A program made the translations under genes and the position numbers. A stretch of DNA of 64,000 bases from Balanoglossus misakiensis (taxonomy: Eukaryota; Animalia; Hemichordata). The notes under the pieces were generated by a model, which saw only the letters and a program-made list of their open reading frames with translations, ran no database searches and was not told where the DNA came from. Position 1 is the stretch's first letter. Each line of letters starts with the position of its first letter. The stretch lies in NCBI GenBank assembly GCA_040954595.2, contig CM082585.2, forward strand, positions 11,575,451-11,639,450, in the 5' to 3' direction. Of the stretch, positions 1 to 64,000 are shown piece after piece.

Positions 1-73
1 TTTGATATCGTTTTATGCCAAATTTATTCAAAACTGACAAAAATATACCACTACATGTATTCTGTTTTCACAG

Positions 74-3000
74 GAACTGCATGCTGGCTATGTTGAGTCA
101 CAATTGCTCAGTCAACTGCGAATTGTATGGACTGGTCAGGTCTTTCCATTCTGGGTAAACAAAAATATCTGTATTTTTATGAAAACAGGTAATTTCCTTC
201 TTTTTTTTTATTTGAATTACTTGATCTACATACAGAGCTTATTTTTGTGAAACCATATGCAACCATGACAGTAAAAGTTTAAATAGTTTAGAAGAATTGT
301 TATGTATGGTTAAGGAGCTTTTCATTTCTTTCATTCTTTCAGGCAATGTTGAACCTATGGTTGCACAGTATGCGAAGCTGGAACAGTACACTCAGGTCAT
401 CGTGGCACCAAAGTCTCGACTGCAAGAAAGTTTGCAGAAACCACCCAGACAGCAACGGAGCATGCTCAATGGCCCTGGGAGTGTGAAGAGAGAATCTGAC
501 CCCCAAAGGGCAGTAGATAGTGGGAGTGTGGAGTCGCTCGGCCAAAAAACTAATGAACTGGCAGAGAACAGCAGTGAGAAGTCCCGTGAGAGACCATATG
601 ACAATGTGCTCAAAACGGGCAAGTTAGAGTGGTCTCTGTATCCTGTGTGGTATGCTTCACAATTATACAACTACTTCAGGACTCCTCAAGTTGACGAAAG
701 AAAGTTGAAGGTAAAGGAATCTGAAGAAGATGAAACTGTTGCCTCTAATTCTACTGAATTCAATGGAGTTGATCTGGACGGCATCAATATAGTGCTGCGT
801 GTGCACCCCATGGGGGACAGCACGACTGTGACCGAATCACTCAGCAGACAGTCATCATATGGACACCACATGTCTCAGCAAGCACTGTCACATGACAGTC
901 ACATGACACAGGAGGCCACCAGCCTGATGGAAGATCCGCCTGTGGACACCACTGACCGCTACTCCCACTTGATGCAGCCCACCACTGTCTACATCAACCG
1001 AGACACTCTGATCAACAACATCTCTGATCCCAAAACTCAGTGTCAAGTGGAGATGATGACGAACACAGAATACTCCAGTTTTCTGGCTGTTCTTGCTAAA
1101 GTGCCATCGCCCAAAGAGAGAATCGAAGAATACAGAAAGAAACTGCTGGACTCGGAGGACAAGACTAAAAAGAACCTAGAGCAGAAAAATGCCGGGAAAG
1201 GCAAACAGAGAGATGATAATCAAGATCAATCATCGTACGTCGTTCGTGTGATCGTCTGCAGCGATGAATACAAGACCTCGTCTGATTATCCCTACCCAAC
1301 GGTTTCCATGGCTACTGATTGTTCCTCAGAAGACCTGGTACAGGTGCAGGATTTGTTCCGTCGGCAGTTACACCTGGAAGTGACTGGCAGGGTCCGGCTT
1401 TGCGGATTGCACCATGCACCGTCACCAGTATCAGGCATTACGTTGAACCCTGTCTCTGATTTGGTAAGTCCAGACAATAAGTCAGATACCAGTGAAGTTG
1501 AGAGTAGTCAAGCAGAAATAAATTGCTAATCAGAGACAATTTCAGTGATAACATCTCTGTAATCAACCAATCAGACATCACAATTCACTTGCAACATTCT
1601 TCTTTTATTTATAGCCAAAAGGTATTGACCACTCAGAGATCATTTATGCATTTCAACTGTGGGTTGCCTGTGTCTCCTGCATGATGTATCCACTTCCCAT
1701 CAATCAAGGAACCCTCGTCAGATTTCCGATTTCAAGACATGAGGGTAAGTAGAAGTAGCACGACAAAAATCATCGCAATTAAAACCCCTCTCAACTTGCT
1801 GTGCAAAACCTCTTCTTGCCCAGTGATACATTTATGTTATCTATAAACACATGTCAGCAAATATTTCACACTTTGATTTCTTCTTTTCTCCTTTCAGATC
1901 ATTATGGTGAATTTTTGATTACACTGCTTCCTCCTAGTGGTGACACATCCAGAATGCAATATTTTCTTCTGCATCCGTATATTGCAAGAAAAGTGAAGAT
2001 CACAGTGGCTGAGAAGCTTTCACCCCAGTCTAAGCTTCCCTCAGTACCCAGCATGCCTTGCAGCAATGTTCGCCAGTTGGATCCGCCTATAGTGGGAGCC
2101 AGAATAAGAGATTTAGGGTAAGGAGGCCATCTTTTATGAAATATATTGAATTTGTAGATAAGATAAAAAAGATCTAATTCTGTTTCCTTTCTCGTTTTAA
2201 TTGTAGCGGTGTGAACACTCCCAGCCAGACAGCACTTGACCATCTCAAGGTCAGCCTAGGAATCCGTCCACTGGCGAATTTTATCTGCAAGCAAACAAGA
2301 GGCCTATTCAATGGAGGCTTACTCATCCATGGTGCTAAAGGTGTCGGTAAATCCACTCTGGCGAGGGCACTGTCTAGAGAAGTCAGTGAATGGCCTTATC
2401 TGTGCTTCACCACTATCATTCAATGCAAACAACTCAAAGGTAGCTCTACGAATTGTTATATACTTTTGTGTTGAACTTTGCCACAAACTGCAAATTTTCA
2501 GGCTGAATATGTTATTGATATACTAGGAATAAAAAGATACCACTTCTAAACTAAAATAGAATAATCCTTCTCAGATACTTCAGTCATGAGTGTCTATGTC
2601 ATATTTCATTTTCTCTTCAAGGCAAGAGAGTAGAGAATATTCGGAAGTTATGGGATGAGGCCTTCCAGGAAGCATTTTGGAGACAGCCATCTGTGATCGT
2701 ATTGGACGATTTGGATCATGTGACCAGTTCTCCGCTGGGCCCCGAACAGGAACTCGGTCCAGAGGCTGTCTACAACACTAGGGTTGCTCAAAGTATGTAC
2801 TTTTTCAAATCCAGATCCAGTAACTATTGAAAAAGTCAAAGTTTTAGCCGATGTTTTGTGAGTCTCAAAGGAACCACTGGTAATTCATATCTTGATTATC
2901 TCTTTCTTATGACAGCCCTGAAGGACATCATCTTGTCATCACTGTCAGCCAATCATCAAGTGGCTCTCATAGCAACCAGCAAATCACAGAAGACCATCCA

Positions 3001-5893
3001 TCCATCACTGGTGGCAACAAGAGGGACTCACATCTTCCAAAATATCATCGAGCTTACTCCACCAAGTGCAGTGAGTAATACAGCCACTTTTGTTCTTCAC
3101 CTGACCCCTGACCTTTTAATGTTTGCAGTAAAGAGTACACAGACTGTCTGAACAAAGAAGAGTGCTTTTTTAATTGCAGGCGGAAAGAAAGGAAATCTTC
3201 AAATCTGTGATCGAGTCAAAGACAGAGGTGGACATGAGAAGCATCAACTCCATGAATTTGGAAAGTATTTCATCCAAAACAGAAGGCTATGTTGCGAGGG
3301 ACATTGTGATGGTTGTCGAGCGGGCCATACATGCAGCCAGTAGAAGGGAGCTGTGTGAAAACCTGTGTGTTGCCCTGGAAACAGAAGGTGTGATATGCAT
3401 TTTGTTGTTGCATTTTTAGTGGCATTATCATGTGTACAGTTGATGTTATTATTTTCTCGCAATATTTTGTCTTTCAGAAGGGACGGGCGAGATTCTTTTG
3501 ACAGACACTGACTTCCATGCAGCACTGGATAATTTCACTCCATTGTCATTGCTGAATGTACCACTGCATAGTGCCGGAAAACTTGGTTGGCAGGACATCG
3601 GAGGGCTGACAGAGGTGAAAAGAACACTGATAGAAACACTAGAACTACCAGCCAAGGTGAGCTTGTTAAATTCTTGTCTTGTTTTATTTTCTCACAAGTG
3701 AGGCACAATAATGTGAGTATAATGATTCTATTTTGTTACTCTCCACTACAGTACCCAGCATTATTTAGTAATTGCCCACTGAGACTCAGATCTGGACTTC
3801 TGTTGTACGGGGCGCCAGGAACAGGGAAAACTCTTCTTGCAGGCATTGTGGCAAAGGAATGTGGTTTACGTTTCATCAGTATAAAGGTATGTTTGGGAAA
3901 CAGTGAATATTTATACAATCTGATCATCCAATTCTTTTGCAGTTTTAGATTTTCTATAACTCTGCTAATAATTGGTCTTTTGCATTCATTGATAGGTAGG
4001 TACCCTGTAATTGTTATGTGGCAGGAAACTTTTATTGGTCATCTGTTTTTTCATTCATAACACTTTGTTTTGCAGGGACCTGAGTTGCTGAGTAAGTACA
4101 TAGGTGCCAGTGAGCAAGCAGTTAGAGATATGTTTACCAGAGCCCAGAGTGCTAAACCATGTATTCTGTTCTTTGATGAGTTTGACTCCCTGGCTCCAAG
4201 GTAAGACTTAATTAAATTGACCCCCTAGGTTCATAGAAGGTATAAATGTGACTCCCTAGCATCCAAAGTTAGTGTTTGATTTCCCAATGTCACCTTGAAA
4301 TCAGTAATCAGACTTCTCATCTCCAGAGCAAATATCATATTCCAATGCTCTGTCATTTACATACCCTATTTGTTTTGCCATTGAAGGAGAGGTCATGACA
4401 GTACAGGGGTCACAGACAGAGTGGTCAATCAACTTTTGACCCAACTTGACGGTGTGGAGTCGCTGGATGGTGAGTAGAACATCACACTCTGTGCCCAATT
4501 ATCCATAAAATAAAGGAATAAAGGAATCATGAATTACAACTTTCAAGAAGTTGAAGTCAAGTTGTTAATTGTGTTTTACTCCTCAGGGGTGTATGTCTTG
4601 GCTGCCACAAGTCGACCTGATTTGATTGACCCTGCTTTGCTCAGACCTGGCAGACTTGATAAATGTCTGTACTGCCCTCTACCAGGCAAGGTGAGAAAGA
4701 TTTCTCTCCCAATAGTTTATCATTATGGTATTTGCCATTTGTATTAGCTTGCATCAGTTCTTATTTATATGGGAGCATTTAGTGTTATCAGGATTGTTTC
4801 ACTATTTTATCACAGGAAGAAAGACTGGAAATTCTGCAAGCTCTCTCAAGAAAAATGCATCTGGACGAAGATGTGCAGTTGGAAACCTTAGCAGAAAAGT
4901 GTGAAGGTTTCACTGGGGCTGATTTCAAGGCATTGTTGTACAATGCACAGCTTGAAGCAATTCATAAAGTGATCGGGTATGAAAACTATGACGTGAACGG
5001 CCATCAGGATGCAGATCAGGACTTGGAGATGATTGAGGTCGCGAGGAAGATCGAAGCTAATGATTGGCAGCTGACTTTTATGGAAGCAAATGGGGAGAAT
5101 GGATTCACCTCGCTTGAGAAATGTTCCGAGGAGCGACAGTCGTTCATCAAACAGATGAAGGAATCCATGCAGAAACACGCCGTGCAACAACAACAACAAC
5201 AACAACAACAACCACTTACCGGCACCCAGATTGGTGATGAAGCAAATGCTGCTGCAAGTGATGAGGATGAAACCGACTCTAAACTTGAGGAAATGCCGTT
5301 CAACGACCTGCAGAAAGTCACTTACATGCCGACAGTCCGAGATGGGATTTTAGATGTAGAGCATGATGTACCAAGCAAAGTCATTGAAGAGGTTAATATC
5401 ATCAGGGAAAATTACTATCATCAACAACACAGACTACATGAGGTGAGACCATTTGATGTTTCATCAAATGTTCATTTGTCTCCGATCAGCATATTTAAAG
5501 TAACAGCCAGAACCATTTCACTAATAATAATGATATAGACCCATCTAATCAGTAGTTATGTCTATTTTAAAATATGCAGATTGATCCCGGAAAGACCGAC
5601 ACCAAGAGAAAGAGAAATGCCATAAAAATTAGTCAAGAATATTTGATGAATGCTGCCATGGTGATGAGACCTTCAGTGTCACCAAGGGAACAAGTGAAAT
5701 ACCAGATGATGTAAGTAAACAAATTTTTTTATCTGGTTCCTATTTCATTGTCAATCTCCGCTTGACTTCAATTCATCTTGAACTGTGTTATTGTTGTTAT
5801 TTTGTTTCCAGTTATGGTAATTTTGTCAAGTCCAGAGGAGGTGACTTCGGTCTGTCTGAATCTACTGGAGAAAAACGAACAACCCTTGCTTAG
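74..5893 (+). CDS. PEX1: Peroxisomal AAA+ ATPase PEX1, multi-exon; 5' end lies upstream of the window
   Basis: Spliced exons give [19 protein letters not shown] (PEX1 N-domain), D1 Walker [11 protein letters not shown]2 WQDIGGL...[65 protein letters not shown] and [22 protein letters not shown]. The C-terminus KRTTLA* resembles PEX1 KVTLA. Introns are GT-AG. Confidence 0.95.
5185..5211 (+). repeat. (CAA)9 coding microsatellite giving polyglutamine in the PEX1 C-terminal region
   Basis: Nine tandem CAA, in frame in the exon ([13 protein letters not shown]). Confidence 0.95.
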
Positions 5894-6425
5894 GATCTGA
5901 TAAATACTTTGAAGTGAACACACTGATCTGTCACTGAAGGGTCATTCTCTGAGAGATTAAGGGAACTATGCATTTCATCACACGTTTGATAGTTGAACAG
6001 TTTCTTTATTAGGCCTTCTTTGGCAAACAGCATAAAAAGTTTGACAAAACATTGAATATTCACTTGAAAGAGATCAAAATTATATGTATTCACATTTCTT
6101 CACAGTAAAACTGCACTGTTTAAAGACTCATAATTAAAAGATGTTTTTCTTTGGGCAGCAATCAATGTAAAATCATTTACATGTTAGAAATTGTAAAGAA
6201 AAATCTACAGGAAGTTTTGTTGAGGAAGTTCTTTCTGTGACTGGCATTTTTTATATTCGAATGAATCAAACTGTCTTGCTAGCTGCTTTTCCAATACATG
6301 TATGTCCTTTCCTCAAAGGTGCAATATTTTCTACTGATTTGTAAGAAACTGTATTTTCTATTTCCTAGGGAATAATTTTGCAATAAAAAAGGGATAATTC
6401 ATGATACTAGTAACATGTTTTTGTA

Positions 6426-8044
6426 TTATTTTTGTTTTGCTGCCTTTCTTTTCTTCTTCTGCCTCTGACGTTTCTCATTTGGAATATTTTTCATTTGTTT
6501 CACGTTCAGTTCTTGATACTCTATTTTTCCTTTTGCAGGCTTTTTCTTCTTTTTCTTTTCTTTTACTTCTGGTTCAGCTTTCCGTTTCTTCGTGTTCCTC
6601 TCTTTTAGTTGTGTTTCAGTTTTCTGTCTTTTCTTCTTTTTCTTTTCCTTTATTTGTGGTTCAAGTTTCTGTCTCTTAGCAGGAGGCTCCAAATCTTCTG
6701 TTGTGTCCAAGATGACATAAGAGTCTCTACTTGATTTGTCCAAACCAGTTTTATCCAGTCCAGTTCGGTTCTCACGCACATCAGACTGGCAAACTCCACT
6801 CTGTATTGAGTCACCATGCTGGAGCTTCACATTGGCCTTGTGGGTCGCTATTTTCTGAGTCAGCACCTCACGGTGTTTCAACCATGGCACTGTTAATGGC
6901 GGCGCTTTTGCAACAACAAACTTCACAAGATCATCAAACGCAGGGTTATCATCTTCACCACAGTGCTGAAAACAAAATATGATTTGTTAAAATGTTAATA
7001 CAATTCATGTCCTAGGGTTATGGCAAAAAAATAAACCTCAAAATCAACCATGACCACGTCACTTTAAAAAGAAAAACACTACCTTGAATCCAATGGCTAG
7101 CAAAGAAGTAAACCCAAGAATGGGTGCCAAGGTGTTGCTAAGCGATGATACACACAGAGCTGGTGTCTGCCGTGACACGCACAGCGGGATCAGGTGAGTA
7201 GTTAATAATTCTGGTTTGACTGATTTGCAAACCATGACCAATCTCAGCTGACTTCTCTCCAAACCTTTGGTGACTTCGTTGATGCCATATAGGAGCTGGG
7301 ATCTGAAAGAGTTGTTGAAGTATGTTCTTGGGTACAATGAGACAAAAGTAACAGAAAGGCAAAGGAGCAAAAATAATTAAATAGACTACAGAACATTGGG
7401 TGAATCTCCATTCTTTTCAGTGATGGGCTAAACCACTACACAAGATTCATACCTTAACTTTGATGCTTCAATCTTTTTCTTTGCACTCTCTGGGTCATTT
7501 TCAGCTTTTTCTTCTAATTTCCTCTTTTCTGTTCTCTTTCTGTTGACTGATTTTCGTTTCTTGAGACGAGACTCCAATGGCTGGAAAACACTACGAGAGA
7601 AAAATCAAAACATTTGTTGAATTGACACAAACGAAATAATTTTAGTCCAACATGGCTTGGCCAATTTAGAGCTGAATATTTTAAATTTAAACAATGTTTA
7701 GGTGACAATGTCTTACCTTTGAATTTCTTGCAATATTAAAGCTGTATCACCTCCTTGCAATCTGGGCCTGCAATAAATTAAAGTTAAACCATAGATACTC
7801 TACAATAGCATGCGCCTGTATGTTCATGTACATGTGATTTTACAAGACCATGATGGGATGATTGGATTATTTTGGGGGGAAAGAGTCTGACAATAACATG
7901 TATGTTTATGTACCGGTATTATGCATGCAATACACACACACACGTGCACACACATACAAACATAGAACCTTACCACGAAATCTTATATGGCGAGTCTATT
8001 GAGTTTTTGACAGTGAACTTGTCTCCCTGCTTTTCGTTACCCAT
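6426..8044 (-). CDS. RPP38: Ribonuclease P/MRP protein subunit p38-like (L7Ae fold) with a Lys-rich tail, multi-exon
   Basis: The first exon MGNEKQGDKFTVKNSIDSPYKISW resembles RPP38 KTSLNNPY..W. An L7Ae-type exon reads RSQLLYGINEVTKGLERSQLRLVMVCKSVKPELLTTHLIPLCVSRQTPA. The last exon has VPWL followed by a basic tail. Confidence 0.85.
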
Positions 8045-8316
8045 GCCTATGACATATGGAACAGCGACTAGGACCAGATCTTCTTTCTAGCCTCGCATAT
8101 CAGGCACGTTTATCGTTGTGAAGCTTGTATCATGTGATCACTGTCCCCTCGTAACCTTTGACCTGAAATCAGGTGACTTTAGAAGTCGTTCCCGCGTGCT
8201 GGTCAAAACACTCAAAGGTCAAGTATGAAGTTTTCAGGGTGACAGTTGTTTTTATTGAAAGAGCTGTTGTTGTAGGTCGTTCTTATTGGAGATTTTGACT
8301 CCTTATTCTACCAAAG
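8045..8316. promoter_or_regulatory. Bidirectional promoter between RPP38-like and RNASEH2B
   Basis: Divergent ATGs 272 bp apart. Contains an E2F-like TTCCCGCG and DR1-like motifs (AACCTTTGACCT, CAAAGGTCA). Confidence 0.6.
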
Positions 8317-11300
8317 ATGCCAAAAGCTGCCAGAAAAGCTTCCGAAAAGGAGCGAAATCAATGGGTTATAGTTTTACCAGGTGAGTCTATGATATGAACA
8401 CCATGTCGATTTTTGGTTAGCTGCCCTCTCGAGCTGCTGATGAACTCAGTGCCTGGGCTTCACTGTCAATATTTTATTTTATCAAAATGTCACTGTTCAG
8501 ATTTGAATTTGTGTGTTCTAGTCCATTGATGTCGTCGTGACACAGATAAATATTTTATTTTCAGAATCCGAAATCAGTGATATAAAACCCAATGACCAGG
8601 AACCAAACTTTGTCAAGTTAAGACATCCCAAGACAGGTGTGTAATAAATTATTGTGTATTATATTATACCAGTATATTGATGGTGTAAATCACGCTATTT
8701 GATTGGTCGAGACACGACACGTGACCGTGATATATTAGCCATATACCACAGTCATATATCATAGTCAAAGAAAATGCCTTTTTAAAATGTTTTATGCAAA
8801 GTTTCAATATACTGGCATAATATAATAGCAATAAAACACCCCCAGCCATGGTATACCACTCGATTTTGACCAGTTCAACTCCATATACGCACTCGCTATC
8901 GCTCGTGCGTATATGTCGTGAACTGGTCAAAATCTCGTGGTATACCATGGCTGGGGGTGTTTTATTGCTTAAATAAATGAATGAAATAGAATGAATGTAT
9001 AAATCTGGTTATTTTTCTTTGGTTAAAACCTTTCACACACACATTACCTTTGGGTTGCTTTTCCTCCCCAGACCAAGGTGCTATGTTTATGTTCAGTAGC
9101 AACAATACCAAAGTGTTAGAAGTTCTACGCTTTGAAGACGAGTACAGATCATGGTTTATTGGTCAGACAGTGCAAGAAGGTGAGTTGTCATTTCTGATCA
9201 AAATTCAATCAATCAGATCTACAGTACAAATAAATCCATCCCAATAAAATACTATCTTGAAATCTGCTTAATAAATTTATTCTTGTTTTTTTCAGATGGA
9301 AGCTTATATATTACAACACCAATTGATCCTCTTTTCTTAACACTGCCATATCTCATGAGAGCTGATCAGGTATGTTCGCTATGAAAAATCATACATTTTT
9401 CAATTCACCTCTTATTAATCAATATTAACCTGAAAATAACTTGTGAATATACAAATGTAGATTTTTAGAAAAGGACTCTGACATAGCTCTGAACATTCAT
9501 CCAAATCATCATCATTTCTTATTTTATCTTGTCTTCCTTTGCAGAGTGGTATGTACATGACGTTGGATCAAATCTTATCCGATGGAGATTACCCACAGTG
9601 CACTAGGTTAAGTGAATGCAAAGGATTGGTTGATCTGACTTGTGTTGCAGACTGGAAAGGTGAATATATTGCCAAAATGGCTATAATTTATGACAGCATA
9701 TATCATGTTTGAGAGTGAGACAGAGATGAGCCATTATGTGTGGTCATCCTTTCTTTGCATTATTTTCTCCAAATTATCCTGTGTTTCTGATGTTGAGAAC
9801 TTTTATAAACTTGATCTTCTATGCAACTGTACAGGCAGCGACGACATAAAAGCTTACAGATACAGCAAAACGAAGACACTGGAATGGCTGAAAATGAAAG
9901 TTGAAAGAACGGCCGAAAAACTTAAAGGAAAGAAAATCCACACTGGTGGTGGTTCCAAAGTAGAAACTTTTGTCAGAAGTAAAAAAGATGAAGCAACTAA
10001 AGGTAAAGTTAGCTTAGCTGTGGTATCCAATGTTCAAATGCTGAGAATTGGAAATTCACAAACTGCAATTCCACACCTGGCATGTTTGAGTGTAATACTG
10101 TATGATTAGATAATGTTGATGTTTATTGACGTTTTTATCCCTGGCAGATGACTACATACGTTATAGCTACGGTTTGATATCAGACTACATTAACCCTGAT
10201 TTGAGTCAAGAATTGCATGCACACCTAGGGTAAGTCTTTTAACCAATCCTACTCTTTGACTCACAATGATCAAAACACCCATCAGAACTCGGTATTTGAT
10301 CTGGTATAATGTTGTTACCCGGGTATATGGTGAAAATTGTCATGTTGAAATGTCTTTAACTACCATTTGACTCTCTTTTTTGAAATATTGCAGAATTCAA
10401 GAAATGGTTGAAGAATCCAAAACGAAATCAGAGGAACCACCAGCAAAGGTAAGAAAATGTTCAGTTGTCCCCAAATGTTTGTTGTGGTTCCCAAAAAGAC
10501 AAATTTGTGTGACTTTCACAAGCTTTTTGTATGGTACTATGGCTATATAGAGTTCTCGGGATTCCTAATCTTCATACACCCCTGGGGAATCTTGGCTTCC
10601 AAATTTTTAAGACTTTGAATGCATGAATTTTTTCAGAAACCAAGACTTGCCAATGGAACAGAGCCAGAAGAAGACTACACCAAGTTTAACAGCGGGGGAA
10701 ATAAAAAACAAGACAAGGTAATGCAAAAAATAATACAGCAGTTTATGTTCTGTTTACAAACAATTTGAGAGTAGAGTTAAAACAATCAGTGATTCCACAA
10801 TACTACTATGATAATGAATGCCTTGTCACATGAATATTATCATAGTAAGAGGTGATAATGCCCCATCTTTTCTAGCCAAGGTATGTTTATTTCGGCATGT
10901 TGACCTCCCTGAAATCATACCTTGGCCTGAGGGCTGTAATTACTATGTTTCACAAGCATCATCACACGGTCATAAAAGAAGGCCTTTTTTAGAAGACAAT
11001 CGCGTAATGTCTACCAACTGCGGCTGGTGCATGTGCACTTCACGGAACCACACTTATGAAGATGGGGATGCGTATGAACTTAGAAGGTGAGCTTGAGGAA
11101 CGTGACTAGTGGAACTGGAAGTTGAAAATCTTAGTGCTATCAGGGACTTTGTCTTGCAGAACTAACGAAAACTGTTTACCATGATTATATGTAACACTTG
11201 CTTTGATTTGTATTTTTTTTTAACAAAATGTGAGCACAGTGCCCACTGACGCTATTTTTATCATTATATTAGGTGAAGCTGACAGCAGCACAGAAAGCAC

Positions 11301-11374
11301 TGCAGAAGGTGGACAAGACTGGAATGAAGAGTATTGCTAGCTTCTTTTCAAAACCACCCAAGAAAACAAAATGA
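8317..11374 (+). CDS. RNASEH2B: Ribonuclease H2 subunit B, multi-exon
   Basis: Exons give FVKLRHPKT, YRSWFIGQTVQEDGSLYITTPIDPLFLTLPYL, AYRYSKTKTLEWLKMKV, YIRYSYGLISDYI and EPEEDYTKFN. The C-terminus KLTAAQKALQKVDKTGMKSIASFF carries the PIP box typical of RNASEH2B. Confidence 0.95.
8663..8969. mobile_element. Palindromic non-autonomous DNA element in RNASEH2B intron 2
   Basis: An inverted pair TTATACCAGTATATTGA / TCAATATACTGGCATAA (about 8663-8820) is followed by a near-perfect hairpin of about 65 bp (8827-8969). No coding capacity. Confidence 0.75.
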
Positions 11375-12139
11375 CTGAAAATCTGCATTTTGTTGTTTAC
11401 ATCAAATACTCTGGGATGTACCACAATCTGGGATTGTGGGGAAGCTGGACCCTTGGTGCTGGTCAAGAAATCTTCACGTCTGTGTTCCAATTCTGACTGT
11501 TTGATTCACTGATATAGGATTTTAGCTTTTGTAACTGAAATAAGTTTATTCACCTGGAAAAACTTCCTCTGAAATGAATATTAAATTTCTCTGGGAGAGG
11601 TCTCCGAAGTCTGAAAGGTGTACAATACTGCCAAAGCATTGGAAATGTGGATTTATGTGTTTTCAAATATTAAGCTGTTTCATAAATATACACTGTCAAC
11701 TTCAAGGAACTTTCAGAGAAATGTCTATTTTTCAGTATGTTGTATCCTGTTGATATAAATCCAGTTAACCTCATATGTAATTAACTGCCTTTACTTCAGA
11801 GTGATTGGGTGTTGTGCAAATATATATATATAGCAATACTTCTTTAATACACAGTGGTACATGGTGTAATGGCCAACCTGGAGTGTGTAATTTACCGGCT
11901 TGGGTACAATAAAGAGACCTTTGATAGAAAATAGCCGTTGTTGTACTTTATTTTTAAAATATACCAGGATTTTTTTGTAGAAGAAAAGTTCCCCATAATG
12001 ACTCTCAAAAATACAAATTCCATATGCATCCACATGTTTATAGAAACCATTTCCCATAGAAAGCTAAATTTGTAATTCATAGCCTGTTACTTAATATGTC
12101 ATTGTGCGTTTAGCAATTACATGTGGCAATGACATTATC

Positions 12140-14828
12140 TTATAACTTGTTTCTGGCCTCGTTGAATGAGTTGATCTGATTATAGGGATATGGTTCTTCA
12201 ACTTGACTTAGTTCATCGAGTAATATCATCTGAAAAAAGGACAAATAAGCATGATACAATGTCTTAGTTGACAAAATGTAAGATGCCCTTATGAAAGTAA
12301 CACCAAACTGTCGAAACGATGGAACCTGACCACACTTCAATCCATTAATGCCAACATCTACTGACACTTTTCTTAATGTGTATCTCATATATCGAGCGAT
12401 GCAATTTTACCACCTCACCTGTTGATTTGTTAGTTCCCACCCACTAGCTGCACCCATGTTGTTGTCTAGTTGTTGTAACGTCTTTGCTCCAATGATGACA
12501 GAAGGAACAGTGTCTTTTTGTAGCAACCAGCGGATTGCAACTTCAGAGAGGGTTTTCCCTGTGTATTGTGATATTACACATTAAAATTAAATATATTTAT
12601 ACATTTCTGATGGACTTCTGGTGGAGTTGGCCGCTTTTTCGTTTTAAAATTGACATGATAACACAATACATGTGTAATGAAAATACAAATATCAGATATA
12701 TAACAGGTAGATGTTTTAAACTCTGAAGAAAAATAACGTGATTGTCTCACCATGCTCATTTCCAATTTTCTCCATTCCTGCCAGTAATTTGTAAACTTGT
12801 GGATTGCCTGAAAACTTAGAGTAGCTAGGGTGACTTTCTTTCTCATATGTTCTGTTTTCCTCGACATATGCGATCCTGCTTCCCGGTGGTGGCGCTTTGC
12901 CTTCTCTGATCTTACCGGTCAACCAACCACTGTCAACGTTGTGTAAGAGAAAATGTTATAGCCAAGAAATACATGTGTATATTTAAAACCAAATACTTGC
13001 AGAAATGCCGTTACTGGTTTCACTGTTCAGTAGTCTTTGACAGTTCCTCAATGTTTTCACAAGTATGAGTGATCTCAATTGCCACTAGATTAGTCCATGA
13101 AATAGTGATTGGTGGGTATGACGAAACATTCATATTTCGAACCTTTTCAATGCACCCCATGGGAACAAAGCTATGCCTTCATTTCTGCAGACATCCATGA
13201 CTTCAAACTCTAATGTTCTACTCAACAAGCTGTATTGCGCCTGCATTCAAAGAAAATATTACAAATGTAGCGTTAACGTTAGTTATGAGTCTAATTGCAG
13301 TACCTTATACATATACTAATTCACTGTGAAAAATGGGTGTCGTATACATGTACCTGGAGGCTTATAAATGGTTCGAGTCCCATTATCTTGCATTCGTAGA
13401 CGATTTTTTGCATTTGCCATCCTGCTACATTACTGGCACCCAGATATCTGACTTTTCCACTTCGGACCAGGTCATCCATCGTCCGTAGAGTTTCTTGGAT
13501 TGGTGTTGCTTTGTCCCAGCAATGAATCTGATGAGAATTGTTGATATCGATCACAAATACATCGCAATATTCGATGGTATGACCAACACGTCCAAAACAT
13601 TTATAATACAACTCTACTGGAACTAGTTGAATCTCTGTGGTCGAACATAAAAAAAAATCAAAGTATGGCACCTTTTCACCATCGTTACAAGAAACCAATG
13701 CTTATAATGTGCAGGTGCTGAAGATTTTTGCAACCCTACCTGGTAGAGATCAATGTAATCTGTCTGTAGTCTTTTTAAACTTTGTTCCACACTCCAACGC
13801 ATGTGTTTCCTTCCTAACCCCGCACCGTTGGGGTCACCTGGTTTTGTTATGTGCCAACATTTTGTTGCGACCACCATGTCTTCTCTGTTTTTTCTCCTCC
13901 GGAACAAACAAACAGTAAAAAAATTGGAAACATTTTTTCCCGACAAAATTTGTGACAGCCCTCATCAGGATCCATACGACATTTAATCGGTGGTTTCCAA
14001 AAGTTCCAGGACTTAAGTTATTTTATTGAAAAAGATTGGTATAAATAGATTTTTACTACGTTATGCACAGAAATAGATTTTTTGTCATAAATAGTTTATA
14101 TTTATACCACCCATTTTCTATTGTTGTACTCTAATCTATTCCTTATCATTTACATTTCGTTTTTCCCTTACACTGATGAGTGGCAAAACTATACACAGGA
14201 CGTTGAAGCATATATGCAAATACGGATGATTAAAACAATCAATTAAAATAATACTTCGCCATCCATGATCCTATATATTTTTCGGACAACCCGTCCTGAT
14301 AAGCATCTGCAGTGTCAATGAAATTGCCGCCATATTCAGCGTATCTATCTAAAATCTGATGAGACAGACGTTCGTCACATTGGCCTGGGCGACCGTGCTT
14401 AAAAGAAAAACACAAAGCAAATTTCTGCGTGAGAGAAGAACTTCTGTGGAAAGAAATATTGTCAATTGTGTTTTCGAGAGTTATTCATGGTGCGATATTT
14501 ACCCAGCGCTTACATTTCTACCGGGCTGTGGAACCTTTTCACATATCATTATTTTATCATTTCATTTCCACATTCATATTTCTTGAGTAAGAATTTTAAA
14601 ACATGTTGGCATGGTGTACTTAAAGGTACTGGTAGTATTGACCTACTTTCTTTAGCAAATATTACGCTGACCTTTCAATTGGGTCGTATGGTAATGGTTA
14701 AAGCAAACATGTACCTTGTCTTCTCCGAATGTCACCGTTCCCAGGCAAATGTTTGACACCTTTAACCCAGAATTGCCAAAATAATTGTACTTCACTCGCG
14801 CAAGCAATCTTGCTGTTGTTCTCACCAT
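12140..14828 (-). CDS. Aldo-keto reductase (YajO/Kv-beta-like branch), multi-exon
   Basis: Exons give [34 protein letters not shown] (catalytic Asp/Tyr), [44 protein letters not shown] and ...[18 protein letters not shown]. Confidence 0.9.
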
Positions 14829-14916
14829 GTCGGCTGCTGACGATTTGGACTGATAGTGATGGACAGGTTATAAAGGGGAAACCACCTTGGTGCATTTATA
14901 AACAAACATCTGTCAA

Positions 14917-14932
14917 CAGCGCCCTCTATTGG
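14917..14932 (-). promoter_or_regulatory. CTCF-like motif upstream of the aldo-keto reductase TATA box
   Basis: Minus strand reads CCAATAGAGGGCGCTG, close to the consensus CCASYAGRKGGCRS. Confidence 0.5.
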
Positions 14933-15027
14933 AGCAACTGTCAGGTGAAACTCTACTGATCAATGAGTCGAGTATGGTTAAACTGAATATACATGTAGAT
15001 GCCGTATCTGTATTGAAATCCATCACA

Positions 15028-15050
15028 GATGATGATGATGATGGTGGTGG

Positions 15051-15098
<48 letters not shown>

Positions 15099-15107
15099 CG
15101 ACGATGG

Positions 15108-15150
<43 letters not shown>
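15028..15150. repeat. (GAT)n microsatellite, about 41 units with a few GGT/GAC variants
   Basis: Directly visible. It produces the spurious poly-D/M/H/I/S ORFs in the ORF track. Confidence 0.97.
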
Positions 15151-16070
15151 AAGTGTGATTTTGACGACCCCACGCCTCTCTTTCGCCGCATGTAGACTTT
15201 TGACCAAAGAAGTAGACTCTGGCACGACTTTTGACCCCACTCATATGTACTTATTTACAAACCATGATATATAGATGCACGTCCATTTTACCCAGCATTT
15301 TGCAGAAAATATATACTATGAGTTTTGCCATCAATATTTGTTCCAAATGTTCCAAATCGAAATTTGGGATTACGCTCTAAAGTATATGTTAGAGACCAGT
15401 GCCCAAGATATACATAGTTATCATCAAAAATGAAAATGACTAAACTTTATGAATTAAATTCATTCATTCTTACGAGTCAAACTTTTATTTTTAACCATAA
15501 ACTTTCATGACCAGGTCCAACTCATGAATGATGAATATGTAAGCTTATAGACCCTATGTACTCCATGTAGAAACCGACCATGCCCTTATGCAAAGCTTAT
15601 TCATATCACGACAACGTTTCTACAGGCTATTGAGAATGTACCATTTCAGGAATTTGCCGTCAGCTTAGGGGACCCGCCTTCCATCCCCTAAATCATACAG
15701 TTTAATGGAAATATGAGAGATCTATTCTCGGTTTGTAACGTTCTCTGTGTCTTGACGTGACGCTAGTGTTTTCACAAAATAAACAAACCGATTGTGAAAG
15801 CCAGCGTGTGTAAGCGGTTGACAGCGTTAATCCTTCAAAGGGGTTATTGTACTCGTCGTAGATGGCGTTCTCATCCTGCGAATGGCTGCAATGTGTCACG
15901 TGACATGGAGCAGTTATTGGCGTGTGGATTTCATAGCTGCTGTGAACGGCAGCTTTGCGCTCAGTTGCCCGGAGAGGAAAGAGAAGAATTAGCGGCCTTA
16001 AAATAGGCCCTAAACTCAACAAGGCCTCACATAATTACACAGATCGGCAGTTAAACACCCCATCTACAAC

Positions 16071-19000
16071 ATGCCGATCTTAGTTTTTCTCGTCGATACC
16101 AGTGCGTCGATGAATCAGCGGACTTATGTTGGGACTACATTATTAGATGTAGCGAAGGGGGCTGTAGAGACCTTTATGAAGGTACGTCATATGCATAATA
16201 AACCCTGTTTTGTCTTTTGTTGACCGTCACTCCACGGACACTTTCCCCGTATTTGTTCAGGGAAAAAACATTGCCGTAAGATTTGATGATATGTTTTACA
16301 CTCTTATGATATATTTTACAGCTTCGAGCCCGCGATCCAGCGAGTAGAGGAGACCGCTACATGCTAGCTTCTTATGATGACCCACCCGCCACAATAAAGG
16401 TAAAACTTCCCTGTCAATTTTGTTTATTTTTCTTCACAGATTTAGAAATTCTATCGCCTGCATGTGCAGACAGAAATGATTTTTTATCAGAAAATTACAT
16501 GCATGCACCAGATAGCGGCACAAATGCGGCAAATTCCGTAATAATCTTAGGAGCGCACGACCACGCTCTACCTGGTCCGTCGGACATCTTGTAAAACTGT
16601 AGTGACGTGAAGTATTGTGGGTATAAGCTACGTAGACATGTCATTTGCATAGCATATGCAAAGTAGGCGATCGAGGGAATGCACATGCATGCTTGGAGTT
16701 GTAAACATTTTATTTCAATCCCTGTGACAGTATGTTTTCAGAAACAAAATATGGTGGAAAGTTACTCAACTGTAGGCCTGGCAGTCGGTTAATTGTTATC
16801 CGAAAACAAATATTTTTTGTCAATTATTGCAAGTAAGATATTAATTTTTTAGTTGTGTGGTTTCGGGTAGAACAGTCAATTTCACCAAGATTTCAGCAAC
16901 CTATCATGCTATTTATTTCTTTTTATGATGATAGGCCGGTTGGAAAGAAAATCATGCAACTTTCATGAACGAGCTGAAAAATTTACAAGCAAATAGTCTG
17001 TCCGGCCTTGGACCGGCCCTCAAACAGACTTTTGATTTGCTGAATGTGAACAGACTACACTCAGGAATCGACAACTATGGTCAGGTTGGTATTGTCAAAC
17101 TTTGTCTCATATTCTGTGGAAAAGAGAAGTAGAGAGTTAGTGTTTCCATGACAATAGATGACCCTTTTTAGAATCATTTGGTAAGGTCATCAGTCTAGAC
17201 TTCCAGTTTCTGCTTAGATCAGATCATAGTCATAACAACTGTTACAATTTCTGCCCGATTTATATTTCAGGGTCGTAATCCGTTTTTTCTGGAACCAGCC
17301 ATGATCATCACATTGACAGATGGTAATAAACTCACCAGTCTCACAGGAACATATGAGGAGGTAGGAATTTACCAGGAACTCTTATTAAAGAAATACAATC
17401 ATCTGTAATTTACAATGTACATATGCTCATATATGGTCAAAGGACACATAAGATCCCAGATCAAGCAAAAGTTTATTCCATTGTTGTTGTGTTTTCCAGT
17501 TGCATCTTCCCATGCACTCATCACCACCAGGAAGTGAACTGACCAAGGAACCTTTCCGATGGGATCAGAGGTTATTTTCCATAGTGCTAAGGATGCCGGC
17601 AGCCCCGTCCCCATATCTTGACCGGAATGCCAACCAGCAACTTCCATGGGCTGAAGATTGTCCTGTCAATGCCATGTGTGACGTCACTGGAGGTGAGAAA
17701 TAACACACATGTGGCATCTTTCAATAAATTGATTTTTTGCTGCTCAGAACAAAATAACAAGAAAATCTATATAAAAAATACAGATGTTCTCAGTTTGAAC
17801 AAGTGTTGTTGTTTTTCTGCTACATATTCACTCTTTGGTTTCTTTTTTCTTTCTCTTTTTCTCTGCCAGGTCGTTCATATGTTGTAAACTGTGTAAAACA
17901 GTTGAATCAGTGTCTCGAGTCATTGACTCAAAAAGTCCAAAGTGGTGTAGTTCTTCATTTTGAACTCTTCGGTTCTGAACCAGCTCCTGTCAATCAAGAA
18001 GGTGGGTAAAAAACAAGATGTGCTTTTTCAGTAGCATTTAATAATCAAGAGGTCAAAAAGTTGCTTGTTTCAAATGTAGGTCAAACAATAAAAAGTTCCA
18101 GGGAATGCAAACTCTTGAAACGTCGTTGAATATTAAACCTCTCCTGCATTGTCCTGGAAAGGCCTGGATAAACCAGTAAATGTTTCCATTTATTTTATGA
18201 ACAGGAAAGACTACACCCGTTGCAAATAACCTTGACAGAAAATCACCTATCGTCATGGAAACAGACAAGCCAGTGAATGGTCCACTCAGTGAAAACAATA
18301 ATCTTGAAAATAACAGAAATAAAGATGAAGGTAAGTCATTTATAGTAAAAGGGTCTGGAATTGTCATCTGTCAGAGTTCTATCACAATAGGAACAGAAAC
18401 CAAAACTGGTGCTGTAAAAGTTAAACTTCCCAGTGACATCATCTTTGAGGTCATGAACTTTTGAACCTAGGGTAGCAGTACATAATATACACACATTGAT
18501 TGGTCATGAGGGTAATCAATCTCACTGCAAAGTATGTTTTATCTTCTCAGTTCCAGGTAAGAACTCTGTCCTGACAAATCATAGCGGGAACAACATCCGG
18601 AATACATCACCAACCACAGCGGCCAGTGCAGCGTGGCAGAGTAGTCATAAACTTATCTATGTCAGACCTAATCCCAAGACAGGTGTTCCGATGGGTCACT
18701 GGCCGATACCGGAATCATTCTGGCCGGATGCTACTGCTCCAACACTGGTAAGTTGATCTGTGTATGTGTACATTGTTGTATCAATAAGACCACACTTATA
18801 CAATTTTACAAAAATTGATGATTCATAACTCGTGACTGGTAATTGTCACCTTTTTATTTCACAGCCTCCCCGAGATGCTCACCCTATTGTACGTTTTGTC
18901 TGCACCGACTGTGAACCCATGATTCTGGAAAATTTGCCGTTTGACAAATATGAACTGGAGCCTTCGCCTCTCACGCAGTTCATTCTTGAAAGAAAAGCAC

Positions 19001-22000
19001 CTCAACTTTGCTGGCAGGTATGGTTGAAATTACAAATCGAGAAAATAGCTGTTGCAATAGAAAATGATATTCAGCTTTTCTCTTAAAGGAAGTACTGGCT
19101 TCTGATTCATGATCATGCTAACTTTTTCACATATTTTTTATTTGCAGGTGTTCGTCAGTAACAGTTGTAAATACAGTGACTTAGGTTACCCGTTTGGTTA
19201 TCTGAAAGCAAGCGTCAGTCTCACTTGTGTCAACTTATTTGTCCTGCCCTATAATTATCCAGTTTTGATATCATTGTTAGGTAAGTGAGATCTTCATATG
19301 CTCTAGTGGCTTTTCATTCAGGAGACTGATGAAAAACTTGTGACGTGAGCTTAATAGATATCGAATGATAATCACATGTATTTATTGTTATTTATTCCCT
19401 GTAGATGAACTTTTCAAAGTACATAAATTAAAGCCAAGTGCAAAATGGAGGCAGACGTTTGATATCTACCTCAAAACAGTACCAAGTTACTATGCTGGGG
19501 TGAGTATTATATTTAGATTGGATAAAAATTCAGCTGGGACTGTGAAACCATCAATTTCATCCATGCAATGTGTGCTATATCAATCCACAATTGGATGTGA
19601 CGTTCAGATGATTTTGGTGCATGAGGAATTCTCTGTGCATGAAATGATCTTTGACTTCATCTCTTTCTTTCTGTGTTGCAGTCACTTCGGACAGCGCTTC
19701 GGCGGATGGGCACACCCAACTTGATCCCAGACAACGTGGAGAACTGCATCGGCTACAGTGTAGTCTCACACCTCAAGAAACTTAAACAGCAGTCCAGAAT
19801 AGAGGCGGACAGACTAGCAGTACAAATAAGCAGTATCAAGAATAAAGGCCAAGAAGGTGCTGTCAAAGTTATACCGAGGTTAGTGATGATTTTGTGTCTA
19901 CGATTGTGGAAATATATGTTTATACTGTATTGAAATGTATCAGTGATATGGAACTGACAAGACTTTCTCTAGTCACCTTGGAAGGTATTGTCTTCTATAG
20001 TACATGTAAATGAAATGACATTTTCTGATTGTTATTGCCTGCACAGGTCACCGTTGCCATCATTAGCCAAACAGAGAGATTTCCAACAGCTACTTCAAAA
20101 CTTCACCGGGGAGACTATTGCCTTGAAGCAAGACCACAATGTCAACGAGTTCCCCAACTTCACTCTGGCCCTGAATAACAAAGATATCAAGCCACAGAGT
20201 TTCAGAAATCCGTTTGATATCCCCAGGAAAGATATATTGGATCAGATCTTCCGTATGAGGACAAATTTTCTGAGAACATCGGCAACGACGCAGCCAAGGT
20301 TTCAAGATGAAGGTGAGATTTCATGCGTACAATCACACGCCGTTCATTGCCCAAGCCACCATAGTTTAGATCAGGCAAGACTTACACAAATGTACACTTT
20401 ATATACATCATGTAATACCAGTGCATACTCTTGTTGTCTTCCATGCAGATCAAAGTCACAGCATACCGGTTGCTGAGATGGGTAATTATCAAGAGTACTT
20501 AAAACGCATGCCAGCGCCGCTACGAGATGCTGATCCAGCACCGGCCAGACTTCACACTTTTGGAAATCCATTCAAGTTGGACGATAAGAACAAGGTGAGT
20601 GAATCAGCCATGATGTGTGGTCATTCTGTAGTAGCTCTTGTAGAGTAAGGAGGAATCTGGTAAACCGGAATCTGTATTCTCTGCAGACATGAGGGTTGTA
20701 CTTAGATATTTTGATAAAAGGAGAAATTATTAGTATAATTATCAATTATTTTTGTTTGACAGAAAATGATGGTTGATGAGGCAGACGTGAACGAGGCCAT
20801 GACAGGACCCCAGGTGCGCAACAAACGCCAGATGGACACACCACCTGGATCTCCTGCACCCAAGCGACAACGTAGCATGTCACCCTCACCACCAAGCAGA
20901 CGACCGCCTCCAAACATGCCGCCTAATTCACCCACCAATCAATATTTTAGGCGATCACCCTCACCCATGCCTCTTGGCAAACCACCGTCTACTTCCCAGC
21001 AAATAGCTATGCAACAAAATAAAGGTTAGTCAGGAGTTTATTCAAGTGATTGCAAGATATTTAAAAAATCTATATGACTGGATCAAATGTAGCGAAATCT
21101 CCCTATACCGTCGTTGCTATGTTTCACATGACCTCTGAACCCTCATGCATCAACATGAAGCAACATTAACATAACATTTGCAATTTTGACAGTGTGTCTC
21201 TTTTAAAATTTCATACATGTTTTGCTCTGATGTCAGCATGAGAACCTCTTTTTTTAAGTCAACTCTCTTGTGGTCAACAGATATGAAGAAATTAGAAAAT
21301 AGTAAACTGATAAAGAATGAAGAGGACCTCCACAATGTGAGAGAAATTCTCAGTCTCGCTTCGCAACAACAGAAACAACTTCAAGAAGCAGAAGAAGACA
21401 TGGATGTGCAAATTGTCAATCATAGCAACGGTGCTGAAGATGAACCAATCACACAGACTCTTACAAAGAAACCCAGTGTGGACAATGTGAGAGGCGAGGA
21501 GCCAATCACAGAGAGTGTTACTGTGACGGGGAAATCGCTGACCAATAATGTGGAGCCTAAGAGGAAGGAAAGCAAGATTGTTGTGACTGATCCAAGGACA
21601 ATTATTGAGAATAATCTGAAATTACGGGATGAAATTGTCAAGGTCATAAGGAGACCAGGAAAAAGTAAGTAATGGCCCCATAAGATAACATTTGCATACT
21701 TATTTGCATAAACATGAATGTGAATATGAGTTATTTGCATACATTTACATATACATGTATTATTTGCCATCTAATCGGATTTCCTCTTTGTATTTTCCCC
21801 CTTAGATCACGCCATCATCTTTGAACATTTGAGCTCAGTGTGTGGTGATGCTCAAATAAAGTACATGTTCATCAACGAGGTCATTCGCGAGGCGACGCGA
21901 TTCAAGAGGAAATCGCTCATACAGCATTTACAGTTGTATCAACAATCAATCAACAAATCGAACCGGACAATGTCTCGTCAGAACAGTGTACTTCCCCACC

Positions 22001-22014
22001 ATTCGCGGAGGTAG
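16071..22014 (+). CDS. INTS6: Integrator complex subunit 6 (vWA domain), multi-exon
   Basis: Starts MPILVFLVDTSASMNQRTYVGTTLLDVAKGAVETFMK. Later exons give AGWKENHATFMNELKNL, GRNPFFLEP, ELTKEPFRWDQRLF, GHWPIPESFWPD, PFDKYELEPSPLTQFILERK, HTFGNPFK and the C-terminal IRRPGK...EATRFKRKSLI. Confidence 0.97.
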
Positions 22015-22898
22015 TAGCTCTTCATGGTTGTACATAGTAGATGGTAGAATGAACTGTGATTCTTTTTTTACCGGAGTAAGTCCACCTTCAAACGAAATGG
22101 TATGTTCCACCATGTGGGGCATTCTATTCTATGTCAAAGGGGAAAGCAGGTTTCAACTGTGTTTGTTTGCAGGATATACACCTTCAAATAATTTTGTTTG
22201 CTCCAGTATGGGGGATATTCATCTTTCTTAGTTTGTGTGCGGATATGCAACTTGCAAGTCAAATCTATCCACTCTGATGAATTGTTGCCACAAAAATCAT
22301 TTCAAAGCAGGATACCCTCGACAATTGTTCAAGTTTTTGTTATCCTAAAGTCTCATTCATAATTTATACATTATGTGGATTGTTTTTGGAACAATCTATG
22401 TCCTGTTTATTGAAACGTAAATCATAAATTATTACAGCTCTACACACAGCCTATGTTGGTGTCACAACGCACATATCCCAGAACGTAATATCTGGGAAGT
22501 ATCACAAGGGTTTCTGAAGACCATGTTGAAATCTGTGTTATTTTTTCCCATGAAGCTAAGTCACAGTTGAACAAGAAGTTTGTGCTGAATGTGCATTTTG
22601 CCACGTACTTAAAAACAGCTACAGCAAACTGACAGAGTTTCAAAAATGCATTGTCCATGTCCAAGTGGTTTGATGGGATCATGAATTGGTTTATAAAGAC
22701 TCACTATTCTCTTGCAGATCTATTTTTCTATCATTGAAAGATTGAGAGCAATTTTTTGTGATGAACTGTGTAACTCGTGGAAAAGTTTGAAAACAGTGTT
22801 GCCAGCAGTAAAATTTAAATGAACATACGAAAAATTGTCTCATTCATTCCGTTAACCACTGGTGGTGCTGTTCACGCCAATGACCAATCTTTGTCATG

Positions 22899-23364
22899 CA
22901 GCGCCCTCTATGTCAGTAGATTGAGGAAATCCTTCTGGATCATAGAAGCCGACTTGCCCCTATTTCTTCAAAAAACACTTGTGTGAACACCCAGGCTACT
23001 TGACAGATTCAGTAAGACTGTAATTTAAAGCAATAAGATTTGTACAAGTGTTTCTGTATTTATAGATTTCCGAACACTCGCATTTTTTTAACTTAAAATG
23101 TGCCCCCAAATAGACAACGGTACAAGTAAAACAAAACTCTGTTTTGCTGTAGCATCATCTGTTAAAGTTTTCATTGTTTGTGTGTATTTCTTTTTAGGTT
23201 ATAGATACTTTTAAAATGTGCTTTCCAAATTGTTCTCAACTTGTGAATAACAACTAAATGTGATTCTTCACATCATATTATGTCATGCGCACTGTCAAGA
23301 CGTTTTCAGTCATCCTCACTTGGGTCATTAGTACAGTCCGGATACAATACTGCCCTCTAGTGCC
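22899..23364 (-). promoter_or_regulatory. Two CTCF-like motifs (22899-22914 and 23348-23364) downstream of the INTS6 stop codon
   Basis: Minus strand reads GACATAGAGGGCGCTG and GGCACTAGAGGGCAGTA. Confidence 0.45.
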
Positions 23365-25268
23365 AGATTCCTGAAATTCATTTGTTTAAATATGTCCGCA
23401 TGGGAAGTTGTTCTCCAATTACTGTGGTGTTTCATGTCAACTTCCATGCCAACACTGCCAGCAATTTTGGCTTGTAATTGTAAATATTGGTAAACATATT
23501 GAATTCCATTTTTGATGCAGAGAGATTTTTGGATTTTTTGGACTGTACATAAAATGACAATTTTTCATATATATATAAATAAATTTATATATATATGTAT
23601 AACCTTCGTGTGATAAACTTTTCTGAGTGTAACAAAGGTGTGCCTGAGTTTAGCATTTTCCAAACTGTAAATATTTTTTTTTGATTTTGTAAAACATGTT
23701 GAAAAGATGCCACAGATGCAATGTATTTATTTACCACACTTTTGTAATAAAAAAAGCGTAGAAAATTGATATGATTGTTTCACATGGATTACCATACATT
23801 GTGTGTGATTGCAGACACGAATACATTATATGGCTAACAGCATCCAGACAACATCTGTGATTTTGGTATGCTAAACAACTCAATCACATCTACCAATCAC
23901 AAGCTTCGCAAAATGACCTGATGAATGGTGAATGACACATTTTGATTGGATAGTTGTCAGCTAGTTCATTTGCCAGATGGTCAGTGAGGTGCCACTTCCA
24001 TCATTCGAGACTCAGTCTTTGACGTACAAGCATCATGGCTGAAAGTAGTGACGACAACGACCTCAGTATTCACCACCAAGAGCGATAGCTGACGCGACGA
24101 CCAAGTGAAAGTCATGACTGACAATAAGGACTGGATTTTCCAAGATTTTGGTAGCCTCATTGAAGATAATGTACATGGAAAGTGACTACGAAAATTGAGG
24201 GTGACTGTTCTCCTGGCTTGCAGCCCCAATTGCACACATCCTCTACAGTAAGTAAATTTTCTATCATTTTTTTCTCAAAATATTTAAATGTAAAGTTATT
24301 CTTTGATTAGGGATTTTTGATTACATGTCAGTAAGGTACTTCAAAGAAGTTCTGGTTCATCGAAAAAAAATTGACACTCAACCAAAACCGTGTGCTAGGT
24401 AAAAATGAAACCCCAGTCAAAGGTCGAGCCCAGGGCAAAGATTACACTGAGACAAAGATGGCCGAACTAAGTATGCGCACCTGGAAGCAGTTCTTCCTGG
24501 TGGAGGCAGCATTTCTTTCAAAATGAACAATGGCTAATCTATTAGTGAGTGAATGTTATGCCAGGTAGAGGGGCACATCTGGATACTCAGTGTAATATCT
24601 CAGGACAAAATTCAAAAGCACACTGTCCCAAGAGAACAAAGTCTGGGCATGTCTGGAATAGTGGTGTTGTAATTCTAATTAATATACATCTTTATTGATA
24701 CCATGGTCAACATTTACATATCAATTGTTACAGTCAGACAGACAAAAATATACAACAACCCAGAACGAAAACTTGACAGATTGCAGGATATGACTCAGCA
24801 AGATCTGTGTGACAGCTCGAGTTACAACCATATGTCATCTTTGCTGAGTGTTTTAAGTACTTATAGTAATATACACAATTACAGAGCACAACAACAATAT
24901 ACAACAGTTGTGAGATGCCACATAGACCGTCATTAAAATCACAAACCTAATGCTAAAAGACACATTGAGATCTAAAGATGACACACTTACATTGATTACT
25001 CCATTCTAATACTTCTCACTGACACAGTTCTGACGTTTACCAAAATGTGCCACACATCTATCATATACAATATTGCTGATAATTCCACATATGAATCTGT
25101 TATATTTTATCAGATTATCACAAATTTCTACACACGATTGTGACATACTGCATTACATTATTGCTTCTAAAACTGTCACAGACTTACGTTCAGCCTCTAA
25201 AGTCTCACTGCTCAACTGATTATCTTTTGCACAGCTCCAGAGCACGACATGATATTCAGGAAACATAC

Positions 25269-28200
25269 TCATTTGATAGTTAGGCTGATTTTGACATCAA
25301 AATATCCCTTTGTATAAGCCACGTAACTAGCGATAGCGCCACCAATCAATGCAGTGGATGCCATGAACGTGATAAACCCTCCGGCTGATGGCAGATTTCG
25401 TTCCATGAATGTTGTGTGAAAAGGTAGTGCTGGAACATCCTGCAATATCCAGCAAAGTTGATACTGTCACAGGTCTAGCTTTTGGATCATTACCAGTACT
25501 TATGCAGTTGTATAAAAATTTGCCGAAAGGCCATAAAGAAGATTTTAATTCACAACCCCAAAACTTTGTTTTATTAAAAAATAAAATGCAGCATTTTTTG
25601 CTTACCGGACGTGGTGGTTCATCACACCATATTTGATCAGCAGAAATTTTATCCATGTGATGTAGGATCTGATGAAAAGAAGGAAAAACTAATAAGAAGT
25701 ATGAATTATTTATAAAACATAGTTTGCTTTGTTTATTATTTTTAAATGCAATTCATAATTTGTTCATTATTTCTTATATACACAAGTGTCTATGAACAGA
25801 CATTAATACTGATCACTAAATTAATAGCACCCCTCAGATTGTCCATACCTCTCTTGAAGCTCTTTCTCCGGCCTGTATAGCACCTTCCATGTATCCTGAC
25901 CACTCTGTTGCTGTCTCAGTGCCAGCAAAATACAGCCTTCCTATTGGCTCACGAAGTGATCTGAAACAAAAAACAATAGAGTAGGATAGCACAGCAACCA
26001 ATAGGCACACTCATTACAAAACTAAAGTCACTGACTGAGACATTTTGGTCAGGTTCAAATGATAGCCAAGTTGTTCTCATCTGTTCAAGAAGACAAGATG
26101 AATTTCTACACTTTACAAAAAATATTATAAGACAGCAAACTAGTACATTACCCTGTTGGTTTTCTGGTTATACCTTCCATATTTGGAAAGGTGGATTTTT
26201 GTGATCAAATATAAGCATACAGTGTACTTACCTTCCATATTTGGCAAACTGGCCTGGTGGAACAATTGTTGTATAGCAGCCACCTGTGTACTGTTCTTCC
26301 ATCCAGTTTTTTTCTAAATAGAATATTGGGCTGAGTGCCTCGTCATTGTCAAAGGTTTTGGCCAAAGCTTCGCAAACCAAGCATTTCCTGTAAACATAAA
26401 CATTGAACCAGTTGTTGCAATGCTGTGTGTAAGCTAGCACAGAAGAAAGGTCAACTCAATAAGCTGCAGTACATCACAAAATACAAATCAAAGCTGTAAA
26501 GGTTATTTTTATAAAATAATTCTCTCGGTCTTCACCTCTCATCTTGTGATTTTTCAGCAAATCTTCTTGCTTGGTCTCCGATCACAAATCTGCAGATGTC
26601 AAAAGAAGGGTTATTAATTCATGAAAAAATTGGCTATATGCGAAATCTTGCAGGGTCTCGTAAGGTTCAGAAAATTATCTCTGACTTGGAGCTCACTGTT
26701 GTTATAATTCTACTTACGTTACTACAGCTGGATATTTCCCATCAGGCTTTGTATCATCCAACACATGCACGAATGGGATGTCTGGATCAATTGCTATGAC
26801 AGATCCATTCATGTCTGAATAAAAACGGCAGAGAAACATATTGATGTTCTGATTCTCCAGAGGGCACTCAGGAGTTTTTTGATACAATTGATAGTTCATG
26901 GTGAAATTACTACAAGCTATATAACAATATTATACTATCATTTTCTGAAATCACAAATCCCATTATAGAAGAGACAGTTTCAACATGCTTGTAGTTGTAG
27001 ATGCAGTTGCGTTCATGCATATTAATATCTAGTGCACCATGGACCAGCCACCATATACTTACGTTTTTTACGCCAAAATGGTGTTTTGTAGTAAGCTATG
27101 CATTTCATACTCGCACCCATTGGATGGCGTTGCGTCAGTTGGTTACACATTGGTGTCAGAGGAGGATCGTATATTATATGTGATCTCATTGGTGGAGGAA
27201 GTGCTAAGATGACGTAACTACACTAGATGAGCCAATCACCATTAGTGAAGGAGATAGATGATAAAAATTGGTTTAAAGAGCATGTCATTGTGGGAAAATT
27301 AGCAAAATCATGTTTGAATCTCAGTCTGAAGACATAGAAACTTATTCGTTATATCTGAACAAAATCAATTTTAGTCATGCATATATAAAATGAAGCAAAG
27401 ACATAAACAAACTGTTGTTACCTGGTAAACTTCACCTCCTACAATGGTTACCATGGCACCATGATCTACTTGTTGTATTTTCACAACTGGTGAGTCTAAT
27501 TTCAGTTTGTCACCCAGTCTCTCAGCTAGTCTCTTGCTAATTTGTTGTGTTCCACCAATGAACTTCCTCTCCTGTGAAAATCACATGATTCCACAATTAC
27601 ATAGAGATTCTCACAATGTTGTTACATTTGGTAGTGCTGATTTGCATAGTAACTCAAACTCACCTGTCCACCATTTGTTGTTGATGATATTCTCATGAAT
27701 CCTCCGCATTGTCTGATATACCACAGATACCATAGCATAGAAATTTCATGGGGTTCGGCACATACATTTATTAGAACTTGTTGTCTAGCGAAGTCCTTCA
27801 TCTTCCTGAAATTACAAAAATTACAGGAAACAGAGTGAAACCATCGGAGGAAATCAGCTAACATGGAACAATGGAAAATAACGTCCTTCATAGTTTATTC
27901 ATACACTTTTGAGCTGTACATATTCAGTAATTAGGAAAACAGTTTGTAAAGAAAGACATGGGCGAAGTTGAACCAAATCATAAGGAAACAACGCCATAAT
28001 ATCTTTTCATCAAAATAGACCTACTTTGTCCACAAATTTTTCTCAATCCATTCTTTCATGTTGGTGTTGTCCCATTTCTCGGCATACGGACAATCCCAAG
28101 GTGCATCCATAGGAATCTGAAATCACAGCATCTTGATTTTAATAATAGTCATACATTTTGTACAAATAAAACGCCACAATGTGATTTTACAATTTATAAG

Positions 28201-31200
28201 CTCTGTGAAAACCAGGAGCAAGCTTTGTATAAACAACGTTTCTTACCATGCTTCCAAGTCTATCCCATTCCCGGATGAGATGGTTGAAATCCAGATAGAT
28301 CAACGGATTCCAGAACCTGGGAAAGTATCCTTCGTAGGGAATTCCCCTACCCTGGATGAAACAGAAGGGAAAAGGAAAATGCTGTAAAAAGAACCCACCA
28401 TTCAAGGAAAAAACTCCCCATAAATTATCTTGCCACTTTAGCTGTTCTTTAGACCCTCAAAATTTTTATACAAATAATGATTTGTAAGAACACTCACATT
28501 TTCAACCCACACTGATTTTTCATCTTCCTTCAAGATGTAATTCTTCACACCAACTTCAGCTGCGACTCGGAAGAGCCTGTTCTGAGTAACACCACCGTAA
28601 GATCCACCCAAGTCACACCATCCAAAATCATCACCCTGTAAGAGAATGCTATAGGTCATAAATGCATACATAACATTTGACAATTGCATCTGCATGTTTG
28701 AAGCACTATCATCTCTAACTTTTGGTAATTCTTTTCAATATGTTTGTTTTGCACGCAAACTGCGGAACTGTTTTCAAATCCTAAAACACAATAAAATGTT
28801 TGGTGGTATGCTTATCAACACAGCCGATGGCCAGTCTGCAACCCTACCACATGGCAGAGCAACTTCTGATGAGAAACAAATTAAACCCCCCTCCTCCCAA
28901 TTTCACAATGACAGTACCTCAATAGTCAGAGTCCGACCGCCAACCCTGTCCCTCGCCTCCAAAAGAAGGAAATCAATACCCTCCTTCTGTAGCAAATGGG
29001 CTGCACTCAAACCTAAAAAGTAAACAAAAGTTAGAATATCACGAATGTACCATAGTTGATTTCAAGAACGCATATCCAGGCTGACATGTTGTCCACTTTA
29101 TTCAACCAGAATTAAACATTTATGACTTTGAAAAAAGATGCATTGATGGACGAAAAATCTATTCTCTGCCGGTCAGAATGATTGAGCCTTTCAATGTCAT
29201 ATCAGACATTCAGAGGTGTCATTGTGAATCCATACAATACATAACTATAATTATTGAGTTTCCATGGAGATACTCAGCGCTGTACATCACATTACCTCTG
29301 TGTAGCAACAGTATGACAATATGGCTGATACTGTTTTGAACACATCATTTAAAAAAATATGCAGTAAACATGATTTTAAATTTGCAGCAGCTGCTCAAAA
29401 ACAATTTCCTCTTTATGACTCTGATATTGATCATGAGTTTTTCTGTAAATAATGATGATAGTACTTGAAAAGCAATTAAAAATGTCACTCAAATTCATAT
29501 GGATGTAATTACTTTTTAGTAGAATGTATTATGTGTCTATGCAAACCAGACATATTGCATTACCAAAATCAACATTAATTTTGTAATGACTCATGATGTC
29601 AAATTTTGCAACTTGGTGCTAAGTTGTTTTAGTCCATTTTATTAAATTTGAGCAAATGGTATTAATTGCATAAAACAATGATTGGTTGACCTGCAGGTAA
29701 AATTACACCTTTCCCTTCAAGCAATTTCAATCACTTAGTGTGTAATTTAACTTCGGAGGTCATTTTATTTTATAGATAGAATTCTGATCAGGTGAAAACC
29801 CTTCATTATGCTGTAAGCCATGAAACTCTTGAGTCTACACTTTTTCCCATTGAACATCTGCACCCTGACATCAATATTCTCAGCTTGTCATTTTCAGGCA
29901 CCTGGGAATCATCAATGCAAACACTGGGATTGCTTTTATTTCCATCTCAGGAGAATAATGACATGCTCACGCTGGACACTAAATTTTTCAATTACTATAT
30001 CCTCCAAGTGAGAGTTAATTCTTAGATTCCATATTATGAAGACTTCTCCCATTCATGTTTCAAGCCAAGATTTCCTCTTAATACATGTTTGAAGATGATT
30101 TAGATTTACTTCAGGATACTAAAAGTAGAGCCCAGGGAGTTATCTTTCTATGATTTATAATATTCTAGTTTTTGTGTGTGTATGTGTGTGTAATTTATGA
30201 CCACTGCAAGTGGAACAACAGCCCAGATTTATTATAGAGTAACAACCCTAGGAGAACTCTTTCCGCTCCGAAAATCACAGAGCTTTACAAAGATTTAGAA
30301 AGTCAATCCACAAAATGATGAATACTGATGGAAAGTCACGTAGTAGGGAACTTGAATCAACATTTCACGGCCTAAAATAGTTGTCCCTCTCTATTAAATT
30401 CGTCCCCAGGGACAAATCTTAGTTTGTAAAACATGACCATCAATAATAGCAGATCCATTCTAAGTGATTTGGCAGAAATATATTTTACGAATACCTTTCA
30501 TGAAAAATTCATAATACAAATTCCTTTCTGAAATGAAATGAAAGGAACCCACGTAATCATGCAAAGTGCAAATTATTAATGTAAAAAAATTGGAAGAATC
30601 AAACCACTTATTCACAGGAAGGAAGGCTATAGCTTAAATAATTGATCAACATTTATATGCCAAACTGACTTATTGCATTCTACTGTTCTGGGGTATTGTC
30701 ATTAATACTATGGTTTGTGATTATTTTCTGTTATTGCAAACTTCTCAATGAAGGTAAAGGATTTAATATGCATTCTGATATTATGATAAATGAACATTAC
30801 TTTTTTGATCAAAAGCAAGCTCCAATGGGGACTGTGAATTTATGGCCTCAGCTAGACGTATTCCCTGAATTTCATTGTGAACGAGATTTGTGTGTATTTT
30901 AGACCGCTGGGTATAGCAACGTTTTCCATAGCTACAGTGAAGCCGTAACATGAGGTTAATCTCCATGGAGTAACTTCAGACAGGCTACGTGCTTGAATGA
31001 TCATGTCACATGACTTACAACCAAAGGTCATCCAACAATTGAAATGCAAGACATAACTCTCTATTGGCTGGTCGACAAGGCAATTGCACAGGATAAAATA
31101 CTTCAGATTAACAGAATCAATGCATACAAAATGCCATCAGAATAATGGACTTTATGGATGCTTAATACAGTAAAAGTGGGTGAAAGAAATGAACAAAAAT

Positions 31201-32058
31201 GCTCAAATGTTTGCGTTTTAATATTCACTCAAATTAGCAGTTATACCTGAGTGTCAATATCACAGATGATTTTTTATTTCTCCACTTTATTTGATAACAT
31301 CTTTACAATGGTAAAGGTACTTATTGTGTACAGTGGACAGGTGAGATCATCTATAATGCAAGATTCGGGACAGACAAGCAATAAAATTTGGCCTTGAGTT
31401 ACCATCATAAAATACACACAACAGGAAAGATCACACAAAAATGCTGTGTTTGCCACTGTGTGACAGATTGGAGAGTGATATATGACAAGGGCGCTGATTG
31501 GATAATAAACGTTCTATGAAGAACGTACCAAATATGTTAGCCAATGGCGTGGCGTGTAGTACACGGACAGGGTATTCATGCAATGTACCAGACGACAGTC
31601 TTGCAGACGACATTAAATGTCAATATCTCTAGTTCAAATTTACATTGCCATATTTTACTTTCATTCAAGACAATGGAATACTTTTGTCGCATTCTCGTCT
31701 TCGGCTTGTATGATGCAAAATATCGCCAACTCGTGTGAATAATTTGTCAATCCCTGGCCAAGGATGTGAGGTTCTATAAAGTATAAAGTTCTAGCTCTGT
31801 CGAGGATCATGACCGAGTTACGACCAGGGGAGATCTACGTTCTGTAACACGATAAGAGATCATCGAGGGGGATTTAGGTCAACGACTTGGTCGACATCGT
31901 CCCTTGGCTGATGCATGCACTGTCATTGTATTTTAGATTCAACGACGTTTAGTATTTATGACAGTCATCATTGTACTGTGTTGATCGAAAGCTGGGCCCC
32001 ACTTACCGCTTAGTCCCGCGCCGATTACAATAACATCGTGACGACCATCGCTTGCCAT
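25269..32058 (-). CDS. MAO: Flavin-containing monoamine oxidase (MAO-A/B-like), multi-exon with a first intron of about 3 kb
   Basis: N-terminus [22 protein letters not shown]...[12 protein letters not shown] (FAD-binding GxGxxG), then [32 protein letters not shown] and [14 protein letters not shown] (FAD-attachment Cys motif). Ends with [25 protein letters not shown] and [18 protein letters not shown] plus a hydrophobic tail anchor. Confidence 0.95.
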
Positions 32059-33994
32059 TCTGTGATCGTGAAGTCTTCGAATGTAGAGATATCAGCGATT
32101 ACTAATTCGCTTACAAAATAATCACTTCTTTCAGATCAAACACCGCGATGAACCGTGCAGGCACAGAATAGCAGACAACTGTCGTCCCCAGCTAATCAAT
32201 GCAAGTGCAATCACCTTTTATACTAAACTCCCTAGCTGGTTGAAAATCGCTTACTTCGATTTACACACCTAAGTTACAAGATTTGCTACTTCTACCATAA
32301 ATTTAAGCTGTTTTTTTTTTAATTTCCATCCATTTTTTTCCACACTTCAATTCACATCCCTTTTCAACTTACCCACTGCTTTTCAATGATTATTTTTTAC
32401 TCTCTGTGCTGTGTCAGCCATTTGTCCTTGGTGGCAAGTTGTGATCAGATTCCGATAAAGAGGTCCAGTCACCCACGCTAATCGAAAGAAAGTGCCATCT
32501 CTAGAGAACATTGTATCATTCATTTAAATATATTCCTCAGAAGATGCCTCTAATACATAGCAACACACAAAAGTTCATGCATTCTCACACCAACTCATAC
32601 CAACACACAAAAACAGTGACACACTAAATGCATAAAACTGAATTGTATTAACACAATGAACTTATGTACAACACGAAAAGTGTGACTAAAATTTGTCACC
32701 AACAATTCAACTGTGAAATGCCCATAATAACATTAAAATGAACTTTCAATAATAAACATATATAATTATATAAATATCATACAAGTGCGATTTGTAAATT
32801 GTGAAGAATTATCTCGTAATACTTGAAAGATGCAAGGCTACTGTAATTTACTTTGTCAAAAAACAACAGATGAAATGAGAACACTTGATAGGCTACAGGC
32901 CAGTGAGAAATAGAAACTCTTAACAGCAAATTATAAGCATCAACATCTGCATATCCAGCATATTCAGTGAAACCTAACTGTACATGAAAGGATCAAGAAA
33001 GTTGATATATCGTCATGTATACAGCACACAAATGACTGGCCATGAAGGCAACAGCATACAGCTGTCTCCCCAAGGGAGCATATAATATAAAGAGAAGTTT
33101 GAAAATTGCTCCTGAATTCAGTCAAGCAGTTATTGAAGTGTACAACTTACATTCACACTGATGAGATTTAATACTTTCAAGTGAGCTATGAAATTGTCAT
33201 TGCTGTTATGAATATGCGGACAATTGTAGTTCTGGCCGTTGGTGGCGGTATCACACTCCCAAGAGTCATTGCAGGCAATACTAACTGCAGGGAGTGGCCC
33301 ACTAAACAGCACAACTTATCGTCAAAACTTTGAAGTTAATTTGAGCATCTCAGCTAGCATGTATAAGATACACTTTAATTTCCATGACTCTGACATGCAG
33401 TTTTTGTCTGTTTGCCTGTACACAGGCTATGAAACAGTCAAGGAATGTTGAATTTTGTCAAGTGTATCAACTGCTATGGTTATAGTGACCAACTTTAAAT
33501 GTGAAAGTACATGAACTGTGCAGGTCTACAACTACTGTCTTTAAGATCTTCAATCTGATCTTTGAACTGTACAAAATATATTTCAGCATGGCAAAAACTT
33601 GTTCTTAGTTTAAAGTTTATTCATTGAATTAGGTGGGATATCGTTGTCCTGACTTATGATTAGGATTTTTTTCATAAAAGTGAATTTAAAATTTATGAAA
33701 ACTTAAGGAACTTCAACATTTTTGAACTGTCAATATTATTTTGCAAAATTTGTTAAATTCAACATGTTACTTGAAAGGTCTATAACAAAATTCTTCAACT
33801 ACATGAAAACTTCAAAAACATTGCCAAAATCCCGCAAATGTTAGGGTATACACTTTTTCAGAATATTCCGTCGTTGAGGTTTGACTTCGTCCTCACACCT
33901 TCTCCGTCCACAATGGTACAGTCCATCGATTCCAAATACAATAGGCTTGGACCACTATGTAGGGGTAGAAGAGAGTTTTGATTGTGCGTATTTG

Positions 33995-36900
33995 TCAAGA
34001 AATACTGGTATGAACCGATGGGTCAGGGTTCGTAGTATTATTATGTCTCAGCAAATAGCTGTCCCTTGAACCCTTGGCACGATTTACATTGTTTCTATTC
34101 CTGCGCCAATCATTGTCGTATTGTCTCTGCAGTTTCATTGCCAGCTGAAAGTCCAGCTCTTCCTGTGAAAGTAGCGGCTTCTGAGGACTTGTAAAGCGTT
34201 CCATTGACCTCCGAGATTTCTCTCCGTCTGCTTTGAATTTCTTGGGTTTGTTTCCCTGATCACCGCTGGTTTGACGCTTCCTTCTGATTGCTCCACTCTG
34301 AGTTTGAGTGACCTGGTCTTTGGCATCCTTGTTGTCAGAGACTTTCAATTTCTTTGGAGTAGTTTGTAATTCGTTATCAATACTTGATGTGCTGGTTACA
34401 TCACTTGCACACTGTGAGTTTGTCTGGCTGCTCTTTCTTCTCCTGGGAGAAACTGCCATAGCATTGGCAATACTGTTATTTGGCAAATTTCCTGCTGTGT
34501 GTTGTGACCTTTTGGTGCAGTCGAAGGGCTTGGTTGGAGGCCTATCACACATTTTCACTTGGTCTTGTGTTTTGGTTTTCCTGGGAGATCGGGGTGAGCT
34601 TGAAGGGCAGCTAGTCTCACTTGCTGTACGAGTCCGAGCTAGTTTGTCTCTTCTGTTGTTTGAATCAACAGTGGTACCACTCACAAGGGAGTTATCAGTC
34701 TTTTTAGCTCCCCTGTTAAACATATCTGCTATAGTTCTCACTTTTGAAGTCTTGGCGTCTTTTGGCACTTGATCAAACTTCAATGTCCGTGAAGGTTTCC
34801 CACTACTTTTACACAAATCTTTGGCTGCTACTGAGTTATTATTGTTCCTGTTTCCAGATCTATTTCTGGTTCGTATCTTGTATGCAGTTCTGTTCACCAC
34901 AGCGACATCTTTGGCTTTTTCATTCAGACACTTCACACCAAGTTCATCACTCTGACTTGCACCGATTTTTACATTGTGACCCCTAAATCCAGTCTTGACT
35001 TTCTCCTGTGATTGTAAAACAGTTTGAATTTCCTCATCAGAATCCGATTTGTAGTCTGAGGGAATTTTCAGAGTTGATTTGTCAGGATGTTTACCACCAC
35101 TCCTATCTCTGACAGTGAGGTGCTGCTTTGAACCACATTCTGGATCTGACTTTCTCATTTTTGCAGACTGTTCCGAAGTAACAGTTGATGACGCCTTTCT
35201 TTTCCTAGAACTCAACTCAGCTGGAACATGATTTGGTATCATGTCACACTCTGCTCTCAAGCTACGTGTTCTATCATTCACACTGCTGCTCAGAGAAACC
35301 AAGACAAGGTGTGGCGAGGGTTTTCCCATGTCACCACCAGTCATCGTTCCCTTAGATTGGTTTGCCAACACCTGTTTGCGCTCGTCTGCCAGACTCAGCC
35401 ATTTTGCCATCACAAGAGGTGAACGTTGGAGCCAACTCTCGTCTTCATTCAATTTGCTTTTACTGAGGTTGCAAGGTGTTGTGTGAACAAGTACTGGCGT
35501 TAATAGTGTGCCATCCAGACGTCTTTTGGGTGGTGTTCGTGGAGATGTGTGTATAGGTTTAAAATGATTCAGTTCTGGTGCGATGCTATCGATGCTTGTC
35601 GCGCTGTTCCTGCCTCCAGTCGGACTCTTCCTCCTCACCACATCAGTGTCATCTCCTTCTTTCTCCGGATCCCCTTCCTGATGCTTTTCCTCGGTAGATT
35701 TATCCAGGGATTCAATGTCAAGGTCAGTGGTATCACTGCAACTCCTGCTGGGCAGTGGCTCGCTGACGTAGTCCGGAAAGAAGCAGGATTCGGAATCTGA
35801 TCGGCTCGGTGAGGTGGACTTGGATGAAGCTTTGGCAAAAAATGTCTCTATGCTGACAAGATATTCTTTACTGCCTGTCGATGACCTGCTTCCTCTCTTG
35901 TTGCCACTTGGTGTCTTTTTTGATGGACCTGGCACAGCACTGGCGTCGGGAGATCTGCTTGTGTTTGCGACCTGTGAACGAAAATGGAATTTATGCTATA
36001 AGTACAGTAAACATTGTCTTACACTGAACACAAGTAGAGATCAGGGCCAGCTGTCAGTTTCCAGGAGTTTGGTTTACGCCTGTGTTTTCATGAAGATTAA
36101 CAGATCAGAACTGTACTAAAGCACAGGGATAGTGAAAACACGTTCACAAGTAACTACCTGATTCAGTTCTTGCTGCAGTTTCCTGGCAAGTACTTCGTCG
36201 CCTTCAGGGACATGATTGAGCTGATCGTAAAGTCTCTTGGCTAACTCCTCATCACTCAGAATGCCATCTTCAAGATCTGGTTCTGAATCAACCATTGGTA
36301 CCGGTACATCCTAGATAGTAAAAGCATACAGACTTTTAATGATCATACCAGTCAGGTTAAAGTACATAAGAGGTGATTGCAGAAATACAAAGCGCTTACC
36401 TTGCCAACATTTTCATTTAACTTTTTGGCTAACTCTTCATCTCGTAGCCTTTGTACCTCAGATGCTTTCTTCATTTCTTCCAGGTGTTTCATCTCTTCTT
36501 CTTGTAGTTTCTTGATCAACTCAGCACTTGCCTGAAACTCTAGTTCTTCTTCCTGTCTTTTCTGCTGCCTCAGCTGAATAATAGTGAAAACCAACATTGA
36601 CCATCACTCATTCTTGAATCATTCAAAATATATGCAATCTTAGACACGTCCTTTGATCATATATAGAAAATGCTGAATTTATAGCCATATTACCTGATTC
36701 AGCTGTTCTTCATACTCTTTCCTAACCTCTCCTGGTTCGCAGATATTTGGTACATTGTGAGAAATAATTTCTGGAAAGAAGTACATGAAGTTGCATGTAA
36801 GCCAATGGGCAAACTGTTTGAAACTAATTTTGTATACACTTAACTACAGGGTGGTAACTACATTAGTTTTACCAAGTACATGTAGATTATACCCAATCGC

Positions 36901-37432
36901 ATAGGAAGTTAACATTAACAAATGAACCGTGGCGACAATCGCCCGGGGCCCCCCGGGGGTTGATTAGTGGGCGTGTCACTTGACCCGTAATATTGTCACT
37001 ATTTGGCGGGCTCCTTTAAAATTATGCTGTCTGCCTAGGCCAGAAAAGTCAATGTATCGACTTATTTACCCCACATTTTAACAAGACAACCGTACCTTCC
37101 TCGAAACTCTCATCTTCAAAGCCTTCTAAACGCCTTCTACACTTTTCCGGAAAAGCAGCTTGAATAATCCTCCATCGATTCTGGTCGATCAATTTGTTTT
37201 CTCGAGATCGCTTTCGGGCCCAGCTGCTGATCCTAATCCTACACATCGGACAGGTGAAGTTGGCTTCCTCGACATTCTTTCGGAAACAGGGCATACAAAG
37301 TTCGTGAGAGCATGGCATGGTTACCGGCTCGATCAGAATCGACATACATATCGGACATATACAATCCGAAAGCAACAAATCTGGCCGATTAATGTCAAGC
37401 GTCGGACGCGATCTGTCGTCCTTAGCCGCCAT
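33995..37432 (-). CDS. RNF168: E3 ubiquitin ligase RNF168-like (RING, ubiquitin-binding helices, LR motif)
   Basis: N-terminal RING CPICMSILIEPVTMPCSHELCMPCF...CPMCRIRISSWAR, then CEPGEVRKEYEQ and EEELEFQASAELIKKL. C-terminal QEELDFQLAMKLQ (MIU-like) and RAKGSRDSYLLR (LRM-like). Confidence 0.9.
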
Positions 37433-37684
37433 TTTGCAAAGTTTTGACAAGTCTCGTTGTGCGCGTGACGAGAAATGACGAAATGTTTATAAATAAATCG
37501 AAAAAACTGATTACGATGTATTTTAGAAATATTTTGTTCATATCTTCCGAGTATTTGTCCAATTTGGTGTTTTGACCATTTCATAATCTGATTAAGGTAT
37601 ATGGCACACACATTTCCATGTTTGTGATATAATTTCAAAACAGACCTGTTGAACTAAATTTCCCATGAATCTGAGCAAACTAAG
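37433..37684. promoter_or_regulatory. Bidirectional promoter between RNF168 and EIF2A
   Basis: Divergent ATGs 252 bp apart. Both start codons sit in YY1-like contexts (AAAATGGCGG and AAGATGGCTG). Confidence 0.6.
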
Positions 37685-40600
37685 ATGGCTGCGCCCTGTC
37701 CACTTGTCGCGGGTGAGTTGATATATTGAGTTGACCCGAAAAATGAGAAAGAGTGCATACTTTGACAGTTTGAAAATATGCGACACTAACACGGAGTGAA
37801 ACAAACTAGAATTTTGCAAGAATGTTGTGTGAAAGTTCTTTTCTTTGAAGTATCTCGAGTTAGACTGCCACATGGCAATGTTTTCGTCGCACGTGCACGT
37901 GTGATAATGTACACACCTTCCACGTTGTGTCCCCCTCATACATCTTACCATATTGCTGCAGTTTTGTAGCCCCGCGACTACCCTTGACGATTTTTGTCTA
38001 ACTTCCCCATACCATGTGGTACGTCCATGCCCTCACATAAACAGCCGTAGATCCGCAGCAGATAAATGTAGCCCTGAATCCCGTACAGTGTTTTCCGAGA
38101 AGGGGGCGTTGCCCCCAAAAGACTGCCAGAGCACCAGGGTTACAATTATTGCACTTGCATATGTTTGGTTGTATTCTCTTTTTACAGTGCGGGCCTCTGC
38201 AGGCACATCGTTATTTCAAGGACCACCAGCATTGAAACAGTTTGACAACTTTTCAAGGTGACTATTTATTTTCTCTTTCAGTGACCTTTGACCTTGTTAA
38301 CCAACTAAAGCTAATCTTTATACATGTATAACTATGGCCAATTTCATCAGGTCTGTTGGGTTGGATGTGTGTGTATTGCAATTTTCATATAATAGTATAT
38401 CATTTAGCAAATACTAGTAATATGTAACAATAAATTAAGTAATGTACATTATATGTCAAATGAATAGTGAATGATCTCTTTCTTCATCTCTTGCAACAGT
38501 GACACAAGCCCAAGATGTAGAGTAATAGCATTCAGTGCTGATGGCAGTCTCTTTGCATGGTGTAATGGACAAGTGTAAGTATTACTTTTCATAAGTTATC
38601 TCTTTAACTAATGGCTGATCAGCTGTAGCTGATAACAGAAATTGTCAGTAGTTGATGGTGGACAAATTCAGATCTGCCTATGACTGTATTTTCATGCCAG
38701 GTTTTGAAATTTCAACCACGAATGTCTCAACCATCCATGTCCAATAATGTGCGATTTTTCCCCTTGCAGCATAAATATCACCAGTTTACCAACAGGTGAC
38801 TTTGTGCAGAGAATTGACCGACCCAAAACTGTGTGTCTGCAGTTTTCACCCAGAAACAACATTTTGGCAACTTGGGAACCTTATGCTGGTGAGTTATAAA
38901 TCATGAGTGTTGAATGTCATGTAGCATATTGATTAGGTTGGTACATGTAATATAATGAATGCAGTCTTCTGGGGACTTTGAATTTTAACCCAATTTTGTA
39001 GGATTTAGCAGGAAAAACCATAAACCTACTACCTCTGTTGAATTCAGTTACCAAGGATACACCAGCAGGAACTCCTAATTTGCATTTATGGGATGTGAAG
39101 ACTGCGCAAGACCTCAAAGGGTTTGTACAGAAGAGACAAGATACATGGTTAGTGCATTGACTTGCTGGTAGAAATCTTGTCAGGTCCCCTTTTCTCTCTA
39201 CAATCTTGTTTGGTGTTTTGAAAGATGTGATGACAGCTAAACCTGATCAATATATTTTGGACATCTTCATACATGCAACAGAAACAATAAAACAAAATTC
39301 CCGACCTACAGGCCTTCTCTATTTTTCTTTCAGGTGCCCTCAGTGGTCATCGGATGAGAGTATCTGTGCCAGAAATGTGAACAATGAAATCCATTTCTTT
39401 GAAGGCAATAACTTCGGTGGGTACCTCTCTGTTAAAATCTGTTTGGGAAAAAAATTGATGCAGAACATGCATGGCAATGCTTGTTGGTCCAGAAGTCTGG
39501 TTGAGAATGTGTGATGACTCTCACATCATTTGCACCGCTTCCTACCTACTGATTTTGATTTGATTTGATTTTTCACCCACACTAGACACCATAGTCAGAA
39601 AGCTTCACATCCAAAAGATTGCAGACTTCCGACTCTCTCCAGGTGACATGCCTTGCAAAGTAGCAACATATGTGCCAGGATCAAAGGTAAGATTGCAGCA
39701 GCATTATTAAAAAGTTTATCTGTAAAATATTATTATGATATGAAATACAAATGTGTTTATGAATAATTCAGCAGAATACAAATTTTCTATTTTCCAGGGT
39801 GCACCATCATTTGTACGTGTTTACAAATATCCAAATTTGGAAGGTCCTGGATCGATGATTGCAAACAAGAGTTTCTTCAAGGCTGACAGGGTCAACATAT
39901 TGTGGAATAAGAAAGGTAAGCTATCAACTGAAAATCTACATGTACACTCCAGGATATTCAATGGGGATATTATAAGCCCAAAAGAGAATACATATCACTC
40001 CTATAGTTGTTTCTGTTGAAATATTGTGTTATATTTTACATCTTGACCATTCCTCACAGGGACTGATTTGTTGGTGATTACAACAGTAGACGTTGACCAA
40101 ACAGGTGCATCATATTACGGTGAACAAGCTCTTCATTACATCAGTGCAAAGGGAGAAACAAGTAATGTACCTCTGGGTGAGTAGCCTGAGCGCGCTCTGT
40201 GAACTCTGACCTATGACACCTAGAATGACTCCTGTTACGCTGCTTGGTAGCCCATGACCTTCAACTATCAATGCAGGTGGGCAAGTTTGATTTGATGTTC
40301 CCGTAAAAACTATCAATGCACCTTTGCTAAGTTTAAGTCTCTATCATGTAACATTGGCATTTGTTTTTCCCTTTCCAGCCAAGAAAGGTCCTATATATAG
40401 TGTAGATTGGAATGTGAATTCCACTGAATTCTGTGTTGTGTATGGATGTATCCTTTGTTGTTTTCATGTCTAGTTTTAGACAATGTTTTGAATTCTTTCT
40501 CGAAACATTTGTGCCAGACCTTGGTTGGGTTCTGACTTCGTAATCTATGTCTATATCTAATTGCCAAAGATATGTATTCTAGTCATGGCTAGGTTGTAGT

Positions 40601-42930
40601 TACATCATGTGTGTTTGAGATCACAAAATAAGGCCATGACTTCCAAATATGGATAACAAGAGCGGTACTCCTTAACTGAGTGACAGTTATGCCTGCCAAG
40701 GCAACATTGTTCAACTTGAAATGTGAGCCTGTGTTTGACTTTGGTACTGGACCCAGGAATATTGTACACTACAATCCACAAGGAACCAATATCCTTTTGA
40801 TATACGTTTAGTGTCACTGTTCAATTTTCTATACATATAGTTCAGATAGATGATACAGACAGACACTGTAGCATGCACACATTCACACGTGCGTGCACCT
40901 ACACAAACACACACGTACACACATGCACATGTGCCACAAGCTCACCGACATGAGAATATAAATGAACTTTAACAAAATTTTCCCTAACTGTCGTCACTTA
41001 TTTGCTTGGCTGGATTTGGTAACCTGAGAGGAAACATGGTAAGTTAATTATGCAAGGAAAAGGTGTGCAGAGTTTAACAAAAATTGTAACGTTTCTCCCA
41101 CTGGACCGTGTACTGTTTGTCTTGCCTCACATGAAAATGTCCTCCATGTAAATTTCGTAGCCACGCATGACCTTGCAGAGTCTTGTGGAGTTCTGACAAT
41201 AACGCATCTTAAAATGTTGAATTTCAGGAATTCTGGGATCGCAAGAATCTGAAGAATATCAGCAAGATGACCGCCAGTGATTCGACTCACTTTGAATGGT
41301 CTCCAGATGGCGCTCACTTCTTGACTTCTACATGTTCACCCAGGTTGAGAGTAGGAAATGGGTGAGAGAGGGGGTACTTTATGGGATAAGCTGGGCTTTG
41401 TGGGGGCAGATAGGTTCATAACCTGGGTATGTCATTTAAGTGACTTGTCTCATTGGAGCATGTGTCTTTATAAAACACTGTCTGGGAGTAATGAATATAC
41501 AGTGGCTGATTTCATGGTTTGATTAGTTCGATGTCTTCAAAGCAGTGAGGTGGATGTCAATCAATTATTACAGAATACAATTTTGTGTACTTAGGTTCAA
41601 AGTCTGGCACTATACAGGAAGTTTACTGTACGAGACAGAAGTAGGGGAATTGTGGGAAGCCACCTGGCAGAGTTTCCTAGAGGGAGTGCTCCCAGAGAAA
41701 CCAATAGTGTACCAAGCTGTTCCATCATCCGTCAGCCCCTCCAAACCAGAAGCAAAACCTAATGCATACAGACCCCCAGCCCTGCGAGGACAGCCCCACA
41801 AAGCCATTAGCGTGGTAAGTACAGAAATCTAGTAGAATCAAAAATTGTGAATTGTTACATTACCAGTTATGTTGAGTTGTCCAAATTTAACGTAAAGAAT
41901 ATAGTGCACTTTGCAATAGTGTAGGTACAAAACTGACAGGTCAAATCCTCGTCTGTTTTTCCAGCACGCTCGGGAGGAGGAATTGCCACAGAATATGAAA
42001 CCCAAAGGAGACAGTGGTAAGAAATGCTACATTTTCTCCAGAAGTGTGAATTGCGCCCTCTATGCCAACAGAGTGAATGAATGGGGGATGGAAAAAAGAC
42101 AGATCCAGTCTTGTTTGAAAGTGGTTGACTATTCAAACTGCTTTGTCAGTTATGTTATGCCCCTTTTCTTCTTTTTTACAGAACATTTATCAAAGTCTGC
42201 TCTGAGGAATAAAAAGAAAAGAGAATCGAAAGCAAAAGGCAAACACGAGGTGAGGATTTGTTAAGATTAGTTTGAGTGTGATAAGGGGAAAGAACATTGG
42301 TCATCTTAACAGACAGAATAGATGTCTGTGATATCTAATAGTATTTTTGTTTTCAAATTTGAAGGATGAGTTATCCCAGGAAAAACGAGATGCCATCGCC
42401 ATGGCAGCCTACGTCATGGCTCCATCTCAACCAGCACCACATGTCCAGAATACTTTTGACCCAGACAGCAGTGGTGCCGATCCTGAGACAGAGAAAAAAA
42501 TCAAAGGACTGAGAAAGGTAGACCTATATTTTTAGTTTTTTGCAGATGTAGTCTAAAGGGAATAGAGACTCTTAAAATATTAACAACCCCATGTTGGATG
42601 AAAACCAACCAAAAATCTGTACTTGGAATGGATTTTGGTGCCATTTTCCAAACATATCAAATTTTCAACATTGAACACAATATAGATACCCAAGAGAGCA
42701 GATTTTTTTCAAACTGAATATTGCAAACTCTGAGCTCTGTGAAATTGGAATAGAAGTGTTGCTAGGAGATAGGTCTTTAATTTGCTTTTAAATTTGTTTT
42801 CTAGAAATTGAAGCAGATCGAGAAGCTAAAAGAACAGGCAGCATCAGGAAAGCAACTTGAGAAAAACCAGTTGGAGAAACTTGCAACGGAAGACGCCATA
42901 CTGCAAGAACTGGAAGAACTCAAACTTTAG
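37685..42930 (+). CDS. EIF2A: Eukaryotic translation initiation factor 2A (beta-propeller), multi-exon
   Basis: Starts MAAPCPLVAVRASAGTSLFQGPP, then WCPQWSSDE, YVPGSKGAPSFVRVYKYP, NKSFFKAD, VDQTGASYYGEQ, YGFMPAKATLFNLKCEPVFDFGTGPRN, LAGFGNLRG and AYRPPALRG. Ends KKLKQIEKLK...LEKNQLEK...ELEELKL*. Confidence 0.97.
40448..40686 (+). other. U12-type (minor spliceosome) GT-AG intron in EIF2A
   Basis: 5' site GTATCCTTT and branch point TCCTTAAC (40669-40676) just before the AG. Splicing restores YG-F-MPAK. Confidence 0.9.
40789..40997 (+). other. U12-type AT-AC intron in EIF2A
   Basis: 5' site ATATCCTTT, branch point TTCCCTAAC (about 40980-40988) and 3' end ...GTCAC. Splicing restores PQGT-I-ICLAGFGNLRG. 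Confidence 0.9.
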
Positions 42931-43081
42931 AAATCTTTATTCCAGGTAGCTTATTCAGTTTTCTAAGATAGTGGTCATTTTGTTATCTCTGGAGTCTTTA
43001 TAGCCAGTGCAAAATGCAAGTCAGCTGTCCAAGATGGTGGCTGTACTGTAAGCTATGGAGGAGGAAATCAGTCAACAATAT

Positions 43082-43385
43082 ACACATGATGACTGACAAT
43101 GAGGGCAACAGTGTATTTTGATGACCGAGGGCGCTGCTAGTCACAACTAAAACAGTCTTGTTTTCCCGAGGGCATAGCCCGAGGGAAAACAGACTGTTTT
43201 GGTGTGACTGGCAGTCCCGAGGTCATTAAAAATACACTGTTGCCCGAATATGTCAGCCATCATGTGTTTTATAACACACCAAACCGATCGAACTGATGCC
43301 CTAGGCAACAGTTCGAAATGACTAAGGTCACGTGACGTCGTATTGACGAATCATGATCGAGGGTTCGCTGCATGGTGTGTTATAA
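43082..43385. mobile_element. Palindromic non-autonomous DNA element in the EIF2A 3' UTR region
   Basis: An imperfect hairpin of about 85 bp (43082-43267) is followed by the inverted pair TTATAACACACCA / TGGTGTGTTATAA (43269-43385). Confidence 0.75.
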
Positions 43386-44442
43386 ACAAACATATTGACT
43401 GTCCAAGATGGCAGCCGTTATCGTAATATGACAAGTTTCTTTATGTAATCTGAAAATCATTTGAAAGTTTAGCACAATATATACAACACTCTTAAAGATT
43501 TTTTTTGCATGAGTCATAGTTCCATCCCATAGCTACTCATCTAAATCTAAATGTTATATTTTTTTTATGATCTGGTTTTTCTCCATATTCAATTTTTTTT
43601 TATTGTAAACCAAGCATCACAAGTAATCCTGTACTCTTCATTTACCGTTCCATTGTTAATCTTTTTCTTGTAAATAAAATAATAATTTTCACCATATGAT
43701 AATTATCGTGGATGGATGGAGTGTGTGATTTATGTGATCAGCAGATCTTCCTCTGAATTCAAATATTAGTTGTCAGACCAATAGTGTGTCTGGGCAACAA
43801 AGGGGTTTGTAGTAGGATAGCAGACAAACCTCTTATCATCAGAGACAGTTCTCGTGCTAGAGCACGGTGTACTTTTTATAAGTGTCATAATCTGGGCCAA
43901 GTATATTCCCCCATGACAACTAAGCTACACTCATGATCAAATCAATGAAAAAAATACACACAGGATATGATGAATCTACTTTCGGAATCATTTTATTGAC
44001 AAATCAATAATATAAAAACATAAAATCTTTCATATAAATGCTCAACATCTAAGTGTCATGATAAATTTTAAAATTTTCAATGTATTTGGGGAAAAAAATA
44101 AAAATTTTGCATTACTACATCCCTACAAGGGATTACTTTGCAGTCAAGGACAACTTTTGTCCAATACAGTAAGTGGCAACATTGTACATGTCAATAAATA
44201 TGCTCAATAATATAAGAACACTTGATAGCAAGTTTAAAATGTTAAATATTAATTTCCTATAAAAGGGATATTAAAATACTTTTTTTAAAATGTTCATTAA
44301 TTTCCCATAAAAGGGATATTAAAATTCTATAATGTAGTAAAAACTTCCCATTAAAGTCAACTAAGGTGCAAAATTCTGAGAAAGGTTTATTATTAAATTT
44401 AAATCTCTATAAAAATGCCCCTAACGGCTACCATGGTGACCA

Positions 44443-47403
44443 TCAAATCGTATTACTGATTACAGTATTGCGAATGTCTTGGAGGCTGAAAGCTGTGTTG
44501 AAGACAAAGTTTTCTGGGTCTTTCTGTTCCATCAGCATAATCCCTTTGCCACTGACTGCTAAGTAGAGACCTACAGAGGAAAACAAAACAGAATCTGTCT
44601 AGGTTACAATATTCTTGCATAGTAAAGAGTTATCTTGGATCAGATTGCAAACAAAAGTTTTTAGATGATGAGAGAAAAGTAGTAAATGTATTCATGATTG
44701 CTTACCTCTAAAATATGCTGACTCAAAGACATATCTATCTGTACCCTTAGCCCACAGTCTGCGATAAAACACTCTGCCATCAACATGTTTCAACTTCTCC
44801 AGGCTGACGAAGCCCACCTTCTGAAAAATAGAAAGCATTGGATATATTTTAAAATCCCCACTCATTTTTGGTGTGAAAGTAACCTTAGCTTTTTATATAC
44901 AAGAAAGCCATGATAACACTTTGTTTTCAAGTTTGAGAATTATTTTACCTTGAATGTCAGACTGCGATTGCGTCCTGTTGAAACGGCCAGGCACTTGTTG
45001 AATTGTTGGTTGAAGAGTACGACCGCAAGATCTGGATCGTCTGGGTTGACTTCATTTTGTATGTCGTATGGCCACAGAACTTTGTACTGGTACATTGTCC
45101 ATTGTCCTGCAATTATTCACAGAAGGAATAGACTAATTTAGAGATAAAAAGTTCAATACTTACAATCATCTTGCATCAATCAAGATACCTTGCTGAAAAC
45201 TGTTTTCATTCTCTGCCATGTATGAACAAAAATCTGTTTTCTCTCACCTTCTTTGAAATCATTATTTGCCGCCACTACTTGCAATCGATTCCTGTCAGGC
45301 ATGGCAACAAAAGAACTGGAATCATTGGAAGGATATATATATGTGTTGTATCTGTCATAGTAATGCACCATGGGGAATCCATCATCAGATTTATCTATGT
45401 ATTCCCTCTCCAAGACAATTGTCTCAAAAACAATTTTGCCATCTGGAAATCAAACAAAATAGAATCAGATTAGCAATTGAGTGTTGCACTCAACATACAG
45501 CCAATATGTCACAGTTTCAGGGAGGAAACATGTCCTTGTGAACAAAACGAGACTGACCATCAAACTAGCATACTTGGTTTTATCTCTAACTTTTTAAAAA
45601 GAAACTTCATTGGCCAATACACCGACACACAATAATTGAAGGTGGTGTAAAAACTCACTGTCAATCAGAATGTCTATCTTGATTTCAATAAATGTGTACA
45701 CTTCAGTTGGTCCGTCATCTTCATCATCATCATCATCGTCGTCATCATCAGGCTCAAGTTCTATCTTTCTCTTCAAGATCTGCAAACAGAAAAATATTTC
45801 CATGCTATTGAGAATTGTTTCAACTCTTTAATCACATGGCAGATGTTAGTAAATGTTCATTCAATTACACACTGTCACTGCATGAAGTAATTCTGAAAAT
45901 GTACATGCAATTTGACCACCAACTTTTGCCTACTTACAAATATAATTTGTCCGTCCATTTGATGAAAACGGTCCAAGATATCCCTGTGTTCAGCTGCTGA
46001 GACATCAAGGCCATTAACTGCATGCAGAACATCACCAACTCTGTGAGATTGAAAATATATCATGTTACAAGAGGACATTAAAGTTTGATCCAACTCGGGG
46101 AGAAAAGATTATTTTGCAGTGTTCTGCTGTGTTTGTGACAGCAGTCTTTAGTCACCTTTCAATGTTATCCAATACACAAGACCACATCAAAGCTGTGTAT
46201 GCGACTACAATGTTCCGACTAAAATACTATATGGCAGCTACAATACCTCAATTTGGTTTTCTTTACAAAATCATGTTGTTCTTCTACCGCCGTAATTTTG
46301 TGCTTCTTTCTATCTGGAGTTTTGTCGTCGACATCTGTGCTGAATTTTACTCCCAGTGAGTGAAGATGATCATCAGTGCAAGGTATTTTGATGTCAGATT
46401 CCTCATGGATTATTGGTGCTTCCTGTGCAGAAATCAATCAGTGTGTCAGTCAATACATAAAAACAATTAGTCAAGATCTGCTTTGTTTCATCATTAAAAA
46501 ACAACATGCACTAAATGCCTGTACTCTAACACTAACCAGGCATTGTCTGAAATATTATTCTGGCTTTCATTAACGTTTTTGTTTTATAAAAACAATCAAA
46601 GCAATCTTAACTTTTAGCTATTTGGTATAAAATATACTCCATTTCTGTGTTTGTAAACAAACAAACAAACAAACAAACAAACAAACAAACAAACAAACAA
46701 ACAAACAAACAAACAAACCATGAGAGAACATCCCATGGCCATATCCCTGTGATGGAGCTACACTATCTCCATCATGGGTTTTACCGATTGCATAATTTAA
46801 AGGCTATAAATAACCGAGGAATTTCCCTTACATTGCAGGGATGACAGCTCGAACTTCCGTATTTAAATACATGTACGTCCAAGATTGCCTAGCGAATTTA
46901 GTGAAGTATGTACAATTTCACCATCGATGGCTGAAATATGGTTCGTGAATAACCCCACTCGTGCCACGGTGCAAGGGTCAAACCGGCGAAGAAAACGGTG
47001 AGTGATTTATAGACCGCGGAACCACCACTTGTAATGAATTATCTGAGTGAAAAAACGATCGAGAGGGTTGGGGAAAATTTGCCAATAGGATGACATGAAA
47101 TTGACAACTTACCATACTATCCTGTGCTCGTATACAAGGTGTTATCACCTCGATCACTTTGTGTTCAAAGTCTTCCAGGCGGGAATGAATTGTGCTTGTC
47201 AAAGAGCCAATGAAGGATTCACTCTCCACAGGACGCGATTTTTGAAGCCCGCTGACTCTCTCTTCTCCGCACAGCTTTCCATCAACGCTGTCGTCAAATT
47301 CACCATCGAGGCCCAGACCTCGCATGGCGGTTGTGAACGACTTCTGTTTTTTAAATGCGCGAGGATCGGGCGATCGGGATCGAGTAGTTTTTTGTCCAAT
47401 CAT
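44443..47403 (-). CDS. Putative IL-1-family cytokine precursor with a PDZ-like domain, acidic linker and C-terminal beta-trefoil-like domain (8 exons, 428 aa)
   Basis: Exons 47403-47113, 46422-46247, 46040-45938, 45779-45659, 45442-45248, 45106-44949, 44820-44706 and 44570-44443 are all GT-AG and phase-consistent, giving one open frame. PDZ-like LGVKF...LRVGDVLHAVNGLDVSAAEHRDI; IL-1-like RVFYRR...YVFESAYFRGLYLAVS...TAFSL. No signal peptide. Confidence 0.75.
46655..46718. repeat. (AAAC)16 microsatellite in intron 1 of the IL-1-like gene
   Basis: Directly visible. Confidence 0.97.
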
Positions 47404-47490
47404 GTCGAAGTCTCCGATTTTTTCAGAGTGTGTCTCAGTTAAACATCTACTAGTAAAGTTCCCAGGCTGTCGAATGCTCAGGCTGTCGAT

Positions 47491-47537
47491 ATTTATAGAC
47501 ATGGAAATCCGTGACGTGTACAGACGGGGAATTCCCC
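47491..47537 (-). promoter_or_regulatory. Core promoter of the IL-1-like gene: TATA box, CRE half-site and palindromic NF-kB site
   Basis: Minus-strand CTATAAAT (47491-47498), TGACGT (about 47512) and GGGGAATTCCCC (47526-47537). Confidence 0.7.
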
Positions 47538-48439
47538 ATCGGGAACAGTTCACTATTCAGTTGGGTAGGTCAACATTTTTGGTGGTGTTAGCAAACTTAT
47601 CAATTTCAAAACATTCGAATTATTGTAGGAAATCAAGAGTAGCGTACGCCAACCTTGGGGTCCGGTGTGTATTTTTATGACATTTTTCTTTCTTCGATAT
47701 TTTTGCAATCCCCCCTTTTAAAGTTGGTCCTGCCCACCCCTCCCGTCGTGACTTTGGTTTACACCGATCGCAACCCACACATTTCCATATTTGGCAGCTC
47801 CAGCGGAAATCAATACGAACACAGGAAGTCAGAGTCAATCGACTTTACATGATGTAATATTGCACGTGTGAAGCTCAAGAAAAGTTGGAAATGAGAAAAA
47901 AAGCATGAAACATAGAGGCTGTGCGTGATTTTTTTTATAACAAGCGTTGTCTTGTCATCTGCAAATTTTGGCAAGACAATTTGAGATGGCGGGGGGGGGG
48001 GGGAACAACACAATACACATAATTAATCTTACAGCAGTTATCATTTATTGTAAAATCTTGGATACCAAACTTAAGACCTCAACACACTACTTATTTGCAA
48101 ATAATTGGACAAAATCACTGACATTTCATTTCATTTTGGTTAATTTCTTCTATTTGGTAACTATATGAAAGTTCAAAAAATATCCTCACTAATTTACAAA
48201 TCTATTGCAAACATGATGTTGGTCATTCTTTATAGTAAAGACTTGTACTATAAAAAAATTTCATGTAAATAATTATTTTGCTACACACTACAAATCGGAC
48301 ATTCAAGGTTTCTTTGACTTTTCTGATGTGATGACCTTCGATATCTGAAAGTGTGATTATCTTTGCCAATACAGTGCAATTGGGATGATGATTAGTATCT
48401 TCCCTATCACTGCTGATAATTCAATCTTTATAGAGTGAT

Positions 48440-48532
48440 CTAACCCTTTCATCGGCATGGTTCAGTCCAAACCCATTGTTTTCTATGGTAAGGCTGGACC
48501 TCTAAAGAGCGAACTAGGGGTGAAAGGGTTAA
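48440..48532. mobile_element. Short piggyBac-like MITE, about 85 bp
   Basis: Terminal inverted repeats CCCTTTCA (48444) and TGAAAGGG (48528), flanked by CTAA and TTAA (TTAA target duplication with one mismatch). Confidence 0.55.
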
Positions 48533-48876
48533 TCTATTGGACTTCTGGAAGTTGATGCAAACATGACATTCATAAACCAAATTGAGTTTCAATTTGTATG
48601 GACATCATGTACAAACACTTGGCAGTTGGCTCTTTACAAGAAACATGTACTTTTCAGTGGTGGCGGCGTCAGCTAAAAACTGCATTTCTTGGACATAAGA
48701 TACAATTATCTACTTAAAGCAATTATAACACATTGTACATGTGTCGGACATTTCTTAAAGCTCTCAACTTTTCAGCAGCTTTTGAGTTCTACGTTTACCA
48801 AATGTCTTTTGGCCACAATTGCTGATTTCTGACACTAGCATTTGCCAGAAATTGTGATGTCATTTTAAAGTCAAAA

Positions 48877-51800
48877 CTAAATTGCGATATTTGGAACATG
48901 TTCATGATGGACCTGAGCTTTAATGTTTTCTCTTTTCGTTTCATCGTCCAGACTTACAGCGACAAAGTCTGTTTCTAGTGCTGAATCTGCACTCACTGCA
49001 GTTCCACTTCTGGTAGTTACACCCCCGTTGTCCAGTCCCGGCCCGTCCACCAGGTCAGAGGTCGGTGAACCGCAATACCCACTCTCACCCGATGAGCTTA
49101 TCTGCCAATCGATCAGATTCTGTCGCTCCAACTCTTCCGACTGGAGCGTCTTCGACTGATCAGATATAGCCTTCAGGGCGTGGGATCTCCCTGACGGACT
49201 TCTTGGTAACTGCAGCAACAATGTCTTCCAGAATTTGGCGGTTTTCTTCAAATTGTCCGGTTGCCATTTCAGACAATTTGTGACCCTGATGATGTGTTTC
49301 AGGGCTTTCATGTGATCAATATCTGCATTGGCTGGAAGTTCTTTGGCAATGATGATAACCAGGTTGCTGTGGAGTTTGAGAGAATGTTCTAATGCCACGT
49401 TGAATTGAAACGAACTCCAATGCTCCTTCAGGTAGTCGGGGGTCAGCACAATGATCCAACTTTGGCTGGCTTCAATCGACTCAACAACACTATCTGCAAT
49501 AGCTATCATACAAATACAAATGAAAAGTTAGTAAAACGTGTGATTTTTTGGAAATTTTTACTTTCAAATCTATAAATTTCTGATGTAGTTTTGCAACAAT
49601 GCATGTACAGGATAGTCATTTGATTAACTTTTGATACACTGATTATAGAATATTTTAGGTTTAATCAGAAAGCAATTATGACTTACCAGTTCCAGCCAAG
49701 AAATCTCTTTGCTCGACACAAAGTTTGAATCCGCACTTTCCCTCAAGGTAGCGCATAATGACATATTTGACAAAGCGAAAATCTTGATCTGTTCCACTGT
49801 GTGAGATGAACACATCATACTTCTTGTCATCTGTGGAAACAGAACACAAATGTGGATGAAACTGTATGACACATGGCAGTTGCAATGTGCTACAAACAGG
49901 TATTGTCTTCCTAAAAAGTTTATACTACATTCCTGATTATTAAAGATACAAAGTCTCACTTTTAGTACGGTAAAGAAATTTAAAATTTCAAAAAAATTAT
50001 CAAAAATTTATCAATATTAAAGTTACATGTTTATCATCATGGCCGATCTCAGTGACGCAAATTCAAATTTTGGCCTTGAGTGAGAAACTTCCAGGTTTTC
50101 CTGTTAACTTCCATATTTATTTTGTGTGCAAACAATTATCCGGTACTCATATTCAGCAGATACCGGAAAATTCCAGTTAATGACGGACAAAATTTGGGTC
50201 AGGGACTGCTGTACTATGACCTATATTCCTGCCCAGTTGAATGCTCTGCAATTCTCTGGTTTGCTTCATACATCCTTCATTGCACATGGGGTCTTTGGTA
50301 AACTGGGTTTATATTAGAATATTTCTCTGGAAGTGTATATAAACCAAAGTTCAAAGACTGACGATCATATTTCTCATGCGTGTTTATCATTGGAGCACGT
50401 ATTCAGGACTATGACCCAGTTATCTTTGGCACTGATGAATGGGTGAATGCACTGGCTCTATAGACATTAAAAGCCATGAATACTATTTCCAGGAAATTTT
50501 ATTCTGGGGGGATATGGTGAGCAGGAGTGGGGTGCTTTGAGCAGAAGAAAAGAAAAAAGTTTGACAATTCGTGGCGATAATGTTACATTCTTTGGAACGT
50601 GGATCCGGACATGTTTTTCACGGAATAGAACAGAAATATATTTCTTTGAATACAGTAATCATCCTATCAGTTCCGCTGTACAGGTTATAAGGTCAAACAC
50701 AGAATGATGTCTGAGTATCTTATGTCTGGACTGGTCTTTTGAAATTCTTAAAATTTTCTCAGCATATCTCAAATGTCCATTGTTGAAGTATTACCCAGCA
50801 TCTAGGTTTTTTTGAAATGCGATAACTGGGTTAAAAGGTTTATGAGGCTTTGATATGATTTAAAGGCTGACACCAGTGAACCCACTTGTAATTGTTTGAC
50901 AAGGCTACGTGACTTGAATCCTATGACCTATATATGGTACTGGTTAAAACCACTTTTGGTTGTCACTGTTTTGTAAATATTTTCACACCTGTTGAATATT
51001 AGGCTTGTGCTTTCGCAGTGGTATTACCACATGGTTCAGTACAAGGAAAAACATCAACAGCTTTGATGAGAGAACAAACATTAACTAATGGAATGTTTAT
51101 CAAACTGCCCTCTTGATGACATCACAAAACTGGTTTTGGTCACTGGACCGCTCGCGTAAACATGTTAACAACCGACAACAAGGCGGTGACTGCCCTATTG
51201 TGAGTTGTGACCCCACGAAAGGTGTGGCAAAAGTCCAAGGAGGGGTCATGACCTCCAGGAGGCAGCCATAAAAAGAAATAGTACCATATACGGTAGTAAG
51301 TTGCTGATCAATTTCCGTAGGAAATTACCATCACCTATTCAACAAAGACTGAACAGGCCAGCAATTAACTTACATAATGTTGAGTAATCGAAGAACTGCG
51401 GACCGGACCGGACCGGAACTACCAGTAGGAATGTGCTCTTTAGAAAATATAACACAGCAGTGTAACTGAATAATACACTCATGATTTCTACATATCGTGT
51501 TTTATGGGAAGAGCTGATCTGTAATTAGACTCTGGTTATGAAATGTGATATTGTATATTGCACATTTCTCCGTCTCAAGAAGGCAACTCAGTCCTTTTGA
51601 GTTCAATCAGAGTTCAGAACCTGATGGGCCTGCAAATATACCAGATATCACTAGAAATACTCAGAGACCAGGTGTATGTAGACCATTGTGGTGGCAGTTT
51701 TGCATGTCCTCAAGATATTCTCTTTGAATTTAATTTTGTAGGTATGTGTATAACATGTAATTAACACTAAACAGACTGGTGGAAAACAGTTTAAAATTCA

Positions 51801-54516
51801 TGTTTGTCCCTTCTTTTATTATATATATATTTGCTTAAATAAATATTAACATATTTGGAAGTGTAACGCAAAATGGACATAACTCCAAGATCATTTACAA
51901 ATACATAAATCTGCATGCATGAAATATTGATAAATCTGTGAAATATATTATAAACAATGTTGAATATTTCTGTATGGTATAAATATCTCTAACACTGTAA
52001 AAAACTCCTCTGTATCCAAGTCTGTATCTGTATATTGTAGAATTCTTCAGGTCTTTCATAAACCCTTGAGGCTCTTGGTGAAACACTACCAAGACTATCA
52101 TAAAAGCAGACTGCTGATTGGTTATTGCTCATCTTCTGTGGTCACTCCAACCAATTGGAACCATTCTTCTGATACACTGTGAGATGTCGCCAGGTCATCA
52201 CACCGCTTCTTACATTTTTGCACTGGCAGTCAGAAAGAGGCTGTTTATGTGTTCAACATCCCAACCATTACCTCTAACCCCCCCCCCCCCCCTAGATGAA
52301 ACCCTGCAACTCTCATTGTCAATGAAAGATCAACAGTTCTAAGAAAAATTCTTAATCTTTTCTTAAGTAAATATTTCTTGTAAAAATGTCTATGAATTTA
52401 AAATTCACACATTTAACATTATCTCACTAGTTTCCCCTTTACTATGTAAAATTGCTACATAGCAGCTTATCACTGTTACTAATATAGTACAACAAAGAAT
52501 CTTATGTATTCAAAAGACGATAAATGGTAACAAATGCATGACACAGCATATTCTACCAGGGTCTAGTATGTATGTTGCCTTCCATGTGGAGAGCGCCTTC
52601 TAGTGGTAAATCTGGCAGTTCATGTTTTACTTGAACATTTCTTTGTCACCTTCAGCCAAAGATTTAAGAAAAATACTACTGTATCTTCGATTGTTTTTGA
52701 AACCTTTTTTATACAACATGTTTGTCAAATGTGTTATATGTGCTTCTGTTGTCTTCCGTTTTGAGGTTTGTGCGATCCTTTTCTGGCAGAGAGGGCGCTT
52801 TCTCGAGTGAGGGAGGACACTTACCATTTTTTTCCACTTTGCCAAAATTGTACTTGTAGATGAGTTTTATATCAAGTTTGAATGTCATGCCAAGGGCGGA
52901 CAGAATGAGTGCCATGATGACAATCGATGAAAGGACTATAATTATGATCAATAGGGTTGTGCTTTCTGCAGTTGAAGGTCCTGGATTTGGATCTGAAAGA
53001 AAATGGAGAACATTCTAAATTGAAAAGTATTGTATTTGATATGTACAACGAAAGTTATTATTTATAACTAGCCTACTTTAAAGGCCAATATTTGTTGATG
53101 TTAGCATTTCTATAGATTTTAACAAATGATCACTTTTTCACTTATTAAATCAGGGATACAGTTGCATGCTGTTACCCTCACAGCCAGTCAATATGCATAT
53201 ACTATATCCCCCTGGAGTTGCTTTGTTATCTGCCTCTGCAAATGTACAATAAACAGACTTACCCCCATAACTCAGTACCAAAGGAATATCTATGCTTCCA
53301 TGGGCGTTGACTGCTTTCACTACATATGTGGCATAAGTAGAAGCTCTTATGTCTTGTATGTAAAGATATATGCCGATGGTTTCATTGTCATCTCTGAAAT
53401 CAATACACAAATAATTTTGTTGTTGTTGTTGTTGTTGTTGACTATTTTTGTTTGGTTATCAATTGCAGTCCTATCCTACCATTGAATACAACAGGGTGGA
53501 ACTATATTTTCATGGTAAAGGGTCTTGCTATTTGCCTCTCACCTTCCCCTCTGTCTGGTACTGTATGTTCTGTTATCTAAGTCTTCTATGAAGTAATTAC
53601 TTGTCTGGTTGTGCTTGTACCAAAAAATCATCTTGTCTTCGTCTCCACCATGTCCAAAGAAGAACTCGCAGTAGAACGTCACATTAGAGCCATGGAGTCT
53701 GGTGTAGTTACGGCAACGTGTCGAGTTCAGCTGGTGGGGTTTCTCTGTAAACTGCATTGCTGTGTGTGTATGGGAAAAGTTTGAAAAACAATTTGCTTTG
53801 TTAATTTTTAACTGAGAGTAGTGATGATCTGACGGAATTGAACACATCTGTACTTTGGATTGAATGTACACCAATATACTGCAATTTATTCTCAACAGAG
53901 CCATACAGACATGACCATGTACTTGAAAAATTCAAAGAAAATCTTACGTTTGGCCTGTAGTTCTTTGGTGTGGCTGATTGTACTTGTTCCATTGGAAGCA
54001 CTACATGTATAGCTTGCCTCATCCCTCGTCATCAAATACCGGAATACTAAGGTCTGGTTTCCATTATCCATGAAAGTCTCTGCTTGATCGACCCCTTTCC
54101 ATGGATAAGGATCAGAGCCTTTATACCAAGTCATCATCAAATACCCTTCGGCACAGCACGACATGTCTTTGTATTGGGTAATGGTTCCAAACTCAAGATC
54201 ACCCATGTCTGGGTTTGTGAACTTGAAAGTGTCATCTATATTGAAAAGAAACAGCAATCAAATACCAAAAGATCAACTAAAAGTACATGATAATGATACC
54301 CCTAACTATTGACTTGTCATAAAACTGAAAGTTGTTTTATAAAAGCGAAAGTTGCGTATTTAATTACATCTTGGTTGTCAAGTTGTGAGACCCACCTTCA
54401 TCGTGCCCATTAAACTGATCACAGACGTTTTTCCCATGAGCATGGAATACCAAAATCGAAGACAATATTATTATGACTATTCTGGACTGCAGTGGACACC
54501 TTGTCAGTTGTTCCAT
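48877..54516 (-). CDS. Interleukin-1 receptor-like protein: signal peptide, two Ig-like domains, transmembrane helix, TIR domain and C-terminal tail (7 exons, 564 aa)
   Basis: Exons 54516-54396, 54235-53948, 53759-53543, 53393-53263, 52992-52825, 49830-49687 and 49502-48877 are phase-consistent. Ig motifs C..WYK..DEASYTC and VTFYC..IFWYK. The TM is followed by FKLDIKLIYK (compare IL1R FKIDIVLWYR). TIR: DDKKYDVFISHS, GFKLCVEQRDFLAG, SQSWIIVLTPDY, KFWKTLLLQLP. Confidence 0.9.
52592..52618 (-). promoter_or_regulatory. CTCF-like motif in the large intron of the IL-1R-like gene
   Basis: Minus strand reads CTGCCAGATTTACCACTAGAAGGCGCT, with core CCACTAGAAGGCGC. Confidence 0.5.
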
Positions 54517-55473
54517 GGTTTTCAATGAACTGAAATAGTAAAGCAATATCATTTGGGATGTTATGCTATTTTACACGTAAATGATGAATTCAGCATAATT
54601 TGGGAAACCCCGCCTGCGTCATCGCCTTACAAAGGAACTGATGAAGTGCGGAGGAGAGGAGTGCGTAACGGCCCGTACGTCATTAATCTCACCCCTGACT
54701 TTGTTCATGTATGAGCGTGACCAGGAAGGTCCAAGAAAGTAACTTACAAACACAATGTTGGTCTGATCACAGTGACTGTGCTGATCACCATCACCATCAG
54801 TAAGATCAGGATGTGACAACCGTGTTCCACTTTCAAAAACTTTGTACACAACATACATTCCATGCCAATATTACCTTAAATAATTACGGACTCATGTTAC
54901 TTTCAACGTCATGTTGCATTTCATAGCCCGGCCGCGTGATGACCTCATTTGACTCGGACGCAAAGCGCGCGTTTTAGGGCAAATTCCAGGAAATCGCCGC
55001 CTTAGAACCGGAAGTAAATAAATGTGACTTCAGTACAATACAAAGTAGGCAAAGATGGCTAGAATAGCTTCGCAGACATAGCCATTTTACCTGTTTAAAC
55101 TATTTTACCCCACTGCGATATTAAAGTTTTAATTAACACAGTTGCTAAGCAACCAGACGCCACAGCCGGCCCACCAAAGGTACAACCCCTCCCTACCATA
55201 CTTACCCACCCCCATCAATTCATGAATTGGTCCAGTTCAGTTCCTCTTGCACTCAATGCGCAGTCTCTGTCCACGTTCTTGCAAAGGTGGCACCCTTCGA
55301 CAGTGAAGAACTTTGTTTTCATTTTCCCTACCCGGTACTCCAGTATTCTTGCCAATATAGAGTAGTTGTGTAGAGGGTACACGGTTTGTCAGGTCAGTAG
55401 TCTTTTCATCAAAGACATTCTTGTGGGAAGATCGTACCAAATAATTTATTTGACGCTTTAAAACCCTTCGACC
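54517..55473. promoter_or_regulatory. Divergent promoter region between the IL-1R-like gene and GCC2
   Basis: kB-like GGGAAACCCC (54602-54611), STAT/GAS TTCCAGGAA (54984-54992), ETS CCGGAAGT (about 55008) and YY1-like AAGATGGC (about 55052). Locally CpG-rich. Confidence 0.55.
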
Positions 55474-58400
55474 ATGGCGGTGAGTAATGACTACAGGTTG
55501 TGGTGTACATTTGTACGACAACCGAACTTCAGAAGAGATTGGAGATATTACCGTGGTGTGAAGGTGGAAACGGGGAAATGGGATGGTGGGTTTGATGGGA
55601 GTAACTACTGTAGATGTTATAATTAAGTCCTAACACCCACAGATTCCCTGGTGATTGTGTATTGCAAGGTACATGTACATGTAGCCTGGATAGGCGTTTA
55701 CAATACATGCCATCACTAACCCTGGAACAGCTGAATGTGATGCCAGGTCATGCAGTGATTGATGTATTGTATTTGATGTGTTGGCACAGCCATGGAGTAC
55801 ATTAAGCTACTAGTAGTACCTCAAATGGTCTAGCCTAGAATCTATAACATTGCTTATTTTGGGTCACAAGTGGATTCTATGTGTATGGAGTGACCTAGCT
55901 TCAGCTCAGTAGCTCGAGGTTAAACCAATAGGCAAAAACCTCGAGGTAATGAAGTGCAGCTAGGTGTGACCTAGCAAATGTGCAAATTAAAATCAACTGT
56001 AGAGATAGGCTCCAACCTTCCACTGCTAGATGTAATTGATGCTTGCAGGTTTGTTCTTCTGCTGTCACCTCTCTGCAAAAGAACAAGAGCAGAAAGAGGC
56101 AAACACCCAGCAAATGTAAAGGTGGCACCTATCTCTACAACTGGTTTTTATGCATTCTAAAAATTAACTGCAAATTTTGAAACCAGGTGACATTTGTTAT
56201 TCCGAACTGCGTGACTAAGCCCCTTTTGATAATGGTATATTAGAAAACTGTATGCTCCTTTAGCAAGTGTGGTATTTGCATGTATTATTTTCAGTTTGCA
56301 TGCAACATGTGGCCGGGATATTAGTGTTTACCATATTTATCCTATTGTGGATGGTTTTGTAAATTTACAGAGCTGTACAACAACTCTCTCATTATTAAGA
56401 AATCAGATGTTTCAACTTCTGGAGAAAAAACCTACATAATAAGAATTAAATAATTCTAACATTGACTGTTGTGAACAAAAAGTTGGGAGTTTTTTAATGC
56501 AGGGTATTTTTATGGCATAGACTATGAATAGAAAAAGTACAGTAAATCTGTTTGGAACAACATCATAACATGTGTTACATACTGATCTGTTTATTTATGG
56601 GTCAGTGATTTATAAAATCAGCGTATTATTAAAAGGAACGACACAGGTCCAGGTCATGGATTCCCTGATTTCTATCTCTTCTATTGGTTGGAAATCTGGT
56701 CAACATTGGAAAATGGGATAAACATAAGGACCAAAATGGCCAATTGATTCATTTTCTTAACCTTTGACCTTTACAGTCAGATACATGGGGAGACTGGGAT
56801 GAGAAATTTCTATCGGAGGAAAAACACCAATTTGGAAAGATGAATGAAGAGAACAAAGAGGCAGTGTCACCGGGCGGAGAAGGGGCAACGAAAACCACCC
56901 CACAAAAATCAGGAAAGGTAAGGATGGAGATTTACAACGCATTTGCAAAGTTAGGTTTTCATCAGAATTTTTATACTACTCCATTTATGGCTGCTCAGTG
57001 TAATAAGTGTTGGTTTATTGCTGACCTCTGCAATATTATTTGTTTCTTCGTCCAGCTGGATTCCTTGTCAAGGGAAGATTTGATCAAGTATATCAAAAAA
57101 CAACAGATACTGGTCCAGAAAATCAGAGCAAAATGTGATGGTAGGTGCATAGCAATGAAATCATCAAAAATTAAAGTGGAATGTGATTTCTTCATTTTAC
57201 ATCAGCAAGTTTTGCTTCTTCGTTACCCTTTATTTCAGCAAATACATTCAATTTTTTTTTACAGACTTAGCCAAAAAGAACACAGAACTGGAAAAGGATA
57301 AGAATGATAGCTCGAGTGCCGAGGGCCAAGGCAAAATTCAGGTGAGTTTGACAATGAAATGTATGATAAAGATTAACTGTTAGTGCATGTATGTGTTGTG
57401 TTAGTCTAGAGATTATCTGGTGATTTTCCCTGCAAATAGGAATGTCTATAGACTGCTATGAGAACCTCTAAGCAACTATTTCTGCATTGCAGGAGTTAGA
57501 GTCTGAACTTGCAGACTTGAGAGCTGAACACAAAGAATTGATGGCCGCTTATAGTGGTGTCCAACTACAACAGGAAAATTCAGTGCAAATCCATGAGGTA
57601 AGAGAATGTTACATGCAGGCACATATACCTTACATAAAGTATTGACAGAATAGGTGGCGGTTTTGAACAAATTAGACAGACATTGTCAAGTTCAGATTTG
57701 CAATGGATATTTCCCTAAGAAATCTAATAAAGACTAATATTGATCTCCTTTGTAAAATAAAAAAATGATTCTAGGATCTACATAGTAAGGTCAGTGAATG
57801 GACAGAAAAGTTTACAAAAAGTGAAGAAGAAAAGAAAAAAATCCAGGAACAGTATAATGCTGAGGTGAAAAAGAATCAGGTGAGTTAGTCTGTGCTGGAA
57901 TGAAAGAATGATACTGATTGGCTACTTGACACCAACTGCTTGTTTAAATATCCAATTGTCTGCTGTTTTTTAAACTGGGTGATTTGAAGACTCTGTTGGT
58001 ACCCAGCATGCATGTGAGAATCCCCTCTTCCCAACATAGGGTTGCAGCAAAAATAGTTCAATCTTTATGCTGTTGATAAAGTTGGGTTTGTGGGTAACCT
58101 TGGTGTGTGTTGGTATTAAGGTGGTTCCTTCCATGTTCCCTTGGTTATTAGAACATGGCAGAGCAGTTTGAGTGCATGAAGATGAAAGAGGAAACCATGG
58201 CAACCACATTCCAGTGTCTGCAAGAGGAGTGTCAGAAGCTGACTCAGGAGAAAAAAGTAATGCCTTTATTTACGACATACCGGTATTATCAAAAGAAAAA
58301 ATTCAGAAACAAATGCATGTGTAAATCAATGTTTATGCATGTTGAGACAGAATTGACCCTTGACCTTTGAACTTGTGGATCATTGCAGGACTTGAGTGAT

Positions 58401-61400
58401 CAGGTCAGTGTTTTGACCGTGGCCAGAGATGAAACCATGAAGGCTATGAAAGCGCTGAAGCAAGAGCAGCAGGGTAGCGACAGTGCCAGCGCTCAGCTGC
58501 AGGTCCAGATAGAAGCTCTGACAGCAGAAAGAGATATGGCCAAGTCTGAAGTACAACAAGCTGTGGAGAAGATTGCTGATCTGCAGGGGAAGTTGGAAGA
58601 TGCAAAGTCTGGTGAAGAGAGACTCGAGGAGGAGAGTAACAAGTTGAGAGATGAGAACCAAGATTTGAAGTCAAAAGTTGAAGAGTTGACGGCCATCAGA
58701 GATGAGCTTGAAGGTCTCAAAGCAGGTGTGGGGCAGAAAGACGAGGAATGTGAAAGTTTGAGATCAGAAATGAAGAAACTGACAGAGAGTCATGAAAGCG
58801 TTAGAGGACTTAACGAGGAACTGAAATCACAGATTAGTTTACTTATGAATGAAATGGAAGTTGTCATTGAGGAGCGGGACAAAGTCAAGCAAGAAATTGA
58901 AGCTGTCAAAACTGAACAACAGAAGATAGCGGAGGAGAAATCTGATATTGAAAAGAAGCTCGAAGAAGTGATGAATGAAAAGGAACAGGTTAATTCAGAG
59001 TTTGAGACTGTGAAATCTGAGAGAGATGATTACAACAAAGCCCGGGAAGAACTGAGGAGTGAACTTGATTCAGTTCTGTCAGAAAAAGAGAGGTTGTCGG
59101 TGAGGTTGACAGAGATTCAACAAGACCAGGAGAGATCAAGCGGGGATTTAGAAGGAGAGTTAGAAAGAGTGCGTAACGAGAGGGATGGACTTTCTGCAGA
59201 TGTTTCACGGTTGCAGTCAGAGAAAGAAGAGCTTGTCAAGGAATCTGAGAGTGTGAAGCAGGAGCATGAGAGCTTTGAAACTGAGATGAAAACCAAATTT
59301 GAATGTTTGCACGAAGAAATGGAGAAAATGAAAACAGAGCTTGCAAGATTGAATGCAGAACGGGACGAGATTAGCAGAGAGTTGGAAGACTCCCAGGTTG
59401 AGAAGGAGAGGTCGGTCGATGAACTGAAAATTCAACTGGACAACTTGAAGACGGAGAAGGAAAATGTTGCATCAGAGCTGGAGAAAGTGATTGAAGACAG
59501 AGACAGGATGATGAAGAAGCTAGAAAGTGCCAACATAGGAGTTGAAACCACGGCGATGGAGCTGCAGAATGAAATGAAGAAAGTACAAGAGGAAAGAGAT
59601 CAGCTGCATGTACAGACGGAGAAGTTGATGGGAGATAACCAGAGGCTCTGTGATGAGATGGAAATGGCCACACATGAGCACAAGGGTGCTAGACACGACC
59701 TAGAGAATGAGTTAAGTGATGTGAAATTCGAGCGAGATGAGCTGAAAATCAAGATGGAGTCGCTGCAGGAGGAAAGGGCAAAGTGGACGGGAGAGATGGA
59801 GGTTGTCAGTCACGGTCTGGAGGAGGCCCTCAACGACATGCAAGGTAAACTTGAAGCAGCCAACAGCCAGGTAGGGCAGCTCACGTCACAGATTGAAAGT
59901 TTGGAAAAGGAGCGCGATCAACTCACAGGAAATTTACAGACACTGCAGAGGGATAATGAAAGCTCATCTGGTGAACTTCAAAATGAATTGCAGAAGGTCA
60001 GAGGTGAATTGCAGAGTGTTCAGGAAGCTCTGTCGGTCAAAGAGGCAAATCTTGAAAATGCCGAACAGCGGTTGAGAGATGCGATCCAAGAAAACAATGT
60101 TGTGAAAGAGAAACTGACAGGAGAGCTGCAGGGTGTGATTTGTGAAAGAGATGAGATGAGAAGCAAATTAGAAGAATTTGATCAACTTCGGTCTAAGTAT
60201 GAGAATCTTCAGGAGCAACTGAAGTCGGCAGAAGAAGCAAAGGAACAATTGGAGGAAAGTTTCGGCGGACAGAATGCAGCGAGAGATGAGGAGCTTGGCA
60301 AACTGCAGACTGATGTCCAGAATCTGCAGGGTCAGCTTGGGTCAGTGGAGGAAAGAAACCAGCAACTACAGCAGCAGTTGGAGGAGAGTGTCAGCAAACA
60401 GAATGAGGTCAAAGGTGATCTGGAAGTGATGTCAAAGGTCAAATCAGAGCTGGAGGAGCACTTGCAGAAATTGAAAGAAGACGTGGAGAAGGAGAGATCA
60501 GAATTCAGAGAAAAAATTGAAAGTTTAGAGTCGGAGAACAACCACTTGAAAAATGAGCTATCATCATTGAAAGACCAGAAACAGATGGCAAATGAAGAAT
60601 TGCATACAGAGCTCACTAGAATCAGGGAAGAAAAAATCTCCTTAGCAACGGAGTTTGAGAATATTCAGAGGTCAAATGTCAACATGGAAGGAAGGTGCCA
60701 AGAACTGGAGAATAATCTTCAGACTTTACAGGCAGAGAAAGTTGAAATGCTTAAGATCAAAGAAAAGTTAACTCAGGATGGAGAAGCTTGCACAGAGGAG
60801 CTGAAAAATAAAATTCAGAATTTAGAAAGTGAGAAGGACAAGATAACGGCAGATATGGCTGCTTTGAAAGAAGAATCTCAGAGGAAAGATGAGATGAATA
60901 ATGAGATGAAGAAAGAACTCAGTAACCTAGCAACTGTGAGAGAAAACTTAACCTCCGAATTGGACTCACTTAGAGAGCAATATCAAAATAGCGATGAAAA
61001 TAGCAGTAAACTCACAGAGGAGATCTCTGTTCTGAAGTCACAGACTGAACAGTTGGAAACTCTGAAACAGAATCTTGAAGCTGAGGTGGAAGCGAGTAAG
61101 AAAAGCCTACAAGAGAAAGAGGCGCAGCAACAGGAAGTGACATCACGGTTGGAGGAATCAAACAACAGACACGGAGAACTGACAGAACGTATTCACAAAC
61201 TGGAAGAGGAGCTTGGAACAGTGCAAGAGAGACTTGCAAAAGTGACAGAGGAGAAAGATGGGCTGATGAAAGAATTGGAAATTGAGAAGGTGGGCAGAAA
61301 GAAAACAGAAGAGACTGTACAAAAGATGTCGGAAGAGAAGGGAGAAGAAGGGGCTTTAGAAAAGGAGCTGGGTAAGGACAAATCTCACTTAAGAAATTGA

Positions 61401-63873
61401 ATCGTATTTGTCAGTATTTTACACACAGTAGATTGATACAGAAAGTGTTCATTTATGATGTAAAGCTAGAATTTATTTCAGTGTTTCCCCTACTTTCCAC
61501 TTCAGCACAAACAAAGACCAAACTGCAAGAAACTGAAGAGAGGTTACAGAAGGTGAAAGCTGTTGCGGTGAAAGCCAAAAAAGAAATGACAGAAGCCAAG
61601 AAGCAGGTGAGACCCTAGTGCTGATTGGCTAAAAATGGCAGATCTGTCACTGTAGTTTATAGTTACCCAAAAGTCTTGTTACAATCATTTCTGGTTTCCA
61701 TCTAACAGGTTTCCACACTGACAGAAGAGATGTCCACACTTATCGCAGAGAGAGATGAAATCCACCAGAAACTAGAAAATGTCGGCAAACAGTCGGAATC
61801 AAATATAAAACAGCACGTGGAAAGTTATCAGGTAAAGATTTGTCATTTCATCTATTTTCTGACAGCTTTGATGGCACCAAATCAAATAAATCAATCTTAT
61901 TATGATGTGATGTGATGTTTGTCTTTGCAGAGCTTGCAGAGAGAGTATGACAAACTTCATGATGATCTAGACAGCGAGAAAGAAGTCAGACAGGGTTTGG
62001 ATAAACAGGTCCAGAATTTGGAGAAACAAATACAGGAATATACAGAACAAGTGAAGGTAAGTATGGAAATGCTGTCATCTTCGAAAAATGGAAAATCACA
62101 GAATTTTTTTTAGAGAGGGTGATCGTATGATCCCTGCATGTGAAATTTATGGTTTATCTTTTCTTCCACGCAGACTTTGAATGAAGAATGCAGTAACGTC
62201 AAACAGAGTAGAAATGACATCAAAACCCATTGCGAGGAGTTGGAAACGCTCAAAGAACAACTTCAGCAGTTCATCAGTGAACAAGAAAAAGAAAAATCAC
62301 TGACTGAACGCGAACGTGAAGCTGAAAGGATGCAGAAGGAACGAAAAATAGAAGATCTGAACGAGGTATTTTTGTTGTTTATGTTTTATTAGTGCACATG
62401 TCATTTCTTACAAGATGTGTGATGAATTCTTTCATAGTGGTTTTCTAAAATAAAGTCCAGCGATGTGTGCGTATATTGGGACTCTATGAGTGAGAGACTT
62501 CTTGACACTGTCAATCTGAAATCAGCCACTTCTTTCTGTATCTGTATTGTTATATAAAGTGTTGACTGAAACTTGTATTTCAGGCCAAAGCCAAGATCAG
62601 CAGCTTAGAAGAACAACTTGCAAAGCAGAAAGAAGAATATCAATCGACTGTGGTGCAGTTAGATCAAGCTCAAAAGGTGAGAGTATGTCAGAGGTAATAG
62701 CCACTCACCAGGACTGCCATGGAAGTGAGAACAAACAGACACAATCAGACACCCCAGAAAAGTATGTGTCAAGTCTAAGATTGAAATGTCTCTCCCTTAC
62801 GTATACCTTTTTGATTACCTTCAGGAAGCATCCAACAGCAACCTCATGGATCTGGAAATTGCTGACTACGAAAGGAGCATTTCCGGCCTGAATGCTGCCA
62901 TTGCTGAGAAAGAAACCAAGTTGACGGACATGTCAAAGGAAGTGGAAAGACTGGAGAAGATCACGGAAAATCTACAGAAACAGATGGAAATGAAGGAAAC
63001 ACAGAGACAGCAGTCGGAAGAGAGGGGAAATAAACTGAAACAACTCTTGGTGAAAACTAAGAAAGATCTGGCTGATTCAAAGAAAGCTGTAAGTGTTTTA
63101 TGAGTAAACTGTTATGTTTTCATTTTAAGTTGTCATATCATCTGTTAACATGTCACTGCTTCAACCAACATATTCTCCTATATTTCAACTGTGGTGCCCC
63201 TATCAAATGATTTTATTGTTTATTTCAGGAAACTGAACAGAAAAGTAGTGATGCAGCATTAAGAGGACAGTTAGAACATCTGACGCGTCAGTGTGAAGAA
63301 TATAAAATGCAGATAGCAGATGTAGTCACACAATCTCAAAAATATCAAGAACAGGTAAAAAATACACAACATAAACTTTCAAAATCTTGTCTCGCAAATA
63401 GATATCAATGTTTACCCAAAGACAGTTGTCTATAATCATGCAGTATTTCACAATCACTACATCGATTGACTTCTGTGTCTGATTTTGTCAGCTTTACTCA
63501 TCGAATGAAGCTAATCTCCGCACCACAAGGTCTCTAGAAGCCAAGATTTCTGCTCTACAGCAAGATTTGGAAGGATCCAAGAAAGACCTCACTTCCTGTC
63601 AAGCAGAATATGAGAGTTACAAGGTAACAAACCAACAAACATTTCAATATGGCTGCCAAAGAATTTCAGCATACCGGTATTCCTGTTACAAAATGTCAAC
63701 CGAAGAAAAATTCTGTAATTTGGGAAATTTTCCATTTCACAGGTGAGAGTACACTCTGTGTTAAAATCCCAGAGGAGAGATACTCCTCAGGTGAATTCAG
63801 AAGCTGAAAAACAAGAGAAAGACCGTCTCGAGAAAGTTGTTGAGCAGCTGAAGCACAAACTACAGGAAACCAA
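55474..63873 (+). CDS. GCC2: GRIP and coiled-coil domain-containing protein 2 (golgin GCC185), multi-exon; 3' end lies beyond the window
   Basis: Motifs LDSLSREDLIKYIKKQ, KVKAVAVKAKKE, NLMDLEIADYER, KLKQLLVKTKKDLADSK and EYESYKVRVHSVLK all match GCC2. A coiled-coil exon of about 3 kb spans 58389-61371. The likely start is a 6-nt coding exon ATG GCG|gtgagt at 55474 spliced in frame to 56777; an alternative ATG is at 56840. Confidence 0.9.
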
Positions 63874-64000
63874 GTAAGTACTTGTGTCAAAGGGTGACAT
63901 TTTTGTTTGTTTGTTTTGTTTCTCATCTTCAGCATCTCCACAAGGTTGATGGATTGTCAAACCATATAATTTTTTTCATGTTTGTTTGTTTGTAGCAATC

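What the first reader, a model, noticed from the sequence alone, without database searches (positions are those of the whole stretch)
44443..47403. Hidden invertebrate IL-1-like cytokine gene with a PDZ-like prodomain
Seen: eight phase-consistent exons give a 428-aa protein with no signal peptide. Its last ~165 aa (FPMVHYYDRYNTYIYP...GQWTMYQYKV...LAVVLFNQQFNKCLAVSTGRNRSLTFKKV...RVFYRR...YVFESAYFRGLYLAVSGKGIMLMEQ...TAFSL) follow the layout of mature IL-1beta (PVALGL..NLYLSC..PTLQLE..RFVFNK..LEFESAQFPNWYIST..TDFTM). Upstream lies a PDZ-type segment (LGVKF...LRVGDVLHAVNGLDVS..H..I). Established: classical IL-1 family cytokines are leaderless beta-trefoils described mainly in vertebrates, and they lack PDZ domains. 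Inference: this is an ancestral-type IL-1 precursor in an invertebrate. The IL-1 signature is imperfect here (no Pro, no terminal Thr). Invertebrate IL-1-like proteins may already be reported, so novelty needs a literature check.
Basis: partly seen in the sequence, partly recalled or inferred. Interest (0 to 1): 0.92.

Follow-up and report, generated by a model that had tools for sequence, protein, structure and literature searches.

The report
Acorn-worm ancestral IL-1 beside its receptor
This is an intact eight-exon gene, likely from an acorn worm, that closely matches a listed member of the recently published 'ancestral interleukin-1' family and sits next to a gene for its likely receptor, so it is a further example of a known kind of immune signal rather than a new discovery.

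Summary
The gene is real: eight minus-strand exons (47403-44443), all GT-AG, give 428 aa that align end to end with a RefSeq acorn-worm protein (43%). The reading is right but already in print: Fontenla-Iglesias et al. 2026 (PMC13736523; preprint 2025) describe 'IL-1anc', PDZ plus IL-1 trefoil, across invertebrates. Their listed Ptychodera flava member is colinear with this protein (40/64 and 27/38 identical in two exons, counted by eye). The window also holds their locus: EIF2A, the cytokine, then a two-Ig TIR receptor gene; GCC2 was not confirmed. My folds of a homologue were low-confidence (pLDDT about 42) and only ranked IL-18/IL-33 first; no RNA run was listed. Not in the paper's text: NF-kB consensus sites about 125 and 90 bp upstream of the cytokine and receptor starts (local shuffles 110/5000 and 88/5000), suggesting a feed-forward pair. 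The scan met this family before in other genomes. New member of a known kind; low interest.

The parts
47113..47403 (-). Exon 1 (aa 1-97): start codon, basic KKQK patch (aa 18-21, likely NLS), DSVD-G motif (aa 38-42), low-conservation N-terminal region
   Evidence: KKQK kept in 3 of 3 database homologues; the matching stretch of PflaIL-1 is listed as a predicted NLS
46247..46422 (-). Exon 2 (aa 98-156): first half of the PDZ domain
   Evidence: 26/59 identical to P0024; homologue profile matches PDZ chains
45938..46040 (-). Exon 3 (aa 156-190): second half of the PDZ domain
   Evidence: 13 of 13 PDB hits are PDZ proteins, E 0.1-1.5
45659..45779 (-). Exon 4 (aa 191-231): acidic linker with LEPD (198-201), poly-Asp and DEDD-G (209-213), candidate caspase sites; start of a predicted beta-hairpin
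   Evidence: hairpin from the low-confidence homologue model
45248..45442 (-). Exon 5 (aa 231-296): end of hairpin and start of the IL-1-type trefoil (about aa 250 on)
   Evidence: found P0007 at E 5.8e-08 over its whole length; 40/64 identical to PflaIL-1 by eye
44949..45106 (-). Exon 6 (aa 296-348): middle of the trefoil
   Evidence: 33/52 identical to P0024
44706..44820 (-). Exon 7 (aa 349-387): carries the FES motif (44727-44719); tandem acceptor allows a start at 44817
   Evidence: 27/38 identical to PflaIL-1 by eye
44443..44570 (-). Exon 8 (aa 387-428 and stop): end of the trefoil
44386..44391 (-). AATAAA 52 nt past the stop codon, candidate polyadenylation signal
47490..47537 (-). Candidate core promoter of the cytokine gene: 12-bp palindromic kB consensus site (47526-47537), CRE-like TGACG half-site (47512-47516) and TATAAATA (47497-47490)
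   Evidence: 110 of 5000 local shuffles of the 300 bp upstream hold a kB site; TATA and CRE not tested against chance
46818..46827 (-). Second kB consensus site, in intron 1
48877..54516 (-). Neighbouring IL-1R-like gene, 7 exons (54516-54396, 54235-53948, 53759-53543, 53393-53263, 52992-52825, 49830-49687, 49493-48877), 561 aa: signal peptide, two Ig domains, transmembrane helix, TIR domain, tail
   Evidence: 1 of 4 boundary sets stop-free, all GT-AG; TIR PF01582 E 6e-08; I-set E 7e-05 for Ig1, Ig_3 E 0.043 for Ig2; first TIR exon best PDB hit IL-1RAcP E 7.8e-05, then SIGIRR
54602..54621 (-). kB consensus site (54611-54602) with a TGACG half-site (54621-54617), about 90 bp upstream of the receptor start codon
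   Evidence: 88 of 5000 local shuffles hold a kB site
38471..42930 (+). EIF2A gene (approximate span), tail to tail with the cytokine gene; synteny marker of the published locus
   Evidence: exon matches eIF2A structure 8dys at E 1.8e-14; exon ORFs
56768..64000 (+). Long coiled-coil gene running off the window, in the place of GCC2 in the published locus; GCC2 label is recalled, not confirmed
   Evidence: generic coiled-coil hits only; a GRIP domain was not seen in the window

Best explanation
The gene encodes a leaderless 428-aa protein orthologous to the published acorn-worm IL-1anc proteins, with a PDZ domain, an acidic linker and a likely IL-1-type beta-trefoil, and it likely works as an immune-inducible cytokine precursor that would signal through the two-Ig TIR receptor encoded next door. 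Shown here: gene structure, orthology, PDZ resemblance, FES motif, no leader, linkage to EIF2A and an IL-1R-like gene. Inferred from the paper's work on sea urchin, lamprey and anemone relatives: transcription rises on immune challenge (about 70%), which the kB/CRE/TATA promoter here fits; the basic N-terminal patch may hold the precursor in the nucleus (about 50%); a caspase may cut in the acidic linker (LEPD or DEDD-G) to free a 25-kDa trefoil fragment (about 40%); release is unconventional, through pores or cell death; the trefoil binds the neighbouring receptor, whose TIR domain would activate NF-kB and so raise both genes (about 40%).
For: Colinear with PflaIL-1 (XP_070538561.1) from the start codon on, by eye 40/64 in exon 5 and 27/38 in exon 7; 43%, 39% and 38% to three database homologues over the full length. 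PDZ: Pfam PDZ_6 in 4 of 4 homologue sequences, best E 5e-04; 33 of 33 PDB hits of the homologue profile are PDZ-bearing proteins by name, best E 8e-04. Trefoil region: 18 of 19 PDB hits are IL-18 or IL-36Ra (E 0.21-1.4); ESM Atlas best hit IL-18 at 0.90 for the homologue; Foldseek ranks 1-9 IL-18/IL-36Ra; VIA ranks 1-2 pro-IL-18 and IL-33. Locus agrees with the published ambulacrarian one. Family members are induced by infection and one is cut by caspases. kB sites upstream of both starts.
Against: No IL-1 match reached significance: no Pfam IL1 hit for any of 8 exons, only E 0.091 in 1 of 4 homologue sequences. Both AlphaFold models were poor (mean pLDDT 40.8 and 42.5), their matches had rmsd 12-14 A or Z under 4, tied with lectin trefoils. 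The window-wide count of distinct kB sites (5) is not above chance (31 of 300 shuffles), and the promoter test was chosen after seeing the sites. In the paper only one tested IL-1anc (SpurIL-1.3) was cut by caspase-1, its DEPD site does not lie behind a PDZ domain as the motif here does, a DxxD-G motif in the linker is missing from 3 of 3 database homologues, and neither receptor binding nor pro-inflammatory action has been shown for any member.
Confidence: 0.85

Rival explanations
1. It is an IL-1anc family member that acts mainly inside the cell or as a constitutive, uncleaved nuclear alarmin (IL-1alpha/IL-33-like), with the PDZ domain as a scaffold; the neighbouring receptor is not its partner or needs a co-receptor from elsewhere.
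For: KKQK patch kept in 3 of 3 homologues and listed as NLS in PflaIL-1; two sea-urchin members are nuclear and most tested members were not cleaved; the paper notes that short-Ig vertebrate IL-1R relatives are inhibitory rather than ligand-binding.
Against: Promoter with kB site and TATA box fits an inducible gene; ligand-receptor linkage is kept across cnidarians and most ambulacrarians.
Confidence: 0.1
2. The C-terminal domain is a beta-trefoil of another kind (FGF, fascin, AbfB/CBM42, ricin-B lectin) or only converges on IL-1, so the protein is not a cytokine.
For: No significant IL-1 match by sequence; one AbfB-like chain (RsgI5) tied for the best profile score; lectin trefoils lie within 1 Z of IL-18.
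Against: IL-1 family chains lead in four searches; no FGF or fascin among the 19 profile hits; orthologue published as IL-1 trefoil by structure modelling (legend only); sits next to an IL-1R-like gene.
Confidence: 0.04
3. The eight-exon model is wrong or the gene is a silent pseudogene.
For: No transcript evidence was obtained; exon 1 is the least conserved (23/97 to P0024).
Against: Stop-free frame across seven canonical introns, full-length match to independently annotated proteins, promoter and polyA elements.
Confidence: 0.01

Closest known systems
PflaIL-1 (Ptychodera flava LOC139118898, XP_070538561.1; Table S2 of PMC13736523)
   Same: Colinear over the 400 of 422 residues shown: same start, basic patch, PDZ, acidic linker with xEPD and DxxD-G, trefoil with FES; 40/64 and 27/38 identical in exons 5 and 7 by eye.
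   Different: Not the same sequence, so another species; slightly longer N-terminal region and poly-Asp run here.
Glandiceps talaboti LOC144442221 and LOC144442320 (P0024, P0025; RefSeq 'uncharacterized') and unnamed P0026
   Same: Full-length homologues, 43%, 39% and 38% identical.
   Different: More distant than PflaIL-1; two paralogues in Glandiceps, one copy in this window (tblastn); no DxxD-G in their linkers.
IL-1anc family (Fontenla-Iglesias et al., Nat Ecol Evol 2026, PMC13736523; preprint PMC12338702), including SkowIL-1.1/1.2 and fish nIL-1F
   Same: PDZ + IL-1 trefoil, no signal peptide, (F/L)ES, linkage to EIF2A and an IL-1R-like gene.
   Different: Nothing structural. The paper lists two hemichordate species only and its main text has no occurrence of 'promoter', 'binding site' or 'TATA'.
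Vertebrate IL-18, IL-33, IL-36Ra, IL-1beta
   Same: Leaderless precursor with C-terminal trefoil and FES; best-ranked weak matches.
   Different: No PDZ in these; no IL1_propep match here; identity to them under 20% in the fold searches; orthology to any single one is not supported.

Membership tests
IL-1anc | N-terminal PDZ domain | tested here: met
   all PDB sequence hits are PDZ proteins; Pfam PDZ_6 in 4 of 4 homologue sequences, below the curated cut-off; PDZ part of the homologue model at pLDDT about 60-70.
IL-1anc | C-terminal 12-strand IL-1-type beta-trefoil | tested here: inconclusive
   Homologue models pLDDT about 42; IL-18/IL-36Ra/IL-33 rank first but not significantly. The orthologue PflaIL-1 is listed among the paper's trefoil models (legend only).
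IL-1anc | (F/L)ES motif near the C-terminus (strand 9) | tested here: met
   FES at aa 380-382, kept in all aligned homologues; strand number not tested.
IL-1anc | No signal peptide, under 500 aa | tested here: met
   428 aa; N-terminal hydropathy maximum 0.6.
IL-1anc | Sequence homology to a listed member | tested here: met
   By-eye comparison with PflaIL-1 and SkowIL-1.1/1.2 rows of Table S2.
IL-1anc | Ambulacrarian synteny: EIF2A and IL-1R-like gene | tested here: met
   eIF2A; Ig-Ig-TM-TIR; paper text.
IL-1anc | Linkage to GCC2 (hemichordates, crinoids) | tested here: inconclusive
   A long coiled-coil gene lies in the expected place, but searches gave generic coiled-coil hits.
IL-1anc | Conserved intron phases in PDZ and trefoil | tested here: inconclusive
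   Phases here are 0,2,0,1,1,0,1; the paper's values are in a figure that is not held.
IL-1anc | Induction on immune challenge; caspase processing; receptor binding | not testable with these tools
   Needs RNA or bench data; binding is unshown for the whole family.
Classical vertebrate IL-1beta/IL-1alpha | IL1_propep pro-domain and no PDZ | tested here: not met
   No IL1_propep hit in 8 exons or 4 homologue sequences; PDZ present.
FGF, fascin, ricin-B, AbfB trefoils | Best profile or fold match to these families | tested here: inconclusive
   Ranked below IL-1 family chains but within the noise of poor models.

The most novel reading that the evidence does not exclude
The cytokine and the adjacent two-Ig TIR receptor are a cognate pair wired as an NF-kB feed-forward cassette (each has a kB site beside a CRE-like half-site within 130 bp of its start codon), and this RNF168-EIF2A-IL-1anc-IL-1R-GCC2 block is the single ancestral locus whose neighbours now flank both the human IL-1 receptor cluster and IL1RAP (map positions recalled), which would make invertebrate IL-1Rs true pro-orthologues and not convergent look-alikes.
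Probability: 0.3. Interest if true: 0.6.

Novelty: new member of a known kind. Interest (0 to 1): 0.24.

Why it matters
The headline (IL-1 exists in invertebrates, with a PDZ pro-domain) was published in 2025-2026, with acorn-worm members and this locus. The finding adds one more species and shows that the first-stage reader recognised a family that sequence profiles miss. Its remaining value is practical: one cytokine gene and one receptor gene lie 1.5 kb apart, a compact candidate pair for the paper's open question of ligand-receptor binding, with candidate kB promoter sites that can be tested.

Tried and rejected
Pfam scans of single exons or exon-bearing ORFs found no PDZ or IL1 family. 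Word-indexed homologue search with exon 5 found none of 4 candidates. The HMMER search gave 23 hits: 22 matched a short stretch several times over and were dropped as repeat matches (1 of the 22, P0001, was read and is an unrelated repeat protein), 1 was the true homologue. An alignment search added no sequence beyond the three clusters, so folds had only 4-7 rows and failed to reach confidence. PDB searches with exons 6 and 7 alone gave 1 unrelated and 0 hits; the second half of Ig2 gave none. No RNA holder was listed and no genome is held, so expression and paralogues outside the window are untested. The apparent kB excess (11 vs 3.1) was rejected as multiple counting of palindromes. LEPD as the counterpart of the SpurIL-1.3 site was rejected as positional homology. 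The Saccoglossus poly(I:C) study's one held supplement did not contain the SkowIL-1 identifiers; its full expression tables may. A complex prediction was not run: the window's ligand and second Ig domain are each spread over several exons, and a cross-species ligand that did not fold alone would say little. Searches for GCC2+IL1R1+synteny gave 0 papers and IL1RAP+3q28+RNF168 one unrelated listing, so the human map positions remain recalled.

Full report
Observation. The finding lies on the minus strand. Exons 47403-47113, 46422-46247, 46040-45938, 45779-45659, 45442-45248, 45106-44949, 44820-44706 and 44570-44443 join through seven GT-AG introns into 428 codons and a stop. Of seven exon-2 boundary pairs tried, one was stop-free; random GT/AG choices near the boundaries were stop-free in 10 of 20000 draws. 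A tandem acceptor at exon 7 also allows a 427-aa form. The N-terminus has no hydrophobic stretch (maximum 0.6, against 3.35 for the receptor next door) and FES lies at aa 380-382. No RNA run was listed, so splicing rests on homology.

Homologues. An HMMER search with exon 5 gave 23 hits; 22 were repeated short matches and were dropped, one (P0007, E 5.8e-08) matched the whole exon. It is Glandiceps talaboti LOC144442221, an acorn-worm protein annotated 'uncharacterized'; it brought a paralogue (P0025) and an unnamed protein (P0026). The spliced model aligns with these over its full length at 43%, 39% and 38% identity, without breaks at the junctions, and tblastn finds one copy in the window.

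Literature. A search for IL-1, invertebrate, PDZ and trefoil returned Fontenla-Iglesias et al., Nat Ecol Evol 2026 (PMC13736523) and its 2025 preprint (PMC12338702, listing only). Of the paper I read the abstract, introduction, sections 6, 7, 9, 10, 11, 18, 20, part 1 of 2 of sections 12 and 63, passages, and parts 1 and 3 and searched rows of supplement 4; figures are not held. It defines IL-1anc: N-terminal PDZ, C-terminal IL-1 trefoil, (F/L)ES, usually no signal peptide, from cnidarians to fish. Table S2 lists PflaIL-1 and SkowIL-1.1/1.2 (the PflaIL-1 cell is cut at 400 of 422 letters). By eye PflaIL-1 is colinear with the model from the start codon on, with 40 of 64 identities in exon 5 and 27 of 38 in exon 7. 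It is closer than the Glandiceps proteins (27/65 and 22/39 for P0024) but not identical, so the window is likely from another acorn worm near Ptychodera (inference). The paper's genome table has two hemichordates; Glandiceps, Balanoglossus and Schizocardium do not occur in the seven supplements as text. Fish nIL-1F with PDZ was described earlier (PMC7144542, listing only).

Domains. PDZ: 13 of 13 weak PDB hits for exon 3, 33 of 33 for the homologue profile, best E 8e-04 (PDZ content judged from the names), Pfam PDZ_6 in 4 of 4 homologue sequences, under the curated cut-off. Trefoil: no Pfam IL1 hit in 8 exons and E 0.091 in 1 of 4 homologue sequences; 18 of 19 PDB profile hits are IL-18 or IL-36Ra at E 0.21-1.4; the ESM Atlas ranks IL-18 first at 0.90 for the homologue's C-terminal part, with IL-33 and IL-1 clusters below. 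AlphaFold models of the Glandiceps homologue, whole and trefoil only, had mean pLDDT 40.8 and 42.5. Foldseek put IL-18/IL-36Ra in ranks 1-9 but at E 0.02 or worse and rmsd 12-14 A; VIA-align put pro-IL-18 (Z 3.8) and IL-33 (Z 3.6) first, tied with lectin trefoils. My structural test is therefore inconclusive; the fold assignment rests on orthology to a member that the paper modelled.

Locus. The paper states that all ambulacrarians have one IL-1 linked to EIF2A, that hemichordates show linkage to GCC2, and that IL-1R-like genes lie beside IL-1 genes except in sea urchins. Here EIF2A lies downstream, tail to tail, with RNF168 beyond it. Upstream on the same strand, 1.5 kb away, is a seven-exon gene for a 561-aa protein with signal peptide, two Ig domains, a transmembrane helix and a TIR domain; its first TIR exon matches IL-1RAcP best, then SIGIRR, of 30 PDB hits. 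A long coiled-coil gene follows where GCC2 is expected, but tools gave only generic coiled-coil matches; that label is recalled.

Regulatory hints. A 12-bp palindromic kB consensus lies at 47526-47537, with a TGACG half-site and TATAAATA between it and the start codon; another kB site with a TGACG half-site lies about 90 bp upstream of the receptor's start. Shuffles of each 300-bp upstream stretch held a site in 110 and 88 of 5000 cases, and 30 of 1274 windows of 300 bp in the sequence hold one. Against this, the window-wide count of 5 distinct sites is not above chance (31 of 300 shuffles) and the test was chosen after the sites were seen. The consensus is from my own knowledge. The paper's main text has no occurrence of 'promoter', 'binding site' or 'TATA'. 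Hemichordates have NF-kB signalling (PMC10210618: abstract and passages); its one held supplement did not name the SkowIL-1 genes.

Mechanism. Most likely an inducible leaderless cytokine precursor. Relatives are induced by bacteria, flagellin or cGAMP. The KKQK patch, kept in 3 of 3 homologues and listed as a predicted NLS in PflaIL-1, suggests a nuclear pro-form, as seen for two sea-urchin members. The acidic linker offers caspase-type motifs (LEPD, DEDD-G); a cut after D212 would free 25 kDa holding the trefoil. This step is weak: only SpurIL-1.3 was cut in the paper, at a site in a different position, and DxxD-G is absent from the linkers of the three database homologues. Binding to the neighbouring receptor is inferred from linkage only; the paper says that binding and pro-inflammatory action are unproven.

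Verdict. Observation confirmed, interpretation supported, novelty low: a new member of a published family, in the published locus. Four earlier notes of this scan report the same family in other genomes; none exists for this place. What may be new is the paired kB promoter sites and the recalled link of the flanking genes to both human IL-1 receptor regions, for which two searches found no relevant paper; both need the comparisons listed under next steps.

Noticed in passing
window 54516-48877 (-): IL-1R-like gene with two Ig domains; in the second Ig domain the position of the usual second cysteine appears to hold valine (pattern recalled), while an extra cysteine lies near its start.
   Followed up: partly
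window 33995-37486 (-), 38.4-42.9 kb (+), 56.8-64 kb (+): RNF168, EIF2A and a GCC2-like gene flank the pair. From recall, human RNF168 and EIF2A lie on 3q with IL1RAP, and GCC2 lies on 2q between the IL-1 receptor and IL-1 clusters; the paper's text does not name RNF168 or IL1RAP.
   Followed up: partly
P0024, P0025 (Glandiceps talaboti LOC144442221, LOC144442320): Two IL-1anc paralogues annotated 'uncharacterized' in RefSeq and not named in the paper's supplements as text.
   Followed up: partly
window 47292-47278 (-): DSVD-G (aa 38-42), an effector-caspase-type motif between the basic patch and the PDZ; a cut there would remove the likely NLS. A similar motif is in P0026 and, by eye, SkowIL-1.2, but not in P0024, P0025 or PflaIL-1.
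   Followed up: partly
window 44820/44817: Tandem CAG-AAG acceptor of exon 7; the shorter form matches the length of PflaIL-1 in that stretch.
   Followed up: partly
window about 43100-43250: Roughly 150-bp imperfect inverted repeat between EIF2A and the cytokine gene, seen by eye; possibly a small non-autonomous transposon.
   Followed up: no
window about 46655-46720 and 45716-45749: (AAAC)n microsatellite in intron 1; GAT-repeat run coding the poly-Asp linker.
   Followed up: no
window 0.2-29 kb: Other genes: AAA ATPase (PEX1-like, label recalled), L7Ae-family gene, RNase H2 subunit B, aldo-keto reductase (Pfam), and INTS6-like and amine-oxidase-like genes (labels recalled, no Pfam hit). A palindromic kB site at 28337 lies in the last of these.
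   Followed up: no
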